64,000 nt of DNA from an uncultured Candidatus Rokubacteria bacterium (GCA_963762145.1 CAVXJS010000014.1:32001-96000); one strand, 5' to 3'; positions 1 to 64,000 are shown, numbered from the stretch's first letter. Notes: generated by a model not told the origin, from the sequence alone. Numbers and translations: made by a program.

Positions 1-518
1 TCCCGCCAGCCGACGCGGTCCCCAAGGACCACAAGGCGAGCGCGCCACGATCCATCGGCTGCTTCGTCCTCACGATCTCGGACTCGAAGACGCCCGAGAC
101 CGACACCAGCGGCGCCCTGATCCGCGAGCTGCTCACCCGGGCGGGGCACGCCGTCGCTGGCCACGCCATCGTGCGGGACGAGCCGACGCAGGTCACCGCG
201 GTGATCCGGAAGGGCTGCGACGATCCCGCCGTCGAGGCCTTCATCCTCACCGGCGGCACCGGGGTCACCTCGCGCGATTCCACCTTCGAGGCGGTCGAGG
301 CCCTGCTCGACAAGCGCCTCACCGGCTTCGGCGAGCTCTTCCGGATGCTCTCGTACCAGGAGGTCGGCGCCGCCGCCATGCTCTCGCGCGCCCAGGGCGG
401 GGTCGTGCGAGGGCGGGCGCTCTTCTCGTTGCCCGGCTCGCCCAATGCCTGCCGGCTCGCGCTCGAGAAGCTGATCATTCCCGAGCTCGGTCACGTGCTC
501 CGCGAGGTCCGACGGTAG
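1..518 (+). CDS. moaB: Molybdenum cofactor biosynthesis protein MoaB/MogA family (5' end outside window)
   Basis: Open frame from base 3: ...HKASAPRSIGCFVLTISDSKTPETDTSG...ILTGGTGVTSRDSTFEA...GFGELFR...SLPGSPNAC, which are MoaB/Mog motifs. Confidence 0.9.
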   Translation, partial: PPADAVPKDHKASAPRSIGCFVLTISDSKTPETDTSGALIRELLTRAGHAVAGHAIVRDEPTQVTAVIRKGCDDPAVEAFILTGGTGVTSRDSTFEAVEALLDKRLTGFGELFRMLSYQEVGAAAMLSRAQGGVVRGRALFSLPGSPNACRLALEKLIIPELGHVLREVRR

Positions 519-543
519 GCGCAGCGCGGAATCCGTAAGGCGG

Positions 544-549
544 TATAAT
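544..549 (+). promoter_or_regulatory. Possible -10 box (TATAAT) upstream of the protease gene
   Basis: Perfect TATAAT ~40 nt before an AGGAGG RBS and the start; no clear -35. Confidence 0.4.
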
Positions 550-586
550 CGAAGCCGGTCCCCGAGCACCACCCATTCCAGGAGGC

Positions 587-1732
587 GTGCAGATGCGTCG
601 TTCAGCCCTCTTCGTCGCCCTCGCAGTCTCTCTCGTGGCGCCCGCGGTGGCGGCCGCTCAGGCCCCGCCCGCGGAGCCGCTGTGGAAGGAGAGCCAGGGC
701 GCCGTGGCGCCGCCCGACATCCTGCGCCTGAACGACTTCATGCACGCCCTCACGGAGCGCCTCAAGGCGCCGCTCGTCCAGATCCGCGTGCGCCGGGCGG
801 CCGAGGCCCAGGAAGGGCCGGAGCAGCAGCCCAGCGGCCCGGACGAGCGCCGGAGCCAGGGCTCGGGCTTCATCATTCGCGAGGACGGCTACCTGGTCAC
901 GAACGCGCACGTGGTGGGCGACGCCGAGCGCATCCAGGTCCGGCTGATCGACGGCCGGCGGTTCGAGGGCAAGGTGGTGGGGCTCGACGAGCGCGTGGAC
1001 CTGGCGCTGATCAAGATCGACGCGAAGGGCCTGCCGGTCGCCGCCCTCGGCGATTCCAACCGCACCCGCGTCGGCGAGTTCGTCCTGGCGCTCGGGCATC
1101 CCTTCGGGCTCGAGCAGACGGTGTCCTTCGGCATCGTGAGTCGCAAGGGCGCCCCGATCCAGGTGGCGGCCCCCGGCTTCGAGTTCATCCAGACCGACGC
1201 CGCGGTGAATCCCGGCAACTCGGGCGGGCCGCTCGTCAACATGGCGGGCGAGGTGGTGGGCGTCAACAGCATGGCGGCGGTCAACGGCACCATCGGCTTC
1301 GCCATCCCGGTGAACCTGGTGAAGGCGCTCCTGCCCCAGCTCGCCGAGAAGGGCAAGGTCGAGTGGGGGTGGCTGGGCGTCAGCATCGCCGAGGTGCCGG
1401 ACGAGGAAGCCGCCAAGTTCGGCCTGAAGGAGGCCAAGGGCGTGCTGATCCGCCAGGTCGTGGCCGGCCAGCCGGCCGACCAGGGCGGAATCCGCGCCAA
1501 CGACGTGGTCGTGTCCGTGGATGGGACGGCGGTCGAAGGGCCGCGCGATCTCCAGCGGATCATCTCGAGCACGCCCGTGGGTCAGAGCGTCAAGATCTCG
1601 CTCATGCGCGAGGGCAAGGAGACCCAGGTCGCGGTGACGGTGGGGGCCTACCAGGCCGCGCCGCGCGTCCCGCGCCGCATCGTGCCCGCCCCCGGTCCAC
1701 GCCAGCCGTCGCCGCCCCAGCCCCCTCGCTGA
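587..1732 (+). CDS. DegP/HtrA (Do) family trypsin-like serine protease with one PDZ domain
   Basis: Signal peptide, GSGFII, TNAHVV, DLALIK, QTDAAVNPGNSGGPL, C-terminal PDZ (WLGVSI); AGGAGG RBS. Confidence 0.93.
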   Translation: MQMRRSALFVALAVSLVAPAVAAAQAPPAEPLWKESQGAVAPPDILRLNDFMHALTERLKAPLVQIRVRRAAEAQEGPEQQPSGPDERRSQGSGFIIREDGYLVTNAHVVGDAERIQVRLIDGRRFEGKVVGLDERVDLALIKIDAKGLPVAALGDSNRTRVGEFVLALGHPFGLEQTVSFGIVSRKGAPIQVAAPGFEFIQTDAAVNPGNSGGPLVNMAGEVVGVNSMAAVNGTIGFAIPVNLVKALLPQLAEKGKVEWGWLGVSIAEVPDEEAAKFGLKEAKGVLIRQVVAGQPADQGGIRANDVVVSVDGTAVEGPRDLQRIISSTPVGQSVKISLMREGKETQVAVTVGAYQAAPRVPRRIVPAPGPRQPSPPQPPR

Positions 1733-1737
1733 GGACG

Positions 1738-3792
1738 GTGGGCCGAGCCGGACGCCTCGCCGGCAGCCTCGCGCTCGGGCTCTCGCTCGCGGCCGGCGGC
1801 CTCCACGCCGGCGCGGCCGGCGCGGCGGAGGTGCAGGCGCTCTTTCCATCGGACCGGCAGACCGTCCCCGATCCGCGGCAGTCGACCGGGCGCCGCGTCG
1901 CGCTCGCGCTGCCCGATTGCGGCACCGATGCTGCGGGCTGTGACGAGATCCGCCTCGTCAACGAGCTGGACGGCTTCAGCGTCAATCCGCGCGTGGCGAT
2001 GCGCTTCTCCGGACCGGTCGCGCTCGACAGCGTCACGAAGTCCAGCGTGTTCATCCTCCCGCTCGCGCCCGAGCCCTTCGCGTCGCCGATCGGGCTCGAC
2101 CAGCTCGTCTGGGACGGGGCGAGCCACACGCTCTACGCCCGGCCGGAGCGCGCCCTGCTTCAGGCGCGCCGCTACGCGCTGGTCCTGACCACGCGAGTCC
2201 TGGACGATGCCGGGCAGCCGGTCGCGCCGGCGCCGAACGCGCCGATCGTGGCCGAGGCCGCCTACGGGATCTCGGCCCAGGGCGTGGTCTTCCAGCGGCT
2301 CCGGGCCCTCGGCGTCACGAAGCGCGAGGTCGCCGCCGTCACCGTCTTCACCACCCAGAGCGTGACCGGGGGCCTCGAGCAGATGCGCGCGGTGCTCGAC
2401 GCGGGCCCCGCGCCCGAGTTGCGCTTCGCCCTCGGGCCGGCCGGCGCCCGCTCGGTGTACGCGCGGGTGGAGCTGGACGGCCTCGAGCTGCGCCGCCACG
2501 TCGCCGCCGATCCGGTCGCCCGGCTCGAGGAGCCGGTGAAGCTTCCGCTGATGCTGGTCCCGCCCACCGACATCCGGACGATCGCGGTCGGACGATTCAG
2601 CGCGCGGTCCTTCCTCACCGCGGACCGCATCATCCCCGCCACCGGGACCCGGGACGAGACGCCCGCCGTCCAGGGCAGCGAGGACGTGGACGTCACGATC
2701 TATCTGCCGACCGGCACGAGGCCGACCGGCGGCTGGCCGGTCGCGATCTTCGGTCACGGCTTCGGCAACGACCGCCACGTCGTGCCCATGATGGTGGCCG
2801 GCACCATGGCGCGCTTCGGCTACGCCACCGCGGCCATCAACGTGGTGGGGCACGGCGGCGGGTCCGAGGGCACGCTCACCGTGCTCCGCACCGGCCAGGA
2901 TCCGGTGACGCTGCCCGCGGGAGGGCGCGGCACGGACCAGGACGGCGACGGACGGATCGGCTCGACGGAGGGCGTGGGGACCCGCGCGGGCACGCCGCTC
3001 GCGCTCATCAGCAGCCGCGACGGGCTGCGCCAGACGACCGCGGACCTCATGCAGCTCGTCCGGGCCATCCGCCGGGGCGTGGACGTGGACGGCGACGGAC
3101 ACGTGGATCTGGATCGCGAGCGCATCGCCTACCTCGGGCAGTCTTTCGGCGGTATCTACGGGACGCTCCTGATGGCGGTGGACCCGCTGGTGCGCGTGGG
3201 CGTGCTCAACGTGGCGGGCGGGCCCATCGTGGAGATCGCGCGCCAGTCTCCGGTCTTCCGCGGGCTCGTGGCGGACCAGCTCAAGCGGCGGCAGCCCCCG
3301 CTGATGAACGGCGAGCAGGACTTCGCGGAGGCGATTCCGCTGCCGGGCGAGGCGCCGGTGCGCGAGCCGGTCGCGGGCGCGCTCGACATCCAGGCGTTCC
3401 TCGACCGCGCGGAGTGGCTCAGCCAGCCCGCGAATCCGGTCGCGTTCGCGCCCTATCTGAAGCAGGCGCCGCTGCCCGGGGTCAGCGTGAAGGCCGTGCT
3501 CTACCAGTGGGCCGTGGGCGATCGCACCGTGCCCAATCCGACGACGGCGGCCCTGCTGCGCGCGGGCGTGCTACAGCCGGTGTCCTCGCTGTACCGGCAC
3601 GACCCCGCCGGCGTCTCGGAGCGCTTCAAGAACCCGCACGGGTTCCTCGTCTGGACCGCGTTCCCCGAGGTGTACGCCATCGGGCGGGCCGCGCAGGAGC
3701 AGGTCGCACGCTTCTTCGTCTCCGGCGGCCGCCAGATCGAGCCCGTGCTGCCGCAGTTCGAGATCGGTGCCGCGCCGCCGCCGAACCCCTGA
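1738..3792 (+). CDS. Secreted Ig-like domain plus alpha/beta hydrolase (lipase-like) protein
   Basis: GTG start at 1738 after the protease stop; signal peptide; DGFS, HGFG and GQSFGG nucleophile elbow; C-terminal NPHGF. Confidence 0.75.
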   Translation: MGRAGRLAGSLALGLSLAAGGLHAGAAGAAEVQALFPSDRQTVPDPRQSTGRRVALALPDCGTDAAGCDEIRLVNELDGFSVNPRVAMRFSGPVALDSVTKSSVFILPLAPEPFASPIGLDQLVWDGASHTLYARPERALLQARRYALVLTTRVLDDAGQPVAPAPNAPIVAEAAYGISAQGVVFQRLRALGVTKREVAAVTVFTTQSVTGGLEQMRAVLDAGPAPELRFALGPAGARSVYARVELDGLELRRHVAADPVARLEEPVKLPLMLVPPTDIRTIAVGRFSARSFLTADRIIPATGTRDETPAVQGSEDVDVTIYLPTGTRPTGGWPVAIFGHGFGNDRHVVPMMVAGTMARFGYATAAINVVGHGGGSEGTLTVLRTGQDPVTLPAGGRGTDQDGDGRIGSTEGVGTRAGTPLALISSRDGLRQTTADLMQLVRAIRRGVDVDGDGHVDLDRERIAYLGQSFGGIYGTLLMAVDPLVRVGVLNVAGGPIVEIARQSPVFRGLVADQLKRRQPPLMNGEQDFAEAIPLPGEAPVREPVAGALDIQAFLDRAEWLSQPANPVAFAPYLKQAPLPGVSVKAVLYQWAVGDRTVPNPTTAALLRAGVLQPVSSLYRHDPAGVSERFKNPHGFLVWTAFPEVYAIGRAAQEQVARFFVSGGRQIEPVLPQFEIGAAPPPNP

Positions 3793-3803
3793 CCGTGGCG
3801 CAA

Positions 3804-3840
3804 CCCTCGCCCCCGAAGGGGGAGAGGGCAGGGTGAGGGG
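3804..3840. repeat. REP-like palindrome, possible bidirectional terminator
   Basis: ccctcgccccc-gaa-gggggagaggg hairpin followed by cagggtgagggg, between convergent genes. Confidence 0.6.
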
Positions 3841-3846
3841 GTGGGG

Positions 3847-4320
3847 CTATCCCGCCCGCAGCGCGCCCAGCACCGCCGTCACCCAGGGCTCCTCGAGCGC
3901 CGGCACCGGCGCATACGTGATCCCGCTCGTGATCCGCACGTCACCTTCCTCCGCGGTGGGCGTGTCCTCCAGGACGTCCTCGACCGCCAGGTCGAAGCGC
4001 GCCAGCTCGCCAAACCGAAGCGGCGCGCCCGTCGCCCGGCACTTGACATAGACCGTGAGCCCGGGCTCGACCACCAGCAGCGTGCCCACGCCGCGCTCCT
4101 CCAGGTTCCGCGCGCTGCGACTCTCCGCGGCGATGGCCACGCGCAGCGTCCGGGTATCCACCGCGAGCCACTCGAGGTAGCTGCACAGCATCGGGTGCAG
4201 CGTGCCGTCGGCGGCACGCGTGAGGAACGGCAGGCCACGGCCGAGCACGGCGGCCAGATCCGTCTGAGAGAAGCGCGCGACCAGCTCCGGCGGCAGCGCG
4301 GAGCCGAGCGACCGGCTCAT
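3847..4320 (-). CDS. Pyridoxamine 5'-phosphate oxidase-like FMN-binding split-barrel protein
   Basis: MSRSLGSALP...FLTRAADGTLHPMLCS...SRSARNLEERG; ATG just after the upstream gene's stop. Confidence 0.65.
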   Translation of the reverse strand: MSRSLGSALPPELVARFSQTDLAAVLGRGLPFLTRAADGTLHPMLCSYLEWLAVDTRTLRVAIAAESRSARNLEERGVGTLLVVEPGLTVYVKCRATGAPLRFGELARFDLAVEDVLEDTPTAEEGDVRITSGITYAPVPALEEPWVTAVLGALRAG

Positions 4321-4325
4321 CGTGA

Positions 4326-5291
4326 CTAGTAGCCGCGCGCCCGGTCCACCGTCTCCCGCAGGGGCTGGCCGCCCGCGAGGAAGCGCTGCAGGTTGTCGGT
4401 GAAGAGCTCGGCCACGATGTGATCGCGTCCGGGGTGGAGCCCGCCGATGTGCGGCAGCACCATGATGCCCTCGGTGACCCAGAAAGGATGCTCGGCGGGC
4501 AGGGGTTCGGTGGTGAAGACGTCGAGCACCGCGCCCGCGATCGTCTTCGCGGTGACCGCCTCGATCAGGTCGGCGTCCACGATCAGCTCGCCCCGCCCGA
4601 AGTTGAGCAGGTACGCGCCGGGCTTCATGCGCTTGAGGCGGGCCGCGCTCATGAAGCCCCGGGTGTCCGGCGTCACCGGCAGCAGCAACAGCACGAAGTC
4701 GGAGGTGGCCAGCACGGTGTCGGTGTCGGCGGGCCCGTACACCCGCTCCACGTGGGGCATCGGCGCCGGGCGGAGTCGCGTGCCGATCACGCGCATCTCG
4801 AGGGCCTCGGCCTTGCGCGCCAGCTCCTGGCCGATCACGCCCAGGCCCAGGATGCCGAGCGTGGTGCCGGCCAGCGTGGTCGAGACGCGCCGCCGCCAGT
4901 GCCGCGCCTTCTGATCCTGCGCGATGCCCGCGTAGCCCTTGGTGAGGTGGAAGAGCGCGCCCATGATGTTCTCCGGCATCTGGACCCGGTGCGTCCCGCG
5001 CGCGCAGGTGAGCGTCAGGTCCTTCGGCAAGTCCGGCAGCGCGAGCCAGCCTTCCACGCCGGCGGTCAGCGCCTGCAGCCACCGCAGGCGCGGCATCTGC
5101 GCGAGCACGCCCGCGCCGGCCCGGAAAGCCATCATGGCCTCGCAGCGCGCGAGCAGCTCGGGCTTCGGCGTCTCGCCGAGCGGGACGTCGACGACTTCGA
5201 CGCGCTGGTCGAGTCCCGCCCGAGCGAGGCCCTGGCGGTACGGTGCGGTGTCGGGAATCCAGAGCAGCACGAGCGGACGATCGGTGGCCAT
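4326..5291 (-). CDS. D-2-hydroxyacid dehydrogenase (NAD-binding)
   Basis: GILGLGVIG, LLNFGRG, AVLDVFTTEPLP, PHIGG motifs. Confidence 0.92.
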   Translation of the reverse strand: MATDRPLVLLWIPDTAPYRQGLARAGLDQRVEVVDVPLGETPKPELLARCEAMMAFRAGAGVLAQMPRLRWLQALTAGVEGWLALPDLPKDLTLTCARGTHRVQMPENIMGALFHLTKGYAGIAQDQKARHWRRRVSTTLAGTTLGILGLGVIGQELARKAEALEMRVIGTRLRPAPMPHVERVYGPADTDTVLATSDFVLLLLPVTPDTRGFMSAARLKRMKPGAYLLNFGRGELIVDADLIEAVTAKTIAGAVLDVFTTEPLPAEHPFWVTEGIMVLPHIGGLHPGRDHIVAELFTDNLQRFLAGGQPLRETVDRARGY

Positions 5292-5401
5292 GTCGGGTGG
5301 GTCCTCCCCGCGGGATCGTAGCCTCCAGCCGTCGGCCCGGCAAGGCCTCCTGGTTGGCGGCGAGTTGCTCCGCGCCGGACCGTCCGGTAAGGTGCAATCT
5401 C

Positions 5402-6289
5402 ATGCGCGCGCTCGTGATCGGAGCTTCCGGACAGGTGGGCGCGGCCCTGTTGCGCGTGCTCCGCGCGCGGGGTCACGACGCGGTCGGCACGTGGGCCCAC
5501 GAGGCTTTTCCCGGCCTCGTCCCGCTCGATTTCACCGATTCCGCCGCGACCGAGCGTCTCGTCCGCGAGACTCGCCCCGACTGGGTGCTGTGTCCCGCCG
5601 CGCTGAGCCACGTGGACTACTGCGAGGAGCATCCCGCCGAGGCCTTCGCCGCGAACCTGCACGGGCCGCTCGCCGCCGCGAAGGCGGCCGCCCGCGCCGG
5701 GGCCGGCTTCGTCTACTACTCCTCCGACTACGTCTTCGACGGCGTGGACGGGCCCTATGCCGAGGACGCCCGGCCACGGCCGCTGGGCGTCTATGGACAG
5801 AGCAAGTGGGAGGGCGAGCAGGCCGTGCTGGGCGCGCTCGAGCGCGCCCTGGTGGTGCGCACCAGCGTGGTCTACGGCCCCGAGCGCCAGGAGAAGAACT
5901 CGGCCTATCAGCTCATCCGCGCCTGCCGCAGCGGCAAGGGATTCCGCCCCGCGGTGGACCAGCGCGCGAGCCCCAGCTACAACCCGGACGTGGCCGCCGC
6001 CACCGTGGAGTGCTGCGAGCGGGAGCTGCGCGGCACCTGGCACCTGGCCGGCGCCGACGTGCTGGACCGCATGGCGTACGCGCAGCTGGTCTGCCGCGTC
6101 TTCGACCTGGATGCCTCCAATCTGACGCCGGCGACCACGGCCCAGCTCGGGCAGAAGGCGGCGCGCCCGCTCAACGGCGGCCTGCGGATCGAGAAGGCGC
6201 AGGCCGAGCTCCGCACCCCGCTGCGCGGCGTCGAGGCCGGGCTCCGCGCGATGCGCGCCGCGCTCGATGCGGCGCCGGCCGGCGCCTGA
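5402..6289 (+). CDS. RmlD-like (dTDP-4-dehydrorhamnose reductase family) SDR
   Basis: MRALVIGASGQVG, SSDYVFDG, YGQSK (YxxxK), VDQRASP. Confidence 0.85.
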   Translation: MRALVIGASGQVGAALLRVLRARGHDAVGTWAHEAFPGLVPLDFTDSAATERLVRETRPDWVLCPAALSHVDYCEEHPAEAFAANLHGPLAAAKAAARAGAGFVYYSSDYVFDGVDGPYAEDARPRPLGVYGQSKWEGEQAVLGALERALVVRTSVVYGPERQEKNSAYQLIRACRSGKGFRPAVDQRASPSYNPDVAAATVECCERELRGTWHLAGADVLDRMAYAQLVCRVFDLDASNLTPATTAQLGQKAARPLNGGLRIEKAQAELRTPLRGVEAGLRAMRAALDAAPAGA

Positions 6290-6296
6290 GCGGCCG

Positions 6297-6325
6297 TTGA
6301 CCAGTCCCGAAACATACGGTACAGT
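6297..6325 (+). promoter_or_regulatory. Sigma70 promoter of the tRNA operon
   Basis: TTGACC-17 nt-TACAGT, 25 nt upstream of tRNA-His. Confidence 0.7.
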
Positions 6326-6350
6326 CACAACTTGGCTGTCGTCCTGAGAC

Positions 6351-6428
6351 GGTGACCGTAGCTCAATTGGTTAGAGCACTGGACTGTGGCTCCAGGGGTT
6401 GAGGGTTCGATTCCCTTCGGTCACCCCA
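6351..6428 (+). tRNA. tRNA-His (GTG)
   Basis: G-1, acceptor gtgaccg/cggtcac, anticodon arm ctgga-ctGTGgc-tccag, T-loop ttcgatt, CCA end. Confidence 0.96.
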
Positions 6429-6451
6429 CTCCTGAAGTCGGCCAGGCTCGG

Positions 6452-6528
6452 GCGCCCATAGCTCAGCTGGATAGAGCGTTAGCCTCCGGAGCTAAAGGTC
6501 AGAGGTTCGAATCCTCTTGGGCGCACCA
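6452..6528 (+). tRNA. tRNA-Arg (CCG)
   Basis: Acceptor gcgccca/tgggcgc, anticodon arm ttagc-ctCCGga-gctaa, T-loop ttcgaat, CCA end. Confidence 0.96.
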
Positions 6529-6573
6529 TTTTTTGGTGTAGAAGTTCTGATGTAGCAGCACCCGCTACGACGC

Positions 6574-6653
<80 letters not shown>

Positions 6654-6654
6654 A

Positions 6655-6689
6655 GACAAGGGGTTCCGGGTTACCGGGACCCCTTCGTC
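6655..6689 (+). terminator. Hairpin downstream of tRNA-Lys
   Basis: gacaaggggttccgg-gtta-ccgggaccccttcgtc inverted repeat. Confidence 0.55.
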
Positions 6690-7226
6690 GTCTCTACAGC
6701 TGGCTCATGTGTGATCGCTTGCGTGATTTTCTGCGGGGTCAGTACGGTATCGAGGCGAGCGACGGCGGAACGCAGGTGCTCTGGCGATAGGTGGGCATAG
6801 CGCATTACCATCGCCAGGGAGCTGTGGCCGAGGAGGTCTTTCAGCTCGGGCAGGGTCGCGCCCCGCTGAATCGCCCACGAGGCGAAGGTGTGGCGGAGGT
6901 CGTGAAACCGGAAGTCCTCAGCCCGGCCGCCCTCACCGAGGCCTCCCAGTGCCCGCGGAAGGTGTACCAGCTCCGGGAGTCGAACATGAGTCGGTCACCG
7001 GGCGTTTCTCTGGCGTCCTGCGGGCCAGGATGGCGTCCGCTGGGCCGTTCAAGGGAACCTCCCGCCGGCGGCCTGACTTCGTGCGCTCGAGGAGCACCAC
7101 GCCGCGGGCGCCGTCTACCCGGTCCCAGGTCAGTCCGAGTAGCTCCCCTTGGCGCATGCCGGTGTAGAGGGCCAGCTCGGCGAGGTCCGCGAGGTTCGGG
7201 TTCTTCTGCGTCCGGCACTTCTCAAG
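6671..7226 (-). pseudogene. Tyrosine recombinase/integrase, catalytic-domain remnant (N-terminus lost, two frameshifts)
   Basis: Across frames: ALYTGMRQGEL, TKSGRRREVPL, FRFHDLRHTFASW, KDLLGHSSLAMVMRYAH; TAA at 6671-6673. Confidence 0.9.
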
Positions 7227-7277
7227 CTCGATCACCTGATCCGCCCGCTGCAGCAGCGACGGCGGGACCTTCAGGCC
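7227..7277 (-). pseudogene. ABC_sub_bind 3'-end ('tail') fragment fused in frame to the integrase remnant
   Basis: Encodes [17 protein letters not shown] with no stop, running straight into LEKCRTQKNPNLADLAELALYTGMR. Confidence 0.85.
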
Positions 7278-7294
7278 AGCGTCGTCGTCTCGAA

Positions 7295-8317
7295 TCACCT
7301 GCCGGAGTCTCCGACGATCGTCTCCGCGCGGCGCACCAATTCGACTCCGATCTCGGAAGCCCACTTGTTGTAGACCGGACGGGTCTTCTGACGAAACACC
7401 TGAAGCTCTGCGGGCGAGAGCTGGACCACCTCCATCCCATAAAGCCTCTCGAGGGTCGTGGGCAGAGTCATGTCGCGATCCAGTCCTTCCCGTGCTTCCC
7501 GCTTCTGCACGGCCATAATCTCCTCTCCGGCCTTCCGAACTATGTTCCGGTCCTCAGGTGTTAAGCTCATCCACGTCTTCCCACTGACAGCCAGGATTAA
7601 GGGGTCGATTGCGTAGTGCCATAACGTGACGTGCCTCTGTATTTCCCAAAGCCTGTACGGGATGATAAGAGCGAGCGGATTCTCGTGCCCATCCACTGTG
7701 CCTTGCTGCAAGGCGGTCAGAGCTTCGCCCCAATTCATACTTACTGGGTTCGCACCGAGCGCACGGAAGACCTCCATGCAGATCGGAACACCGACCACGC
7801 GGACCCTCAAGCCTTTAAGATCTTCTGGTCGGCGAACTGAGAGCGTTGAGTTCAGCTCGCGGAAGCCGTTCTCCCCCCAAGCGATTGGCACTACGCCCTT
7901 GTGCTCGATCAGCTTGAGCAAGCGTGAACCGGGATCCCCCGCTTGCACCGCATCAAGGGCGCCGTAGTTAGGGAACATGAACGGCATGGAGAAGAGGTTT
8001 AGCTCCTTCACCTGTGGAGACCAGTTGATAGTTGAGCCGATGGCAAAGTCAGCTCCACCTTGCTGCAAAAGCCGGAACTCCGTTGTCTGTTGATCCGCGA
8101 AGAGCCGCCCGTTGAAGTGGGGCTTAACCTGGATACGTCCCCCGGTCCGACTCCTCAGGGCGTCAGCAAATCTGATGGCGGCCCGGCCCCACGCGGTGTC
8201 CTCGTTCACGACGACGGACATCTTGAACTCGGACTTGTAGCCGCTCTGCGCCTCGGCGGCGAGCGGCGCGGCGAGGAGGCTTCCCGCTACTGTCCTGAGG
8301 AAGGTGCGTCTGTGCAC
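7295..8317 (-). CDS. dctP: TRAP transporter substrate-binding protein (DctP family), orphan
   Basis: WGENGFREL, DLKGLRVRV, ALQQGTVDGHENP; signal peptide of the ABC_sub_bind-head type (RRTFL..AGSLLAAPLAAEAQ); no dctQM nearby. Confidence 0.88.
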   Translation of the reverse strand: MHRRTFLRTVAGSLLAAPLAAEAQSGYKSEFKMSVVVNEDTAWGRAAIRFADALRSRTGGRIQVKPHFNGRLFADQQTTEFRLLQQGGADFAIGSTINWSPQVKELNLFSMPFMFPNYGALDAVQAGDPGSRLLKLIEHKGVVPIAWGENGFRELNSTLSVRRPEDLKGLRVRVVGVPICMEVFRALGANPVSMNWGEALTALQQGTVDGHENPLALIIPYRLWEIQRHVTLWHYAIDPLILAVSGKTWMSLTPEDRNIVRKAGEEIMAVQKREAREGLDRDMTLPTTLERLYGMEVVQLSPAELQVFRQKTRPVYNKWASEIGVELVRRAETIVGDSGR

Positions 8318-8406
8318 ACGGGACCCCCGCCTGACCGCCCGTGTAGGAGGGACCGGGCGGAGGACGGCCAAGCGGAAGGAAGTTACACCGTGCTGAGGCA
8401 GTCCGC

Positions 8407-8645
8407 TAGGACTTCCTGTCCGCCTTCAGGCAAGTATGTTTACGCTGGTTCAGTAGGTCGGCCAAGCGGGTTTCGAGCACCAGCATGATGCCAGCGCCGA
8501 CGAGCGTAGCCCACGGCCAATGGCTGGAATGCAGCGGCCAGCCCTCCGCGATCAGGACACCATCAGCATGATCGAGACATATTGAAGCACTGGGATCATC
8601 TTGCCTTGGCGACGTGCTCGCACGGGCACGAACGGATCATCCATG
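8407..8645 (-). pseudogene. Small membrane protein, disrupted
   Basis: GGAGG RBS; MDDPFVPVRARRQGKMIPVLQYVSIMLMVS* continues in another frame as EGWPLHSSHWPWATLVGAGIMLVLETRL. Confidence 0.35.
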
Positions 8646-8676
8646 ACCTCCCTATCGCACGGGGTTGGGTGATAGA

Positions 8677-8720
8677 GCCCGAAGGGGCAGTCTCAAGAGG
8701 GCGGCTCATCCCCTTCGGGC
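8677..8720. terminator. Hairpin downstream of the small lipoprotein gene
   Basis: Perfect 11-bp inverted repeat gcccgaagggg...ccccttcgggc. Confidence 0.5.
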
Positions 8721-8739
8721 GTGATCCGGGCGTGCTCAC

Positions 8740-9036
8740 TCAGCCTCGGATGAGATAGGCTCCGGGCGGCACGCGATATTGGAGTTCTTCGCAGGGACCG
8801 GGCGGCGGCTGATGCCCGGGTGGGCGATCAGGGAACCAGACACGACATTCCCCCGGCGGCGGATAGTGCCCACGTGGAATTCTGGGAGCGCCGGCCGCGG
8901 GATACGGCGGGGGTCCCGGTGCGCGGCCCGGCTCGTCGGCAACCACGACCGCGCACCCAGTCAGCACGACTACACTCAGGAGGAGACCGGCGACAAGTCC
9001 TGGCCCTCCCCGCGTGGTCAGTCGATGGTTAGTCAT
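8740..9036 (-). CDS. Small Pro-rich lipoprotein
   Basis: Lipobox VVLTGC; IPRGHYPPPGECRVWFPDRPPGHQPPPGPC; overlaps the upstream ORF end. Confidence 0.7.
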   Translation of the reverse strand: MTNHRLTTRGGPGLVAGLLLSVVVLTGCAVVVADEPGRAPGPPPYPAAGAPRIPRGHYPPPGECRVWFPDRPPGHQPPPGPCEELQYRVPPGAYLIRG

Positions 9037-9388
9037 GCCGCCCGCCATGCTTCCTACGCCAACCATGTGCGCCGGCCCACGGCGGTGGCCCGTCCTTGCC
9101 GCGGTTGTGTCTCCAGTACCTGTGCTCCCAGTCCCTGTGCTTATGGCTTCCGTATCCATGGCCTCGATAGTAGCGCGGGGCGTGGTACGAGTAGCCAGGG
9201 TGCCCATATCCGTAGATGGCATGGGGCGCATAAACCACCGGGGGACGTACCACGATGACCGGTGGCTGCGGCAGCCAAACTGATACCCCCAGCCCGAAAT
9301 CTCCCGCTCGGCCCGGTGTGGGGACAAGTAAAAAACCCATAGACACGCCCACGATGACGCTAGCAAATACCGCGGCGGCTCGTCTCAT
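9029..9388 (-). CDS. Small secreted His/Tyr/Arg-rich protein
   Basis: GGAGG RBS, signal peptide, PPVIVVRPPVVY, GPPPWAGAHGWR. Confidence 0.65.
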   Translation of the reverse strand: MRRAAAVFASVIVGVSMGFLLVPTPGRAGDFGLGVSVWLPQPPVIVVRPPVVYAPHAIYGYGHPGYSYHAPRYYRGHGYGSHKHRDWEHRYWRHNRGKDGPPPWAGAHGWRRKHGGRHD

Positions 9389-9560
9389 GCTCGCCCTCCT
9401 CGGCCGACCTGGGGCTGGACCCCGCGCGGGCCGTGGTGAAATCCATTTCGGCTTTCGACGCGGCGGGAGTAGCAAGTATTCGACAGCCACCGCCCTCCAG
9501 CTCACCGCAGCGGCGGTGCACCTGCATGAAGGCGTCGAGGGCGGCGAGTAGCTCGGGCAT
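9360..9560 (-). pseudogene. Short ORF (..HRRCGELEGG..) directly following an SBP tail, probably truncated
   Basis: ATG 8 nt after the tail stop; MPELLAALDAFMQVHRRCGELEGG then low-information sequence. Confidence 0.35.
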
Positions 9561-9567
9561 CGTGGAG

Positions 9568-9750
9568 CTACTCGATTACCTGTTCCGCCCGCTGCAGGAG
9601 CGACGGTGGGACCGTCAGGCCGAGGGCTTCAGGTTGATGACCAGTTCGAATGTCGTGGGCTGCTGGACTGGAGATCGCCGGGTTTGGGTGGGCTCCGGCG
9701 CGCGACGGCAACGAAGTTCGGCCCGTACGCGATGAGGCCTCTCGCGGGCC
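9568..9750 (-). pseudogene. ABC_sub_bind 3' fragment ('tail' remnant)
   Basis: GLIAYGPNF...[39 protein letters not shown], with small deletions. Confidence 0.85.
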
Positions 9751-9780
9751 GACCGATGAGGACCCAGGATACGTCCGGGG

Positions 9781-10581
9781 TCATCCTATCGCCGTCACGA
9801 TATGGCTCACCGCGGGCGTCGCCCAACCTTCGTCGTCGACGTACTGTTTGGTTGCCTCAGTCACCTCGGCGATGATGGCGTCGAGACCGCCTTCTCCCTG
9901 CCCGGTCAACGCGCCCATCATGGTTGGTGCGCCACCCACCACGGCCCTGACCAAGTGCTCGGCGGATCGGAATCGAAGCATCTTGGCCTCGGCCCAGAGC
10001 TTGACCTCTCGGAACCCGGCGCCTACGAGGAGGGCTCGGATCGCGCCTGCCTCTCCAAAACTGAACGGCGGGAGCGCTGCCTTTTCGGGACCGATCCGGC
10101 GGGCGAGGGCCTGCTCGAGCACGTGATAGCCCGGAGTGTGTTCGACCGAGCGCCAGCAGGACAACGCAAGGCGGCCGCCGCGCTTGAGCACCCGGTGCAT
10201 CTCTGAGAGCGCCGCTGCTTTGTCAGGAAAGAATTGGAGCCCCTGCTGGCAGACCACAGCGTCGAGGGTCGCATCCGGTAGGGGAATCTTGACCACGCTG
10301 CCTTCCACCCATTCGATGCTCTGACTTGGAGCAGCGAGTCGGGCGACCGCGAGCATACCAGGGTTGAGATCCAGGCCCGTGACCTTGCCCGTTGGTCCCA
10401 CGCGTTCCGCCAAAAGCCTTGTCACGGCGCCTGTACCACACGCGACGTCGAGCGCCAGTTCCCCGGTCCGCACACCGGCCGCCTGTACCAGGTCCGGGGC
10501 CCAGCGCGCGAAAATCGCGGGGACCATGTGCCGCTCATAGATTTCCGCCGGGGTTCCCGAGATCTGCAGCGTCGCCGGCAT
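9781..10581 (-). CDS. Class I SAM-dependent methyltransferase (UbiE-like)
   Basis: ALDVACGTG, GLDLNPGML, DAVVCQQGLQFFPD, LKRGGRL; AGGAGG RBS. Confidence 0.9.
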   Translation of the reverse strand: MPATLQISGTPAEIYERHMVPAIFARWAPDLVQAAGVRTGELALDVACGTGAVTRLLAERVGPTGKVTGLDLNPGMLAVARLAAPSQSIEWVEGSVVKIPLPDATLDAVVCQQGLQFFPDKAAALSEMHRVLKRGGRLALSCWRSVEHTPGYHVLEQALARRIGPEKAALPPFSFGEAGAIRALLVGAGFREVKLWAEAKMLRFRSAEHLVRAVVGGAPTMMGALTGQGEGGLDAIIAEVTEATKQYVDDEGWATPAVSHIVTAIG

Positions 10582-10659
10582 GGGAGTCCTCCTATAAGCT
10601 ACGTGGATTGTCTAACCATACTGTCGTTGGACGGCGTGAGCCCGAGCGCAAAGTGCGAG

Positions 10660-10764
10660 TCACGTCGCTGCCGAGCGGTCTTGGCCGCCTCTTGCGTCTC
10701 GGCGGAGCGGCACGGCGAGGAGGCCGCCCGCCAACGCGCCGAGGAAGGTCCGGCGACCGATCAC
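10660..10764 (-). pseudogene. ABC_sub_bind 5' ('head') remnant, 34-codon mini-ORF
   Basis: GTG overlapping the upstream TGA; MIGRRTFLGALAGGLLAVPLRRDARGGQDRSAAT*. Confidence 0.75.
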
Positions 10765-11747
10765 TCGATCACCCGATCCGCCCTCAACAGGACGGATGGC
10801 GGAATGGTCAGGCCGAGGGTCTTGGCCGTCTTGAGGTTGATCACCAGCTCGAACTTCGTGGACTGCTCGACGGGAAGCTCCGCCGGCCTGGTCCCCTTCA
10901 GGATCTTGTCCACCATCCGCGCCGCCTGCTTGCCGAGCTCGTACGTATTGGCGGCATAGGAGGCCAGCCCACCCCGCTCTACGAAGAACCCACTCGTGAA
11001 CATCGTCGGCATCACTCCTCGCGACGCGACCTCGAGGATGAACCCGGGAATGTTCGAGCTGAGGAACCGGAGGGAAAAGATCCCGTCCGCGTCACCCTTC
11101 CGGAGTCCGGTGATCGTTGCCCGCGCCTCCTCTTCGGTCCTGACCGGCCTCTCCACCAGCGTGAGACCGAGCCGCAGGGCGGCGTCGCGGTGGACGGCCA
11201 GTTGCGCCACGGCGGCCGAATTCGTAGCGTCGTAGGGCACCAGCACACGCTTCAACCCGGGAATCAGTTCCCGGAAGATCTCCATTCTCTTGGGCACGAG
11301 CTGGACGTCCAGATCGGCGACCCCGGTGATGTTGCCGCCCGGGCGGGCGAGACTCCGCACCAGCCCCAATCCGACCGGATCGCCCGAACCGATGACGACG
11401 ATGGGAATTTGATTCGTGGCGACCTGGGCCGCCTTCGCCGCCGGCCCGCTTTCCGTCGTCACGATGAGGTCCACCCGGTGCCGAACGAGGTCGCGAGCGG
11501 CCGCGGGCAGCTCGGCGACCTTGCCTTCGGTGAAGCGCACCCCGATCGTGAAATCCTTGTCCTCGCGGTACCCGAGCTCCTGAAGGCCGTCGCGCAGCCC
11601 GACAATGGACGGCGTCGGCCCCCAGGATTCCGTGAGCGCCCCGATCTTGAACAGGCGAGCCGGCTGAGCGAAGGCGTCGCGGCCGAGCAACCCTGCCCCC
11701 GAGACCAGGAACCCGACCACGAGCTGGCGACGACGCAGGTCCGTCAT
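10761..11747 (-). CDS. ABC_sub_bind (COG2984-type) substrate-binding protein, copy F
   Basis: [48 protein letters not shown]; ATG at 11747. Confidence 0.9.
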   Translation of the reverse strand: MTDLRRRQLVVGFLVSGAGLLGRDAFAQPARLFKIGALTESWGPTPSIVGLRDGLQELGYREDKDFTIGVRFTEGKVAELPAAARDLVRHRVDLIVTTESGPAAKAAQVATNQIPIVVIGSGDPVGLGLVRSLARPGGNITGVADLDVQLVPKRMEIFRELIPGLKRVLVPYDATNSAAVAQLAVHRDAALRLGLTLVERPVRTEEEARATITGLRKGDADGIFSLRFLSSNIPGFILEVASRGVMPTMFTSGFFVERGGLASYAANTYELGKQAARMVDKILKGTRPAELPVEQSTKFELVINLKTAKTLGLTIPPSVLLRADRVIE

Positions 11748-11751
11748 GCGC

Positions 11752-12351
11752 TCAGGGGGCTGGCTCGGCCAGCAGGGCCTCGATGAGCGCACGTGCCGGA
11801 GGACTCCCCCATTGACGTGGTCCCACGCCGAAAGCGACGGCGCGCCCATCCCGACCGAGGACGAAGCTCGTCGGAAGTCCGATCACGCCATACAGACGAT
11901 TGTTCTTGCCCGCCTGATCGAGCACGAGCGGAAAGGTCAAGCGCAGCTCCGTGGCGTAGGTCGCGACTGCTTGCTTGTCCTCCCGGGCGTTGATCCCGAT
12001 GACGGCGAGTCCTCGCCACGCGAACTCTCGGTGGAGTCCCTCCAGTATGGGCATCTCCGGGCGACACTCGAGACACCAGCTCGCCCAGAAATTGACGATG
12101 ACCACCTTTCCACGCAGGTCGGTCAGCGAGAGCACTCGGGCGTCGAGTGTGTGGCCACTGAAGTGTGGAGGTTTCGTACCGGAGCGGTAGCCGACGAGAT
12201 CGAGACGCGTGAGCAGGGCCGTCACCGCCGGCTGCTCGGCACTCGCGGAACTCCACACGGCAACCACGAGCAGGGCGCTGGCGAGCAGTCGGCCCCGGCC
12301 GGCGAGCCGGCAGTTCAGCCCACCTCCCGGCTCGGCCGGCCCGGACGCCAT
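11752..12351 (-). CDS. TlpA/ResA-family thiol-disulfide oxidoreductase
   Basis: GKVVIVNFWASWCLECRPEMP, YGVIGLPTSF; signal/anchor region. Confidence 0.88.
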   Translation of the reverse strand: MASGPAEPGGGLNCRLAGRGRLLASALLVVAVWSSASAEQPAVTALLTRLDLVGYRSGTKPPHFSGHTLDARVLSLTDLRGKVVIVNFWASWCLECRPEMPILEGLHREFAWRGLAVIGINAREDKQAVATYATELRLTFPLVLDQAGKNNRLYGVIGLPTSFVLGRDGRAVAFGVGPRQWGSPPARALIEALLAEPAP

Positions 12352-12353
12352 CG

Positions 12354-12917
12354 TCAGCGTTTTCCGATGATCTCCCGGATATCCCGCAACAGGGTGTCGC
12401 TGTACACCACGGTGGTCGTCGGGTTGTCGATGATCCACTTCTTGCGCAGGATGCCCTGAGGATCGATGAGGAACAAGGCCCGGTTCGCGGTCATGGTCTT
12501 TTCATTGAGCACGCCGTAGCTGCGCATGACCTTCCGCTCGGGAAAGTCGCTGAGCAGCGGGAACGGCAGCTTCAGGGATTCGGCAAAGGTCTGCTGCGAG
12601 AAAGAAATGTTGGCACTGGCCCCGAGGTTCTGAATCCCCAGGTCTTCGAAACGCTTGTAGTCGGCCTTCCTGGCTGACAGGTTCGCCGCTCAGGTTGGCG
12701 AGAAGTCGGCGCCATAGAACTCGAGGAGGACCCACTTCTTGCCCCGAAAATCCGTGAGGGAGACATCGGCTCCCATGGTACCGGGCAACGTGAAGTCGGG
12801 TGCGGGCTGGCCCACCTCCACGGCCACGGCCGGCCCGGGACCGATGACGATCGACGCAATCGCGAGGGTCGCACCCACCAGGATCCAGCCAAACGTGCCC
12901 CGGCCCAGGACCATCAT
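12354..12917 (-). CDS. Exported AhpC/TSA (peroxiredoxin-like) protein, probable selenoprotein (UGA at 12690-12692 read as Sec)
   Basis: GAAGGAG RBS; signal peptide; VGQPAPDFTL...VLLEFYGADFSPT-UGA-AANLSARK...FPLLSDF...NRALFLIDPQG; frame stays open 111 codons past the UGA. Confidence 0.85.
12660..12678 (-). promoter_or_regulatory. Candidate bacterial SECIS hairpin
   Basis: 11 nt after the UGA: GUCAGCC-AGGAA-GGCCGAC stem-loop (one mismatch) with G in the apical loop. Confidence 0.55.
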
Positions 12918-13299
12918 GTGCGTCTCCTTCAGAAGGATTTGGACGTTCACGGCGCGTTGTTGTCGAATGCTGCCGGAGGGAAGTGATTCTCGTCAGCCGG
13001 TCGCCCGTCGATCACACCGGCTCCGGATCGGACCGCGTTGCTACCGGATTGCGCTGGCCGGCACCACGCTTGACTTGCCGGAATCCTACCACAGCTTGAT
13101 AGAGGACTGCTTGCGCCGAAGTGTGCCCGGGCGGTGCCATGGTCGAGGGGAGCAAGCGCGCGTCGTGCGTCCGCTGGGACACGTCGAACGTGCCGGCATG
13201 AACCAAGAGTTTCTTCGTGACGCGCCGGCACACGGGGCGCTCGCTGACTACGGGCCTGGGCGGCGCGTGCTAAGTCGTTGCAAGCGGGTGAGAAACCCA

Positions 13300-13348
13300 T
13301 GGTGGGCTGGGACGGGATTGGACCGCCGACACCAGGATTCTCAGACCT
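13300..13348 (-). pseudogene. Degenerate 3' half of a tRNA (Phe-like), relic att site
   Basis: Minus strand aggtctgagaatcctggtgtcggcggtccaatcccgtcccagcccacca: anticodon-arm remnant, T-arm and CCA; no D-arm or 5' half. Confidence 0.75.
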
Positions 13349-13430
13349 AGGCCTCAGTTCGTGTAAGTATGCGTAACTGCTTACGACAGTTGCCCGAGTT
13401 AGGCACAACTTGGGCACAAACTCTGGGCCA

Positions 13431-14408
13431 CTACTCGATCACCTGATCCGCCCGCTGCAGGAGCGACGGCGGGATCGTCAGCCCGAGCGCCCTGGCAGTC
13501 TTGAGATTGATCACAAACTCGAACTTGGTTGGCTGCTCTACGGGAAGGTCGGTCGGCTTCGCTCCCTTGAGGATCTTGTCGACGAAATCGGCGGTGCGCC
13601 GGTACAGATCCAGGAAGCTCGGTCCATAGGACAGCAGCCCTCCCGCTTCGACGAACTCCCGAACGTTATACATCGTCGGCAGCCGCACACCCAACGCCAA
13701 GGTGTTCATGCTGATCCGGTGAGTGGTTACGAGTGGGTCGTTGCAGACATAAAGTGCCTCCGCGCGGCCCTTGAGCGCCTCGAAGGCGGGCGCGATATCC
13801 TCCGGGCGCCGGATTTCTGATGCGACAACTTCGAGGCCAAGCGTGCGGGCCGTTGCCTGAACCTCGCGCATCTCCACCACGGCGGCGGGAGTGTCGCTAT
13901 TGGCCATGATCGCCAAACGGCGCAGACCGGGGACGACCTCGCGCACCAGTCCGAGTCGCTTGGCAGCTAGGTCGGTCGCCTGGAGCGACAGGCCGGTGAC
14001 GTTGCCGCCCGGTCGCGCCAGACTCGCGACCAGGCCGGTGCCGACCGGGTCCCCCACCGCCGCGAACACGATCGGGATGACCGATGTCGCTTGCTTTGCC
14101 GCGACGACTTGTCGGGTTCCCCCCGTGACAATGACATCCACCTTCAGGCGGACGAGCTCGGCCGCGATCTCGGCCAGGCGCTCGACGCGTCCTTCCCCCC
14201 AGCGATACTCGATCGCAACATTGCGACCCTCGATCCAGCTGAGTTCGCGCAGTCGCTCCAAAAAGGCGCCGACCCGGGGGCTCTCGAGCGAAGGCGTGGT
14301 AGGACCCAAGAACCCGATGGTTGGTCGCTTCGCCTGCTGGGCGCGCGCAACGAGCGGCGCGGCGAGGAGGCCACCAGTTAAGGTGCTAAGGAAGCTGCGC
14401 CGGTCCAC
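13431..14408 (-). CDS. ABC_sub_bind substrate-binding protein, copy E
   Basis: GTG overlapping the upstream TAG; [15 protein letters not shown]; DPVGTGLVASLARPGGNVTG; ends [14 protein letters not shown]. Confidence 0.92.
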   Translation of the reverse strand: MDRRSFLSTLTGGLLAAPLVARAQQAKRPTIGFLGPTTPSLESPRVGAFLERLRELSWIEGRNVAIEYRWGEGRVERLAEIAAELVRLKVDVIVTGGTRQVVAAKQATSVIPIVFAAVGDPVGTGLVASLARPGGNVTGLSLQATDLAAKRLGLVREVVPGLRRLAIMANSDTPAAVVEMREVQATARTLGLEVVASEIRRPEDIAPAFEALKGRAEALYVCNDPLVTTHRISMNTLALGVRLPTMYNVREFVEAGGLLSYGPSFLDLYRRTADFVDKILKGAKPTDLPVEQPTKFEFVINLKTARALGLTIPPSLLQRADQVIE

Positions 14409-15403
14409 TACTCGATCACCTGATCCGCCCGCTGCAGGAGCGGCGGCGGGATCGTCAGGCCGAGAGCCTTGGCGGTCTTGAGGTTGATGACCAACTGGAC
14501 GTTTGTCGGACGGTGGATCGGGAGCTCGGAGGGCTTGGCGCCCTTGAAGATGCGATCGACATAGCCGGCCGCGTGCCGGTGGAGATCGGGTTCGTTGGAG
14601 TCGTACGCCATTAGCCCATTGGCGTCGGTCACCATCAGGGCCCACGGGTAGATCGCCGGAAGCTTGTGGCGGGCGGCCAGCTCGGTCAGTCGCGCGCGGT
14701 TAACCACGAAGATGCTCTCGCCGGTGACGACGAGACCATTCGCGCCCTCCTTGAGGCCAGCCTCGAGGGCGGCGGGAAGATCGTCGCCGGCGCGGATATC
14801 GCGGATCAGCAACGCCACCCCCAGCGACGGCGCCGCCGCCTCCAGGACTTTAACCTGGAGTGGAGCGATCGGATCGGCAAGGTTCGAAAGCACGAGAACG
14901 CGCGAGAGTTTCGGCACCGTCTCCTTCAGCAGCTCCAGGCGCTTGCCGGCGAGGTCCGAGGTCATCATGGTCGCGCCGGTGATGTTGCCCGCGGGGCGGG
15001 CGAGGCTTGAGATGAGCCCCGTGCCCACGGGGTCTCCCAGGGACAGCATGACGATAGGCACCGTCTGCGTCGCCTTCTTCGCGGCAAATCCTCCGGGTGT
15101 AGTGGTCACCGCGATCACATCCGCCTTGCGGCGCAGGCACTCCTGAGCCAGTTCCGCAAAACGTTCGTGCTGGCCGCCGGCGGACAGGTAGTCGATGGTT
15201 ACGGTCCGGCCGTTCACGTAGCCCAGCTCGGATAGGCGTTGGAAGAAGGCTTCCCATCTCGGCGAGCGCGTCTCGAACGTCCCCGGATCGAAGATGAGAA
15301 AGCAGAGTCGGGGGAGCTTCTTGGCTGGCTGCGCCTCCGCGTCGAGCGGCGCGGCGAGGAGGCCGCCAGCGAGGGTGCCGATGAACGCCCGCCGGTTCAT
15401 CAC
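14408..15403 (-). CDS. ABC_sub_bind substrate-binding protein, copy D
   Basis: [19 protein letters not shown]; [20 protein letters not shown]; ends [14 protein letters not shown]. Confidence 0.92.
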
Positions 15404-15725
15404 TCGATCACCTGGTCCGCCCGCTGCAGGAGCGACGGCGGGATCGTCAGGCCGAGGGCCTTCGCAGTCTTGAGGTTGATGACCAGCTCGAACTTGGTCG
15501 GTTGCTCGACCGAAAGGTCACCGGGCTTCGGGCCCTTCAAGATCTTGTCCACGTAAGCGGCGGCACGTCTCCACAGATCTGGGAGGTTTGGACCGTACGA
15601 CATGAGGCCTCCAGCCTCGACGTAGACCCGAGCCGGATATATGCGGGCAGCCGGCTCCCGGCCACCGCGTCGACGAGGCGCGCACGGTGCGTCACGAAGA
15701 GTGGGTTATCGGCGGGTAGCACACC
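15400..15725 (-). pseudogene. ABC_sub_bind 3' fragment (5'-truncated, frameshifted)
   Basis: [27 protein letters not shown] / [27 protein letters not shown]...ADQVIE*. Confidence 0.87.
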
Positions 15726-15766
15726 CTCGATACGTTCGCTTGCCTGAAAGTGTTCATGCCAGAGTG

Positions 15767-16279
15767 CTACCGCTCAGCGCGTGCCCTCAAGAGCTCCGTC
15801 AGGGTGAAGACAAAGTCCCTCTGGGCCTCCGGCTTGTGGCATTCGAAGCAGCCCTTGATGTTCGCCTTCGGGTCGCGGCTGCCGTCACCGAGGAAGCGCG
15901 CATATTCCCACTCGCCATTCCGAAGCTCTTCGGGATACTCAGCCCCCCAACCCGGCCGCTTCTCCATCACTACAACTCGGTCGAGCCGCCCGCGCACAAG
16001 GCGTCCGTTCGGGTCCTTCACCAGCTCGCCCTTCTCATCCACGAGGGCCTTGAACGTTGGCAGACTGAGGATGGTGCCATAGGGTAGCGGCTGACCAGGC
16101 TGCAACACCTTGAAGGCTTCAGGATTGATGTAGGCCTCTCGTAGCTCCTTGAGATCGGGCTGGTCGAGCACCGTGTACAGCACATGGTTCTGATAGAGCG
16201 GAAAGGCGACTTTCTCTTGGCCGGCCAGGGCAGGTGTGGTCAGGATCAAGAATAGCGTGACGAGGGCTCGAAGGACCAT
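15767..16279 (-). CDS. Cytochrome P460 / c'-beta family protein
   Basis: AGGAGA RBS, signal peptide, PLPYGTIL, VMEK..GWG, GEWEYARF, C-terminal CFECHK heme site then DFVF. Confidence 0.85.
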   Translation of the reverse strand: MVLRALVTLFLILTTPALAGQEKVAFPLYQNHVLYTVLDQPDLKELREAYINPEAFKVLQPGQPLPYGTILSLPTFKALVDEKGELVKDPNGRLVRGRLDRVVVMEKRPGWGAEYPEELRNGEWEYARFLGDGSRDPKANIKGCFECHKPEAQRDFVFTLTELLRARAER

Positions 16280-16395
16280 GGTATCTCCTTGGAGCGGTCA
16301 GGATGGGGCGGGCGTCACTATCTCAAAGGGCAAGCTCGCGGGCAAGGCAGAAGGAGCCAACGCGCCAACGGGGCTTTCCCGTGCTCGTCAACGGA

Positions 16396-16590
16396 TCATG
16401 GGTCGCCGCCACCAGTGCAGCCACCAGCCACAAAGCCACGTCCCGCCCGGTGGCACTCCCGCGCCCGCTCCGCGTCTCTCTCCTCCCATGCCTGGCGGAT
16501 GGCCTCCCTGCTGGGCCTGTCACATCGAGCAGCCTGGGAGCGCGCCGACCAAGAGGATTCCACCCAGAGTGTCTGGAAGGATCTCCCTCA
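16396..16590 (-). pseudogene. Possible small lipoprotein remnant
   Basis: GGILLVGALPGCSM* then, in another frame, EAIRQAWEERDAERARECHRAGRGFVAGGCTGGGDP*. Confidence 0.35.
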
Positions 16591-16627
16591 ACGCTCAAGC
16601 TCCCAGTGGGCGCAATCGAGTGTGGCC

Positions 16628-16732
16628 CTACTCGATCACCGAGCGATCCTGGCCCGCCTGCTGCGCCTCGGCGGCGAGCGGCGCGGCGAGGAGGCCCCCA
16701 GCCAAGGCACCGATGAACGCCCGCCGATCCAT
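16628..16732 (-). pseudogene. Head-tail mini-gene of ABC_sub_bind (entire middle deleted)
   Basis: [34 protein letters not shown]: signal peptide joined to the terminal VIE-TAG. Confidence 0.85.
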
Positions 16733-17703
16733 CACTCGATCACCTGATCCGCCCGCTGCAGGAGCGACGGCGGGATTGTCAGGCCGAGGGCCTTGGCCGT
16801 CTTGAGGTTGATGACTAGTTCGAACTTCGTCGGCTGCTCGATGGGAAGGTCGGCGGGCTTGGCGCCCTTGAGAATCTTGTCCACGTAGGTCGCGGCGCGC
16901 CGGAACATCTCTGGATAGCTGGCCCCATAAACCAAGAGGCCGCCGGCATCAGCAAACCCCCTGAGCGTAAACACGGCCGGCAGGCGGCTCTTTGATGCGA
17001 ACTCCACGATTCGTATCCTGTGGGAATAGAAGAAGATGTCCCCTTGGACGATGAGGGCGTCGGGGCGCTTCTTCTCCACCGCGGCGAATGCGGTGTCGAA
17101 CTCGGTTGGACTTTTCACTCCCACGAGGTCCAGGCGCACGCCCAAACGCGTCGCCGCAGCCTTCGCCTCTCTGACGAGACCGTCATGCAGCGGATTGGCC
17201 GGATTCCACAGTACGGCCACCTGCGAAAGCTGCTTGGGAACGAGTTCCCTCAGCAGCTCGAGCCGCTTTGCCTCAAGGCCGGGATTGTGAGCGGACAACC
17301 CGGTGATGTTCCCGCCGGGCCGCGCCAGGCTCGCGACGAGCTTGGTTCCAACGGGATCTCCGCTCAGCATGACGATGGGGACTGTCTTGGTCACGTTTTT
17401 CGCGGCCAAGGTTGAAGGCGTACCCCAAGTAACAATAACGTCAGTGCCGACTCTGGCGAGGTCGGCTGCGAGCCGAGGAAGCCCCTCGTCGCTCCCTTCT
17501 CCCCATCTGTACTCGAGCAGGATCGTCTGTCCTTCGACATAACCGAGATCGCGTAATCCTTGCCGGAAGTCCTCCCAGAGTGGTGAATTCTGCGCAACGA
17601 TGCCGACTCGGGGGATCCTCTTTATCGGCTGTGCGTCGGCTGCTCGCGGCCCGGCCAGCGCCCCGGCCAGCGAGGTCAGCAGGAAGCGGCGGCGGCTTAT
17701 CAT
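16732..17703 (-). CDS. ABC_sub_bind substrate-binding protein, copy C
   Basis: MISRRRFLL; DPVGTKLVASLARPGGNITG; ends [14 protein letters not shown]. Confidence 0.92.
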   Translation of the reverse strand: MISRRRFLLTSLAGALAGPRAADAQPIKRIPRVGIVAQNSPLWEDFRQGLRDLGYVEGQTILLEYRWGEGSDEGLPRLAADLARVGTDVIVTWGTPSTLAAKNVTKTVPIVMLSGDPVGTKLVASLARPGGNITGLSAHNPGLEAKRLELLRELVPKQLSQVAVLWNPANPLHDGLVREAKAAATRLGVRLDLVGVKSPTEFDTAFAAVEKKRPDALIVQGDIFFYSHRIRIVEFASKSRLPAVFTLRGFADAGGLLVYGASYPEMFRRAATYVDKILKGAKPADLPIEQPTKFELVINLKTAKALGLTIPPSLLQRADQVIE

Positions 17704-18696
17704 TCGATCACCTGATCCGCCCGCTGCAGGAGCGACGGCGGGATCGTGAGGCCGAGGGCCTTGGCGGTCTTGAGGTTGATCACCAGCTCGAACTTGGTGG
17801 GCTGCTCGATCGGTAGATCGGCGGGTTTGGCGCCCTTGAGGATCTTATCCACGTAGGTGGCGGCGCGGCGGAACAAATCAGGAAGGTCCGGCCCATAGGA
17901 CATGAGGCCTCCGTCCTCGGCCCAACCTCGGAACGAGTACACCGTAGGCAGCCGGTTCTTGGTCGCCAGGTCCACGAGGCGTCGTCGGTGAATGTCGAAC
18001 ATCGGCGTCACGGCGATGTACACGGCGCCAGCCTGAACTCTCGCCATGTCCGCGAAGGCCCGATCGAAGTCCTCCGGACTGCGCGCCTCCACGAAATGCA
18101 GCCGTACCCCGAGCGCCCGCGCCGTGACCTCTGCTGCTTTGACTCTGTCCTTCCTGGCGCCCTCCGGCATGGCATCTGGCTTCAACAGAAAGGCAACCGT
18201 ACTCAGCCCAGGAACCGCCTGCTTCAAGAGTTCTAGCGACTTGCCGACGAGCTCCCAGGTGACGATGGACAAGCCCGTGACGTTGCCACCCGGTCGCGCA
18301 AGACTGGAGACAAGTCTCTCTTGCACGGGATCGCCCGAAGCGGTGAACACGATCGGCAGAGTCGTCGTGGCCTGCTTCGCGGCCAGGGCGGCGAGGGTGC
18401 CGCCGGCGGCGACGATCACATCGAGCTTGAGCGCAACCAGCTCGGTCGCAAGAGCGGGGAACCGGTCGGTTTTTCCCCCCGGCATCCCGGTATTCGATCA
18501 GGAGGTTGCGGCCTTCGATGTAGCCTAGCTTGCGCAATCCTTCGATGAAGGCATTGCGGTTGCGGGGATCGGCGGCCGCCAGGTTGAGCGACAGGTAACC
18601 GATGCGAGCGTTCCTGTCCGCGTGCTGCGCCTCGACAGCGAGCGGCGCGGCGAGGAGGCCACACGCGGCAGCCGCGATGAAGGCTCGGCGGTCCAC
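17700..18696 (-). CDS. ABC_sub_bind substrate-binding protein, copy B (one extra base in a G6A5 run near 18475; pseudogene or sequencing error)
   Basis: N-part MDRRAFI...EYRDAGGK and C-part GGKTDRFPALATELV...ADQVIE join if one A is removed. Confidence 0.85.
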
Positions 18697-19682
18697 TACT
18701 CAATCACCTGATCCGCCCGCTGGAGGAGCGACGGCGGGATCGTCAGGACGAGGGCTTTGGCGGTCTTGAGGTTGATGACCAGCTCGAACTTGGTCGGCTG
18801 CTCGACAGGCAGGTCGACGGGTTTCGCGCCTTTCAGTATTTTGCCGACATGAAAGGCCCCCCGGCGGGCCATTTCGGCGTAGTCGGGCCCGTAGGTGAGA
18901 AGAGCGCCGGGTGGAATCCAAATCCGGTTCAATCCCATGATTGGCAGCCGATGCGTCGCGGCATATTCCACGATGCGTGCGCGATACGGGTACACGGCGA
19001 TGTGCACATGCAGCGCGTCGGGGCGCTCGCGTGACATCGCCACCAGGGCCGGCTCGAGATCCGCTGGACCGTGGATCTCCACCGAGACCAGCGCCATTCC
19101 CGCGGTCTTGGCAATGGCCTCCATGTCCTTCCACCCCGCTGCTGACGCCGGATTCTCCGGGTTCCATAGAACGGCGAGGCGAGACAACCTGGGAAGGGCC
19201 TCACGCATGATGTGCAGCGCCTTCGCTTGCAGGTCAGGATACTGAGCGGCTATTCCGGTGACGTTCCCGCCCGGCCGAACCAGGCTCGCGACGAGACCGT
19301 CGCGGACCGGATCGCTGAGCCCGATGAAGACGATCGGAATCGTGCTGGTCCGTTCCTTGGCGGTACGAGCTACTAACGTACTGGATGTCACGATGATATC
19401 TACCTTCATCTGCAGCAGATCGGTCACGAAGTTGGACGCCCGCTCATTCTTCCCCTCTAGGAATCGCCCCTCAATGACGAGATTTCTATCCGTGACGTAG
19501 CCCTGCTCACGGAGGCCTTGGAGAAAAGCCGACCAGTATCGAGAGTCTTCCGGATTCGTAGGGGACACGGTCCCGATGTATCCGATGTGTGGGATCTTCG
19601 TCGCTTGCTGCGCCGCCGCGCCGAGCGGCGCGGCGAGGACGCCGCCCGTCAAAGTGCTAATGAAGTCTCGTCGGGTCACCAT
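18696..19682 (-). CDS. ABC_sub_bind substrate-binding protein, copy A
   Basis: MVTRRDFI..GGVLAAPL; DPVRDGLVASLVRPGGNVTG; ends [14 protein letters not shown]. Confidence 0.92.
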   Translation of the reverse strand: MVTRRDFISTLTGGVLAAPLGAAAQQATKIPHIGYIGTVSPTNPEDSRYWSAFLQGLREQGYVTDRNLVIEGRFLEGKNERASNFVTDLLQMKVDIIVTSSTLVARTAKERTSTIPIVFIGLSDPVRDGLVASLVRPGGNVTGIAAQYPDLQAKALHIMREALPRLSRLAVLWNPENPASAAGWKDMEAIAKTAGMALVSVEIHGPADLEPALVAMSRERPDALHVHIAVYPYRARIVEYAATHRLPIMGLNRIWIPPGALLTYGPDYAEMARRGAFHVGKILKGAKPVDLPVEQPTKFELVINLKTAKALVLTIPPSLLQRADQVIE

Positions 19683-19686
19683 CGAA

Positions 19687-22647
19687 TCAGCTCACGGGCA
19701 GCGTGAAGGTGAAGCTGGAGCCGCGGCCCACCTCGCTCTCCACCCAGATCCGGCCCCCGTGTAGCTCGATGAACTTCTTCGCCAGAGTCAGGCCCAGCCC
19801 CGTGCCCTCCTGTTTGCGGGTCTCGTCGGTCCCCACCTGGCGGAACTCCTCGAAGATGGCCGCCTGGTCTTCGGGCGCGATGCCGATCCCGGTGTCGGTC
19901 ACGGCGACCTCGACGGCGCCGTCCCGCCGGCCGGCCTTCAGGCTGATCCGGCCGCCTTCCGGGGTGAACTTGACGGCGTTAGAGAGAAGGTTGAGGAGGA
20001 CCTGCTTGACCTTGCGCTCGTCCCCCACGACCTCCCCGAGTCGCGGGTCGAGGTCGAGCTGCAGGGCGATGCCGTGGCGCGCGGCGCGCTCCTTGACCAG
20101 GGTGACGGCATTCTCCAGGGCGCTCGGTAGGTGGAAGGGGGCCGGCGCCAGCTCCATCCGCCCGGCCTCGATCTTGGAGAGGTCCAGGATGTCGTTGATG
20201 AGCGAGAGGAGGTGCTGGCCGGAGGCGTAGATATCCTTGAGATACTCGTCCTGCTTCTCGTTCAACGCGCCGAACATCCGCTGGAGTAGCACCTCGGAGA
20301 AGCCGATGACGGCGTTGAGCGGCGTCCGGAGCTCGTGTGACATGTTGGCCAGGAACTCGGACTTGTGGCGGCTGGCCGCCTCGAGCTGCCGGCTCTTGTC
20401 TTCAATCTCGTGAAAGAGTCGCGCATTCTGGATGGCCAGGGCCGATTGCGTGGCGAACGTCCGAAGGAGGTCGACGACTTCGGCCGTGAACGCGCCAGAT
20501 GCCCGCCGGGTGACCACTAGCCCGCCGACGAGCTCCTCCTCGTGGAGCAGGGGGATCGCGAGCACCGAGCGCGTCCCCGCCTCGAGCATGGCGCCTCGAA
20601 TCCGGCTCTCATAGGCGCCCTCGGCCGCGATGTCCGGGATCTGGATCGGCTGGCGCGTCACGGCCATCTGCCCGACGGCGCCTTCACCCCGGCGGAGGCG
20701 CGTCGCGCGCAGCAACGCGGACTGGCTCTCGTCCGCGTTGAGCGTCGCGCGGGCCGTGAACTCTTCGGCGCTCTCGTCGTACTCGAAGATCGTGCCGCCA
20801 TCGGTGCCTGAGAGCTGAACCGCACGGCCGACGATCGTCGAGAGCACGGTGTCGAGATCGAGCGACGAGCTGACGGCCCGCCCGACTTCGCCGAGGGCTG
20901 TGAGCTGCTCGACGGAGCGTGTCAGCGCAGCAGTCCGGGCCTCCAGCTCCTTGAATAGGCGGACGTTCTCGACAGCGATGACGGCCTGGTCTGCGAAGGT
21001 CTTGAGCAGATCTAGCTCCGCGTCGGAGAAGCGGCCGGCTTCCCGACGGGTCACGATGATGACGCCCATCGCCTCGCCTTCGCGAAGCATCGGCACCGCG
21101 GCGAGACTCTGGAACCCATGCAGGCGGCCCGTCTCCCGCACGAACTCGAGCGTCGCGGGCTCCTCGATGTCGGGCACATGCACGAGCGAGCGCGTCAGGA
21201 TCGCCACGCCAGGCGCGCTGTCCATCGCCAGGGGCCGGGGGTACAGCGCGCGCTGGGCCGCGAGGGCCTCGGGCGAGCTGCCGTAGTTCGCCTGGTGGTA
21301 CAGCATCCGGCCATCGGTCAGGTGAACCGCCGCGATGATCGCGCGGCAGAGCCGCGCGGCGCTCCGGACGATCGTGTCGAAAACCGGCTGCACATCGGCC
21401 TGGGTGTGCGCGATGGCGCGCAGGACCTCGCTCGTCGCGGTCTGCTGGTCGAGGGCCTCGGTGACTTGCCGGTGCGCCTGGGTCAGCTCGCGATTCTTCT
21501 CCTGCAGTTCGGTGAACAACCGCACGTTCTCGATGGCGATGACGGCCTGGTCAGCGAAGGTGCGCAGCAGCCCTACCTGTGCGTCGGTAAAGGGCCTGAC
21601 TTCGGCGCGGCGCACCGCCAGAGTGCCGATGGCAACACCATCTTGCATCAGGGGGACAGTGAGCACCGTCCGATGCCCGAACTTGAGCGCGATGGCCTGG
21701 CCGTCCGGGAACTCAACCGATTCGGCAGTAAGGTCGGCAACCTGGACGGGTCGCTGCTCAAACACCGAACGGCCATTGACGGTGGCCCGGCTGATCGGCA
21801 TCGTGAACTCGCCCACGGGGCCGGATGGAATCGGACCGTGATGCGCCACGAGGCGCAGGCGCTCGCCTTCGCGCCGAAAGATCTGAGCATCGCGCGCCGA
21901 GCACAGCCGGCCGGCATGCTCAACGACCGTGTCCAGGACCGGCTGAACATCGGTGGGCGAGCTCGAGATCACCTTCAAGATCTCGCTCGTCGCCGTCAGG
22001 TCACGGTTCCGTGCCTCCAGCTCCGTGAAGAGGCGGACGTTCTCGAGGGCGATGACGGCCTGGTCCGCGAAGGTCTGGAGGAGCGCCAGCTGCTTGTCCG
22101 AAAACGGCCGGACCTCCATCCGGCGGATCACGATAACCCCGATGGGAACACCCTCTCGGAGCAATGGTGCGGCAAGGACAGTCCGAACGCCGGAACCCTT
22201 CGCCAGACTGTCGGGAAATTCGCTGATGGGTTCCGTGCTGAAATCACGGATGTGAATCGTCTGTCGATCGATCATCGCCCGGCCCGCCACCGAACCTCGG
22301 GTCACGGGCACCAGCCGGGCGGGCGGGAGCGGCCCGTGGGAGGCGGCCAAGTGGAAGGCGTCACCGTCGAGACGAAAGATCTGAGCATCGCTTGCTTCGC
22401 ACAGGCGGGCGGCATGTTCCGCGACTGTGTCCATCACGGGCTGTAGGTCGAGCGGCGAGCTACTGATGACGCGGAGGATCTCGCTCGTCGCCGCCTGCTG
22501 CTCCAGGGCCTCCGTCAGGGAGCGCTGCACGTGCGCATACGACGGTGCTGGCTGGGCGCTCGCTTCGAGACGCTGAAGCGGTGTACCACACTCTCCGCAG
22601 AACTTCTGGCTAGTGGGGTTTTCGTGCTGGCACCGGGGACACTGCAT
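19687..22647 (-). CDS. Soluble histidine kinase: N-terminal double zinc ribbon, 4 GAF domains, HisKA, HATPase_c
   Basis: CPRC..CGEC; repeated LLxTFADQAVIAxENVRLF; FLANMSHELRTPL; NLLSNAVKFT; DTGIG; GTGLGL. Confidence 0.93.
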   Translation of the reverse strand: MQCPRCQHENPTSQKFCGECGTPLQRLEASAQPAPSYAHVQRSLTEALEQQAATSEILRVISSSPLDLQPVMDTVAEHAARLCEASDAQIFRLDGDAFHLAASHGPLPPARLVPVTRGSVAGRAMIDRQTIHIRDFSTEPISEFPDSLAKGSGVRTVLAAPLLREGVPIGVIVIRRMEVRPFSDKQLALLQTFADQAVIALENVRLFTELEARNRDLTATSEILKVISSSPTDVQPVLDTVVEHAGRLCSARDAQIFRREGERLRLVAHHGPIPSGPVGEFTMPISRATVNGRSVFEQRPVQVADLTAESVEFPDGQAIALKFGHRTVLTVPLMQDGVAIGTLAVRRAEVRPFTDAQVGLLRTFADQAVIAIENVRLFTELQEKNRELTQAHRQVTEALDQQTATSEVLRAIAHTQADVQPVFDTIVRSAARLCRAIIAAVHLTDGRMLYHQANYGSSPEALAAQRALYPRPLAMDSAPGVAILTRSLVHVPDIEEPATLEFVRETGRLHGFQSLAAVPMLREGEAMGVIIVTRREAGRFSDAELDLLKTFADQAVIAVENVRLFKELEARTAALTRSVEQLTALGEVGRAVSSSLDLDTVLSTIVGRAVQLSGTDGGTIFEYDESAEEFTARATLNADESQSALLRATRLRRGEGAVGQMAVTRQPIQIPDIAAEGAYESRIRGAMLEAGTRSVLAIPLLHEEELVGGLVVTRRASGAFTAEVVDLLRTFATQSALAIQNARLFHEIEDKSRQLEAASRHKSEFLANMSHELRTPLNAVIGFSEVLLQRMFGALNEKQDEYLKDIYASGQHLLSLINDILDLSKIEAGRMELAPAPFHLPSALENAVTLVKERAARHGIALQLDLDPRLGEVVGDERKVKQVLLNLLSNAVKFTPEGGRISLKAGRRDGAVEVAVTDTGIGIAPEDQAAIFEEFRQVGTDETRKQEGTGLGLTLAKKFIELHGGRIWVESEVGRGSSFTFTLPVS

Positions 22648-23158
22648 GCAGGGGGCCTCCCAGCGAGCCGGACCGGGAATGGTCGGACAGGTGGCACGAG
22701 GGTAGTCTGCCGAGTGGGAGGGGTCAAGGATGGTCCGACGGTCGCTGCGCCGGCGCTTGGGCGGTCCATTGTTAGGGGCTGTGGTTTAGTGTTGCCGGCC
22801 GGGGACCCCATCTTCCATGTCGCTCCTTTCCGGGCCCATTCGGGCCCATCACGACGGGACTGTTCCGAAGTTCATCTGGTTGAGACCCTCGTCAGAAATC
22901 GACGGGGCGGTACGCTCGCTCTAACTGATGAGAATTTGGCTGAATCGACTCCTCTCCTGAAAAAATATTTTGTCGATGAATGGCTTCCCTCGCACACTCG
23001 GCCTCGCGATTTTTTGGGGGTAGGGGGAGGGGGTCTCCCGGAAAACGAGGCCCGCCAGGCCATCCAGCCGCAAGGGGAGACCTGCGCTGCTGCCTGTCTG
23101 GCTCGATCCAGCTGATCCACCAACAGGTGCTTGCGCCTGCTTGAGCCTATACGAACGC

Positions 23159-23413
23159 CTACTTATCCGCGATCGCTTTGCTCTTGCGTGATCTTTGAGT
23201 GCTGCGCTCGAGCCATCGCTCGAGCTCCGCCCGCGGGAACCGCACGGTTCGGCCGAGGCGGAGGGCTGGCATGCTGGCGTCCTCGAGGGCCCAGCGCTGC
23301 ACGGTACGCGAGGATACTTGAAGGAGCTCGCCTACTTGCTTCGCGGTGAGGTACGGCGTCGCTGCCGACTTGGCCGGCTCGAACGGCGCTGTTCCTACCA
23401 TTGCTAAGGTCAC
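23159..23413 (-). CDS. Excisionase-like helix-turn-helix DNA-binding protein
   Basis: AAGGAGG RBS; YLTAKQVGELLQVSSRTVQRWA...LRLGRTVRFPRAEL. Confidence 0.8.
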   Translation of the reverse strand: MTLAMVGTAPFEPAKSAATPYLTAKQVGELLQVSSRTVQRWALEDASMPALRLGRTVRFPRAELERWLERSTQRSRKSKAIADK

Positions 23414-23774
23414 GGGTATCACCTCCTTTCTATCGTGCTTATCTGTTGAGCCGGGGATGGTGCACATTTTGTCTGCGGTCCGCGGACCGTAGCTCGTGGG
23501 GCGCCGGGGTCAGCGGGCACGCTTCGAGAGAGGTAGGCTGGGGCCGGCGCGGATTGAATTGAGCGCCGAAGCCAGTAAGATTGCCTTCTCCCGGCCCCCG
23601 ATGCCGACGAGCTCGTTAAGCTAATCCCTTGCTTCTCGCGTACCTAGGGACGGCGGGAGCGGCGTGGGCGTTACGTGGCATCTCGACTATGTTGGGCCCT
23701 CATCGCGGTCATTCGGGGCATTCCGGGGTATTTTCGGCTCGTGACAGCTCTCGCGCGCGCGTAGCGATGTGCGA

Positions 23775-23837
23775 ATCTGTGTATCTGTGTATCTGTGCAT
23801 CTGTAGGATCTGGCGATCCTAGGACAGATACACAGAT
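23775..23837. repeat. Iteron-like 8-bp tandem repeats plus an inverted copy
   Basis: ATCTGTGT x2, ATCTGTGC, ATCTGTAG; central taggatc-tggc-gatccta; inverted ACAGATACACAGAT. Confidence 0.7.
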
Positions 23838-24058
23838 CTTACAGAACACACACATCACACACATTCATCTTCTCCCTGCGTCGGCCCTGGTGTACCCGGT
23901 GGTACCACTACAGGCGCACTAAGAATCGATCCCCTCTATTTCTCTAAGGCTGGTGGTGGTACCACCACCTACACCAGGCCGTCAGAAGGGCGCCTCATCG
24001 GTCTCCGCCGAGACCGCCGGCTCGGCAACGGCGACGGGGTCTGCAACCACCTTCAGTC

Positions 24059-24101
24059 ATCAGCGGGTCCAAGGTTCGAGTCCTTGACGGCCCACCAAAC
24101 A
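24059..24101 (+). repeat. attR core: duplicated 3' end of tRNA-Lys
   Basis: Exact 43-bp copy of 6611-6653. Confidence 0.95.
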
Positions 24102-24102
24102 T

Positions 24103-24138
24103 TGACGGGCACTTCGGAGACTTCCGGGGTGCCCGTTA
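24103..24138 (+). terminator. Hairpin after attR
   Basis: tgacgggcacttcgga-gact-tccggggtgcccgtta. Confidence 0.6.
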
Positions 24139-24215
24139 CTGTCTTTGCTACCATTTTGCTACCGGGTTGATCGTGAGCGGCTCTCCTCTTCGGCCGGTAT
24201 GCCCGCGCCTCCATG

Positions 24216-24776
24216 TCACTTGAAATCCGCCTCGTTGAACTGGAGCTTGAATCCTCGCACTCGTGGGTCGATCTCGATCTGTCGGCTCCAGGTCACTCGT
24301 GGAAGCGTGCCGGGCGCGGCGCCGGTCGGGCGCGCCACCAGGCGGTGTCGTCCAGGCTGGAAGGCAAGCTGGAGGCTGGCTCCCGGGTAGAGGAAAGTTA
24401 ACGGTGGTGCCCCAGGCGCATCCGGATCCTGGTTCAGGTAGACGACGATCGTCCATGGCGCCCCGTTGACGAGCGTGCCCACGGCCACGGATTGGCCGCC
24501 GGCCGGGTTCGGCGTCGAAGCCGAGACGATCCGCACCCCCGGCGGAGGTGGGCAACTCGGATGGCCCTCGTATGCCTGGCGCACCTCCTCCTGCTGGATG
24601 GTCACCTCGGAGAGGCCGATCGTGGCCACGCCCAAGAAAAAGCGTCCGAAGTACTTACCGTCGCGGTCATCGACCGTATCGCAGGGCCGGATGGCCAGGC
24701 TGGCGCAGCCCGCGATCGACGCGAGCATCGCGAGCCAGCACGCTACTGGACGGCCGATCGACCCGAGCACGCGCAT
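24216..24776 (-). CDS. Hypothetical lipoprotein
   Basis: Lipobox-like SIAGC; FFLGVATIGLSE; beta-rich C-terminus; start uncertain. Confidence 0.55.
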   Translation of the reverse strand: MRVLGSIGRPVACWLAMLASIAGCASLAIRPCDTVDDRDGKYFGRFFLGVATIGLSEVTIQQEEVRQAYEGHPSCPPPPGVRIVSASTPNPAGGQSVAVGTLVNGAPWTIVVYLNQDPDAPGAPPLTFLYPGASLQLAFQPGRHRLVARPTGAAPGTLPRVTWSRQIEIDPRVRGFKLQFNEADFK

Positions 24777-24891
24777 TCTCGACCTCGAATTCTGTGCCAA
24801 CGGCGAAAAGGAGGTCCCTAGAGTACAACAGGTCCGTATGCCACGCTCCGACCGTGCCCACGAGTTCATCGAGGGTACACTGCAGCGAGGA

Positions 24892-26007
24892 CTAGTCCAG
24901 CCAGTCTTCCTCTTTGAGCTTCCGCGGCAGGTAGGTCTTGGTCAGGTAGCGGAAGTCCTTGTTGGCGAGCGCGTCGAGCTCGTACTTCAGCCCGCTCGCG
25001 AGCATCCGCTTGATCTCATCCTGCCAGGGCTTCTTCTGGAGCCACCGGTACTTGAGTAGCTCCCTGGCGCGGCTGATGTCCTTGTCGTTGAGCTTGATGC
25101 CCACGTTGCGGGGCAGGCCGTAGCGGTCGGGGTCGGCACTGGAGAGGCCGATGAACTTCGCCTTGGGAATGGCCATCCGCTCGCTCTCGAAGGCGAGGTT
25201 GATCGAGCCCTGCTTGACGACCGAGTAGATGTAGTAGCCCCAGGGGTCGTTGTCCACGAGCACGTAGACGGGAATCTTGTACTCCTCGTGCAGTCGGCGC
25301 GCCAGGCGCCGGACGCCGCGGGGCGGCTGGCCGTTGCCGGTGAGGAGCACGCAGTTGTAGCGGCGCCAGAACTTGTCCTCCGAGAGGCGATTCCACTGGG
25401 TGCCCTTCTCGACGAGCAGGACGAAGTCGGCGGTGCAGCGGCGGATCTCGATGAAGTCGGGCTCGACGATGGACGGCACCGAGTAGCCGCCCTTGCCGAG
25501 GCGCGCGCAGTCGACCCGGTCGCCGTCGTCGCCGAAGACGACCGGCCCCACGATGCTGCCCGCGTTCTCGGCGCGCACGTGGAGCTCCTCGCGCAGGGCG
25601 GCGAGGGAGACCTCGAGATCCTCGATCAGCGGGTCTGACTCGTTCTGGTTGTCGAAGGTGTTCTCGTTCGAGCCCTTCATGGTGTGCTTGGTGCGGTAGT
25701 AGATCTCGCGCAAGGACGTGGTGAGGTCGGCCCGCTGGAGCTCGGAGAGGGCGTCGGCCACCAGCACCGTCTGCATGAACTTCTTCGCCATGCCCACGTT
25801 GAAGAACGTGCGCTCCTGCTTGCGCTTGCCCATCTCGATGATGCCGCGCTTCTCGTTGAAGTTGACGTTGGCGAGGCTGCGCACCGGGATGGACAGCGTG
25901 GGGTCCTTGCTGCGGTCGGCGGCGGTGATCACCGCGTCCGCCACGCTGATGAGCTTCTTCTCGACCGCCCCGGCGACCGGAGCCTTCTTTGCCTTCGCTC
26001 GCGCCAT
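24892..26007 (-). CDS. top6A: DNA topoisomerase VI subunit A
   Basis: SLREIYY (catalytic Tyr), LLVEKG, GNGQP, VLVDNDPWG (Toprim DxD), KYELDAL. Confidence 0.93.
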   Translation of the reverse strand: MARAKAKKAPVAGAVEKKLISVADAVITAADRSKDPTLSIPVRSLANVNFNEKRGIIEMGKRKQERTFFNVGMAKKFMQTVLVADALSELQRADLTTSLREIYYRTKHTMKGSNENTFDNQNESDPLIEDLEVSLAALREELHVRAENAGSIVGPVVFGDDGDRVDCARLGKGGYSVPSIVEPDFIEIRRCTADFVLLVEKGTQWNRLSEDKFWRRYNCVLLTGNGQPPRGVRRLARRLHEEYKIPVYVLVDNDPWGYYIYSVVKQGSINLAFESERMAIPKAKFIGLSSADPDRYGLPRNVGIKLNDKDISRARELLKYRWLQKKPWQDEIKRMLASGLKYELDALANKDFRYLTKTYLPRKLKEEDWLD

Positions 26008-26016
26008 GGCTCTCGT

Positions 26017-28030
26017 CTACCTCTTCCTGCGCGTCGGCGTCTTGGTCTTGGGCTTCGCCGCCTTGGCGCGCTTGGCGGAGCGGGTCGGCTTGGGGGCGCG
26101 GGCCGTCTGGGCCGGTCGGCCGGGCTTGGCCGCCTTGGCCGGGCGGGCGCCCTTGTCTTTCCCCCGTGCCGGGGCGGGCTTGGTCTTCGCCGGCGGGCGG
26201 CTCCGGCGGCAACGGCGCGACCTCGGCCGGCTCGGCGCCAGGCAACTCCGGCGCGTCGCCCTCGGGCCCGTCGGGGGTGACGATGATCGAGTGGGGGAGG
26301 CCTTCCGGGCCGCCCTCGTGGCCCAGGATCGCGTCGGTGCGGGTGCCGCCGGTCCGCTTGAGCGCGATCTTCTGCAGCTGAGCCTTGAGCTTCTCCTTGG
26401 GGAGCTTGCCGCCCTTCAGCCGGCCGCAGGCCTCGACGACCTCCTCGATGTAGAGCTCGAAGATGTTGCGCCGGCGGAACTCGGTCTTGGCCCGCTCGCG
26501 CCGACGGAGGAACATGCCGAGCCGGCGCCCGCATTCCTGCAGGGCGAGCTTGATCTCCTTCCGGATCTCGTCGTAGTCGGCGATCGCTTCCTTGGACTCG
26601 CTCGTGAACGGGACCCAGACCGAGCCCATGTGGACGAAGATCACCATGGGGCCGGCGGGGAGCGCGCCGCGCGACTGGGCCACCCCGTAGTTGCGCCACG
26701 CGGTCTCGAGCGCGGCCTTGAAGGTCGCGCAGGCCGACTGCTGGTAGAGCAGCGGGACGCGATTGGCGTACCGGATGACACGGGCCAGCTCGTTGTCGTC
26801 CTCGCGATCCTCGCCTTCCGCGAGCGGCACCACGGGCGCGTCCGGCGCGGCGGTGGCGACCTGGTCCGGCGACTTGCCGAAGGCCAGCCCGGCCTCGATG
26901 ACGAACGGATTGCCGCGGTACACCGCGGCCGGTCGGGTCACCGCGGTGTAGAACTCACCCTTGATCTGCTTGTAGAGGCCGTGGAGGATCGCCTTCTCGC
27001 CGATGGGCGAGATGCAGTTCGAGGGCGGCGCCATGATCTTGGTCGCCTGGATGGCCTTGTAGAGCGCCTCGGCGGCGTCGCCGTGCACGTTGCGCGGCCG
27101 CGCGTCCGGCGAGAGCTTGGCCGTCTTGCAGATCTCCACCGCGACCGCGGGCGAGACCCGGCTGAAGTCGCCCGCGAGGAACCCGGAGAGCGAGTGGCTC
27201 CGGGTGTCGTGGAGCATGCGCAGGAGCACGCCGAACTCGATGCCGTAGGGATGCGGCTTGATCTCGCGGGGCGGGGGCGGCAGCTCCTGGATCGTCCGCG
27301 GGTACTGCCGGGTGTCGCCCTCCGGGGTGTGGTAGACGAGCGTCACGTGCGGATTGGCGATCGCGACCTGCTCGAGGAACTCGTCCACCGAGGCGCGGCC
27401 CTTCTGGTAGCGCCCTTCGATCTCGAGCGTCACCTGCGTGCCGCGCGGGTGGTGCCAGTCGATCTTCTTGCTCTCGAAGATCCGGGGCTCGTTCTTCTTG
27501 GTGTCGATCTGGACCTCGAAGTAGTGCGTCGCGGCCCGCGGCCCCGTGCTCGAGGTGATCTGCACCGGCTTGCCGGTCGTGAGCTGCGCGTACATGCCCG
27601 CCGCGGAGATGCCGATGCCTTGCTGGCCGCGGCTCATCCGGAGCCGGTGGAACTTCGAGCCGTACAGCAGCTTGGCGAAGATCGGCGGGATCTGCTGGCG
27701 GACGATGCCGGGCCCGTTGTCGATGACGGTGACGCGGAAGCGCGTGGCCTGGCTGGCCGCCACCGGCGCCTCGTCGCCGCTCGACGCGACCTCGAGCGTG
27801 ACGACCACCTCGGGCAGGATGCCGGCCTCTTCGGCCGCGTCGAGCGCGTTGTCCACCGCTTCCTTGACGCAGGTGAGGAGGGCCTTGCGCGGATTGTCGA
27901 AGCCGAGCAGATGGCGGTTCTTGGTGAAGAACTCGGAGACGGAGATCTCCCGCTGGCGCGCGCCCATCTCGGCGGCGGATGGGGCGACCTTCGTCTCGGC
28001 GGACGGCGGCCTCGCGAGTGCGGCGGACAT
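26017..28030 (-). CDS. top6B: DNA topoisomerase VI subunit B (frameshift near 26195 before a Lys/Ala-rich tail)
   Basis: QREISVSEFFTKNRHLLGFD, KEAVDNALDA, DNGPG, SRGQQGIGIS, RYANRVPLLY, VPFTSESKEAIA. Confidence 0.93.
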
Positions 28031-28105
28031 TCCTCTCCTTGATATCAAATCCGCGCGCTCCCGCCGCGTTTTTTTGACCGCCGCCGCGCGAGGCTGTAGT
28101 GTTCG

Positions 28106-29269
28106 GTGGGCGTGGACTTCAAGCTGACGCCGGCACACGAGGCATTTCGCGAGGAGATCCGGGGATTTCTGCGCTCGGAGCTGTCCGCCGAGCGCCGGAG
28201 CGTCCGCGAGGACGGCTGGGTCGTCGGATTCTCGCGCGCCTTCTCGGAGAAGCTCGGCCGGCGCGGGTGGCTCGGCCTGACCTGGCCGCGGGAGTATGGC
28301 GGCCAGGCGCGCTCGGTCCTCGAGCGCCTGATCCTCACCGAGGAGCTGCTGCGCGCGGGGGCCCCGGTCGCGGCGCACTGGCTCGGCGATCGCCAGGTGG
28401 GCCCGTCCATCCTGCGCTTCGGCACCGCCGAGCAGCGCCGCGAGATCCTGCCCCGCATCACGTCGGGGGCCATCGTCTTCTGCGTGGGCCTGAGCGAGCC
28501 GAATGCCGGCTCCGACGCGGCGGCGGTCACCACCCAGGCGGTCGAGGACGGCGACGGCTTCATCATCCGGGGCCAGAAGATCTGGACCAGCTTCGCCCAC
28601 CAGGCCGACTACTGCTACCTGGTGGCGCGCACCGACGCGAGCGGACCCAAGCACAAGGGGATCAGCGAGTTCATCGTGCCGATGGCGACGCCCGGGATCA
28701 CGGTGCGCCCGTTGCTGGACATGACCGGCGAGCACCACTTCAACGAGGTCTTCTTCGAGGACGTGCGCGTACCGCGCGCCGCGCTGATCGGGCAGAAGGA
28801 TCGCGGCTGGTACCAGATCGCGGTCCAGCTCGACTTCGAGCGCGGCGGCATCGAGCGGGTGCTGAGCAACTGGCCGCTGCTGGAGGACGCGCTGGCGGCC
28901 CTGCGCGGGAGCGCGGCCCTCCGCGATCCGGTGACGCGCGACCGGCTGGCCGGGCTGCGCGTGGATCTCGAGATCGCCCGCCTGATGGTCTACCGCATCG
29001 CGTGGCTCGCCGATCACGGGCGGGTGCCCAACGTGGAGGCGGCGGTGGCCAAGTCGTTCGGGACCGAGCTCGAGCAGCGCATCGCGGAGACGGTGGGTGG
29101 GCTCTTCCAGATGTCCGCGCTGGGGATGGCCGGGACCGCGCGCGCCGCGCTCGGGGGCCGCGTCGCGCGCGCCCTGCTCTACGCGCCCGCGTACACGATC
29201 CAGGGCGGCACGAGCAACATCCTGAGAAACATCATCGCGCACCGCGGGCTCGGCTTGCCCGCGGACTGA
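28106..29269 (+). CDS. Acyl-CoA dehydrogenase family protein
   Basis: WPREYGG, LSEPNAGSD, GQKIWTS, FNEVFF, TIQGGTSNI. Confidence 0.92.
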   Translation: MGVDFKLTPAHEAFREEIRGFLRSELSAERRSVREDGWVVGFSRAFSEKLGRRGWLGLTWPREYGGQARSVLERLILTEELLRAGAPVAAHWLGDRQVGPSILRFGTAEQRREILPRITSGAIVFCVGLSEPNAGSDAAAVTTQAVEDGDGFIIRGQKIWTSFAHQADYCYLVARTDASGPKHKGISEFIVPMATPGITVRPLLDMTGEHHFNEVFFEDVRVPRAALIGQKDRGWYQIAVQLDFERGGIERVLSNWPLLEDALAALRGSAALRDPVTRDRLAGLRVDLEIARLMVYRIAWLADHGRVPNVEAAVAKSFGTELEQRIAETVGGLFQMSALGMAGTARAALGGRVARALLYAPAYTIQGGTSNILRNIIAHRGLGLPAD

Positions 29270-29278
29270 GAGGGTGGC

Positions 29279-29701
29279 ATGGCTCGCGTGATCGTCAGAG
29301 GCGGCGCGACCGGGTTCGCGCAGGAGATCGAGGCGGGGCGGCACCGGCTGACCGCGGACGAGCCGGTCGAGGCGGGCGGGACGGACGCGGGACCGTCGCC
29401 CTACGAGCTGCTACTGGCCGCGCTCGGCGCGTGCACGTCGATGACGATCTCGATGTACGCGCGGCGCAAGCGGTGGCCGCTCGAGGCCGTCACGGTGCGG
29501 CTGCAGCACGCGCGGATCCACGCCCAGGACTGCGCGGAGTGCGAGACGAAGGAGGGCATGCTCGATCGCATCGAGCGGGAGATCAGCCTGACCGGTGCGC
29601 TCGACGCGGCGCAGCGCGAGCGGCTCCTCGAGATCGCCAATCGCTGCCCGGTGCACCGGACCCTGGTCTCCGAGATCGACATCCGCACCCGGCTGGTCTG
29701 A
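29279..29701 (+). CDS. OsmC family protein
   Basis: [36 protein letters not shown]. Confidence 0.9.
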
Positions 29702-29706
29702 GGCGG

Positions 29707-30906
29707 GTGCCGCCCGCGGCCCGCGCCTTTTCCTGGTACCTGGCCGGGACCGGCTCGTGGTTCGCGAGCTCCGGAATGCAGACCATCGTGTTCCCCTGGC
29801 TGGTCACGGTGGTGCTGCACGAGCCGGCGGCGCGGGTCGGGATCGCCCAGACGGCGCTCATGGCGCCGTCGATCTTCCTGATGCTGCTCGGCGGCGCCGT
29901 CGCGGACCGCGCGGATTGCCGCCGGCTGCTCCTGCGCGGGCATCTGGTGGCGGCCGTGCCGCCGCTCGTGCTGGGCGCGGCCATCGCGAGCGGCCGGCTG
30001 GCCTACGGCGGCCTGATCGCGTACGCGCTCGCGGTGGGCGCCGCGGGAGCGTTCGTCATGCCGGCCCGCGACGCGATGCTCACGCGCGTGGCGGGAGGCG
30101 GGCTGGGGCGCGCGGTGGCGGTGATGACCGCCGTCCAGTTCGGGGCGCAGCTCGTGGGGATCGCGCTCGGCGGCAGCGCCGGGGCGATCGGCGCGCCCGC
30201 GCTGCTGCTGCTGCAGGCGGCCGTGCTGGCGTTCGGCGGCCTCGCGGCCCGGCGCCTGCCCTCTGCGCCTCCGATGGCCGGCGCCTCGGATCGGAGCCGG
30301 CTCGGCGCCATGCGCGACGGGCTGCGCGCCGCCGCCGAGTCGCCGATCCTGGTCCCGGTGCTGGTCGCGAACCTGGCGGTGGGCGTGCTCTACGTGGGCG
30401 CCTTCCTCGTGATCCTCCCGCTCATCGTGCGGGACGCGTACGGCGGGGGCTCGGGGCAGCTCTCGCTCGTGAGCCTGGGCTTCTGGGGCGGCACGATCGG
30501 GTCCACGCTCGTGCAGATCCGCCTGGGAGCCCTGCGGCGCCCGGGGCGAGCGATCGTGATGGCGCTCTTCGTCGGGGCCGCGGTCCTCGCCGCCATGGCC
30601 TGGCCCGGGCCCTTCCCGGCCTTCGTGGCGCTCTGTCTCGTCTGGGGCCTGGGGGCAGGCGTGGTCATGACCCAGGCCCGGACGCTGGTGCAGGCGGCGG
30701 CGCCGGAGACGCATCGGGCCCGGATCCTCTCGCTCTTCCAGCTCGGCCTGATGGGCGGGGCGCCGGTCGGCGCCCTGCTGATCGGCTACCTGGCGGCGGT
30801 CACCGGGCCGCGCGGAGCGGTGGTCTATCCCGCCACGTGCATGTTGCTGGTACTGGCCGGGCTGCTGCTGCGCTCGCGCCTCTGGCAACAGGGCGCGGCG
30901 CGATGA
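29707..30906 (+). CDS. MFS transporter
   Basis: About 12 hydrophobic segments; [11 protein letters not shown] motif A. Confidence 0.85.
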
Positions 30907-30913
30907 GACGGGG

Positions 30914-31627
30914 TCAGCGCATCTCGTGGAGGAACGGCGATACCTTGATCTCGGCGCCGAGCAGCTCGCCGACCGCGGCCGGCTGCGCCTGCTCCGTGCC
31001 GACCCGTGACTGGATCCGGACCACGAGGTCGCGGTACGAGGAGGCCTTGATGACCCGGCCGAACTGGGCCCGGTAGTTCGTGATCAGGCTGACCCCGTCG
31101 ATCGTGATGTCCCGCACCAGCCAGCGATTGCCCTGGTAGACCATCCAGTGGTCGAGGTGGATCTGCCGGCCGCCTCGGCCCAGGATGACGGTGCGCACCC
31201 CGGCCCGGTCCCGCTCCACCGTCTCGCCCAGGTAGGAGACGCGAATCCCGTCGCCGTCGATCTCCGCCGCCGCCGCGAGCCAGTAGACGAAGCTGCGCTG
31301 GACGAAGCCCGAGAAGATCGACGTGAACTCACGCTGCTCGACGGGGGTGCGCGCCTTCCACTCAGGCCCCAGCACATCCTCCGAGGCCCCGCGGAAGTCG
31401 AAGACCTTGCTGAACAGGGTGCGGATCGCGACGATGCGCTCGAGGGGCCGATCGTCCAGCGTGGGGTCGGCGATGATCTTGTTGGCCTGGGCGAACGTGG
31501 TCTGCAGCGTGGTGGTAGGCGCGCCGTCCCCGGCTGCGACGTCGGTGACCAGGATCGTGCTGAGCGCGACGAGAGCAAGGACTGCATGGAGCGCCATGGC
31601 CCCAGGAGAGTGCATCGCCTGTGCCAC
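30914..31627 (-). CDS. MlaC/Ttg2D-family substrate-binding protein
   Basis: FDFRGASEDVLGPEW, WLVRDITIDGVSLITNYRAQF; start uncertain. Confidence 0.8.
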   Translation of the reverse strand: MAQAMHSPGAMALHAVLALVALSTILVTDVAAGDGAPTTTLQTTFAQANKIIADPTLDDRPLERIVAIRTLFSKVFDFRGASEDVLGPEWKARTPVEQREFTSIFSGFVQRSFVYWLAAAAEIDGDGIRVSYLGETVERDRAGVRTVILGRGGRQIHLDHWMVYQGNRWLVRDITIDGVSLITNYRAQFGRVIKASSYRDLVVRIQSRVGTEQAQPAAVGELLGAEIKVSPFLHEMR

Positions 31628-31730
31628 CGGACGCGCCCCGAAGCCGCTCCAAAAGCGAGGGATTGAAGGCGGGATTGCCTACTTCGAACGGGCTGGCGGC
31701 CGTCCCAGATGGACGACGACCGTCAGAGTG

Positions 31731-32651
31731 TCAGCCGCCCTTCAGTCGAGGATCGAGCAGGTCGCGCAGCGCGTCGCCCAGCATGTTGAAGCCGAACACC
31801 GCGAGTGACAGGGCCACCGCCGGCCAGATCGCGAGCCAGGGCGCGCGGTACATGTGGTCGAGGCCCGCCAGCGAGAGCATGCCGCCCCAGGTCGGATAGG
31901 GTGGCGGCACGCCGAGGCCGAGGAACGAGAGGCTCGCCTCGGTCAGGATGACCGTCGAGAGCCCGGTGGTGGCGACCACGATGATCGTCGGCATGACGTT
32001 CGGCAGGATGTGGGTCAGCGTCGTGCGCACGTGGCCCGCCCCCAGGGCGCGCGCGCTCTCCACGAAGGTGTGCTCCTTGACCAGCAGGGCCACTCCGCGA
32101 ACCACGCGCGAGTTCTGGATGCCGAAGGCCACGCCGAGGACGATCGTGATGTTCCAGACGCTGGGGCCGAGCAGCGACATGATGGACAGCAGGAGCAGGA
32201 GCGGCGGGAACGCCATCCAGGCGTCCACTCCGCGCTGCACGAGCAGATCGAAGCGACCGCCCAGGTAGCCCGAGACGACGCCGATCATCGTGGCGAGCAC
32301 GCTCCCGATGGCGATGGCCCCGAAGCCCACGTAGAGCGAGATGCGCGCTCCGTAGATGAGCCGCGTCAGGAGGTCGCGGCCGAGCTCGTCGGTGCCGAGC
32401 CAGTGCCCCGCGCTCATCGAGATGAAGCGCTCCCGGAGGCTCGTCTGCGCGTAGCCGTAGGGCGCGATCCAGTCGGCCAGCAGCGCCGCCGCCAGCATCG
32501 CCAGCACGATGAGACCGCCGATCATCCCGAGCGGCTTGCCCACCATCCGCACCCACACGTCGACCCACCACGGCCGCGCGCGCGGGACGCGCCGGGCCGG
32601 GAGGGCCACCGCGCCGGCGCTAGTATCTAATCCGTGGATCGAGGAAGGCAT
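31731..32651 (-). CDS. Peptide/nickel ABC transporter permease (DppC/OppC-like)
   Basis: HWLGTDELGRD, FVESARALGA, EASLSFLGLG, FNMLGDALRD; start uncertain. Confidence 0.9.
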   Translation of the reverse strand: MPSSIHGLDTSAGAVALPARRVPRARPWWVDVWVRMVGKPLGMIGGLIVLAMLAAALLADWIAPYGYAQTSLRERFISMSAGHWLGTDELGRDLLTRLIYGARISLYVGFGAIAIGSVLATMIGVVSGYLGGRFDLLVQRGVDAWMAFPPLLLLLSIMSLLGPSVWNITIVLGVAFGIQNSRVVRGVALLVKEHTFVESARALGAGHVRTTLTHILPNVMPTIIVVATTGLSTVILTEASLSFLGLGVPPPYPTWGGMLSLAGLDHMYRAPWLAIWPAVALSLAVFGFNMLGDALRDLLDPRLKGG

Positions 32652-33564
32652 AGGAGAGGTCGATCAGGAGGTTGAGGCCCACCACGAGCGCCGCGATGAT
32701 CAGATTCACCGACTGGACCACCGGATAGTCCAGGCGGGTCAGGGCCTCGAAGAAGAAGAGCCCGACCCCGGGCAGCCGGAAGATGGACTCGATGATGACC
32801 GAGCCGCCGATGTAGAGCGGCATCTGCAGCCCGATCAGGCTGATGACCGGGATCAGCGCGTTCTTGAGCGCGTGGCGCAGGATGATGGGCCGCTCCGCCA
32901 GGCCCTTGGACCAGGCGGTGCGGATGTAGTCCTGGCGCAGCACGTCGAGCAGCGCCGAGCGCATGATGCGCATGACCGGGCCGGCCCGCGTCACCCCGAA
33001 CACGAAGGCGGGCACGAACATGATCTTGAGGTTCTCCAGCGGATCGGTGGTGAAGGGGACGTAGCTCCAGACCGGCGTCCACTTGAACCAGATGGAGGGC
33101 AGCACCACCACCAGCACCGCGAGCCCGAAGTACGGCACGGACAGGGCCAGGATGGCCAGGATCCGGCCCACGTAGTCGGAGATCGAATCCTGGCGCACCG
33201 CGGAGACGATGCCCACCAGGACCCCGAGCACGACCGAGACGACGATGGTGAGGAACGCCAGCTCGAGCGTCACCGGGAACCGGCGCATGAACTCGTCGAG
33301 GATGGGCTGGCGGGTCCAGTAGGAGCGGCCGAAGTCCCCCCGCGTGACGATGCCACCGATCCACTCGAGGTACTGGGTGTGCACCGGCCGATCGAGGCCC
33401 AGGTCGTGGCGCAGGGCGGCGAGGGTCGGCGCGTAGGCGTGACCCTCCACCATGCGGGTGGCCACGTCGCCCGGCATGAGGCGCATGAGGGCGAAGACCA
33501 GGACGCTCACCAGGAAGAGCGTCGGGATCGCCAGGGCCAGGCGGCGGAGCAGGTACCGCTTCAC
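32620..33564 (-). CDS. Peptide/nickel ABC transporter permease (DppB/OppB-like)
   Basis: MPGD, GDFGRSY, QDYIRTAWSKGL, HALKNA, DPRIRY. Confidence 0.92.
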   Translation of the reverse strand: MKRYLLRRLALAIPTLFLVSVLVFALMRLMPGDVATRMVEGHAYAPTLAALRHDLGLDRPVHTQYLEWIGGIVTRGDFGRSYWTRQPILDEFMRRFPVTLELAFLTIVVSVVLGVLVGIVSAVRQDSISDYVGRILAILALSVPYFGLAVLVVVLPSIWFKWTPVWSYVPFTTDPLENLKIMFVPAFVFGVTRAGPVMRIMRSALLDVLRQDYIRTAWSKGLAERPIILRHALKNALIPVISLIGLQMPLYIGGSVIIESIFRLPGVGLFFFEALTRLDYPVVQSVNLIIAALVVGLNLLIDLSYAFLDPRIRY

Positions 33565-33595
33565 GGCGTGGGCCGCGGCTCGGGCTAGGTCCCGC

Positions 33596-35206
33596 CTATT
33601 TGTCGAGCCACGTGTACACCAGGCGCATGCCGAGCCCGTAGCCGTCGTGGTGCCGGAAGCCCTTCACGTAGGGCGGGTGCGCCACGTACTGCGGCCACTG
33701 CGGCACGTAGACGTAGTACGCCTTGTCGGCCAGGTAGCGCTGGATGTCGTCCACGATCTGCTTGCGTTTCTTCGGATCCATCTCCCGGCGCTGGGCGACC
33801 AGCATCTTGGTCAGCTCCGCGTCGGCCACCCGGCTCTGATTCGTCGCCAGCTCGGGATAGAAGCGGCCGAAGAGGAAGTCGTCCACCTCGGTGAACGGGG
33901 TCGACGGGCCCATCGCCGCCTTGTCGTACTTGCCGAGCGCGGTGGTCGAGATGTACTTGCCGTACTCCTCCGGCTTCAGCTCGACCTTGATCCCGATCTT
34001 GCCCAGATCCTCCGCGGCCAGCTCGTAGTAGCTGCGCCAGGGCACCACATAGCCCGGCCAGTGATAGATCGGCATCGTGAAGCCGTTCGGAAAGCCGGCC
34101 TCGGCGAGCAGCTTCTTGGCCTCCGCCGGGTCGTGACCGATCACGTACTTGGCCTTCGCGGGCTCGATCTTGGCCGCGTCGAGCTTCCAGTCGGTCAGCG
34201 CGCAGGGCACCGGCCCCGCATCCACGCAGCCCTCGCCGAAGAGGAGCGCGTCGTTCCAGCCCTTGCGGTCGATCGCGAGCGAGACCGCGCGGCGCACCCG
34301 CACGTCGTTGAACGGCGGCTGGTCGGTGCGCATGTAGATGAAGCCCTGGCCGATGACGCGATACGGGGTCACGCTCATGTCCGGCGTGGTCTGCTTGAGC
34401 GACCGGGCCTCCTCCGGGCTGATCCAGCCCCAGACGTGGGGCAGCTCGGCCTTGCCCGCCCGCAGCACGGACAGGCGCGCGGCCGCGTCGGGCGTGATCT
34501 CGATGGTCGCTCCGTCGAGATAGGGGAAGCCCTTCATGAAGTAGTCGGGATTGCGCTCGAAGACCATCTTGACGCCCTTGTCGTACGACTTGAGCACGAA
34601 GGGGCCGGTGCCGATCACCGCGTCGGGATGGTTGAAGTCCTTGAACTTGTCCTCCGCCTCGCGAGCCAGGATGGCGCAGAAGCTCGGGCTCGCGAGGTGA
34701 TTGAGGAACGGCGCGTACGCTTCCTTCAGCGTGATGCGCACGGTGTGGCGATCCACCACGTCGATCGCCTGCACCGGCTCGAAGCGCTCGCGGAAGCCCG
34801 ACTTGGCCATGAAGCGCTCGAGCGAGTACTTGACGTCCTCGGCGGTGACCTCGCGTCCGTTCACCGGCGGCTTGTTGTGGAAGCGCACGCCCTTCCGGAG
34901 AGTGAACGTGTAGACCTTGCCGTCCTTGGAGATCACCCACTTCTCGGCCAGGTCGGGCAGGATCGAGAAGTCGGTGGGCGACTTCTGCTCCGGCCCGTTG
35001 GGAAACCGGACCAGCTGGCTGTAGGCCAGGCTGACGTAGGAGTGCGTGAGGAAGCTGATCGTGAGGTGCGGGTCCAGCCCGGGCGCCTCCCGCTCGGCGA
35101 TCCGGATCACCCCGCCCCGCTTGGGGGTCTGGGCCGGCGCCGGATCCGCGACGAGGAGCACGGCAAGGAAGGCCAGGAGGACAGAGAGAGCGCTGCGCTG
35201 CGCCAT
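33596..35206 (-). CDS. ABC substrate-binding protein, family 5
   Basis: Signal peptide, [28 protein letters not shown]. Confidence 0.9.
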
Positions 35207-35342
35207 GGGCCGATTCTCCTCTTCCCTGAAGGGGTCAGGTGTACGTCCGAAGAAGGAGCGAATGGGGCCGAAAGTTGGCCTATTTATCCCGAAGGCCGCG
35301 CGCTTGTCAATCCTCGCGTGTCGTGAGCAGTATGGGATCGTC

Positions 35343-35810
35343 ATGGACGCGACGATGTGGCGCCAGCTCGGCTTCGACGTTCCCGACACCCTGGAGTTCG
35401 CCCGCGTCACGATCAAGCTCGTCGTGGCCGCGGTGCTGGGCGGCGCCATGGGCTGGGAGCGGGAGCTCAAGGGCAAGGCGGCCGGGCTCCGCACCCACAT
35501 GCTGGTCGCGGTCGGGGCGGCGCTGTTCGTGATGGCGCCGCTCGAGGCGGGCGTGCCGCTGGGCGACCTCACCCGGGTGATCCAGGGCGTGGCCGCGGGC
35601 ATCGGCTTCGTCGGCGCGGGCGCCATCCTCAAGATGAGCGATCAGGGGCGCGTGGTGGGACTCACCACGGCCGCCGGCATCTGGATGACCGCGGCCATCG
35701 GGGTGGCGGTCGGGACCGGTCGGGTCTGGCTGCCCGTCCTCGGGGTGACGATCGCGGTGCTGATCATGGCCCTGCTCGGCTACTACCGGATCCCCGGCAG
35801 CCGGGATTAG
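35343..35810 (+). CDS. MgtC/SapB family membrane protein
   Basis: [33 protein letters not shown]. Confidence 0.9.
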
Positions 35811-35826
35811 CTCCGCGCGCCGCGCG

Positions 35827-36717
35827 TCAGGCCGGCGGCCAGGCGATCTTCATCGTGTCGAGCCGACGCAGCCGGTCCTGGCCGAGCGTGCGGTCCCACG
35901 TCTCCGCGAGCTGCTCCGCGGTCCATCGCCCCGGCGTGCTCGCGGTGCGGATCGGCGCCGGGTGGGAGAACACGCTGACCTCGCTGCCGCGCACTCCGAT
36001 CACCTGGCCGGTGATGTGCGGGCCCGGTCGCTCGCGAGGAAGGTCGCGACCGGGGCGATGGCCTCGGGGGGCGTGGCGGTGGCGGCGCCGCGGCGCTCGC
36101 CGGGCAGCCGCTGGGTCATGCGCGTGTCCGCGGTGGGCGAGATCGCGTTGCAGCGCACGCCGTACTTCGCCATCGCGAGCGCGGTGGAGCGGGTGAGCCC
36201 CACGATGCCTTCCTTGGCCGCCGAGTAGTTGGGCTGGCCGGGACTGCCCTCGAGACCCGCGGTGGACGTGAAGGTGATGATGCTGCCGGTCTTGCGCTCG
36301 CGCATGTGGCGGGTGGCCGGCTGCATGACCGTGAAGTGGCCCTTCAGATGGACGGCGATCACCGCGTCCCACTCCTCCTCGGTCATGTTGAAGATCATGC
36401 GCTCGCGCAGGATGCCCGCGCAGCAGACCAGCACGTGGAGATCGCCGAATTCCTTGAGCGCGAGGTCCACGACCGCGCGGCCGCCCGCCATGGTGGCCAC
36501 GCTGTCGGCGGCGGGCGACCGCGCGGCCGCCCGCCTTGCGGATCTCGGCCACCACCGCGTTCGCGGGCTCGCTGGACGGATCCATCCCGTCCACGCTGAC
36601 CCCGTAGTCGTTCACGACCACCGCGGCGCCCGCCGCCGCCAGGCCGATCGAGACCGCGCGTCCGATGCCGGTGCCGCCGCCCGTCACCACCGCCACCTTG
36701 CCGTCGAGCAGTGCCAT
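35827..36717 (-). CDS. Short-chain dehydrogenase/reductase (two apparent frameshifts near 36510 and 36020)
   Basis: VTGGGTGIG, VVVNDYG; CAGILRERMIFNM, GQPNYSAAK; ITGQVIGVRG. Confidence 0.8.
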   Translation of the reverse strand: MALLDGKVAVVTGGGTGIGRAVSIGLAAAGAAVVVNDYGVSVDGMDPSSEPANAVVAEIRKAGGRAVARRRQRGHHGGRPRGRGPRAQGIRRSPRAGLLRGHPARAHDLQHDRGGVGRGDRRPSEGPLHGHAAGHPPHARAQDRQHHHLHVHRGSRGQSRPAQLLGGQGRHRGAHPLHRARDGEVRRALQRDLAHRGHAHDPAAARRAPRRRHRHAPRGHRPGRDLPRERPGPHITGQVIGVRGSEVSVFSHPAPIRTASTPGRWTAEQLAETWDRTLGQDRLRRLDTMKIAWPPA

Positions 36718-36850
36718 TGCGTGCCTCCTTGCGCTGCGGTTGCGTCTCTCCTCGTGCTGCCGTATCGTCGGCGCGTTCACGTCGACCGCCGCCGATCCTG
36801 CGCGACGCCGACCGGGCAGTCAAGGGCGCATCCAGCGAGGAGAGCGAGCC

Positions 36851-37525
36851 ATGGCCAAGACGCGCGGCACCGGGCTGCTGATGCTGTGGACGGACGTGGA
36901 CCCCAGCACGAGGCGGAGTTCAACCGCTGGTACGACGAGGAGCATCTCGACCGGCTGCTCAAGGTGCCCGGGCTTCCTCTCCGCCGCGCGGTACCAGGCC
37001 CTGCGGGGCGGGCCCAAGTACCTCGCGATGTACGAGCTCGAGGAGGCCGGCGTGCTTCGCACCGCCGCGTTCCTGGACGAGGTGCGCTTCCGACCCTCCG
37101 CCCGGCGCCAGCAGTCCTCCGGCGGGCACGTCGGGCGCAACTACCTGCTGAACGGCTACCGCCAGATCTTCCCGGCGCGCACCAACCCGGTGGAGCTGAC
37201 CATGGGGCCGTCGCCGTATCTGCAGATGGGCCGGATGGACATCCCGGCCCACATGGAGGAGGAGTGGAACGACTGGTACAACTGGGTCTACGTCCCGGAT
37301 TACCTCACGGTGCCCGGAGTGATCCGCGCCCGCCGCTTCATGGCGGTGGAGGGCCAGCCCAAGTACCTCACGGTCTACGAGTTCGAGCGGCCCGACGTGC
37401 CGGACGGCGAGGCGTGGAACCGCGTGCGCGACGCCAATCCGTGGACCCGGCGGGTCCGCCCCCACATACGGCTCGACGCGGGCTCGCCGGTCGTCTACAA
37501 GCGGATCAACCCGCGCCTGCCATGA
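36851..37525 (+). CDS. Tandem dimeric alpha/beta-barrel (EthD/DUF4286-like) protein (compensating frameshifts ~36905-36972)
   Basis: Two repeats: EAEFNRWYDEEH..LLKVPG..PKYLAMYEL and EEEWNDWY..LTVPG..PKYLTVYEF. Confidence 0.7.
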   Translation: MAKTRGTGLLMLWTDVDPSTRRSSTAGTTRSISTGCSRCPGFLSAARYQALRGGPKYLAMYELEEAGVLRTAAFLDEVRFRPSARRQQSSGGHVGRNYLLNGYRQIFPARTNPVELTMGPSPYLQMGRMDIPAHMEEEWNDWYNWVYVPDYLTVPGVIRARRFMAVEGQPKYLTVYEFERPDVPDGEAWNRVRDANPWTRRVRPHIRLDAGSPVVYKRINPRLP

Positions 37526-37851
37526 TCAAGCGGATCACGCTGCTCACCCGCAAGGCGGGCATGACGCGCGAGCAGTTCACGCGCCACTGGCTCGAGGTGC
37601 ACGCTCCGCTCGCGCACGCGGTGCCCGGGCTCAAGCGCTACGTGCAGTCGCACATCGTGGAGGAGTTCAAGCGCGCCGACATCCCGACCACGTCGGTCGA
37701 GGTGGACGGCTTCGCGGAGCTCTGGTTCGAGGACCGCGCCGCGATGGATCGCGCGCTGGCCTCGCCCGAGATGGCGGCGCTCCACGCGGACGGCGCGCTC
37801 TTCATCGGTGGCAACAAGACCTTCGTGGTGGAGGAGAAGGTGATCATCTAG
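37522..37851 (+). CDS. EthD family protein
   Basis: RKAGMTREQFTRHWLEVHAPL, YVQSH, DGFAELWF. Confidence 0.85.
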   Translation: MIKRITLLTRKAGMTREQFTRHWLEVHAPLAHAVPGLKRYVQSHIVEEFKRADIPTTSVEVDGFAELWFEDRAAMDRALASPEMAALHADGALFIGGNKTFVVEEKVII

Positions 37852-38457
37852 GTGGACGGGGCCCAGATCCACCTCGGGATCAAGCTCGCCTACACGCTCT
37901 TTCTCCTGATCCTGGTGCCGGTCTACTGGGCGCACTACGGCCCGCGCAACTTCCTCTGGTTCTCCGATATCGCGCTGCTGGGCATGGGCGCGGCGCTCTG
38001 GCTCGAGAGCGGGCTGCTCGCGAGCATGATGATGCTGGCGGTCCTGCTCCCCGAGCTCGTGTGGAACCTCGACTTCTTCGGCCGCCTCCTCACCGGGCAC
38101 CGGATGTTCGGCATGAGCGCCTACATGTTCGAGGGCACCCGGCCGCGCTTCCTCCGCGCGCTCTCCCTGTTCCACGTGCCGCTGCCGCTCGGGCTCGTAT
38201 GGCTGGTCGTCCGGCTCGGCTACGACCGTCGCGCCTGGCTCTACCAGAGCCTGTTCGCTCTCGTGGTGCTCCCGGTGAGCTACTGGCTCACCGATCCGAC
38301 GGAGAACGTGAACTGGGTGCACGGGCTCGGGACGCCCCAGACCGCGCTGGGCCCCTGGGCATACCTCGCCCTGCTCATCATCGCGTTCTCCCTCGTGCTC
38401 TACCTGCCCCCGCACCTCGCCTTCGTCTACTTGCCCTTGAGCGCGATGTCCTCGTAG
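37852..38457 (+). CDS. Hypothetical membrane protein
   Basis: YGPRNFLWFSDIAL, LSLFH, ENVNWV; multiple TM segments. Confidence 0.7.
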   Translation: MDGAQIHLGIKLAYTLFLLILVPVYWAHYGPRNFLWFSDIALLGMGAALWLESGLLASMMMLAVLLPELVWNLDFFGRLLTGHRMFGMSAYMFEGTRPRFLRALSLFHVPLPLGLVWLVVRLGYDRRAWLYQSLFALVVLPVSYWLTDPTENVNWVHGLGTPQTALGPWAYLALLIIAFSLVLYLPPHLAFVYLPLSAMSS

Positions 38458-39983
38458 GGCGCCGAGTAGGCGTGACCCGCGATCAGGCCGAGGCCCGATT
38501 CACGTACCCGGGGCCCGACGCCGTTGAGGAAGGCCAGCTCCCAGATCGGCGCGTACACCGTCTTGTCGTGGACGAGCTGCTGGATGCGCTGCAGCGTGGC
38601 CTCGCGCCGCTTCGGGTCGTTGTCGGCGGCCTGCTCCTGGAAGAGGCCGTCGAGATCCGGGTACCCGCCGTAGACGTAGGCGCCCCCGGTGGCCACGAAG
38701 GCCTCGAGGCGCGTGGCCGCGTTGCCGAAGGCGCCGCTCGAGCCCTGGATGAGGTTCTTGAACTTCTTCTCCGCGTAGCCGCTGAAGAAGGCGGCGCGCT
38801 CGAGCGGGCGTAGCTTGGTGCGGATGCCCACCTGCTGGAGCGAGTTGGCGACCGCCTCGGCCAGATTGGCATAGGAGCCGTCGCAGAAGTACTCGCCCGC
38901 GTCGAAGCCGGCGGGGAACCCCGCCTCGGCGAGGAGCTGCTTGGCCTTCGCGCGGTCGTATGCCGGGGCGGGTGGCTGCCAGAAGTACTCGAACGAGGTC
39001 GGGATGATGCTCCCGTTGAGGCGCGAGTGGCCGAGGGTCAACGCCTGGTTGATGGAAGGGCGGTCGATGGCGAGGCTCGCGGCCTGCCGCACCCGCCGGT
39101 CGTGCCACGGGGACTTCGGGTCCCACTGGTCGGCGAAGTAGAGCCAGAAGGGGGCCTGGATGACCGCGGGCTTGAGGGTCAGCCCGGGCGTCTTCTGCAG
39201 CTCCTCGGCCAGCTCGCCGCGGATCGAGTAGGCGATGTCCACCTCGCCCCGCTTGAGCGCGGCCAGGCGGGTGGACTCGTCGGGGATCACGCGCAGCACG
39301 AGGCGTTTCACGCTCGGGCTCTTGCGCCAGTACTGTTCGAAGGCCTCGAGCACCAGCTCCACGCCCGGGGTGAAGGAGACGAACTTGTAGGGGCCGGCGC
39401 CCACCGGAGCTTTCTTGAAGCCCTCGTCGCCGACCTTCTCCACGTACTTGCGCGGCACGATCCACCCCGCGCCGGTGGCGTTGGTGTAGAAGGTCAGGAA
39501 GTCGGGCCAGGGCTGCTTGAGCCGGATGCGCACGCGCCCGGGATCGGGCGTCTCCACCGCGGCGACGCGGTCCTTCAGCGCCTTGACCGCGGTGCCGCGG
39601 TAGCGCTCCAGCGAGAACTTCACGTCGTCCGACGTCACCGGGTCGCCGTTGTGGAAGAGCGCACCTTTCCGGAGGATGAACTCGTAGACGAGGCCGTCCT
39701 TGGAGACCGACCACGATTCGGCGAGCCCGGGCGCCCGCGGCTGGCCGGGCATGGGCTTCACCAGCGCGTCGTGCAGGGCGTAGAGGACCATGTAGGGCGT
39801 GATCATGCCCGGCGTCTCAGCCGGGTCGAACCACGTCGGCGCCAATGAGATGTGCACGGCCCAGGTGAGCTGGCCCTCGGCGGCGGCCGAGGCTTCCGGC
39901 GGGCCGCCCGCCGAGAAGAGCAGGACACCGAGCAGGAGCGTGACGACGATCGGGACGAGCGCGCGCGAGAGCGGCATGAGCAT
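38427..39983 (-). CDS. ABC substrate-binding protein, family 5 (stand-alone)
   Basis: ISLAPTWFDPAE, LAESW, FHNGDPVT, PVGAGPY. Confidence 0.9.
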   Translation of the reverse strand: MLMPLSRALVPIVVTLLLGVLLFSAGGPPEASAAAEGQLTWAVHISLAPTWFDPAETPGMITPYMVLYALHDALVKPMPGQPRAPGLAESWSVSKDGLVYEFILRKGALFHNGDPVTSDDVKFSLERYRGTAVKALKDRVAAVETPDPGRVRIRLKQPWPDFLTFYTNATGAGWIVPRKYVEKVGDEGFKKAPVGAGPYKFVSFTPGVELVLEAFEQYWRKSPSVKRLVLRVIPDESTRLAALKRGEVDIAYSIRGELAEELQKTPGLTLKPAVIQAPFWLYFADQWDPKSPWHDRRVRQAASLAIDRPSINQALTLGHSRLNGSIIPTSFEYFWQPPAPAYDRAKAKQLLAEAGFPAGFDAGEYFCDGSYANLAEAVANSLQQVGIRTKLRPLERAAFFSGYAEKKFKNLIQGSSGAFGNAATRLEAFVATGGAYVYGGYPDLDGLFQEQAADNDPKRREATLQRIQQLVHDKTVYAPIWELAFLNGVGPRVRESGLGLIAGHAYSAPYEDIALKGK

Positions 39984-40022
39984 GCCTCCTTCGAGAGCGG
40001 ACCGGTCGAAAAGGGTGGCCCG

Positions 40023-40050
40023 ATTATCCGCGGCCCGGCTTTTCTGTCAA
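40023..40050 (-). promoter_or_regulatory. Sigma70 promoter for the family-5 SBP gene
   Basis: TTGACA-16 nt-GATAAT on the minus strand, upstream of an AGGAGG RBS. Confidence 0.6.
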
Positions 40051-40409
40051 CCGGACGATCTTGCCGAAGCCGGGACGCTCCCGCGTGTCACGCGCGTGTC
40101 GCGCGGCGCGCACGGCGGAAGAAATCACGCACGCCCGGCCGAGATTCACGCAACAAGTGCAGCGAATGGGCGAGCGCGGCGGTCATTCGGGTACGCGGTG
40201 GAGACGGCGGTTCCCACTCTGGGAACCCACGACCACGAGACGTCGATGAGGCTCCCAATCGCGCGTCGGATCGAGTCGTACACCGGAAGTCGTAGGGGTC
40301 TCGGCACGAGGTCGGAGGGCGATGACCTTCGTCTAATTGACGGGAATCCGACCGCGCGTGAGCATGCCCTCTCCAAGCGACGCGACGAGACGGCCTCGGA
40401 GGACTGACG

Positions 40410-41543
40410 ATGCTCAAGGCGCGGTACGTGGTGGCGGGTGTGGCGGTGATCTGCCTGGCGGCGTGCGGAGGGGCGCGGTCGACCGGCGTTCCCATCGAGG
40501 GGGGACTCGTCCGGGAGACCAGCGGGACGCCGCCCCTTGCCGTCGACCGTCCGGCGAGATCGGCGGACGCGGCCCGCCCGGCCCCCGAGCCGGCCTCCGC
40601 GTCGAGCACGGCGGCGCTCAACATGCGCTTGATGGAGCAGGCCGCGCGGCAGAGCGAGGACACCGATCTGCCGGTGGGCGCCGGGGACCTGCTGGAGATC
40701 TCCGTCTTCGAGGTGGAGGAGCTCTCGAAGATCCGGCTGCGCGTTCCCTGGCGAGGCGTCATCTCGCTTCCGCTCATCGGCCAGATCCAGGCGGCCGGTC
40801 TGACGACCTCCCAGCTGGAGGACGAGATCCGGACCCGGCTCCAGCGGAAGTTCATGCACGATCCGCAGGTCTCGGTGTTCCTGCAGGAGCACAACAGTCA
40901 GCGCGTCTCGGTCATCGGGGCGGTGCGGAAGGGTGGCGTGTTCAACCTCACCCGGCCGATTCGCCTGGCCGACGCGCTGGCCCTTGCGGAGGGCCTGACC
41001 GAGGAGGCGGATCGGCACGTCTACGTGATCCGGCGTGCGCCGCTGGCCGCGGTCAAAGCGGCGGCGTCCGGCGGAGCCGCGCCGCCGCCCGGGGCGGCTC
41101 CGAAGGGTGGTGACGCGACGGCCGAGGTGATGGCGCCGATCGACCTCACCGAGCTTGCCGACGGACGCGAGGAGCTGAACGTCGCGCTCAGGTCCGGCGA
41201 CGTGGTGCACGTGCCGCGAGCCGGATCGGTGTACGTGGGCGGGTCCGTCGAGCGGCCCGGATCCTTCCTCCTGCGGGGGAAGACCACCGTCCAGCAGGCG
41301 ATCGTCGCCGCGGGTGGCGTCAAGGACGTGGCGGACTGGAGCGACGTACGCCTCTACCGGAAAGCCGCGTCGGGAGACGTCGACGTCACCACCTACGACA
41401 TCGAAGCATTCGAGCAGGGGAAGCCGGCGCCCGAGCTGCAGCGCAACGACGTGGTGGTCGTAGGGAAGCACGCCGGCAAGGCCTTCTTCTACGGATTCCT
41501 CGATTTCTTCAAAGGCGCCCTCGGCGTGGCGAAGGGAATATGA
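40410..41543 (+). CDS. wza: Polysaccharide export lipoprotein (Wza/Poly_export plus SLBB domains)
   Basis: Lipobox LAAC; GAGDLLEISVF, GVISLPLIG, VIGAVRKGG. Confidence 0.85.
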   Translation: MLKARYVVAGVAVICLAACGGARSTGVPIEGGLVRETSGTPPLAVDRPARSADAARPAPEPASASSTAALNMRLMEQAARQSEDTDLPVGAGDLLEISVFEVEELSKIRLRVPWRGVISLPLIGQIQAAGLTTSQLEDEIRTRLQRKFMHDPQVSVFLQEHNSQRVSVIGAVRKGGVFNLTRPIRLADALALAEGLTEEADRHVYVIRRAPLAAVKAAASGGAAPPPGAAPKGGDATAEVMAPIDLTELADGREELNVALRSGDVVHVPRAGSVYVGGSVERPGSFLLRGKTTVQQAIVAAGGVKDVADWSDVRLYRKAASGDVDVTTYDIEAFEQGKPAPELQRNDVVVVGKHAGKAFFYGFLDFFKGALGVAKGI

Positions 41544-43795
41544 GCGACTCGACACCGCACCGTCTGACGAACGGCCACGATCTCCTGGCGACTCTTCCCC
41601 CGTCCCGGCTCGAGGCGGATTCCCGCCGATTCGCGGAAAGCGGCGCGCACTTCTGGGACTACTGGACGGTGCTCACCCGGCGCCGCGGGACGGTGGCGCT
41701 GGTGTTCCTGGGCGCCGTTCTCACCGCGTTCGTCTGGAGCGTGACCGCACGACCGGTATTCACGGGAACCGCGATGCTCCGCATCGAGAAGGAGGAGCCG
41801 CGGATCCTGAAGTTCGAGCCGACCGGGCGCGACGAGAACGCGGGCGACTTCGCGCAGACCCAGCTGCAGACGTACCACCGCCTCCTGCAACGCCGCGCGC
41901 TCGCCAACCGGGTCATCGGGCTCGTGGACCTCGAGCGCCAGCCCGAGTTCGCCTCGGTCGGACGTCGGCCGGGGGAGCTGACCGACGTGTTCCTCGAGCG
42001 GCTCCGGGTCGAGCCGGTCCGGAACACGCGGCTGGTCAAGGTCTCGTTCGAGAGCCGTAGCCCCGAGCTGGCCGCCCACGTCGTGAACACGCTGGCCGAC
42101 TCGGTCATCGCCCAGCAGCTCGACGACAAGAAGGACGCGAGCCAGTACGCCACGCGGTTCCTGACCACCCAGGTGAATGACGCCCGACAGGCCCTGCAGT
42201 CGAGCGAGACGCACCTCAGCCAGTTCCTGGAGGAGAACGACATCCTGTTCGTGGGCGGCGAGCGCATCGGCGACCGGGTGGGCGAGCGGCAGGCCCTGGT
42301 CAGCCAGGAGCTGGGGACCCTGTCCGACGCGCTGCTCAAGGCGAAGGCGGAGCGCATCACCAAGGAGAGCATGCTCACCCAGGCGACGCGCGCGACCCCC
42401 GACGCCCTCCCGGCGGTGCTGCAGGACCCCCTGATCGCCCATCTCAAGGAGGAGGCGACGAAGCTCGAGGGGCGGTATCGGGAGCTCGGCCAGTCCTTCA
42501 AGCCCGAGTATCCGCGCATGCAGCGGTTGGCCGAGAACATCCGGGAGGTGCGGCGGCAGATCCACGCGGAGATCCAGCGGTTCGTCGAAGCGGCCCGGGC
42601 GGAATACGGGGCCGCGCTCCAGAAGGAGACCGAGGTCCGGAAGCTCGCGGACGCGCAGCGCGGGCTGGCGCGCAAGCTGGACGGCCAGATGGCGCGGTAC
42701 AACCTGCTCCGGCGGGAAGTGGACACGAATCGCGAGCTCTACAGCGCCCTGTCCACCCGGCTGAAAGAGACGCAGGTGGCCTCGTCGCTCCTGGTCTCGA
42801 ATATCTCGGTGGTGGATCGCGCGGACGTTCCCCTGAAGCGCTCGGGCCCGCGCACCGGGCTCAACCTGTTGGTCGGGTGCATGGTGGGCCTGGTCGGGGG
42901 CGTGGCCATCGCGTTTCTCTTCGAGTACCTGGACACGAGCATCCGCGATCCCCGTGAGATCGAAGCCCTCCTCCGCGTCCCCACGCTCGGGCTGGTGCCG
43001 ACGCGCGCCGCGCTCCCGGTCCGTCTCGATCCCCGGCTCGCCGGGCCGGACGACGGAAACCCGGGCGCCTTCGCGCTGGTCGCCCACCAGGCGACGAGCT
43101 CGATTCTCGCGGAGGCGTTCCGAAATCTGCGGACGAGCGTGGTGTACGCGACACCGGAGCGCCCGCCCAAGACCATCATGGTGACCTCGCTCCAGCAGCA
43201 GGACGGCAAGACCTCGCTCTCGACGAACTTCGCGATCAGCCTGGCCCAGCTCGGGATGGGCGACGTGTTGCTGGTGGACGCCGACATGCGGCATCCCGAT
43301 CTCCACGGGGTTCTCGGCGTCCCCCAGACCCCCGGCCTGTCCGACGTGCTCGTGGGCGGCGTGAGTGCCACGGAGGCCATCCGGCCGACGCGGATCCCCG
43401 GCCTCTTCGTGATCCCGGCGGGGCCGGTGCCCGCGAACCCGTCGGAGCTCCTGTACTCTCCGCGCCTCACGCAGGCCCTGGCCGTGCTCGAGGAGCGGTT
43501 CGTCCACATCGTGATCGATACGCCGCCCCTGCTGGGGGTCAGCGACACGCTCGTGCTCGCGCCCCGGGTGGAAGGCATCCTCCTGGTACTTCGCCACGGC
43601 CACGCGGCTCGGGATGCCGCGCAGCGCGCGGTGCAGATGCTCGGCTCCGTTCGCGCCCGCCTCCTGGGCGTCGTCCTCAATCACGCGGACGCGCGGCGGA
43701 CCCCCGGCGGCTATCAGTACTACCGCAAGGAACCGGTTTCTTCCGGGCCGGCGACGTCGGCCCACTGGACGACGAGAGATCGATCCGCATCGTGA
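41540..43795 (+). CDS. wzc: Polysaccharide co-polymerase / tyrosine autokinase
   Basis: Two TMs, coiled coil, EAFRNLRT, DGKTS, LLVDADMR, IVIDTPP, C-terminal YQYY. Confidence 0.9.
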   Translation: MSDSTPHRLTNGHDLLATLPPSRLEADSRRFAESGAHFWDYWTVLTRRRGTVALVFLGAVLTAFVWSVTARPVFTGTAMLRIEKEEPRILKFEPTGRDENAGDFAQTQLQTYHRLLQRRALANRVIGLVDLERQPEFASVGRRPGELTDVFLERLRVEPVRNTRLVKVSFESRSPELAAHVVNTLADSVIAQQLDDKKDASQYATRFLTTQVNDARQALQSSETHLSQFLEENDILFVGGERIGDRVGERQALVSQELGTLSDALLKAKAERITKESMLTQATRATPDALPAVLQDPLIAHLKEEATKLEGRYRELGQSFKPEYPRMQRLAENIREVRRQIHAEIQRFVEAARAEYGAALQKETEVRKLADAQRGLARKLDGQMARYNLLRREVDTNRELYSALSTRLKETQVASSLLVSNISVVDRADVPLKRSGPRTGLNLLVGCMVGLVGGVAIAFLFEYLDTSIRDPREIEALLRVPTLGLVPTRAALPVRLDPRLAGPDDGNPGAFALVAHQATSSILAEAFRNLRTSVVYATPERPPKTIMVTSLQQQDGKTSLSTNFAISLAQLGMGDVLLVDADMRHPDLHGVLGVPQTPGLSDVLVGGVSATEAIRPTRIPGLFVIPAGPVPANPSELLYSPRLTQALAVLEERFVHIVIDTPPLLGVSDTLVLAPRVEGILLVLRHGHAARDAAQRAVQMLGSVRARLLGVVLNHADARRTPGGYQYYRKEPVSSGPATSAHWTTRDRSAS

Positions 43796-45732
43796 GATAT
43801 GAGACCCGTTCGGGACGACCGCTCGTCACGACCACGCGCGTGTCGGTGGTCCTCGTGGACCTCCTGCTGGCCGTCGCCGCGAACTACTTCGCCTTCTGGC
43901 TGCGATTCGATGGCGCGATCCCCGCCGCGGCCTGGAGCCTCTGGGCGGCCACCGTTCCCGCGCTCGTGCTGCTTCGAGGACTCAGCTTCGTCCCGTTCCA
44001 CGTCTACGACTCGGTCTGGGAGTACGTGGGGCTCCGGGACCTGCGGGCGATCGTGGCCAGCGTGACCATGAGTAGCCTCCTCTTCTGCCTGCTGATCCGC
44101 GGGGTCCTGGGGCTGCGCGCCTATCCGCGCTCGGTGTTCCTGATGGATCTGGTGCTCGTGGTGTTCCTCATGGCGTCGGCCCGGGTCGGCTGGCGCCTGC
44201 TGCGGGAGCGCCGGGCGAACACGCGGACCCGGAGGGTCTTGATCTTCGGCGCGGGAGACGCGGGGGCCCGTATCGTCCGGGAGCTCCTGAAGGGCGGAGA
44301 GCACGGGTATCACCCGGTGGGGTTCGTGGACGACGATCCGGCCAAGATGGGGCGGCGAATTCACGGAGTTCCGGTGCTGGGAACCCGGGCGGACCTGCCG
44401 CGGATCATCGACAAGACGAAACCCACCGAGGTGCTGGTGGCGATCGCGCGGGCCGCTCCCGCGACGTTCCGGGGAGTGGTGAAGGAGCTCGAGTCGCACA
44501 AGCTGACCATCCGGGCGATGCCGCACCTCCGGGAGATCCTCGATGGGCGAGCGAGGCTCCACGACGTGCGTGACCTCGCGGTCGCGGATCTGCTCGGGCG
44601 GGTGCCGGTGGGGCTCGACATGGATACCGTGCGACATCTGGTCGAGGGCAAGAGAGTGCTCGTGACCGGCGCCGGCGGGACCATCGGATCCGAGCTCAGT
44701 CGGCAGATCGCCGAGCTGGGACCGAAAAGCCTCGTGCTGTTCGAGCGCTACGAGAACGCGCTCTGGGAGGTCGAGCGGTCGGTGGCGGGGTTGAACCGCG
44801 GCGGGCGGGTATATTCCGTCATCGCCGACGTCACCGACGCGCAGCGGGTCGACGAGGTGCTCGCCGATCACCGCCCGGAGCTGATCCTCCACGCGGCGGC
44901 CCACAAGCACGTGCCCCTCATGGAGCTCAATCCCTGCGAGGCGATCAAGAACAACGTGCGGGGCACGCGGATCGTCGGGGAGGCCGCGGTCCGCCACGGG
45001 GTCGAGCGATTCGTCCTGATCTCGAGCGACAAGGCGGTCAACCCTTCGAGCGTGATGGGGGCCACCAAGCGGGTGGCGGAGCTGCTCGCGATGTCCCTGG
45101 CCGAGCGGGGCCCGACCGGATTCGTCGTGGTGCGCTTCGGCAACGTGATCGGAAGCAACGGCAGCGTGATCCCGCTCTTTCTCGAGCAGATCAAGGGCGG
45201 GGGGCCGGTCACCGTCACGCATCCCGACATGCGTCGCTACTTCATGCTGATCCCGGAAGCGGTGCAGCTCGTGCTCCAGGCCGCCACCCTCGGCGAGAAT
45301 GGAGCGCTCTACGTCCTCGACATGGGCGACGAGATCCGGGTGGTGGACATGGCGCGGAACCTGATCCGGCTGGCCGGCTTCATTCCCGAGCGCGAGATTC
45401 CGATCGTCTACATCGGGGTGCGACCCGGCGAGAAGCTTGCGGAGGAACTGGTGGCCTCGGACGAGACGATCGAGCCGTCGAGCCTGGAAGGGATCCGGCG
45501 GGTTCGATCGGCCGGAGGCCTGTCGCTCGCGAGTCTCGGGCGCAGCGTGGCGGACCTCGAGCGCTTCGCCGAGAAGGGGGCGACCGGCGCCGTCATGCAG
45601 CAGCTCGGCGCGATGGTGGCGATGTTCCGGCCCCCCCACGCGCCGCCGGAGGTCGCGAAGGGCCGGGCCATCCTTCCCGCGGACGTGGTGGCGCCTGCCG
45701 CCGCGGTGGGCGGGGCGCGAGGTGCCGCGTGA
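43792..45732 (+). CDS. UDP-GlcNAc 4,6-dehydratase, PglF/CapD family
   Basis: N-terminal TMs, VLVTGAGGTIGSEL, HAAAHKHVP, SSDKAVNP, MGATK, RFGNV. Confidence 0.92.
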   Translation: MRYETRSGRPLVTTTRVSVVLVDLLLAVAANYFAFWLRFDGAIPAAAWSLWAATVPALVLLRGLSFVPFHVYDSVWEYVGLRDLRAIVASVTMSSLLFCLLIRGVLGLRAYPRSVFLMDLVLVVFLMASARVGWRLLRERRANTRTRRVLIFGAGDAGARIVRELLKGGEHGYHPVGFVDDDPAKMGRRIHGVPVLGTRADLPRIIDKTKPTEVLVAIARAAPATFRGVVKELESHKLTIRAMPHLREILDGRARLHDVRDLAVADLLGRVPVGLDMDTVRHLVEGKRVLVTGAGGTIGSELSRQIAELGPKSLVLFERYENALWEVERSVAGLNRGGRVYSVIADVTDAQRVDEVLADHRPELILHAAAHKHVPLMELNPCEAIKNNVRGTRIVGEAAVRHGVERFVLISSDKAVNPSSVMGATKRVAELLAMSLAERGPTGFVVVRFGNVIGSNGSVIPLFLEQIKGGGPVTVTHPDMRRYFMLIPEAVQLVLQAATLGENGALYVLDMGDEIRVVDMARNLIRLAGFIPEREIPIVYIGVRPGEKLAEELVASDETIEPSSLEGIRRVRSAGGLSLASLGRSVADLERFAEKGATGAVMQQLGAMVAMFRPPHAPPEVAKGRAILPADVVAPAAAVGGARGAA

Positions 45733-46415
45733 CGGGCGGGGCGGGGGCGCCGGCGCGCCGGTCCGGATGGTGGCCGGGCCGGCCCAAGCGCGTGTTCGAT
45801 CTGGTGGTGGCCTCGGTCGGTCTGATCGTGCTGGCCCCCCTGCTGGGCGTGACCTCCCTGGTGATCCGGCTGTCCCTTGGCCGGCCGGTCGTCTTCGCGC
45901 AACGGCGGCCGGGCCGGCACGGGCGCCCGTTCACCCTCTACAAATTTCGCACCATGAGGGCCACCCGCGGGCCCGACGGGGGGCTCCTGTCGGATCGGGA
46001 GCGACTGACCGGTCTCGGGCGGTTGCTCCGCCGGACGAGCATCGACGAGCTTCCGGAGCTCATCAACGTGATCAGGGGCGACATGAGCCTGGTCGGCCCC
46101 CGGCCGCTCCTGATGGAGTATCTACCCCGCTACACGCGGGAGCAGGCCCGGCGCCACGACGTGCGACCCGGGATCACCGGCTGGGCTCAGCTCAACGGCC
46201 GCAACACCCTGCCGTGGGAGCGCCGGTTCGCGCTGGACGTCTGGTACGTGGAGCACCAGTCGTGCCGGCTCGACATCCGGATCTTGCTGCTGACGCTCTG
46301 GAAGACGCTCGCCCAGGTCGACGTCAGCCAGCCCGGGGAGGGGACCGAGGAGCACTTCCGTGGCCGCGAGACCGCGGCGGACGTGCCCGCGCGCGACATC
46401 GAGGTCGCGCGGTGA
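45729..46415 (+). CDS. Phosphoglycosyltransferase, PglC family (initiating sugar transferase)
   Basis: KRVFD, YKFRTM, SIDELP, GDMSLVGPRP, PGITGWAQ. Confidence 0.92.
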   Translation: MTGGAGAPARRSGWWPGRPKRVFDLVVASVGLIVLAPLLGVTSLVIRLSLGRPVVFAQRRPGRHGRPFTLYKFRTMRATRGPDGGLLSDRERLTGLGRLLRRTSIDELPELINVIRGDMSLVGPRPLLMEYLPRYTREQARRHDVRPGITGWAQLNGRNTLPWERRFALDVWYVEHQSCRLDIRILLLTLWKTLAQVDVSQPGEGTEEHFRGRETAADVPARDIEVAR

Positions 46416-46494
46416 GTCGGACTGCGCCGGGCGCCGGCGCGATCGCCGTGAACCTGTCTGCGCTGCGGCGTGTCGAAGCCGCGGAGGCCTCGCG

Positions 46495-47613
46495 ATGGAC
46501 CTGATGCCGATCATTCGCCCGACCCTGCCGGAGTTCCGCGAGTTCGAGGAGCTCGTTCGCCCGAGCTGGGACGAGGGTCAGGTCACGACGGGCCGCATCG
46601 TGCGCGCGTTCGAGGAGGAGATCTGCCGGTACACCGGCGCGCGCGAGGCGGTGGCGATGTCGTCGTGCACCGCGGGGCTCATGCTGGCCGCCCAGGCGAT
46701 GGAGCTGCCCGCGGGGGCCGAGGTCATCGTGCCGTCCTTCACGTTCGCGGCCACCGCGCAGGCGCTGGTGTGGAACGGCCTGGTGCCGGTGTTCTGCGAC
46801 TGCCGGCCGGGATCGCTGACCCTCGATCCGGCCGACGTCGAGCGGAACCTGACGCCGAGAACCGCCGCGATCTGCGCGGCGTACGTCTACGGCCTTCCCC
46901 CCGACATCGAGGCGCTGACCGAGCTCGGCGAGCGCCACGGGCTCCCGGTGTACTTCGACAGTGCCCAGGGACTGGGCGCCGAGTACCAGGGCCGGAAGGC
47001 GGGCGGCTTCGGGTCCTGCGAGATCTTCTCGCTGAGCCCGACCAAGGTCGTCACCGCGATCGAGGGCGGCGTGATCTGCACCAGCGACCCCCGGGTCTCG
47101 GCGCGCCTGCGATCGATGCGCGACTACGGCAAGGATCCGCAGAAGGGGGAGGACATGGTCCACCTGGGCCTCTCCGCCCGGATGAGCGAGCTGCACGCCG
47201 CGGTGGGCGTGCTCTCGCTGAGGCGGGTCGACGAGCTGGTGAAGGCGCGGCGGCAGCTCATCGAGATCTACCGGGCGCGGCTCGGGGCGCTTCCGGGATG
47301 CGGCGTGCAGAGCATGCCGGCCGACCGGTCGAGCAGCGGGAACTACTTCGTGCTGTTCGTCACCGCCCGGGCCCGGGCCGGCCGCGACGCGGTGTACGCC
47401 GGCCTCGCGGCGCGCGGGATCCAGACCAAGCGGTACTTCTATCCCCCCGTCCACGAGCAGACGCTCCTGCGGCGGGTGGCGCATCGGGTGAGCGATCGGA
47501 TGGAGCACACCGTGGCCGCGAGCCGGGAGGCCCTGGCCCTGCCGCTCTACTCGCACATGACGCCGGAACAGGTCGACCGCGTGTGTCGGGAGGTCGAGTG
47601 CCTGCTGGCCTGA
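46495..47613 (+). CDS. DegT/DnrJ/EryC1/StrS sugar aminotransferase
   Basis: SSCTAGL, PSFTFAAT, DSAQ, SLSPTK..EGG. Confidence 0.9.
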   Translation: MDLMPIIRPTLPEFREFEELVRPSWDEGQVTTGRIVRAFEEEICRYTGAREAVAMSSCTAGLMLAAQAMELPAGAEVIVPSFTFAATAQALVWNGLVPVFCDCRPGSLTLDPADVERNLTPRTAAICAAYVYGLPPDIEALTELGERHGLPVYFDSAQGLGAEYQGRKAGGFGSCEIFSLSPTKVVTAIEGGVICTSDPRVSARLRSMRDYGKDPQKGEDMVHLGLSARMSELHAAVGVLSLRRVDELVKARRQLIEIYRARLGALPGCGVQSMPADRSSSGNYFVLFVTARARAGRDAVYAGLAARGIQTKRYFYPPVHEQTLLRRVAHRVSDRMEHTVAASREALALPLYSHMTPEQVDRVCREVECLLA

Positions 47614-47648
47614 TCCAGGCCGCCGCTCGCCGCCAGAGGAATCCACGC

Positions 47649-48974
47649 GTGACCGCCGCCACCAAGAGCGAGCTGACCCTGTCGGTCCCGGGCGATTCGA
47701 TCGCCACCCATTTCGCGATCGGCGCCTTCTGGGCGCTGGTCGGCGCGGTGGTGTCGCGCGGCTTGACGCTGGCGTCGTCGGTGCTGGCCGGACGGCTCCT
47801 GGGCACGACGGGCTTCGGCGAAGTCGCCATGATCCAGAGCACGCAAGGCCTGTTCGGGATCGTGGCCGGGGCCGGGATGGGGCTGGCGGCGACCAAGTTC
47901 GTCGCGGAGTCTCGATCGACCGATCCCGCACGAAGCGGCCGCTGCGTCACGCTGACGACCACCATCGCCCTGATCTCGGGCACCCTGATGGCGCTGGTGC
48001 TCCTGATTCTATCGAGAGCGATCGGCTCGAGCGTGCTGAACGCCCCCCACCTGACCATGGAGCTGCAGGTGGCGACCGGCCTGGTCCTCTTCGGCACGAT
48101 CAGCGGGGTGCAGACGGGCGCCCTCGTCGGCTTCGGCGACTTTCGTGCCCTGGCGGTCCTGAGCAGCGTCCGCGGGGTCTGCCTGTGTGTGTTCCTGATC
48201 GCGGGTATCGAGCTGGGCGGCGTCCTCGGCGGGGTCATCGGCCTGGTCCTGACCGAAGCCATCGCGGTGCTCGCCAACCGCGTGGCGCTGCGGCGGCTCG
48301 TTCCCGAGGCCCGCTCCCGGCCGGACCGCGCCGCGGCGTGGAGCGAGCTGATGACGATGTGCCGATTCAGCGGCCTGAGCCTGCTGGGCAGCGTCTGCAC
48401 GATGTCGGCGATGTGGTTCGCCCACGTGCTGCTGGTCGCGCAGCCCGACGGCTATGCCTCGCTCGGCGTCTTCAACGCGGCCGAACGCTGGCGGCAGCTG
48501 CTCCTGTTCCTCCCCGCCTCGTTCTCGCCGGTGATCCTCACGCTGCTCAGCAACCTGCACGGCACGAACGATCCCGGTGCCTATCGACGGATCTTTGGTC
48601 TCAACCTGGCGGTCAGCCTCGGCGTCGTGGTGATCCCGTCGATCGGCGTCATGCTGTGGGCTTCGTCGGCGATGGGTCTGTTCGGCGACGAGTACCGGGA
48701 CGGCGGGGCGACGCTGATCATCCTGGCCGCCTCGTCGGTCGCGGTGGTGCTCAACAACCTGCTGGGCCAGATCCTGGTGAGCAAGGGGGACATGATGGGC
48801 CGGTTCGTCCTCGACGTCGTGCTCGCCGCGGTCCTCGTGATCGCGTCGTGGCACTTGATCCCGATCTACCGGGAACAGGGGATGGCGCTGGGCAGCTTGA
48901 TCGCGTTCGCGGCGGCGTCGGCCGCGTTGATCGTGACGACCACCTACTCCATGCGAAGGCCGGGGAACCGGTGA
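47649..48974 (+). CDS. wzx: Oligosaccharide flippase
   Basis: About 12 TMs, GRLLGTTGFG; cluster context. Confidence 0.8.
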   Translation: MTAATKSELTLSVPGDSIATHFAIGAFWALVGAVVSRGLTLASSVLAGRLLGTTGFGEVAMIQSTQGLFGIVAGAGMGLAATKFVAESRSTDPARSGRCVTLTTTIALISGTLMALVLLILSRAIGSSVLNAPHLTMELQVATGLVLFGTISGVQTGALVGFGDFRALAVLSSVRGVCLCVFLIAGIELGGVLGGVIGLVLTEAIAVLANRVALRRLVPEARSRPDRAAAWSELMTMCRFSGLSLLGSVCTMSAMWFAHVLLVAQPDGYASLGVFNAAERWRQLLLFLPASFSPVILTLLSNLHGTNDPGAYRRIFGLNLAVSLGVVVIPSIGVMLWASSAMGLFGDEYRDGGATLIILAASSVAVVLNNLLGQILVSKGDMMGRFVLDVVLAAVLVIASWHLIPIYREQGMALGSLIAFAAASAALIVTTTYSMRRPGNR

Positions 48975-50413
48975 CGACGGCCTTGACGCGGAACGCGGCG
49001 CCTCGCGCCACCGTCTGGGTGCTCGCGATCAACGCCATCGCCCTGATCGCATTCACGTGCGCGCCGGTGGCGCAGGAGTATCCGCTCGCGGCGGTCGGCA
49101 TCCTGGCCTTTCTGCTCGTGCAGGCGGTTCTGCCCGCGTGTCGAATCCGCGTCACCGCTCCGGTGTGTCCGGCCAACATTGCCCAGGGCTACTACTGGAT
49201 CCAGCTCGTGCTGATCACGGTGCTGGTCGGCTACTTCGGGTTCAGCCAGGGAGTGTTGCCGCATCTGCCGTCGAAGGATGCGATGAATCTGGCCATCGTC
49301 GTGCACGTCGTGGGCTATCTGTCCTTCTGTGTGGCGTACCAATGCGGGAGCCGGGTGACCGTGCGGCGGGGCCGGTCTCACGGCGGGGCCGCCGGCACCG
49401 CCTACTTGATCGTGCCGTTCGCGGTCGTGGGAGTGGTGGGATTCCTGCTCAGCCACGGGGGCCTGGCAGGGTTCAGCGACTACGTCGCGTCGCCGGTCGA
49501 GGGCCGCCTGCGGGCCGAGGAGGCCGCGACGCTGGCCGGGGCCGCCGGCAGCTTCCTGAAGCACTTCCTCGGCTTCGCGGTGGTGCTGGCCTGGAGCTGG
49601 TGGCTCGGGGCGTGGCGGCACCGGAAGGTGTCGATCATCGCCATGACGGCGGGAGTCGTGGTGCTCCTCCTGATCGCCAACTTCAACTACAACCGCGGCA
49701 GCATGCTCGGACCGATCGTCGGCCTGGCCGCCGCATTCTCCCTGCACGTGCGGCGCATTCCGTTCAAGGGCGTGGTACTGGCCGGCGTGCTCGCGCTGTC
49801 GGTGGCGTTCGTGTTCGGGTGGTATCGGTCCACCGATCTCGACATCAGCGAGCTGTCGGCTTCGGCGATGGCGGATTCGTGGAACCCCGAGGAGGTGGTG
49901 GAGTTCCTGCAGATCTACGCGGGGGCGCCCCAGATGTCCGCGTACCTGATCGAGTCCCTCGAGGGGAAGTTCTACTACGGCGCGACCTTGGTCCCCTCGC
50001 TGGTCTATCCGATTCCGGTGCTGGGCAAGCCGTACCGCGACGTCAGCGGGCCCGTGATATTCAACGGGGTGATCTACGGCGATACCGGTGTCGTCGATCA
50101 GATCATTCCGCTGGACGGCGAGCTGTACATCAACTTCCATCTGGCCGGCGTCGTTCTCGGCCACGTGTTGCTCGGGTGGGGTCTCGCCTGGCTGCAGGGC
50201 AGGTTCATGGCCGCCGCGAGCCCGGTGGAGAGCTACGCGTGGCTCATGATCGCGCTGTGGACCGTGTTCCCGGGAAGCCTGTCGGTCAGCAGCCAGATCT
50301 ACGTGTACTCGTTCTGGCCGATCTACGTCTACTTCGCGGTCAAGAGTGTCCGGGCGTGGAGTGCCGCGACGGCCGGCTCCCATGGAGACCGCGCCGCGGT
50401 GAAGTACTCGTGA
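48971..50413 (+). CDS. Putative polysaccharide repeat-unit polymerase (Wzy-like)
   Basis: Multi-TM protein with a large periplasmic loop, GELYINF; cluster context. Confidence 0.65.
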   Translation: MTTALTRNAAPRATVWVLAINAIALIAFTCAPVAQEYPLAAVGILAFLLVQAVLPACRIRVTAPVCPANIAQGYYWIQLVLITVLVGYFGFSQGVLPHLPSKDAMNLAIVVHVVGYLSFCVAYQCGSRVTVRRGRSHGGAAGTAYLIVPFAVVGVVGFLLSHGGLAGFSDYVASPVEGRLRAEEAATLAGAAGSFLKHFLGFAVVLAWSWWLGAWRHRKVSIIAMTAGVVVLLLIANFNYNRGSMLGPIVGLAAAFSLHVRRIPFKGVVLAGVLALSVAFVFGWYRSTDLDISELSASAMADSWNPEEVVEFLQIYAGAPQMSAYLIESLEGKFYYGATLVPSLVYPIPVLGKPYRDVSGPVIFNGVIYGDTGVVDQIIPLDGELYINFHLAGVVLGHVLLGWGLAWLQGRFMAAASPVESYAWLMIALWTVFPGSLSVSSQIYVYSFWPIYVYFAVKSVRAWSAATAGSHGDRAAVKYS

Positions 50414-51507
50414 AGATCTGCCTGGTCGGGGGCATCTTCGATCGGCCGGAGGCGGTTCGGTCGAAGCAGCTGGTGACGCCGGAGACGGTGTTGCTCGACG
50501 GGTTCCGCAAGGCCGGGGTGGAGGTGCACGCGGTCGGGCACGCCGGGTTTCGGCCTTCGGACGACTACGACATCGTTCACGTCCACCACTTCGGGCGGGC
50601 TGCGCTCAAGATGGCGGCCTCGCGTTGCCGGGCCCGCGTCGTCTTCACCGGCCACAACGGGCTGATTCCCACCGGCTGGGAACGCTCGCGGCTGCGCCGA
50701 TACGCCTTTCAGTACGTGGTGGACAAGGCGGAGGCGTACATCGCGCTGTCGCACGCCGAGGCGCGGTACTACGCCGGGGTGACGGACCCCGGCAAGATAC
50801 ACACCATTCCCAATGGCATTCCGGCCGACATCTTTCGTGCTGCCGGAAGCCGCGAGAAACGGGCCGACAAGCCGCGCTACGACGTCCTCTACGTCGGGCA
50901 GCTGATCGACTGGAAGGGAGTCAACTTCCTGCTCGAAGCGATGGAGCGGCTTCGCAAGCGGCGTCACGTGCATCTTCGCCTGGTCTATCACAACGCCGAG
51001 CTGGAGGCGGACCTCCGACGGCAGGCGCGTCACCTGGGCATCGCGGAGGACGTGGAGTTCGTCGGCATCCGCGGGCCGAGCGAGCTGGCCGAGGAGTATC
51101 ATCGGGCGGATCTGCTGGTCCTGCCGAGCTTCGCCGATTGCTTGCCGAGCGTGGTCACCGAGGCCTTCCTGTGCGGCACCCCGGTGGTGGCGGGCGGGGT
51201 GTGCGGTGTGCCGGAGCAGATCGGACCCTACGGCCTGACCGTGCCGCCGGGCGATCCGGTCGCTCTGGCGAGCGCGATGGAGACGGTCCTCGCCGATCGG
51301 CCGCGCTGGCAGCGCATGGCGGGCGAGATTCGAGCGTATGCGGAGCAGCGGTTCAAGCCGGAGACGATGGTCACCCGCCACCTGGCACTGTATCGCGACC
51401 TGATCGAGGGCCGCACCGCGCCGGCCAGACGTCGGGCCGCCTGGCTGGATCCGATGGTGCGGCTGGCGATCGAGGTCTACTGGCGCCCCCGGCGGGCGGC
51501 GGCGTAG
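50410..51507 (+). CDS. Glycosyltransferase family 4
   Basis: IPNGI, YVGQLIDWKG, LVLPS..DCLPSVVTEA. Confidence 0.9.
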   Translation: MKICLVGGIFDRPEAVRSKQLVTPETVLLDGFRKAGVEVHAVGHAGFRPSDDYDIVHVHHFGRAALKMAASRCRARVVFTGHNGLIPTGWERSRLRRYAFQYVVDKAEAYIALSHAEARYYAGVTDPGKIHTIPNGIPADIFRAAGSREKRADKPRYDVLYVGQLIDWKGVNFLLEAMERLRKRRHVHLRLVYHNAELEADLRRQARHLGIAEDVEFVGIRGPSELAEEYHRADLLVLPSFADCLPSVVTEAFLCGTPVVAGGVCGVPEQIGPYGLTVPPGDPVALASAMETVLADRPRWQRMAGEIRAYAEQRFKPETMVTRHLALYRDLIEGRTAPARRRAAWLDPMVRLAIEVYWRPRRAAA

Positions 51508-51536
51508 GCCGGCGGGCCAGCCCGGATGAGTACCAG

Positions 51537-52652
51537 ATGAAGATCAGCCACATCAGCGTCAGCACGCTGCCGGTCCTGCATCGCTTCGGCGGCGCCATCG
51601 AGCGACGCATCGTCGAGATCGCGCAGGAGCAGGCGCGGCGCGGGCATCGCGTCAGCGTGTACTCGGTCGGCGATACCGCCGAGACGCGCGAAGTGAACGG
51701 GGTGACCTATCGATTCCTGCGATGCCGTACGCGTCTGCCCTTCCGGCACCTGGAGTTTCAGTATCGGGTCGTGCGCGCGCTCCAGAGACGCTCCGAGGAT
51801 GTGCTGCACTTCCACAGCCAGCCGGAGGGCGCGTGGATGAGCCGGGCGGTGGCGGCCCGGAAGGTGCTCTCGTACGATTTCTTCCAGTTCCGCGGCGGTC
51901 GCGGGACGCCGCTCTACCACCTGTACAAGCGTGCGCTCCGCCGCTTCGACCTGCTCCTGCCGTGCTCGCAGTACTGTCTGGACGAGTCGCAGAGCTTCTG
52001 GAGCGTTCCCGCCGACAAGCTGCGGATCCTCTACAACGGAGTCAACACGCGGCAATTCCGGCCCGATCCCGCCGCGGCCGCGCTCGAGCGCGGGCGACTG
52101 GGCATCGACCGGAAGGTGATGCTCTACGTCGGCCGGGTCTGCGAGCAGAAGGGGAGTGACGTGCTGCTGCAGACCGCGAGGAGGCTCCGGGAGCGGCGCC
52201 GCGACGTGCAGCTCGTGATCGCGGGCCCGATCGGCCAGTTCGGCCGGAAGGACGACGCGGGCCGCTGGGCCGAGCGCATCGCGGAGGTCGGCGGCCTCTA
52301 CCTCGGCGCGGTCGAGGAAAGCCGGCTCAATGCGGTCTACAACCTCGCCGACGTCTTCGTGATGCCGACCCGCGTCAACGAGATGTTCGGCATGGCCGCC
52401 GTCGAGGCGCAGGCGTGCGGCAAGCCGGTCGTCTCCAGCGACTCGGGAGGCCTGAGGGAGGTGGTCCCGGCGAGCTGCGGAGCGCGCGTCGCGGTCGGCG
52501 ATTCGGCGACGATGGCGGACGAGATCGAGAAACTGGTGGACGATGCGGACCTCCATGCCGCCTGCTCCGCGAACGCGCTGAGCAACGCGGCGAGCTACGA
52601 CTGGACCCGTATCTGTGATGCGTGTGACGAGCTGTATCGGGCGGCGAGCTAG
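51537..52652 (+). CDS. Glycosyltransferase family 4
   Basis: YNGVN, YVGRVCEQKG, EMFGMAAVEAQACG. Confidence 0.9.
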   Translation: MKISHISVSTLPVLHRFGGAIERRIVEIAQEQARRGHRVSVYSVGDTAETREVNGVTYRFLRCRTRLPFRHLEFQYRVVRALQRRSEDVLHFHSQPEGAWMSRAVAARKVLSYDFFQFRGGRGTPLYHLYKRALRRFDLLLPCSQYCLDESQSFWSVPADKLRILYNGVNTRQFRPDPAAAALERGRLGIDRKVMLYVGRVCEQKGSDVLLQTARRLRERRRDVQLVIAGPIGQFGRKDDAGRWAERIAEVGGLYLGAVEESRLNAVYNLADVFVMPTRVNEMFGMAAVEAQACGKPVVSSDSGGLREVVPASCGARVAVGDSATMADEIEKLVDDADLHAACSANALSNAASYDWTRICDACDELYRAAS

Positions 52653-52668
52653 GGCACCGGAGACTCTC

Positions 52669-53607
52669 GTGAGCGAGCGCGTGTCGGTCACCATCGGCGT
52701 TCCGTTCCTCGACGCCCGTCGACACCTTGCCGACGCGGTGCGCTCGGTCTTCGCGCAGACCCACGAGGACTGGGAGCTGCTGCTGATCGACGACGGCTCC
52801 CGCGACGGCTCGGTGGACGTGGTACGGCCGATCGACGATCCGCGCGTGCGGGTGGTGAGCGATGGGAGCCATCGGGGCCTGTGCGCGCGGCTGAACCAGA
52901 TCGCGTCGCTGGCCCGAGGCACCTATCTGGCCCGGATGGACGCCGATGATCTCATGCACCCGGAGCGCATCGAGCGCCAGGTCGGGTTCCTGCGTGCGAA
53001 CCCGGACGTCGATCTCATCGATACCGCGACGTTCACGGTGGCCGACGACCTGACCCCGCTCGGGATGCGCGGCGATGGCCCGCTGGACGCGCGTCCGGAG
53101 GCGGTGCTTCGACACGGCCTCCTCATTCATCCGACCGTGATGGGCCGCGCGGAGTGGTTTCGCGGCAATCCGTACGATCCGGTCTACGTGCGGGCGGAGG
53201 ACCGCGAGCTGTGGAGCCGAACCTGCGCGACGACGCGGTTCGCCCGGCTGAGGTCGCCGCTGTTCTTCTATCGGGAAGACCCCGCCGGGAACTTGCGGAG
53301 CTATCTCCGCAGCGAGAGGACGGTGCGCGACGTCCTGCGTCGCTATGGGCCGCCGCTGGTCGGGGCGCGGCGTACCCGGTGGCTGGTGCTGCGCTCGCGG
53401 CTCAAGTCGGCGGTCTACCGCGTCGGCACGGGGCTCGGCCTGCAGGCCCGGCTGGTCAGAGGGCGAAATCGCCCGCTGGATCCGGCGGAGACCCGGGAGG
53501 CCCGCCGCGTGCTATCGGCGATCCGAGGCACGGCGGTGGCCGGGCTCGAGGGAGTCCTTCCCGAGGCCGCGGCCGCGCGGCCGGTTCCGGGCGGGGCGGC
53601 GGCATGA
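52669..53607 (+). CDS. Glycosyltransferase family 2
   Basis: IDDGSRDGS, ARMDADD, AEDREL. Confidence 0.9.
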   Translation: MSERVSVTIGVPFLDARRHLADAVRSVFAQTHEDWELLLIDDGSRDGSVDVVRPIDDPRVRVVSDGSHRGLCARLNQIASLARGTYLARMDADDLMHPERIERQVGFLRANPDVDLIDTATFTVADDLTPLGMRGDGPLDARPEAVLRHGLLIHPTVMGRAEWFRGNPYDPVYVRAEDRELWSRTCATTRFARLRSPLFFYREDPAGNLRSYLRSERTVRDVLRRYGPPLVGARRTRWLVLRSRLKSAVYRVGTGLGLQARLVRGRNRPLDPAETREARRVLSAIRGTAVAGLEGVLPEAAAARPVPGGAAA

Positions 53608-54812
53608 AGCCGACGGTGCTGCACGTGACGACGGTTCCGATGACGCTGCGCTTTCTCGCCGGACACGTGGCCCACGCCAAGAGCAGGGGGTTCGAGGTCC
53701 ACGCGCTGTCCTCGCCCGGCGAAGCGCTGGACGCGTTCGGCCGTGACATGGGGATCGAGGTGCACGGGGCCCGGATGCCCCGCCGGATCACGCCGCTGGT
53801 GGACCTCGCGGCGCTGTGGCGCATCGTGCGGGTCATGCGGCGGGTGCGACCGACGATCGTGGATGCGCATACCCCGAAGGGGAGCCTCCTGGCGATGATG
53901 GCGGCCACGCTCTGTCGCGTGCCGGTGCGGGTGTATCACCAGCACGGGCTGCCGCTCGTGACCGCGACGGGACCGAGGCGGCGCATCTTGCGCTGGGCCG
54001 AGCGCACGACGTGCCGGTTGGCGCATCGGGTCGTCTGCATCAGCACGGCGCTTCGCGAGGTGCTGATCGCGGAAGGACTGTGCCCGGCGGAGAAGATCAC
54101 GGTGCTCGGGCACGGGAGCATCGACGGCGTCGAGGCGGGCGGCAAGTTCGACCCGAGCCGCGTCGCGACCGAGTCGGCGGAGGGTGCTCGCGCCCGGTAC
54201 GGAGTTCCGTCGGGCGCGCTGGTGCTGGGCTTCGTGGGGCGTATCGTCCGGGACAAGGGCCTCGTCGAGCTCGTCCAGGCGTGGCGCGTGCTGCGCGAGG
54301 AATGGCCGTCGCTACACCTGCTGGTGGCGGGGCCGTTCGAGAGCCAGGACCCGGTCCCGGCGGACGTGGAATCGACGCTGCGCCGCGATCCGCGCATCCA
54401 CCTGGCCGGCATGGTGCACGATATGCCCGGCGTCTATCGGATCCTCGATCTCCTCGTCCTCCCGACGTATCGCGAGGGCTTCAACACCGCGCTCCTGGAA
54501 GCGGCGGCGATGGAGCGGCCGGTGGTCGCGACGCGCGTGCCGGGATGCGTCGATGCGGTTCGCGACGGCGAGACCGGCCTGCTGGTGCCCGTGCGCGACG
54601 TGGTGGCCCTGACCGCGGCGATTCGCACGTACGTGGGCGACCCGGCGCTGCGGCGACGGCACGGCGCCAACGGCCGGGCGAGCGTGTTACGCGACTTCGA
54701 TCCCGGCGTGCTGCGTGAAGCCCTCTTTCGCGAATACCTGCGCCTGCTCGACGAGCGCGGCTGCGAGGAGATCGTGGCCCAGGTACGCCGCGTGTCGCGG
54801 GAGGCCGCGTGA
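53604..54812 (+). CDS. Glycosyltransferase family 4 (PglA/CapM-like)
   Basis: HTPK, FVGRIVRDKG, PTYREGF..LLEAAA. Confidence 0.9.
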   Translation: MKPTVLHVTTVPMTLRFLAGHVAHAKSRGFEVHALSSPGEALDAFGRDMGIEVHGARMPRRITPLVDLAALWRIVRVMRRVRPTIVDAHTPKGSLLAMMAATLCRVPVRVYHQHGLPLVTATGPRRRILRWAERTTCRLAHRVVCISTALREVLIAEGLCPAEKITVLGHGSIDGVEAGGKFDPSRVATESAEGARARYGVPSGALVLGFVGRIVRDKGLVELVQAWRVLREEWPSLHLLVAGPFESQDPVPADVESTLRRDPRIHLAGMVHDMPGVYRILDLLVLPTYREGFNTALLEAAAMERPVVATRVPGCVDAVRDGETGLLVPVRDVVALTAAIRTYVGDPALRRRHGANGRASVLRDFDPGVLREALFREYLRLLDERGCEEIVAQVRRVSREAA

Positions 54813-56038
54813 AGACGATTCTGCCGCGATTGCCGTTCGTGGCGCTCCTCTGCATCGTGCCGTTTCCGGAGATCGTGGGCCTGCGGCTCGTCTGTCTCGC
54901 CGCCGCGTTCGCGCTCGTGGTGATCTCCTGGCGGGCGCTGGCCGTACCGCCACTCCCCTGCCGGTGGGCAATCGCGCTGTGGGCCGGCGTGGCGATCGCC
55001 TCGCTGGGGTCGGCGGTCGACCCGGCCTACAGTCTGGGCGAGATCACCAACGAGGTCGGCTACGCGCTGCTGGCGTTCGTCGCGTTCCTGGCCTGGACGC
55101 GGGACGAGACGCGACTGCGCGTCGCGGGTCTCGCGGTCCTGGCCGGATTCGCGGTGATCGCGGGGTCGGCCCTGCTCGGCGCCGACCTGCGGCACGGGGA
55201 ATGGCCGGCGGACGCGTACTACGGCGACGTCGGCGGCGTCAGCAACTATCTCGTCACGGTCGGGCCCGTTCTCGCGCTGGTGGTGGGGGTGGCCGGCCGG
55301 CGGCATGCGGGCAAGTGGCTGGTCCTGATGGGGGTGCCCTTCATCGCGGTCGCCGTGCTATCGGCTCAACGAGCCGTGTGGCCGGCGTTGGGCGTGCAGG
55401 CCGCGGTGGTCTGCGTGTGGCTCTGGCGGGTTCGCGCCGTCGCGGTCACCCCGGTTCGCGTGGTCCTGACGGGCACGATCGTGCTCGCCCTGGTGGGCGC
55501 CGGGGTCTATGCCAGCGACCGGTACCGCACCGGGGGCGATCCCGAATCGCCGGTGGCGATGGGGAAGGATCTGCGGCCCCAGGTGTGGAGAAGGGTCGGG
55601 GAGGAGATTCTCGCGCATCCGTTGACCGGGGCCGGGTTCGGGCGCGCGGTCATGGGCAAGGCCTACCCGGCGCTGCCTCCGGCCGAGCGCGAGGTGTTCT
55701 GGCATCCGCACAATCTGGTGTTCAACTACGGCATCGGCGCGGGCGTGCCGGGCATGGTGGCGGTGCTGGCCCTGTTCGGGACGATCGCGTGGCGCTTCTG
55801 GCAGCTGGCCGTTCGCGGAGGGCGTCTCACGCGGCTCTGCGGGCTCGCGGGGACGACGATGGTCGCCGGCGTCCTCGCTCGCAACATGGCCAACGATTTC
55901 TTCGTGCGTGACGGGGCGTTGTTGTTCTGGGCGCTCGCCGGGATGCTCTTCGGATATGCGCTGCGTCAGGAGTCGATGTCCGGGGACGGGCATGTGCGTC
56001 TTCCGGCCGATCGGCTGGCCGGGAAGAGGGCGGCTTGA
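54809..56038 (+). CDS. O-antigen ligase family (Wzy_C) protein
   Basis: Multi-TM; R..VW, HPLTGAGFG, HPHN. Confidence 0.82.
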   Translation: MKTILPRLPFVALLCIVPFPEIVGLRLVCLAAAFALVVISWRALAVPPLPCRWAIALWAGVAIASLGSAVDPAYSLGEITNEVGYALLAFVAFLAWTRDETRLRVAGLAVLAGFAVIAGSALLGADLRHGEWPADAYYGDVGGVSNYLVTVGPVLALVVGVAGRRHAGKWLVLMGVPFIAVAVLSAQRAVWPALGVQAAVVCVWLWRVRAVAVTPVRVVLTGTIVLALVGAGVYASDRYRTGGDPESPVAMGKDLRPQVWRRVGEEILAHPLTGAGFGRAVMGKAYPALPPAEREVFWHPHNLVFNYGIGAGVPGMVAVLALFGTIAWRFWQLAVRGGRLTRLCGLAGTTMVAGVLARNMANDFFVRDGALLFWALAGMLFGYALRQESMSGDGHVRLPADRLAGKRAA

Positions 56039-56742
56039 TCACCGGCGCCCCGCAGTTCCGCATCTGGCCCGGCGCTCGCGGGAAGAGTCTTGGCCCGATG
56101 GCTCCCGCGGTCAATGAGGACGGCATCGTCGTCATCGGCGCCGGCGGTCACGCCAAGGTCCTCATCGCCACTCTCGCCGCGGGCGGGTTCTCGATCGCGG
56201 GGGTGCTGGACGACGACGACACCAAGTGGGGGACGGACGCCCAGGGCACCCGCGTGGGCCGGATCGAGCGAGAGCGCGGGGGCAGCGGCGTCATCGGCAT
56301 CGGAGACAATGCGCAGCGCCGGGAGATGGCGAGAGCCTTGAACTTCGAGTGGCGGACGGTGGTCCATCCGGCCGCCTACGTGCACCCGGCGGCGAAGCTC
56401 GGGCGCGGCACCGTGATCTTTGCCGGGGCGATCGTGCAACCGGATGCGGTGATCGGCGACCACGTCATCGTGAATACGGGTGCCACCGTCGACCACGACT
56501 GCGTCATCGGCGACTACGCGCACCTGGCGCCGGGGGTACACCTCGCGGGTGCGGTGTACGTCGGCGAGGGCGCGTTTCTCGGCATCGGGAGCGTCGTGAT
56601 TCCGGGCGTCAAGATCGGACGCTGGAGCACGCTCGGCGCGGGCGCGGTGGCGATCCGCGATCTCGCGGACGGTGTCGTGGCGGTCGGCGTTCCCGCCCGA
56701 GCACGGCGAACGAGGAAGGCCCGGGAGGATAATCCGTCATGA
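56035..56742 (+). CDS. Sugar N-acetyltransferase, PglD/NeuD family
   Basis: IGAGGHAKV, GIGDNAQR, hexapeptide repeats, VDHDC, GVPAR; true start possibly 56098. Confidence 0.9.
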   Translation: MITGAPQFRIWPGARGKSLGPMAPAVNEDGIVVIGAGGHAKVLIATLAAGGFSIAGVLDDDDTKWGTDAQGTRVGRIERERGGSGVIGIGDNAQRREMARALNFEWRTVVHPAAYVHPAAKLGRGTVIFAGAIVQPDAVIGDHVIVNTGATVDHDCVIGDYAHLAPGVHLAGAVYVGEGAFLGIGSVVIPGVKIGRWSTLGAGAVAIRDLADGVVAVGVPARARRTRKAREDNPS

Positions 56743-57617
56743 GCTCCCTGACCCACGAGCAGCGTGCCCTCTTGCCCGACGACGCGGACGTGGCGTTCTA
56801 CGAGGCGAACGGGTACTACATATCGAAGGCGGGGGTCTTGCCCGATGCCCTGATCGACTCGGCCTTCGAGGGGGCCCAGCGCTTCTATCGAGGAGAGCGG
56901 GACGGGACCCTCCCCTTCGACACCGGGTTCTCCAACTGGAGATCGGGGGATGGGGACGGGCCGCGAAACAACGAGTTCGTCTCGCTGCAGAAGCGGGAGC
57001 TGAAGGACCTTGCCGTGTACCCTCTGCTGGGCGCGATCGCGGCGAAGCTGACCCGGAGCTCGGTCATTCGCGTGCTGGACGATCAGCTCATCTACAAGCC
57101 GTCCGATCCCGGGAACGCGGCGAGCACCGTGACCGGCTGGCACGCCGACCGGGCATACTGGGCGACCTGCAGCTCCGATCGGATGATCTCGGCGTGGATT
57201 CCCTTGCACTCCGTCGAGGTCACTCGCAGTCCGCTCGTGGTGATGGCCGGGAGCCATCGCTGGCAGGGCCTGCAGGACGTTCGGTTCTTCAATCAGCAGA
57301 ATCTCGGCGAGATCGAAGAGACGTTCCGCGCGCACGGCCGGGAGGTGCGCGTCGTCCCCATGACCTTGAGGAAGGGGCAGGTGAGCTTCCATCACGGATG
57401 GACGGTCCACGCCAGCTATCCCAATACGAGCGGCGAGCCCCGGCTGTCGTATGCGGTCCACTTCCAGGATGGCGACAATCACTATCACCCGTACCGCAAC
57501 GCCGAGGGGAGAGAGATCCACATCGTCGATGAACAGATGTGCCGCAAGCTCCCCAACGGCGATCCGGATTTCAGCGACCCGGACGTGTTTCCGACCGTCT
57601 GGACGGAGGGGCAATGA
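56739..57617 (+). CDS. Phytanoyl-CoA dioxygenase (PhyH) family Fe/2OG oxygenase
   Basis: WHADRAYW (HxD), SAWIPL, GSH, distal HASYPN..R. Confidence 0.87.
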   Translation: MSSLTHEQRALLPDDADVAFYEANGYYISKAGVLPDALIDSAFEGAQRFYRGERDGTLPFDTGFSNWRSGDGDGPRNNEFVSLQKRELKDLAVYPLLGAIAAKLTRSSVIRVLDDQLIYKPSDPGNAASTVTGWHADRAYWATCSSDRMISAWIPLHSVEVTRSPLVVMAGSHRWQGLQDVRFFNQQNLGEIEETFRAHGREVRVVPMTLRKGQVSFHHGWTVHASYPNTSGEPRLSYAVHFQDGDNHYHPYRNAEGREIHIVDEQMCRKLPNGDPDFSDPDVFPTVWTEGQ

Positions 57618-58726
57618 TGGACTGTGCCCATCTGGAAGTCGACGATCCGCGATGGCGCGAAGCTCTGGGACGACTCCCCCACGATTTCTACCACCTGCCC
57701 GAGTATGTGCGGCTGGACGGCGAGTGGAACCAGGCTCGCCCGCGGGCTTTTCTGGCCCGGACCGGGGCCGAGGAGCTATTCATTCCGTATCTGCTGCGCC
57801 GGTGTGACGGCCTCTTCCCGGACGTCACGGTCGGCGACGCGGTGTACGACGTGGTCTCGCCGTACGGGTATCCCGGGTTGCTGCTGAGTGACGCGGCGCG
57901 GATGTCGCCGGGGTTCGCCCGGCAGGCTCTGCATCGGCTGAGCGAATCTCTGCGCGAGATGGGAGTGTGCTCCGCCTTCTTCCGCATGCATCCGCTGCTC
58001 AGCCACGGGCTGTCGGAGCTCTTTCCGGAGGGCGTGTTCACCCCCGCGGGCGAGACGGTCGCGATGGATCTGACCCTGGACGAAGGCAAATCGTGGAAGG
58101 GGATCCGGGAGGGGCACCAGTGGACGATCAAGAAATGCCAGAAGCGGGGCTTCGTGGCCCGGTCCGTGTCACTGCGCGACTCCCTCGAGGGCGTGATGGA
58201 GATCTACTGGGACACGATGGATCGGGTCCAGGCCAAGGAGTCGTACTACTTCGGCCGGGAGTACTTCGCCCGACTCGGGGAGATGCCGGAGCAGGTGCAC
58301 TGCTGGGTGGTGGAAGCGGAGGGCCGGCCGGCGGCGGCGTGCATCTTCTTCGAGTGTGGCGGGATCGTCCAGGCGCACCTGGGAGGCACCAGGTCGGAGT
58401 TCCTGAGCCAGTCTCCGTTTCACCTGCTCCTCTATTCCGCGGCGGGATGGGCGAGGTCTCGAGGCAATCGCTATCTCCACCTGGGGGGCGGGGTGGGCGC
58501 CTCGAACGACCGCCTGCTCCAGTTCAAGCTCGGGTTCTCCCAGTTGCGGTTCCCGTTCTCGACCCTGCGGCTCATCACCGATGAAGGGAAGTATCGCGAG
58601 CTGACCGCGCGCCGGGCGCGGGCCGCCGAGGTGCCGGTGGAGGAGTTTTCTCGCCGCGATTTCTTTCCCGCCTATCGGGCGCCCGCCGAGTCCTCGCTTC
58701 GAGGGGTGACGGGCTCCGGGTCTTGA
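57614..58726 (+). CDS. GNAT/FemAB-like acyl(aminoacyl)transferase
   Basis: DFYHLPEY, SPYGYPG, FFRMHPL, HLGGG, FKLGF. Confidence 0.8.
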   Translation: MMDCAHLEVDDPRWREALGRLPHDFYHLPEYVRLDGEWNQARPRAFLARTGAEELFIPYLLRRCDGLFPDVTVGDAVYDVVSPYGYPGLLLSDAARMSPGFARQALHRLSESLREMGVCSAFFRMHPLLSHGLSELFPEGVFTPAGETVAMDLTLDEGKSWKGIREGHQWTIKKCQKRGFVARSVSLRDSLEGVMEIYWDTMDRVQAKESYYFGREYFARLGEMPEQVHCWVVEAEGRPAAACIFFECGGIVQAHLGGTRSEFLSQSPFHLLLYSAAGWARSRGNRYLHLGGGVGASNDRLLQFKLGFSQLRFPFSTLRLITDEGKYRELTARRARAAEVPVEEFSRRDFFPAYRAPAESSLRGVTGSGS

Positions 58727-58730
58727 TCGC

Positions 58731-60749
58731 TCAGCAGGCCGGGCCCGGCGCGGGCGGGCCCGGCGCATACTCGATCGCGAAGATGCGCACGTCGTAGGGC
58801 GGAACGCGACCGGTGACCGTCACGCGTTGCCCGGCCCGCGCACAACCCGCCGTGGTGTCGGCGGTATACTCGCGAACTGCGGTGACCGCGCCGGGTATGT
58901 TCGCGGTGATCACCCCGTTCCAGGCCGAGTCCGAGTTGTTGATGACCGTGGTGATGATCTTGCCGGGCGCGCTCGAGAACATGTACTGAGCGCCGGGACC
59001 GGACACGACGGCGGGCGCGTGCTCGCGGTGCAGGTGGTCGAACAGCCGAACGCCGACCTCCAGGAAGCGATCGCGCGCGGTCGTCTGCAGATAGTCCGGC
59101 GTCGTGAGAATGACCCGGCCCGCCCCGACCGGGTTGGAGGTGATCAGCGGGGCGCCGTCACCGGTGGTCGCCAGCGCGCGAGCGGAGACGAGCGCGACGG
59201 GCTTGTAGCTGAACGGCGCCTCTGGGTACTGCGTGTCGTCCGATAGCCATCTCGAGGTGGTCCCGCGCACGTGGGCGCCGCCGAGGCGAACGCCGAGGAG
59301 CGCCTCGTCCGCGCCCGTCGCCTGTCTGACGTTGACGACGAGCGTTCCCCCGGCCTCCACCCACGACGTGAGGATCTGGCGCAAGCGGGCGTCGATGAGG
59401 ACGTCGCCGGTGAGGGCGATGACCTTGTATCGCCGGAGCGAGGTCGACGTCGCGGTGTTCAGCGTCACATCGAACGTGTCCCCCCAGCGCGTGAAGGGCA
59501 TCGGCTCGTAGGGCCGGGGATCGCGGCCGGACGCGAGAAACGCCTGGTAGCCCGCCGGGGTCGAGAAGGGTGCGCCGGGCAAGGTGCCGTGCCGCCAGTG
59601 GTTGGGATAGGCGAGCTTCAGGAAATTGTCGATCATGAAGTCGCCGGCCGAATAGGCGATGTCCTGATACCAGACCGCGTTCTGCTGGTTGTACGGCCCG
59701 TGCTTGGTGTCGAAGCCGCTGTGAGCGTCGAGCATCAATGCCATCGGGACCACCGGCGAGCCGACATCGGGATGTCGCCGGAGCGCGAAGTCCGCGAAGC
59801 GCTTCACGGCCAGTCCGAACGGATTCGGCGTCGACCCGCCCGGAAGGTAGTAGAGCGTCGGCTCGATCTGCAGGATGTGTGCGCCGGCCATGTAGGCCGC
59901 GTACATGTGGCGAAGCAGATAGCTCGGCGACCAGCCGCCGGTCTGCGTTCCCGCCGCGTCGAAGCTGGTCGCGGAGTCGGCCGCGGTTCGCCACGTCGAC
60001 AGGTCGATGCCCCACGGGCGATCGTATTGACGGCCCGCGCCGCGCATGAAGGCGATGCCGGTCGCGATATCACCGAGCTCGTCGACGCCCCGCTCGAGCA
60101 GGCCGACGTCGACTCCGAGCTCGTAGGCCGCGAAGGCATTCGGGGAATAATCGGTGACGGCGGCGAGGCGGCACGGGCGGGCGCTCGCGGGCTGGCGGAG
60201 GTAGCCGCCGAGCGGAGGGGAGCGATTGAGGTAGTGATCGGCGAAGCGCGCGTGCGCCTGTGCGCGCGTCAGCCCCGTGTATCGCGGCCGTCCGCCGGGG
60301 ACCCAGGCCCCACCGCCCTGGTCCCACTCGATCATCAAGCTCCAGAGATGGTTCCTGGTCGGCTGGGCCGCACAGATGCGCGCGGCGGCGAGGCGCTCGC
60401 TCTCGATCGAGGCGGCGGAGTGATTCTTGACGTGCGTGGCGCCCTGCAGATGAAAGTTGAGCCGCGCTCCGTGGCTCGTGACGAAGCGCTGCATGCCGGC
60501 GTCCGCCGGCGGCCAGAACGCCACCATGTTGGCCATGCGGTTCCGGAGGGTCACGCCGGCGTCGGGATTGGTGTAGCCGAGCGGGCCGTAGAACTCGGCC
60601 GAGAGGAAGAACGCCGAGCGTTCGGAGTCCGCGCGCGCCCCCGGCGGGTGGAGGGCGAGACACGACGCGACGACGAGCAAGCGCAGGGCGATCCCGAGCG
60701 GACGGCCTGGACCTTGCGGGCGAGCCTTGGGTTGCGCGATCTGCGACAT
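58731..60749 (-). CDS. Secreted hypothetical protein, possibly glycoside-hydrolase-like
   Basis: Signal peptide; aromatic-rich N-domain (RGAGRQYDRPWGIDLS); C-domain WVEAGGTLVV/VGAGRVIL resembling beta-galactosidase trimerisation domains. Confidence 0.55.
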   Translation of the reverse strand: MSQIAQPKARPQGPGRPLGIALRLLVVASCLALHPPGARADSERSAFFLSAEFYGPLGYTNPDAGVTLRNRMANMVAFWPPADAGMQRFVTSHGARLNFHLQGATHVKNHSAASIESERLAAARICAAQPTRNHLWSLMIEWDQGGGAWVPGGRPRYTGLTRAQAHARFADHYLNRSPPLGGYLRQPASARPCRLAAVTDYSPNAFAAYELGVDVGLLERGVDELGDIATGIAFMRGAGRQYDRPWGIDLSTWRTAADSATSFDAAGTQTGGWSPSYLLRHMYAAYMAGAHILQIEPTLYYLPGGSTPNPFGLAVKRFADFALRRHPDVGSPVVPMALMLDAHSGFDTKHGPYNQQNAVWYQDIAYSAGDFMIDNFLKLAYPNHWRHGTLPGAPFSTPAGYQAFLASGRDPRPYEPMPFTRWGDTFDVTLNTATSTSLRRYKVIALTGDVLIDARLRQILTSWVEAGGTLVVNVRQATGADEALLGVRLGGAHVRGTTSRWLSDDTQYPEAPFSYKPVALVSARALATTGDGAPLITSNPVGAGRVILTTPDYLQTTARDRFLEVGVRLFDHLHREHAPAVVSGPGAQYMFSSAPGKIITTVINNSDSAWNGVITANIPGAVTAVREYTADTTAGCARAGQRVTVTGRVPPYDVRIFAIEYAPGPPAPGPAC

Positions 60750-60766
60750 GCGGGGGCGGCGTGCTC

Positions 60767-61243
60767 CTAGCGAGAGATGCGTCCGGTGGCGCGCCGCCAC
60801 CGGGCCGGTACGCCGCGGTGCCCGAGGGCGCGATCGCCGATCGCGACGAGGAGGAGCCCGAGGACGAACCCGGCGACCCCGATCCGGACGCTCGTCGGCG
60901 TGCCGACGAGCCGCACGCCGAAGACGTCCAGGCTCAGCCCCAGATCGGCGGTCTCGGGCGGGGGCCAGATCGCGGTCGCGCCGAACGCGAGCGCGGCCGC
61001 CACCGGCAGCGCGAGTGCATGGAGGCCCATGGTGAGGGCCACGCGGCCCCAGATCTGCCTGGGGGGGCCGGGTCTCCAGCAGAACGCGGCCGCCGCGAGG
61101 CCCGCCCCGCCCCAGACGGCCAGCGCGACCGGAATCGTCATCGCGCCCGGCCGGGCCACCGCGAGGATGGTGGTCGCGAAGCCCACCGAGACGCCGCCGC
61201 ACACCAGGCCCGCCAGTGCCGCGGCGCCGAGGCTCCTGGTCAC
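60767..61243 (-). CDS. Hypothetical membrane protein
   Basis: GTG overlapping the dctM stop; four hydrophobic segments. Confidence 0.55.
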   Translation of the reverse strand: MTRSLGAAALAGLVCGGVSVGFATTILAVARPGAMTIPVALAVWGGAGLAAAAFCWRPGPPRQIWGRVALTMGLHALALPVAAALAFGATAIWPPPETADLGLSLDVFGVRLVGTPTSVRIGVAGFVLGLLLVAIGDRALGHRGVPARWRRATGRISR

Positions 61244-62525
61244 TGCACGAAACCCAGCAGCCGCGGGATGAAGAGTACGGTCTCCGGGACGAAGGCCACC
61301 AGCAGCAGCACGGCGACAATGGCGGCCAGGAACGGCATGAGGGGACGCACCAGCTTGTCCATGGGCAGGCCGCTGATCGCCATGCCGAGGAAGAGGCACA
61401 GACCGACCGGGGGTGTGACGTGGCCGATCGCCGAGGCGATCACGCAGACCATCCCGAAGTGGATCGCGTGGATGTCGAGCGCCTGCGCGGCCGGCAGCAG
61501 CACCGGCACCGTGACCAGGATGATCTCCGAGGGGGTCAGGAACGTGCCCAGGAAGATGTAGAGGAAGATCACGAGGATGAGGAAGAGCCACCAGGTCGGC
61601 GCGACCGACTGGATGGCCGCGGCGACCCGGAACGGGAACTTCGAATAGGTCAAGACCCAGCCGAAGGCGCCGACCAGCCCGATGATGAGGCCGATCACGC
61701 CGGACAGCCTCGCGGAGTCTGAAAATATTCCTGGAAGATCGCGCCAGGAGAGCTCGCGATAGAAGATGGGCGGGACCACGAGGGCGTACACCACCGCGAC
61801 GGCGGCCGCCTCGGTCGGGGTGAACCAGCCGATGAGGATGCCCCCCATGATGATCACCGGGATCATGATGGCGGGCAGCGAGTTCCGGAGGGCGGTCAGG
61901 AACTGGGCGCGCGTCGGCGGCGGCTCCTTGGGATAGTTCCGCTTCTTGGCGATGACGAAGACCGGAACCGCCATGCCGATCGCGATGAGCAGACCGGGCA
62001 GGTAGCCGCCCGCGAAGATGGCGGCGACCGACTCGTCGGCCATCCAGGCGTAGATCACCGCGATGATCGAGGGGGGATGATCGGTGCCATGATCGCGGTG
62101 CAGATGGTCAGGATCGTCGCGAAGTCCTTGTCGTAGCCCTTGCGGACCATCTGGGGGATCAGGAAGGTCCCGAGCGCCGACACGTCGGCCACCGCCGAGC
62201 CCGAGATACCGCCGAAGATCATGCTGTCGAGGATGTTGACGTAGGCGAGCCCGCCGCGGAACCGGCCCACCAGCACGGTGGCGAGGTCGATGATCGCGCG
62301 CGCGACGCCACCCCGCGCCGCGATGTTGCCGGCCAGGATGAAGAGCGGCGCCGCGAGCAGGAGGAACGAGTCCGAGAGGAGCCCGACGAACCGGGTGGGA
62401 ATGATGATCGGGTTCAGCGCCGGATAGAGCGTGGCCGCGGCCAGGGCCCCCACGCCGAGGGCGATGCCGATCGGCATGCCCAGCACGACGAAGATGACGA
62501 AGACGATCAGGAGGGTCTCGGCCAC
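61240..62525 (-). CDS. dctM: TRAP transporter large permease (frameshift in a C-run near 62072)
   Basis: GGISGSAVAD, IIPP(S), FTPTEAAAVA, TPPVGLCLF. Confidence 0.88.
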
Positions 62526-63022
62526 AGGGTTCTCAGCGCGGCGAAGAGCCGCCACGCCATGGGCAGGATGATGAGCGCGGCGCCGACCGGGACGGCGGCG
62601 TAGACGTAGCCGAGCGGCAGCCCCAGCCCGGCGCTGGTCTGGAACTGGGCGTTGGGGACGAGCACGAGGCTCGTGCGGATCAGGGACAGGAACAGCAGCA
62701 TGCCGACGCCGTTGGTCAGCACGGTGAGCGCGGCCTGTCCGCGGGGGCCGAGCCGCTGCTCGAAGTACTCGAGCCGGGTGTGCTCGGCCCGATGCATGGC
62801 CGCGGCCGCGCCGATCATCACCAGCCAGACGAACAGGTACCGGGGGATCTCGTCGATGCCGTCGATGCCGGCCAGGCCCGTGAAGCGGCCCAGCACCTGC
62901 ACGAAGACCGCGAGGGTCATCACGGCCAGGATCAGGCCGCCGAGCCACCCCAGCCCCTCGTAGAAGCGGCTCCCCCAGGCGCCGAAGGGCGCGCCGCTTC
63001 CGGGTCCCGGCCTGCCGGCCAC
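62507..63022 (-). CDS. dctQ: TRAP transporter small permease
   Basis: DEIPRYLFVWLVMIGAA, H(T)RLE; four TMs. Confidence 0.85.
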   Translation of the reverse strand: MAGRPGPGSGAPFGAWGSRFYEGLGWLGGLILAVMTLAVFVQVLGRFTGLAGIDGIDEIPRYLFVWLVMIGAAAAMHRAEHTRLEYFEQRLGPRGQAALTVLTNGVGMLLFLSLIRTSLVLVPNAQFQTSAGLGLPLGYVYAAVPVGAALIILPMAWRLFAALRTLWPRPS

Positions 63023-63024
63023 GC

Positions 63025-64000
63025 CTACTTGATGCTCAGGATGTAGTCGACCATCGGGCGGGCGTCCTTGCCCGCGGGGGTCGCGTAGAACTCCTCGTAC
63101 ACGCTGATCGTCGCCTGGCGGAACGGGGTGGCGTCCGGCTTGGTGATCGTCACGCCCTTGGCCTTCACCTGCGCCTGGATCTCGCGATCCTCCTCGAGGA
63201 TGAACTTCCGGTTCCACTGCTCGGCGTGCTTGGCCGCGTCCATGATCGCCTTCTGGGTGGTCGCGTCCTGCTTGGCCCACGAGCTCTTGGCCATGATGAG
63301 GGCCACGCACTGGTGGGTGTGGCGGACGTCGGCCACGTACTTGACGATGTCGTAGAACTTGTTGTGGTAGAAGGTGTTGATCCCGCCCTCGGCCGAATCG
63401 ATCACCTTGGTCTGGAGCGACGTCGCGACCTCCGGGAACGCGATCGGCGTGGAGATCATCCCGAGGGCCTTGAAGGTGGCGACCAGGATCTTGTCCTCCT
63501 GCACGCGGATCTTCTTGCCCTTCACGTCGGCCACCGAGTTGACCGGGAAGTGGCCGTAGATGCCCCGGTAGCCTGCGGCGAAGAACGCGACGAGCTTGAG
63601 CCCCTTCTTGTCGAGCACGGCGCCGTAGTACTTCTGGAGCGTGTCGCTGCCGTCCAGCGCCGCGTAGACGTGCTGATAGTCGCGGAAGATGTACGGAAGC
63701 TGGAAGACCGACATCTCCGGCACCAGGGTGGACAGCGGCGCCGTCGTCATCGGGGAGAAGTCCACGGTGCCGAGCTGGACCTGCTGGCCCACCTCGCGCT
63801 CGCCCCCGAGCGCGCCCGAGTGGTGATGGACCACCTTGGTCTTGCCGCCGGTCAGCTCGTCGAGCTTGTCGACGAACTGCTGGGCCGCCAGGGCGGTCCC
63901 GTGCTTGGGCGGATTGACATTGCCCATCACCAGCTCCTTGCCCTGGGCATGAGCGGTGGCGGCGCCCGCGAGGGCGAGGACAGCCAGAACCAGCAGTCTG
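63025..64000 (-). CDS. dctP: TRAP transporter substrate-binding protein (start outside window)
   Basis: GALGGERE, LPYIFRD, GKKIRV, SLQTKVIDSAE. Confidence 0.9.
   Translation of the reverse strand, partial: RLLVLAVLALAGAATAHAQGKELVMGNVNPPKHGTALAAQQFVDKLDELTGGKTKVVHHHSGALGGEREVGQQVQLGTVDFSPMTTAPLSTLVPEMSVFQLPYIFRDYQHVYAALDGSDTLQKYYGAVLDKKGLKLVAFFAAGYRGIYGHFPVNSVADVKGKKIRVQEDKILVATFKALGMISTPIAFPEVATSLQTKVIDSAEGGINTFYHNKFYDIVKYVADVRHTHQCVALIMAKSSWAKQDATTQKAIMDAAKHAEQWNRKFILEEDREIQAQVKAKGVTITKPDATPFRQATISVYEEFYATPAGKDARPMVDYILSIK

What the first reader, a model, noticed from the sequence alone, without database searches (positions are those of the whole stretch)
7227..19682. Candidate new system: SBP gene ends acting as shared arms for a cassette array
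Seen: six ABC_sub_bind genes plus remnants, all on the minus strand, with no permease or ATPase gene in the island. The 3' tail ('..GATCAGGTGATCGAG-stop', [12 protein letters not shown]) occurs 10 times (7227, 9568, 10761, 13431, 14408, 15400, 16628 VIE only, 16732, 17700, 18696). The head 20-mer GCCTCCTCGCCGCGCCGCTC (GLLAAPL) is identical at ~8261, 14352, 15344, 16676 and 18640 and nearly so at 10706 and 19623, whereas gene middles are very divergent. Unrelated cargo sits between a head and a tail remnant three times: the methyltransferase, the cytochrome P460-family gene and DctP. Inference: the conserved ends work as recombination arms, letting binding-domain middles or foreign genes be swapped into SBP loci. 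This would be an integron-like gene-capture array without attC sites.
Basis: partly seen in the sequence, partly recalled or inferred. Interest (0 to 1): 0.85.

Follow-up and report, generated by a model that had tools for sequence, protein, structure and literature searches.

The report
Binding-protein gene arrays recombining at shared ends
A soil bacterium carries rows of related nutrient-binding-protein genes whose conserved beginnings and ends are ordinary protein features, but they have also served as crossover points that copied whole gene interiors, and two unrelated genes, from one row to another.

Summary
The repeats are real. The tail 15-mer occurs 9 times and the head 20-mer 7 times in 7227-19682, all on the minus strand.

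They are the Tat-type signal peptide and the C-terminal motif of PF04392 binding proteins. The tail motif is conserved as far as a solved structure, 3LFT. Extra codon identity at the ends is equally strong between genomes, and it persists between phyla. Protein constraint therefore explains it, helped by a ribosome-binding site in the last codons, and recombination does not.

The ends have nevertheless been crossover sites. The DctP and methyltransferase inserts are 98.6% and about 99% identical between two inverted arrays, and the identity stops inside heads and tails. One binding-protein interior is 98.6% identical to that in another Rokubacteria genome, whose ends are about 91% identical and whose flanks are unrelated.

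The P460 "cargo" came from two deletions, not from capture. I found no integron integrase and no attC-like repeats.

The array lies in a decayed genomic island at tRNA-Lys. The scan had already noted a GAF-kinase-then-PF04392 array in another genome (e1-753506).

Verdict: partly supported, and a variant of ordinary gene conversion in a multigene family.

The parts
6574..6649 (+). tRNA-Lys(CTT), last of a His-Arg-Lys tRNA cluster (6352-6649). Its 3' end is the left copy (6611-6653) of the island's 43-base direct repeat.
   Evidence: ARAGORN; exact repeat
24059..24101 (+). Right copy of the 43-base direct repeat. It marks the far border of a roughly 17.4-kb lower-GC island (6654-24101) that holds the whole array.
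   Evidence: GC is 61-68% inside and 72-75% in the first 6 kb of the window.
6841..7226 (-). Truncated, frameshifted tyrosine recombinase (the island's integrase), joined in frame to a tail remnant.
   Evidence: PF00589 hit. A full 355-aa relative lies next to the same tRNAs in G015; DNA identity is 89.7% up to base 7227.
7227..7277 (-). Tail remnant ([17 protein letters not shown]) after the DctP stop. It is the right end of the DctP cassette.
7295..8371 (-). Orphan DctP (TRAP binding protein) whose signal peptide is the SBP-family head (20-mer at 8261-8280). Cassette 7227-8280 is 98.6% identical to C14:13572-14625.
9571..9685 (-). Decayed tail remnant with indels. It is the right end of the methyltransferase cassette.
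9781..10581 (-). Class I SAM methyltransferase, the 'cargo'. The second copy, in array A, is frameshifted.
10690..10766 (-). Head remnant (out of frame with the cargo), directly after the stop of the preceding SBP.
10761..11849 (-). Intact PF04392 binding protein (probable start near 11744).
11752..12992 (-). Redoxin gene (11752-12438) and a frameshifted AhpC/TSA gene (12357-12992). These are non-SBP genes inside the array.
13431..14411 (-). Intact PF04392 binding protein; its start overlaps the stop of the preceding gene.
14408..15403 (-). Intact PF04392 binding protein.
15403..15645 (-). 5'-truncated SBP remnant (profile positions 248-328).
15767..16279 (-). Cytochrome P460-family gene with its own signal peptide.
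16360..16640 (-). Segment that in relative G018 follows an intact SBP gene (91% identical).
16628..16735 (-). Mini-ORF made of a head plus 'VIE-stop'. It is an SBP gene with nearly the whole interior deleted.
16732..17703 (-). Intact PF04392 binding protein. Its interior is 98.6% identical to a stand-alone gene in another Rokubacteria MAG (L018); its ends are about 91% identical.
17700..18696 (-). Frameshifted PF04392 gene (two overlapping ORFs).
18696..19682 (-). Intact PF04392 binding protein, first of the array.
19687..22647 (-). Four-GAF histidine kinase directly upstream of the array. A 75%-identical paralogue heads the second array.
23159..23509 (-). HTH_17 protein (excisionase-like) near the island's far border.

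Best explanation
The region is an operon-like tandem array of Tat-exported orphan PF04392 solute-binding-protein paralogues behind a GAF histidine kinase. It sits inside a decayed integrative island at tRNA-Lys of an uncultured Rokubacteria (Methylomirabilota) genome.

The 'head' is the family's twin-arginine signal peptide. The 'tail' is the family's C-terminal motif. Its last codons (CAG GTG ATC GAG) also carry a Shine-Dalgarno-like AGGTGATC for the next gene, whose start overlaps the stop as TGATG or TAGTG.

These ends are held constant mainly by selection on the protein and on translational coupling. Because they offer 20-40 bases of exact identity in many copies, ordinary homologous recombination (inferred to be RecA-type gene conversion, double crossover or unequal exchange) occasionally uses them. 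Whatever lies between a head and a tail is then copied into another family locus, and genes are deleted or truncated.

Non-SBP genes got between the ends by rare illegitimate events. One was an in-frame fusion of a DctP mature domain to the head. Another was the replacement of an SBP interior by a methyltransferase. Others were plain deletions of flanking SBP genes, as around P460. No dedicated recombinase is involved.

Shown: the repeats, the family assignment, the cross-phylum codon pattern, the three mosaics, the deletion origin of the P460 case, and the island borders. Inferred: the recombination mechanism, the role of the Shine-Dalgarno-like sequence, and docking of the orphan proteins to permeases encoded elsewhere.
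For: - Family features. PF04392 matches run to the last residue. The tail motif aligns to the end of chain 3LFT.
- Family size and layout. The genome has 61 tails and 45 full-length copies, plus many fragments in stop/start-overlapping arrays. Arrays and remnants also occur in other phyla: 131 full copies and 65 fragments in 77 loci.
- Codon identity, observed over expected. Interior about 1.0-1.1, head 1.76, tail 1.66. The values are the same for G000 against other Rokubacteria, and 1.37-1.55 against or among Proteobacteria.
- Selection on the protein. Two neighbouring genes share 56 identical tail residues with 17 of 168 synonymous differences.
- DctP mosaic. Identity starts exactly at the head 20-mer and ends at the last tail codon. 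There are 15 differences, all within the first 465 of 1054 bases.
- Methyltransferase mosaic. There are 12 differences in 1156 columns; the junction outside is 80-88% identical and DNA beyond it is below 50%.
- SBP 16732 against L018. Interior 728/738 identical, head 76/84, tail 126/138; Fisher p = 4e-4; flanks unrelated.
- Length of exact homology. The exact 39-mer tail occurs 11 times and the exact head 20-mer 18 times in the genome.
- Origin of the cargo cases. DctP relatives in another family of the order have their own Sec signal, and one (G029) has a DctQ-like ORF directly downstream; a same-genus relative has the head fusion. G018 has an intact SBP where the window has head+VIE-stop.
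- Orphan status. A few family members sit beside PF02653 permeases elsewhere in the genome, for example C21:515798-518568.
Against: - Only three mosaic events were found.
- Within the genome no SBP-SBP pair reaches 92% identity, apart from one C3/C14 duplicate. If the arms worked often, recent swaps of SBP interiors should be seen too.
- How a foreign gene first comes to lie between the ends is not explained.
- None of the 77 loci from other species showed a head, 300 bases or more, then a tail. That sample was chosen around intact genes.
- The genome is a metagenome bin (88% complete, 5.4% contamination). Frameshifts could be partly sequencing errors.
- The hairpin predicted in the tail shows no compensatory changes (0 of 18 pairs), so an RNA-level role is neither supported nor excluded.
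Confidence: 0.6

Rival explanations
1. A dedicated, integron-like gene-capture system. The tail-head junction would be a specific recombination site at which a site-specific recombinase inserts and excises cassettes, whether SBP interiors or foreign genes.
For: The cassette-like geometry recurs. DctP is present twice plus one fragment, the methyltransferase twice, and an ABM-domain gene lies between remnants at C11:313.7-314.5 kb. A tyrosine recombinase fragment abuts the array.
Against: That recombinase is the tRNA-Lys island integrase. It is truncated and frameshifted here. Its full-length relative scores 36.6 bits against the integron-integrase model (cut-off 265). No attC-like inverted repeats lie at the junctions; only 2 unrelated palindromes occur in 12.8 kb. 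Remnant boundaries vary: heads end at profile positions 28, 30, 57 and 74, and tails start at 248, 266, 285, 289, 303 and 309. Tail remnants decay with indels. The P460 case is explained by deletions.
Confidence: 0.04
2. Protein constraint only. The ends are conserved because the protein needs them and play no part in recombination. The duplicated cargo segments would be products of an old segmental duplication, of unrelated transposition, or of misassembly at repeats.
For: The codon-identity excess is family-wide and cross-phylum. The tail is conserved as far as 3LFT. Neighbours with identical tail peptides differ at 10% of bases. The genome is a bin, and a chimera has been reported elsewhere in it.
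Against: A whole-array duplication cannot leave cargo at about 99% identity and neighbouring SBP genes at 50-82%. All six ends of the three high-identity tracts fall inside or exactly at a head or a tail. In the L018 pair the ends are 6-7 times more diverged than the interior. The two cargo copies differ by substitutions and one frameshift, so they are not a collapsed repeat. Six runs from two studies hold 91-93% of the 31-base words of the region.
Confidence: 0.2
3. The DNA-level invariance of the junction reflects a nucleic-acid element. This could be a Shine-Dalgarno sequence plus start/stop overlap for translational coupling, and perhaps an mRNA hairpin that stabilises or processes each cistron. 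In this reading, remnants persist because they supply these signals to the downstream gene.
For: AGGTGATC lies 8-9 bases before the overlapping start in 12 of 14 aligned junctions, and the last 45 bases are nearly invariant. Tail-only remnants directly precede intact genes here and in other phyla. Stop/start overlaps are frequent: 43 consecutive hits lie within 6 bases of each other in the external loci. That AGGTGATC pairs with the 16S rRNA 3' end is textbook knowledge; this organism's 16S was not checked.
Against: This explains only about the last 15 bases. The strongest codon excess is at profile positions 311-320 and in the head. The predicted hairpin has 0 of 18 pairs with compensatory change. 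The tail at 7227 is kept although no gene start follows it. This reading complements the best explanation and does not replace it.
Confidence: 0.3

Closest known systems
Lineage-specific expansions of orphan solute-binding proteins (Bug/TctC family of Bordetella; 434 TTT binding proteins in Rhodoplanes sp. Z2-YC6860, PMC5994714; passages read)
   Same: Dozens of binding-protein paralogues with few cognate membrane parts. Tandem arrays of up to nine genes. Divergent sequences within an array. Proposed roles in uptake or sensing.
   Different: The family is different (PF04392, an ABC type, not TctC). The passages I read from that paper (search for 'recombination': 0 occurrences) do not describe conserved-end mosaics, remnants or foreign genes between ends.
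Segmental gene conversion in multigene families with conserved flanks around variable cores (pilE/pilS of Neisseria, vlsE of Borrelia, msp2 of Anaplasma). Recalled from general knowledge, not checked in a call.
   Same: Conserved 5' and 3' stretches bracket a variable interior and serve as homology for copying interiors between loci. Truncated or silent copies accumulate.
   Different: I saw no single expression site, no evidence of programmed or high-frequency switching, and no link to a host. The proteins are periplasmic. Unrelated genes are carried between the flanks.
Integrons (IntI, attI, attC cassettes)
   Same: The outcome resembles an array of same-strand, promoterless units in which unrelated genes can sit between repeated boundary sequences.
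   Different: There is no integron integrase and no attC-like imperfect inverted repeats. The boundaries are coding sequence of a protein family and vary in position.
PF04392 / TrpX-type aromatic amino-acid binding proteins (PDB 3LFT, 3LKV, 6HNI; NF041285)
   Same: The domain matches over the full length, including the C-terminal motif.
   Different: The score against the TrpX equivalog is 132.9 bits, below the cut-off of 390, so the ligand is unknown. These genes have a Tat-type signal, occur in arrays and have no adjacent permease.
tRNA-integrated genomic islands with tyrosine integrase and a direct repeat of the tRNA 3' end
   Same: A 43-base exact repeat of the tRNA-Lys 3' end marks both borders. 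An integrase lies next to the tRNA and an HTH_17 gene at the far end. GC is lower inside. The closest relative has different content at the site.
   Different: The integrase is truncated by fusion to an SBP tail and is frameshifted, so the island is presumably immobile.

Membership tests
Integron | Integron-type tyrosine recombinase (IntI) next to the array | tested here: not met
   The full-length relative of the adjacent recombinase (G015) scores 36.6 bits against TIGR02249, cut-off 265. The copy in the window is truncated and frameshifted.
Integron | attC sites (imperfect inverted repeats) bounding each cassette | tested here: not met
   The inverted-repeat scan of 7000-19800 found 2 palindromes, neither at a junction. 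The junction is coding sequence. No dedicated attC model was run.
Integron | Cassettes excised as circles and re-inserted at attI | not testable with these tools
PF04392 ABC_sub_bind binding proteins | Full-length domain match above Pfam's cut-off | tested here: met
   Six genes score 136-187 bits against a cut-off of 25.9. The nearest structure is 3LFT, E = 2.8e-33.
PF04392 ABC_sub_bind binding proteins | Adjacent ABC permease and ATPase | tested here: not met
   None of the 77 PF02653 matches lies in the window. The genes are therefore orphans; a few family members elsewhere have adjacent permeases.
tRNA-site integrative genomic island | Direct repeat of the tRNA 3' end at both borders, plus an integrase next to the tRNA | tested here: met
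   The 43-base exact repeat is at 6611-6653 and 24059-24101. A PF00589 fragment lies at 6933-7226.
tRNA-site integrative genomic island | Presence or absence varies among close relatives | tested here: met
   In G013, whose search match at this site is 98% identical and whose aligned 2.1-kb flank is 93.9% identical, homology ends at window base 6943 and other genes follow.
Gene-conversion cassette families (conserved flanks, variable core) | Mosaic copies with breakpoints in the conserved flanks | tested here: met
   Three mosaics were found, and all six tract ends lie in or at a head or a tail.
Gene-conversion cassette families (conserved flanks, variable core) | Frequent or programmed switching into an expression site | not testable with these tools
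   No population or time-series data could be examined.

The most novel reading that the evidence does not exclude
In Rokubacteria, and perhaps in other soil phyla, the orphan PF04392 family evolves as a modular cassette system that needs no dedicated enzyme. Protein function and translational coupling keep the signal-peptide head and the C-terminal tail nearly invariant. These ends act as universal homology arms. Any interior can then be copied by ordinary homologous recombination into any other family locus, within a genome and between genomes. The interior may be another binding domain or, once it has landed there, an unrelated gene. The result would be an integron-like shuffling of periplasmic functions.
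Probability: 0.25. Interest if true: 0.6.

Novelty: new variant of a known kind. Interest (0 to 1): 0.4.

Why it matters
Large families of orphan binding proteins are common in soil bacteria, and how they diversify is poorly understood. Here the family's own conserved ends double as recombination handles. They moved a whole binding-domain interior between genomes and moved unrelated genes between arrays. One result is a TRAP-type binding protein that now uses the ABC family's export signal. If this is general, it offers a simple, enzyme-free route to modular exchange of periplasmic functions. It also means that paralogue trees built on whole genes in such families would be misleading. As it stands it is a modest, well-documented example of concerted and mosaic evolution, not a new mobile-element class.

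Tried and rejected
- Read evidence. Runs holding the region were found (8 runs with at least 69% of the words, from 2 studies). Laying them on the island was not possible. I therefore made no test for circular junctions, island excision or strain variants.
- RNA structure in the tail. A hairpin is predicted, but 0 of 18 pairs show compensatory change. This is uninformative.
- Intragenomic gene conversion as the cause of end identity. I rejected this because the codon excess is the same between genomes and is still present between phyla.
- The head as a general signal peptide of this organism. I rejected this. Of 36 copies of the head 20-mer (up to 2 mismatches), 32 lie in SBP-profile hits. The other 4 are the window's DctP and methyltransferase heads, one SBP pseudogene and the C11 head.
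- The native context of the methyltransferase. The best match in the 30 relatives is 53% identical, so its origin was not found.
- Head-cargo-tail arrangements in other species. None was found in 77 loci, but the sample is biased towards intact genes.
- Literature. The searches 'PF04392', 'ABC_sub_bind', 'Rokubacteria + substrate-binding proteins + ABC transporter', and 'gene conversion + solute-binding protein + paralogs + tandem' found no description of this family's arrays or end mosaics in the held library. One broader search returned only irrelevant papers.
- Other 'gap' segments between remnants on C19, C8 and C23. They showed no clear coding gene.

Full report
**Observation.**
- The tail 15-mer (up to 2 mismatches) is found 10 times in the window, 9 of them between 7227 and 18713, all on the minus strand. 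Shuffles give 0.30.
- The head 20-mer (up to 3 mismatches) is found 8 times, 7 of them at the stated places. Shuffles give 0.17.
- Pfam assigns PF04392 (ABC_sub_bind) to five intact genes and one frameshifted gene. It assigns DctP, a class I methyltransferase and cytochrome P460 to the three 'cargo' ORFs, and four GAF domains plus a kinase core to the gene just upstream.
- None of the genome's 77 PF02653 permease matches lies in the window.

**What the ends are.** Genome-wide there are 61 'RADQVIE-stop'-type tails and 111 profile hits. Forty-five of the hits are full-length genes and the rest are fragments. Many sit in arrays in which the stop of one gene overlaps the start of the next (TGATG or TAGTG).
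- The head is a twin-arginine signal peptide (RRxF, a hydrophobic stretch, then AEAQ).
- The tail belongs to the Pfam domain, which matches to the last residue. It aligns to the very end of chain 3LFT, which the phmmer alignment shows ends in the same motif.
- The family forms arrays in many phyla. Seventy-seven loci from Rokubacteria/Methylomirabilota, Proteobacteria, Binatia and others held 131 full genes and 65 fragments.

**Is the DNA identity more than protein constraint?** I asked how often the same codon is used when the amino acid is the same, and divided that by the expectation from the family's own codon usage.
- Among the 45 paralogues the ratio is about 1.0-1.1 in the interior. It is 1.3 in the most conserved interior block, 1.76 in head columns 11-20 and 1.66 in tail columns 311-320.
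- The same values appear when this genome's genes are compared with those of other Rokubacteria bins (1.76 and 1.66). Lower but clear values appear against Proteobacteria (1.38 and 1.55) and among Proteobacteria from different genomes (1.37 and 1.49).
- The excess is therefore a property of the family and is not produced by exchange inside this genome.
- Two adjacent genes (16732 and 17700) have 56 identical C-terminal residues but differ at 17 of 168 bases, all synonymous. That is the signature of selection on the protein.
- The last codons hold AGGTGATC 8-9 bases before the next start. This would pair with the 16S rRNA 3' end (textbook knowledge; this organism's rRNA was not checked).
- A hairpin is predicted in the tail but has no compensatory changes (0 of 18 pairs).

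**Evidence that the ends have nevertheless been crossover sites.** A second, inverted array lies about 25 kb away on the same contig (C14:8200-18858). It also sits behind a GAF kinase, which is 75% identical to the one in the window. Three mosaics were found.
- *DctP cassette.* Window 7227-8280 is 98.6% identical to C14:13572-14625. The identity begins exactly at the head 20-mer and ends at the last tail codon, with unrelated DNA beyond. All 15 differences lie in the first 465 of 1054 bases.
- *Methyltransferase cassette.* It shows 12 differences in 1156 aligned columns. The tail-head junction just outside is 80-88% identical, and everything beyond is below 50%. The copy in the second array is frameshifted.
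- *An SBP interior.* SBP 16732-17703 has a 96.8% identical counterpart in another Rokubacteria bin (L018), where it is a stand-alone gene with unrelated flanks. Its interior is 728/738 identical, its head 76/84 and its tail 126/138 (Fisher p = 4e-4). The tail is no closer to its partner than to unrelated paralogues.

An all-against-all search of SBP regions at 92% identity or more found these two cassettes as the only long intra-array duplicates. The one other case is a C3/C14:284k duplicate.

Tails also show locus-specific residues at one variable column. It is Q in this genome, A in L018 and in 6 of 7 genes of L048, and R in L074. This fits either local homogenisation or co-evolution with a shared permease.

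Exact identity long enough for homologous recombination exists. The 39-base tail string occurs 11 times and the head 20-mer 18 times.

**How the 'cargo' got there.**
- *DctP.* Relatives in another family of the order have their own Sec-type signal; in one of them (G029) a DctQ-like open frame follows directly, judged by eye from the translation. A same-genus relative (G015) already has the SBP head fused at the same point. Another (G014) has no tail remnant after the stop. A DctP mature domain was therefore fused in frame to the family's export signal in this genus and became an orphan.
- *Methyltransferase.* It has no close relative in 30 related genomes (53% identity or less). It lies between an out-of-frame head and a tail remnant that is decaying with indels.
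- *P460.* This is not an insertion. The 'head' is a 34-codon mini-ORF (head plus VIE-stop). Relative G018 has an intact SBP followed by the same 280 bases at 91% identity. The 'tail' is the 3' part of a different, 5'-truncated SBP.
- *Elsewhere in the genome.* A head is followed by an ABM-domain gene on C11, and a third DctP fragment lies on C22.
- *Boundaries.* Remnant boundaries vary. Heads end at profile positions 28-74 and tails start at 248-309. This argues against a site-specific mechanism.

**Context.** The whole array lies in a roughly 17.4-kb island bounded by an exact 43-base repeat of the tRNA-Lys 3' end (6611-6653 and 24059-24101).
- GC in the island is 61-68%, against 72-75% in the first 6 kb of the window.
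- At the tRNA side is a tyrosine recombinase fragment (PF00589). It is frameshifted and joined in frame to the tail at 7227. A full 355-residue relative sits next to the same tRNAs in G015.
- An HTH_17 gene lies at the far side.
- In G013, whose search match here is 98% identical (the aligned 2.1-kb flank is 93.9% identical), homology stops at base 6943.
- The recombinase is not of the integron type: 36.6 bits against a cut-off of 265. No attC-like inverted repeats lie at the junctions.

**Caveats.**
- The genome is a metagenome bin, 88% complete with 5.4% contamination.
- Six public soil runs from two studies hold 91-93% of the region's sampled 31-base words. The best holder may be the source sample.
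- Some frameshifts may be sequencing errors.

**Known comparisons.**
- The closest described phenomenon is the lineage-specific expansion of orphan binding proteins, with tandem arrays of up to nine genes. Examples are the Bug/TTT family in Bordetella and Rhodoplanes (PMC5994714; passages read).
- Mechanistically the nearest analogues are multigene families that exchange variable cores through conserved flanks, such as pilS, vls and msp2. I recall these from general knowledge and did not check them here.
- PF04392 proteins with solved structures bind aromatic amino acids (PMC10443332, Table 1 passage). The proteins here score below the TrpX equivalog cut-off, so their ligands are unknown.
Both arrays here repeat it.
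- My searches of the held library found no description of end mosaics in this family.

**Verdict.** The ends are ordinary, anciently conserved protein features and not purpose-built arms, and there is no integron-like machinery. They have nonetheless demonstrably served as crossover points that moved interiors and two unrelated genes. I class this as a new variant of a known kind and score its interest at 0.4.

Noticed in passing
window 6611-6653 and 24059-24101: An exact 43-base direct repeat of the tRNA-Lys 3' end brackets a roughly 17.4-kb lower-GC island. The island has a dead integrase and an HTH_17 gene, and the closest relative has other genes at this site.
   Followed up: yes
G000 C14:8200-18858 (L001:200-10858): A second, inverted SBP array lies behind a paralogous GAF kinase. 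It has several frameshifted SBP genes and its own copies of the DctP and methyltransferase cassettes.
   Followed up: partly
window 8372-8480 (minus strand) and L095 about 5100-5260: The upstream leader of the head-DctP gene resembles the leader of a stand-alone SBP in relative G018 (shared '...GAAGGCNGACANGAAGTCCTAGC...'). It may be a family promoter or 5' UTR element.
   Followed up: no
window 12357-12992 (minus strand): An AhpC/TSA peroxiredoxin gene is split by a frameshift, next to an intact redoxin gene, in the middle of the array.
   Followed up: partly
whole family, profile column 319: The residue before 'RAD' in the tail is locus-specific: Q here, A in L018 and L048, R in L074. This points to local homogenisation or to co-evolution with a shared membrane partner.
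   Followed up: partly
G000 C3:5472-8949 and C14:283606-286855: A 92-98% identical duplicate holds a broken SBP and PF02653 permease genes. One copy lies at a contig end, so this may be a real duplication or a bin or assembly redundancy.
   Followed up: no
window 7295-19682: Third-position GC is 0.73-0.86 in the island genes measured (0.75-0.86 in the SBP genes), against 0.92-0.96 in neighbouring core genes. In L018 the shared SBP gene is also lower in GC (0.63) than its flanks (0.70-0.71).
   Followed up: partly
G000 C22:139241-139477 (L005:17241-17477): A tail-head junction without a stop codon is followed by only the first 12 residues of the DctP mature domain. This is a third, truncated copy of the DctP cassette.
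   Followed up: partly
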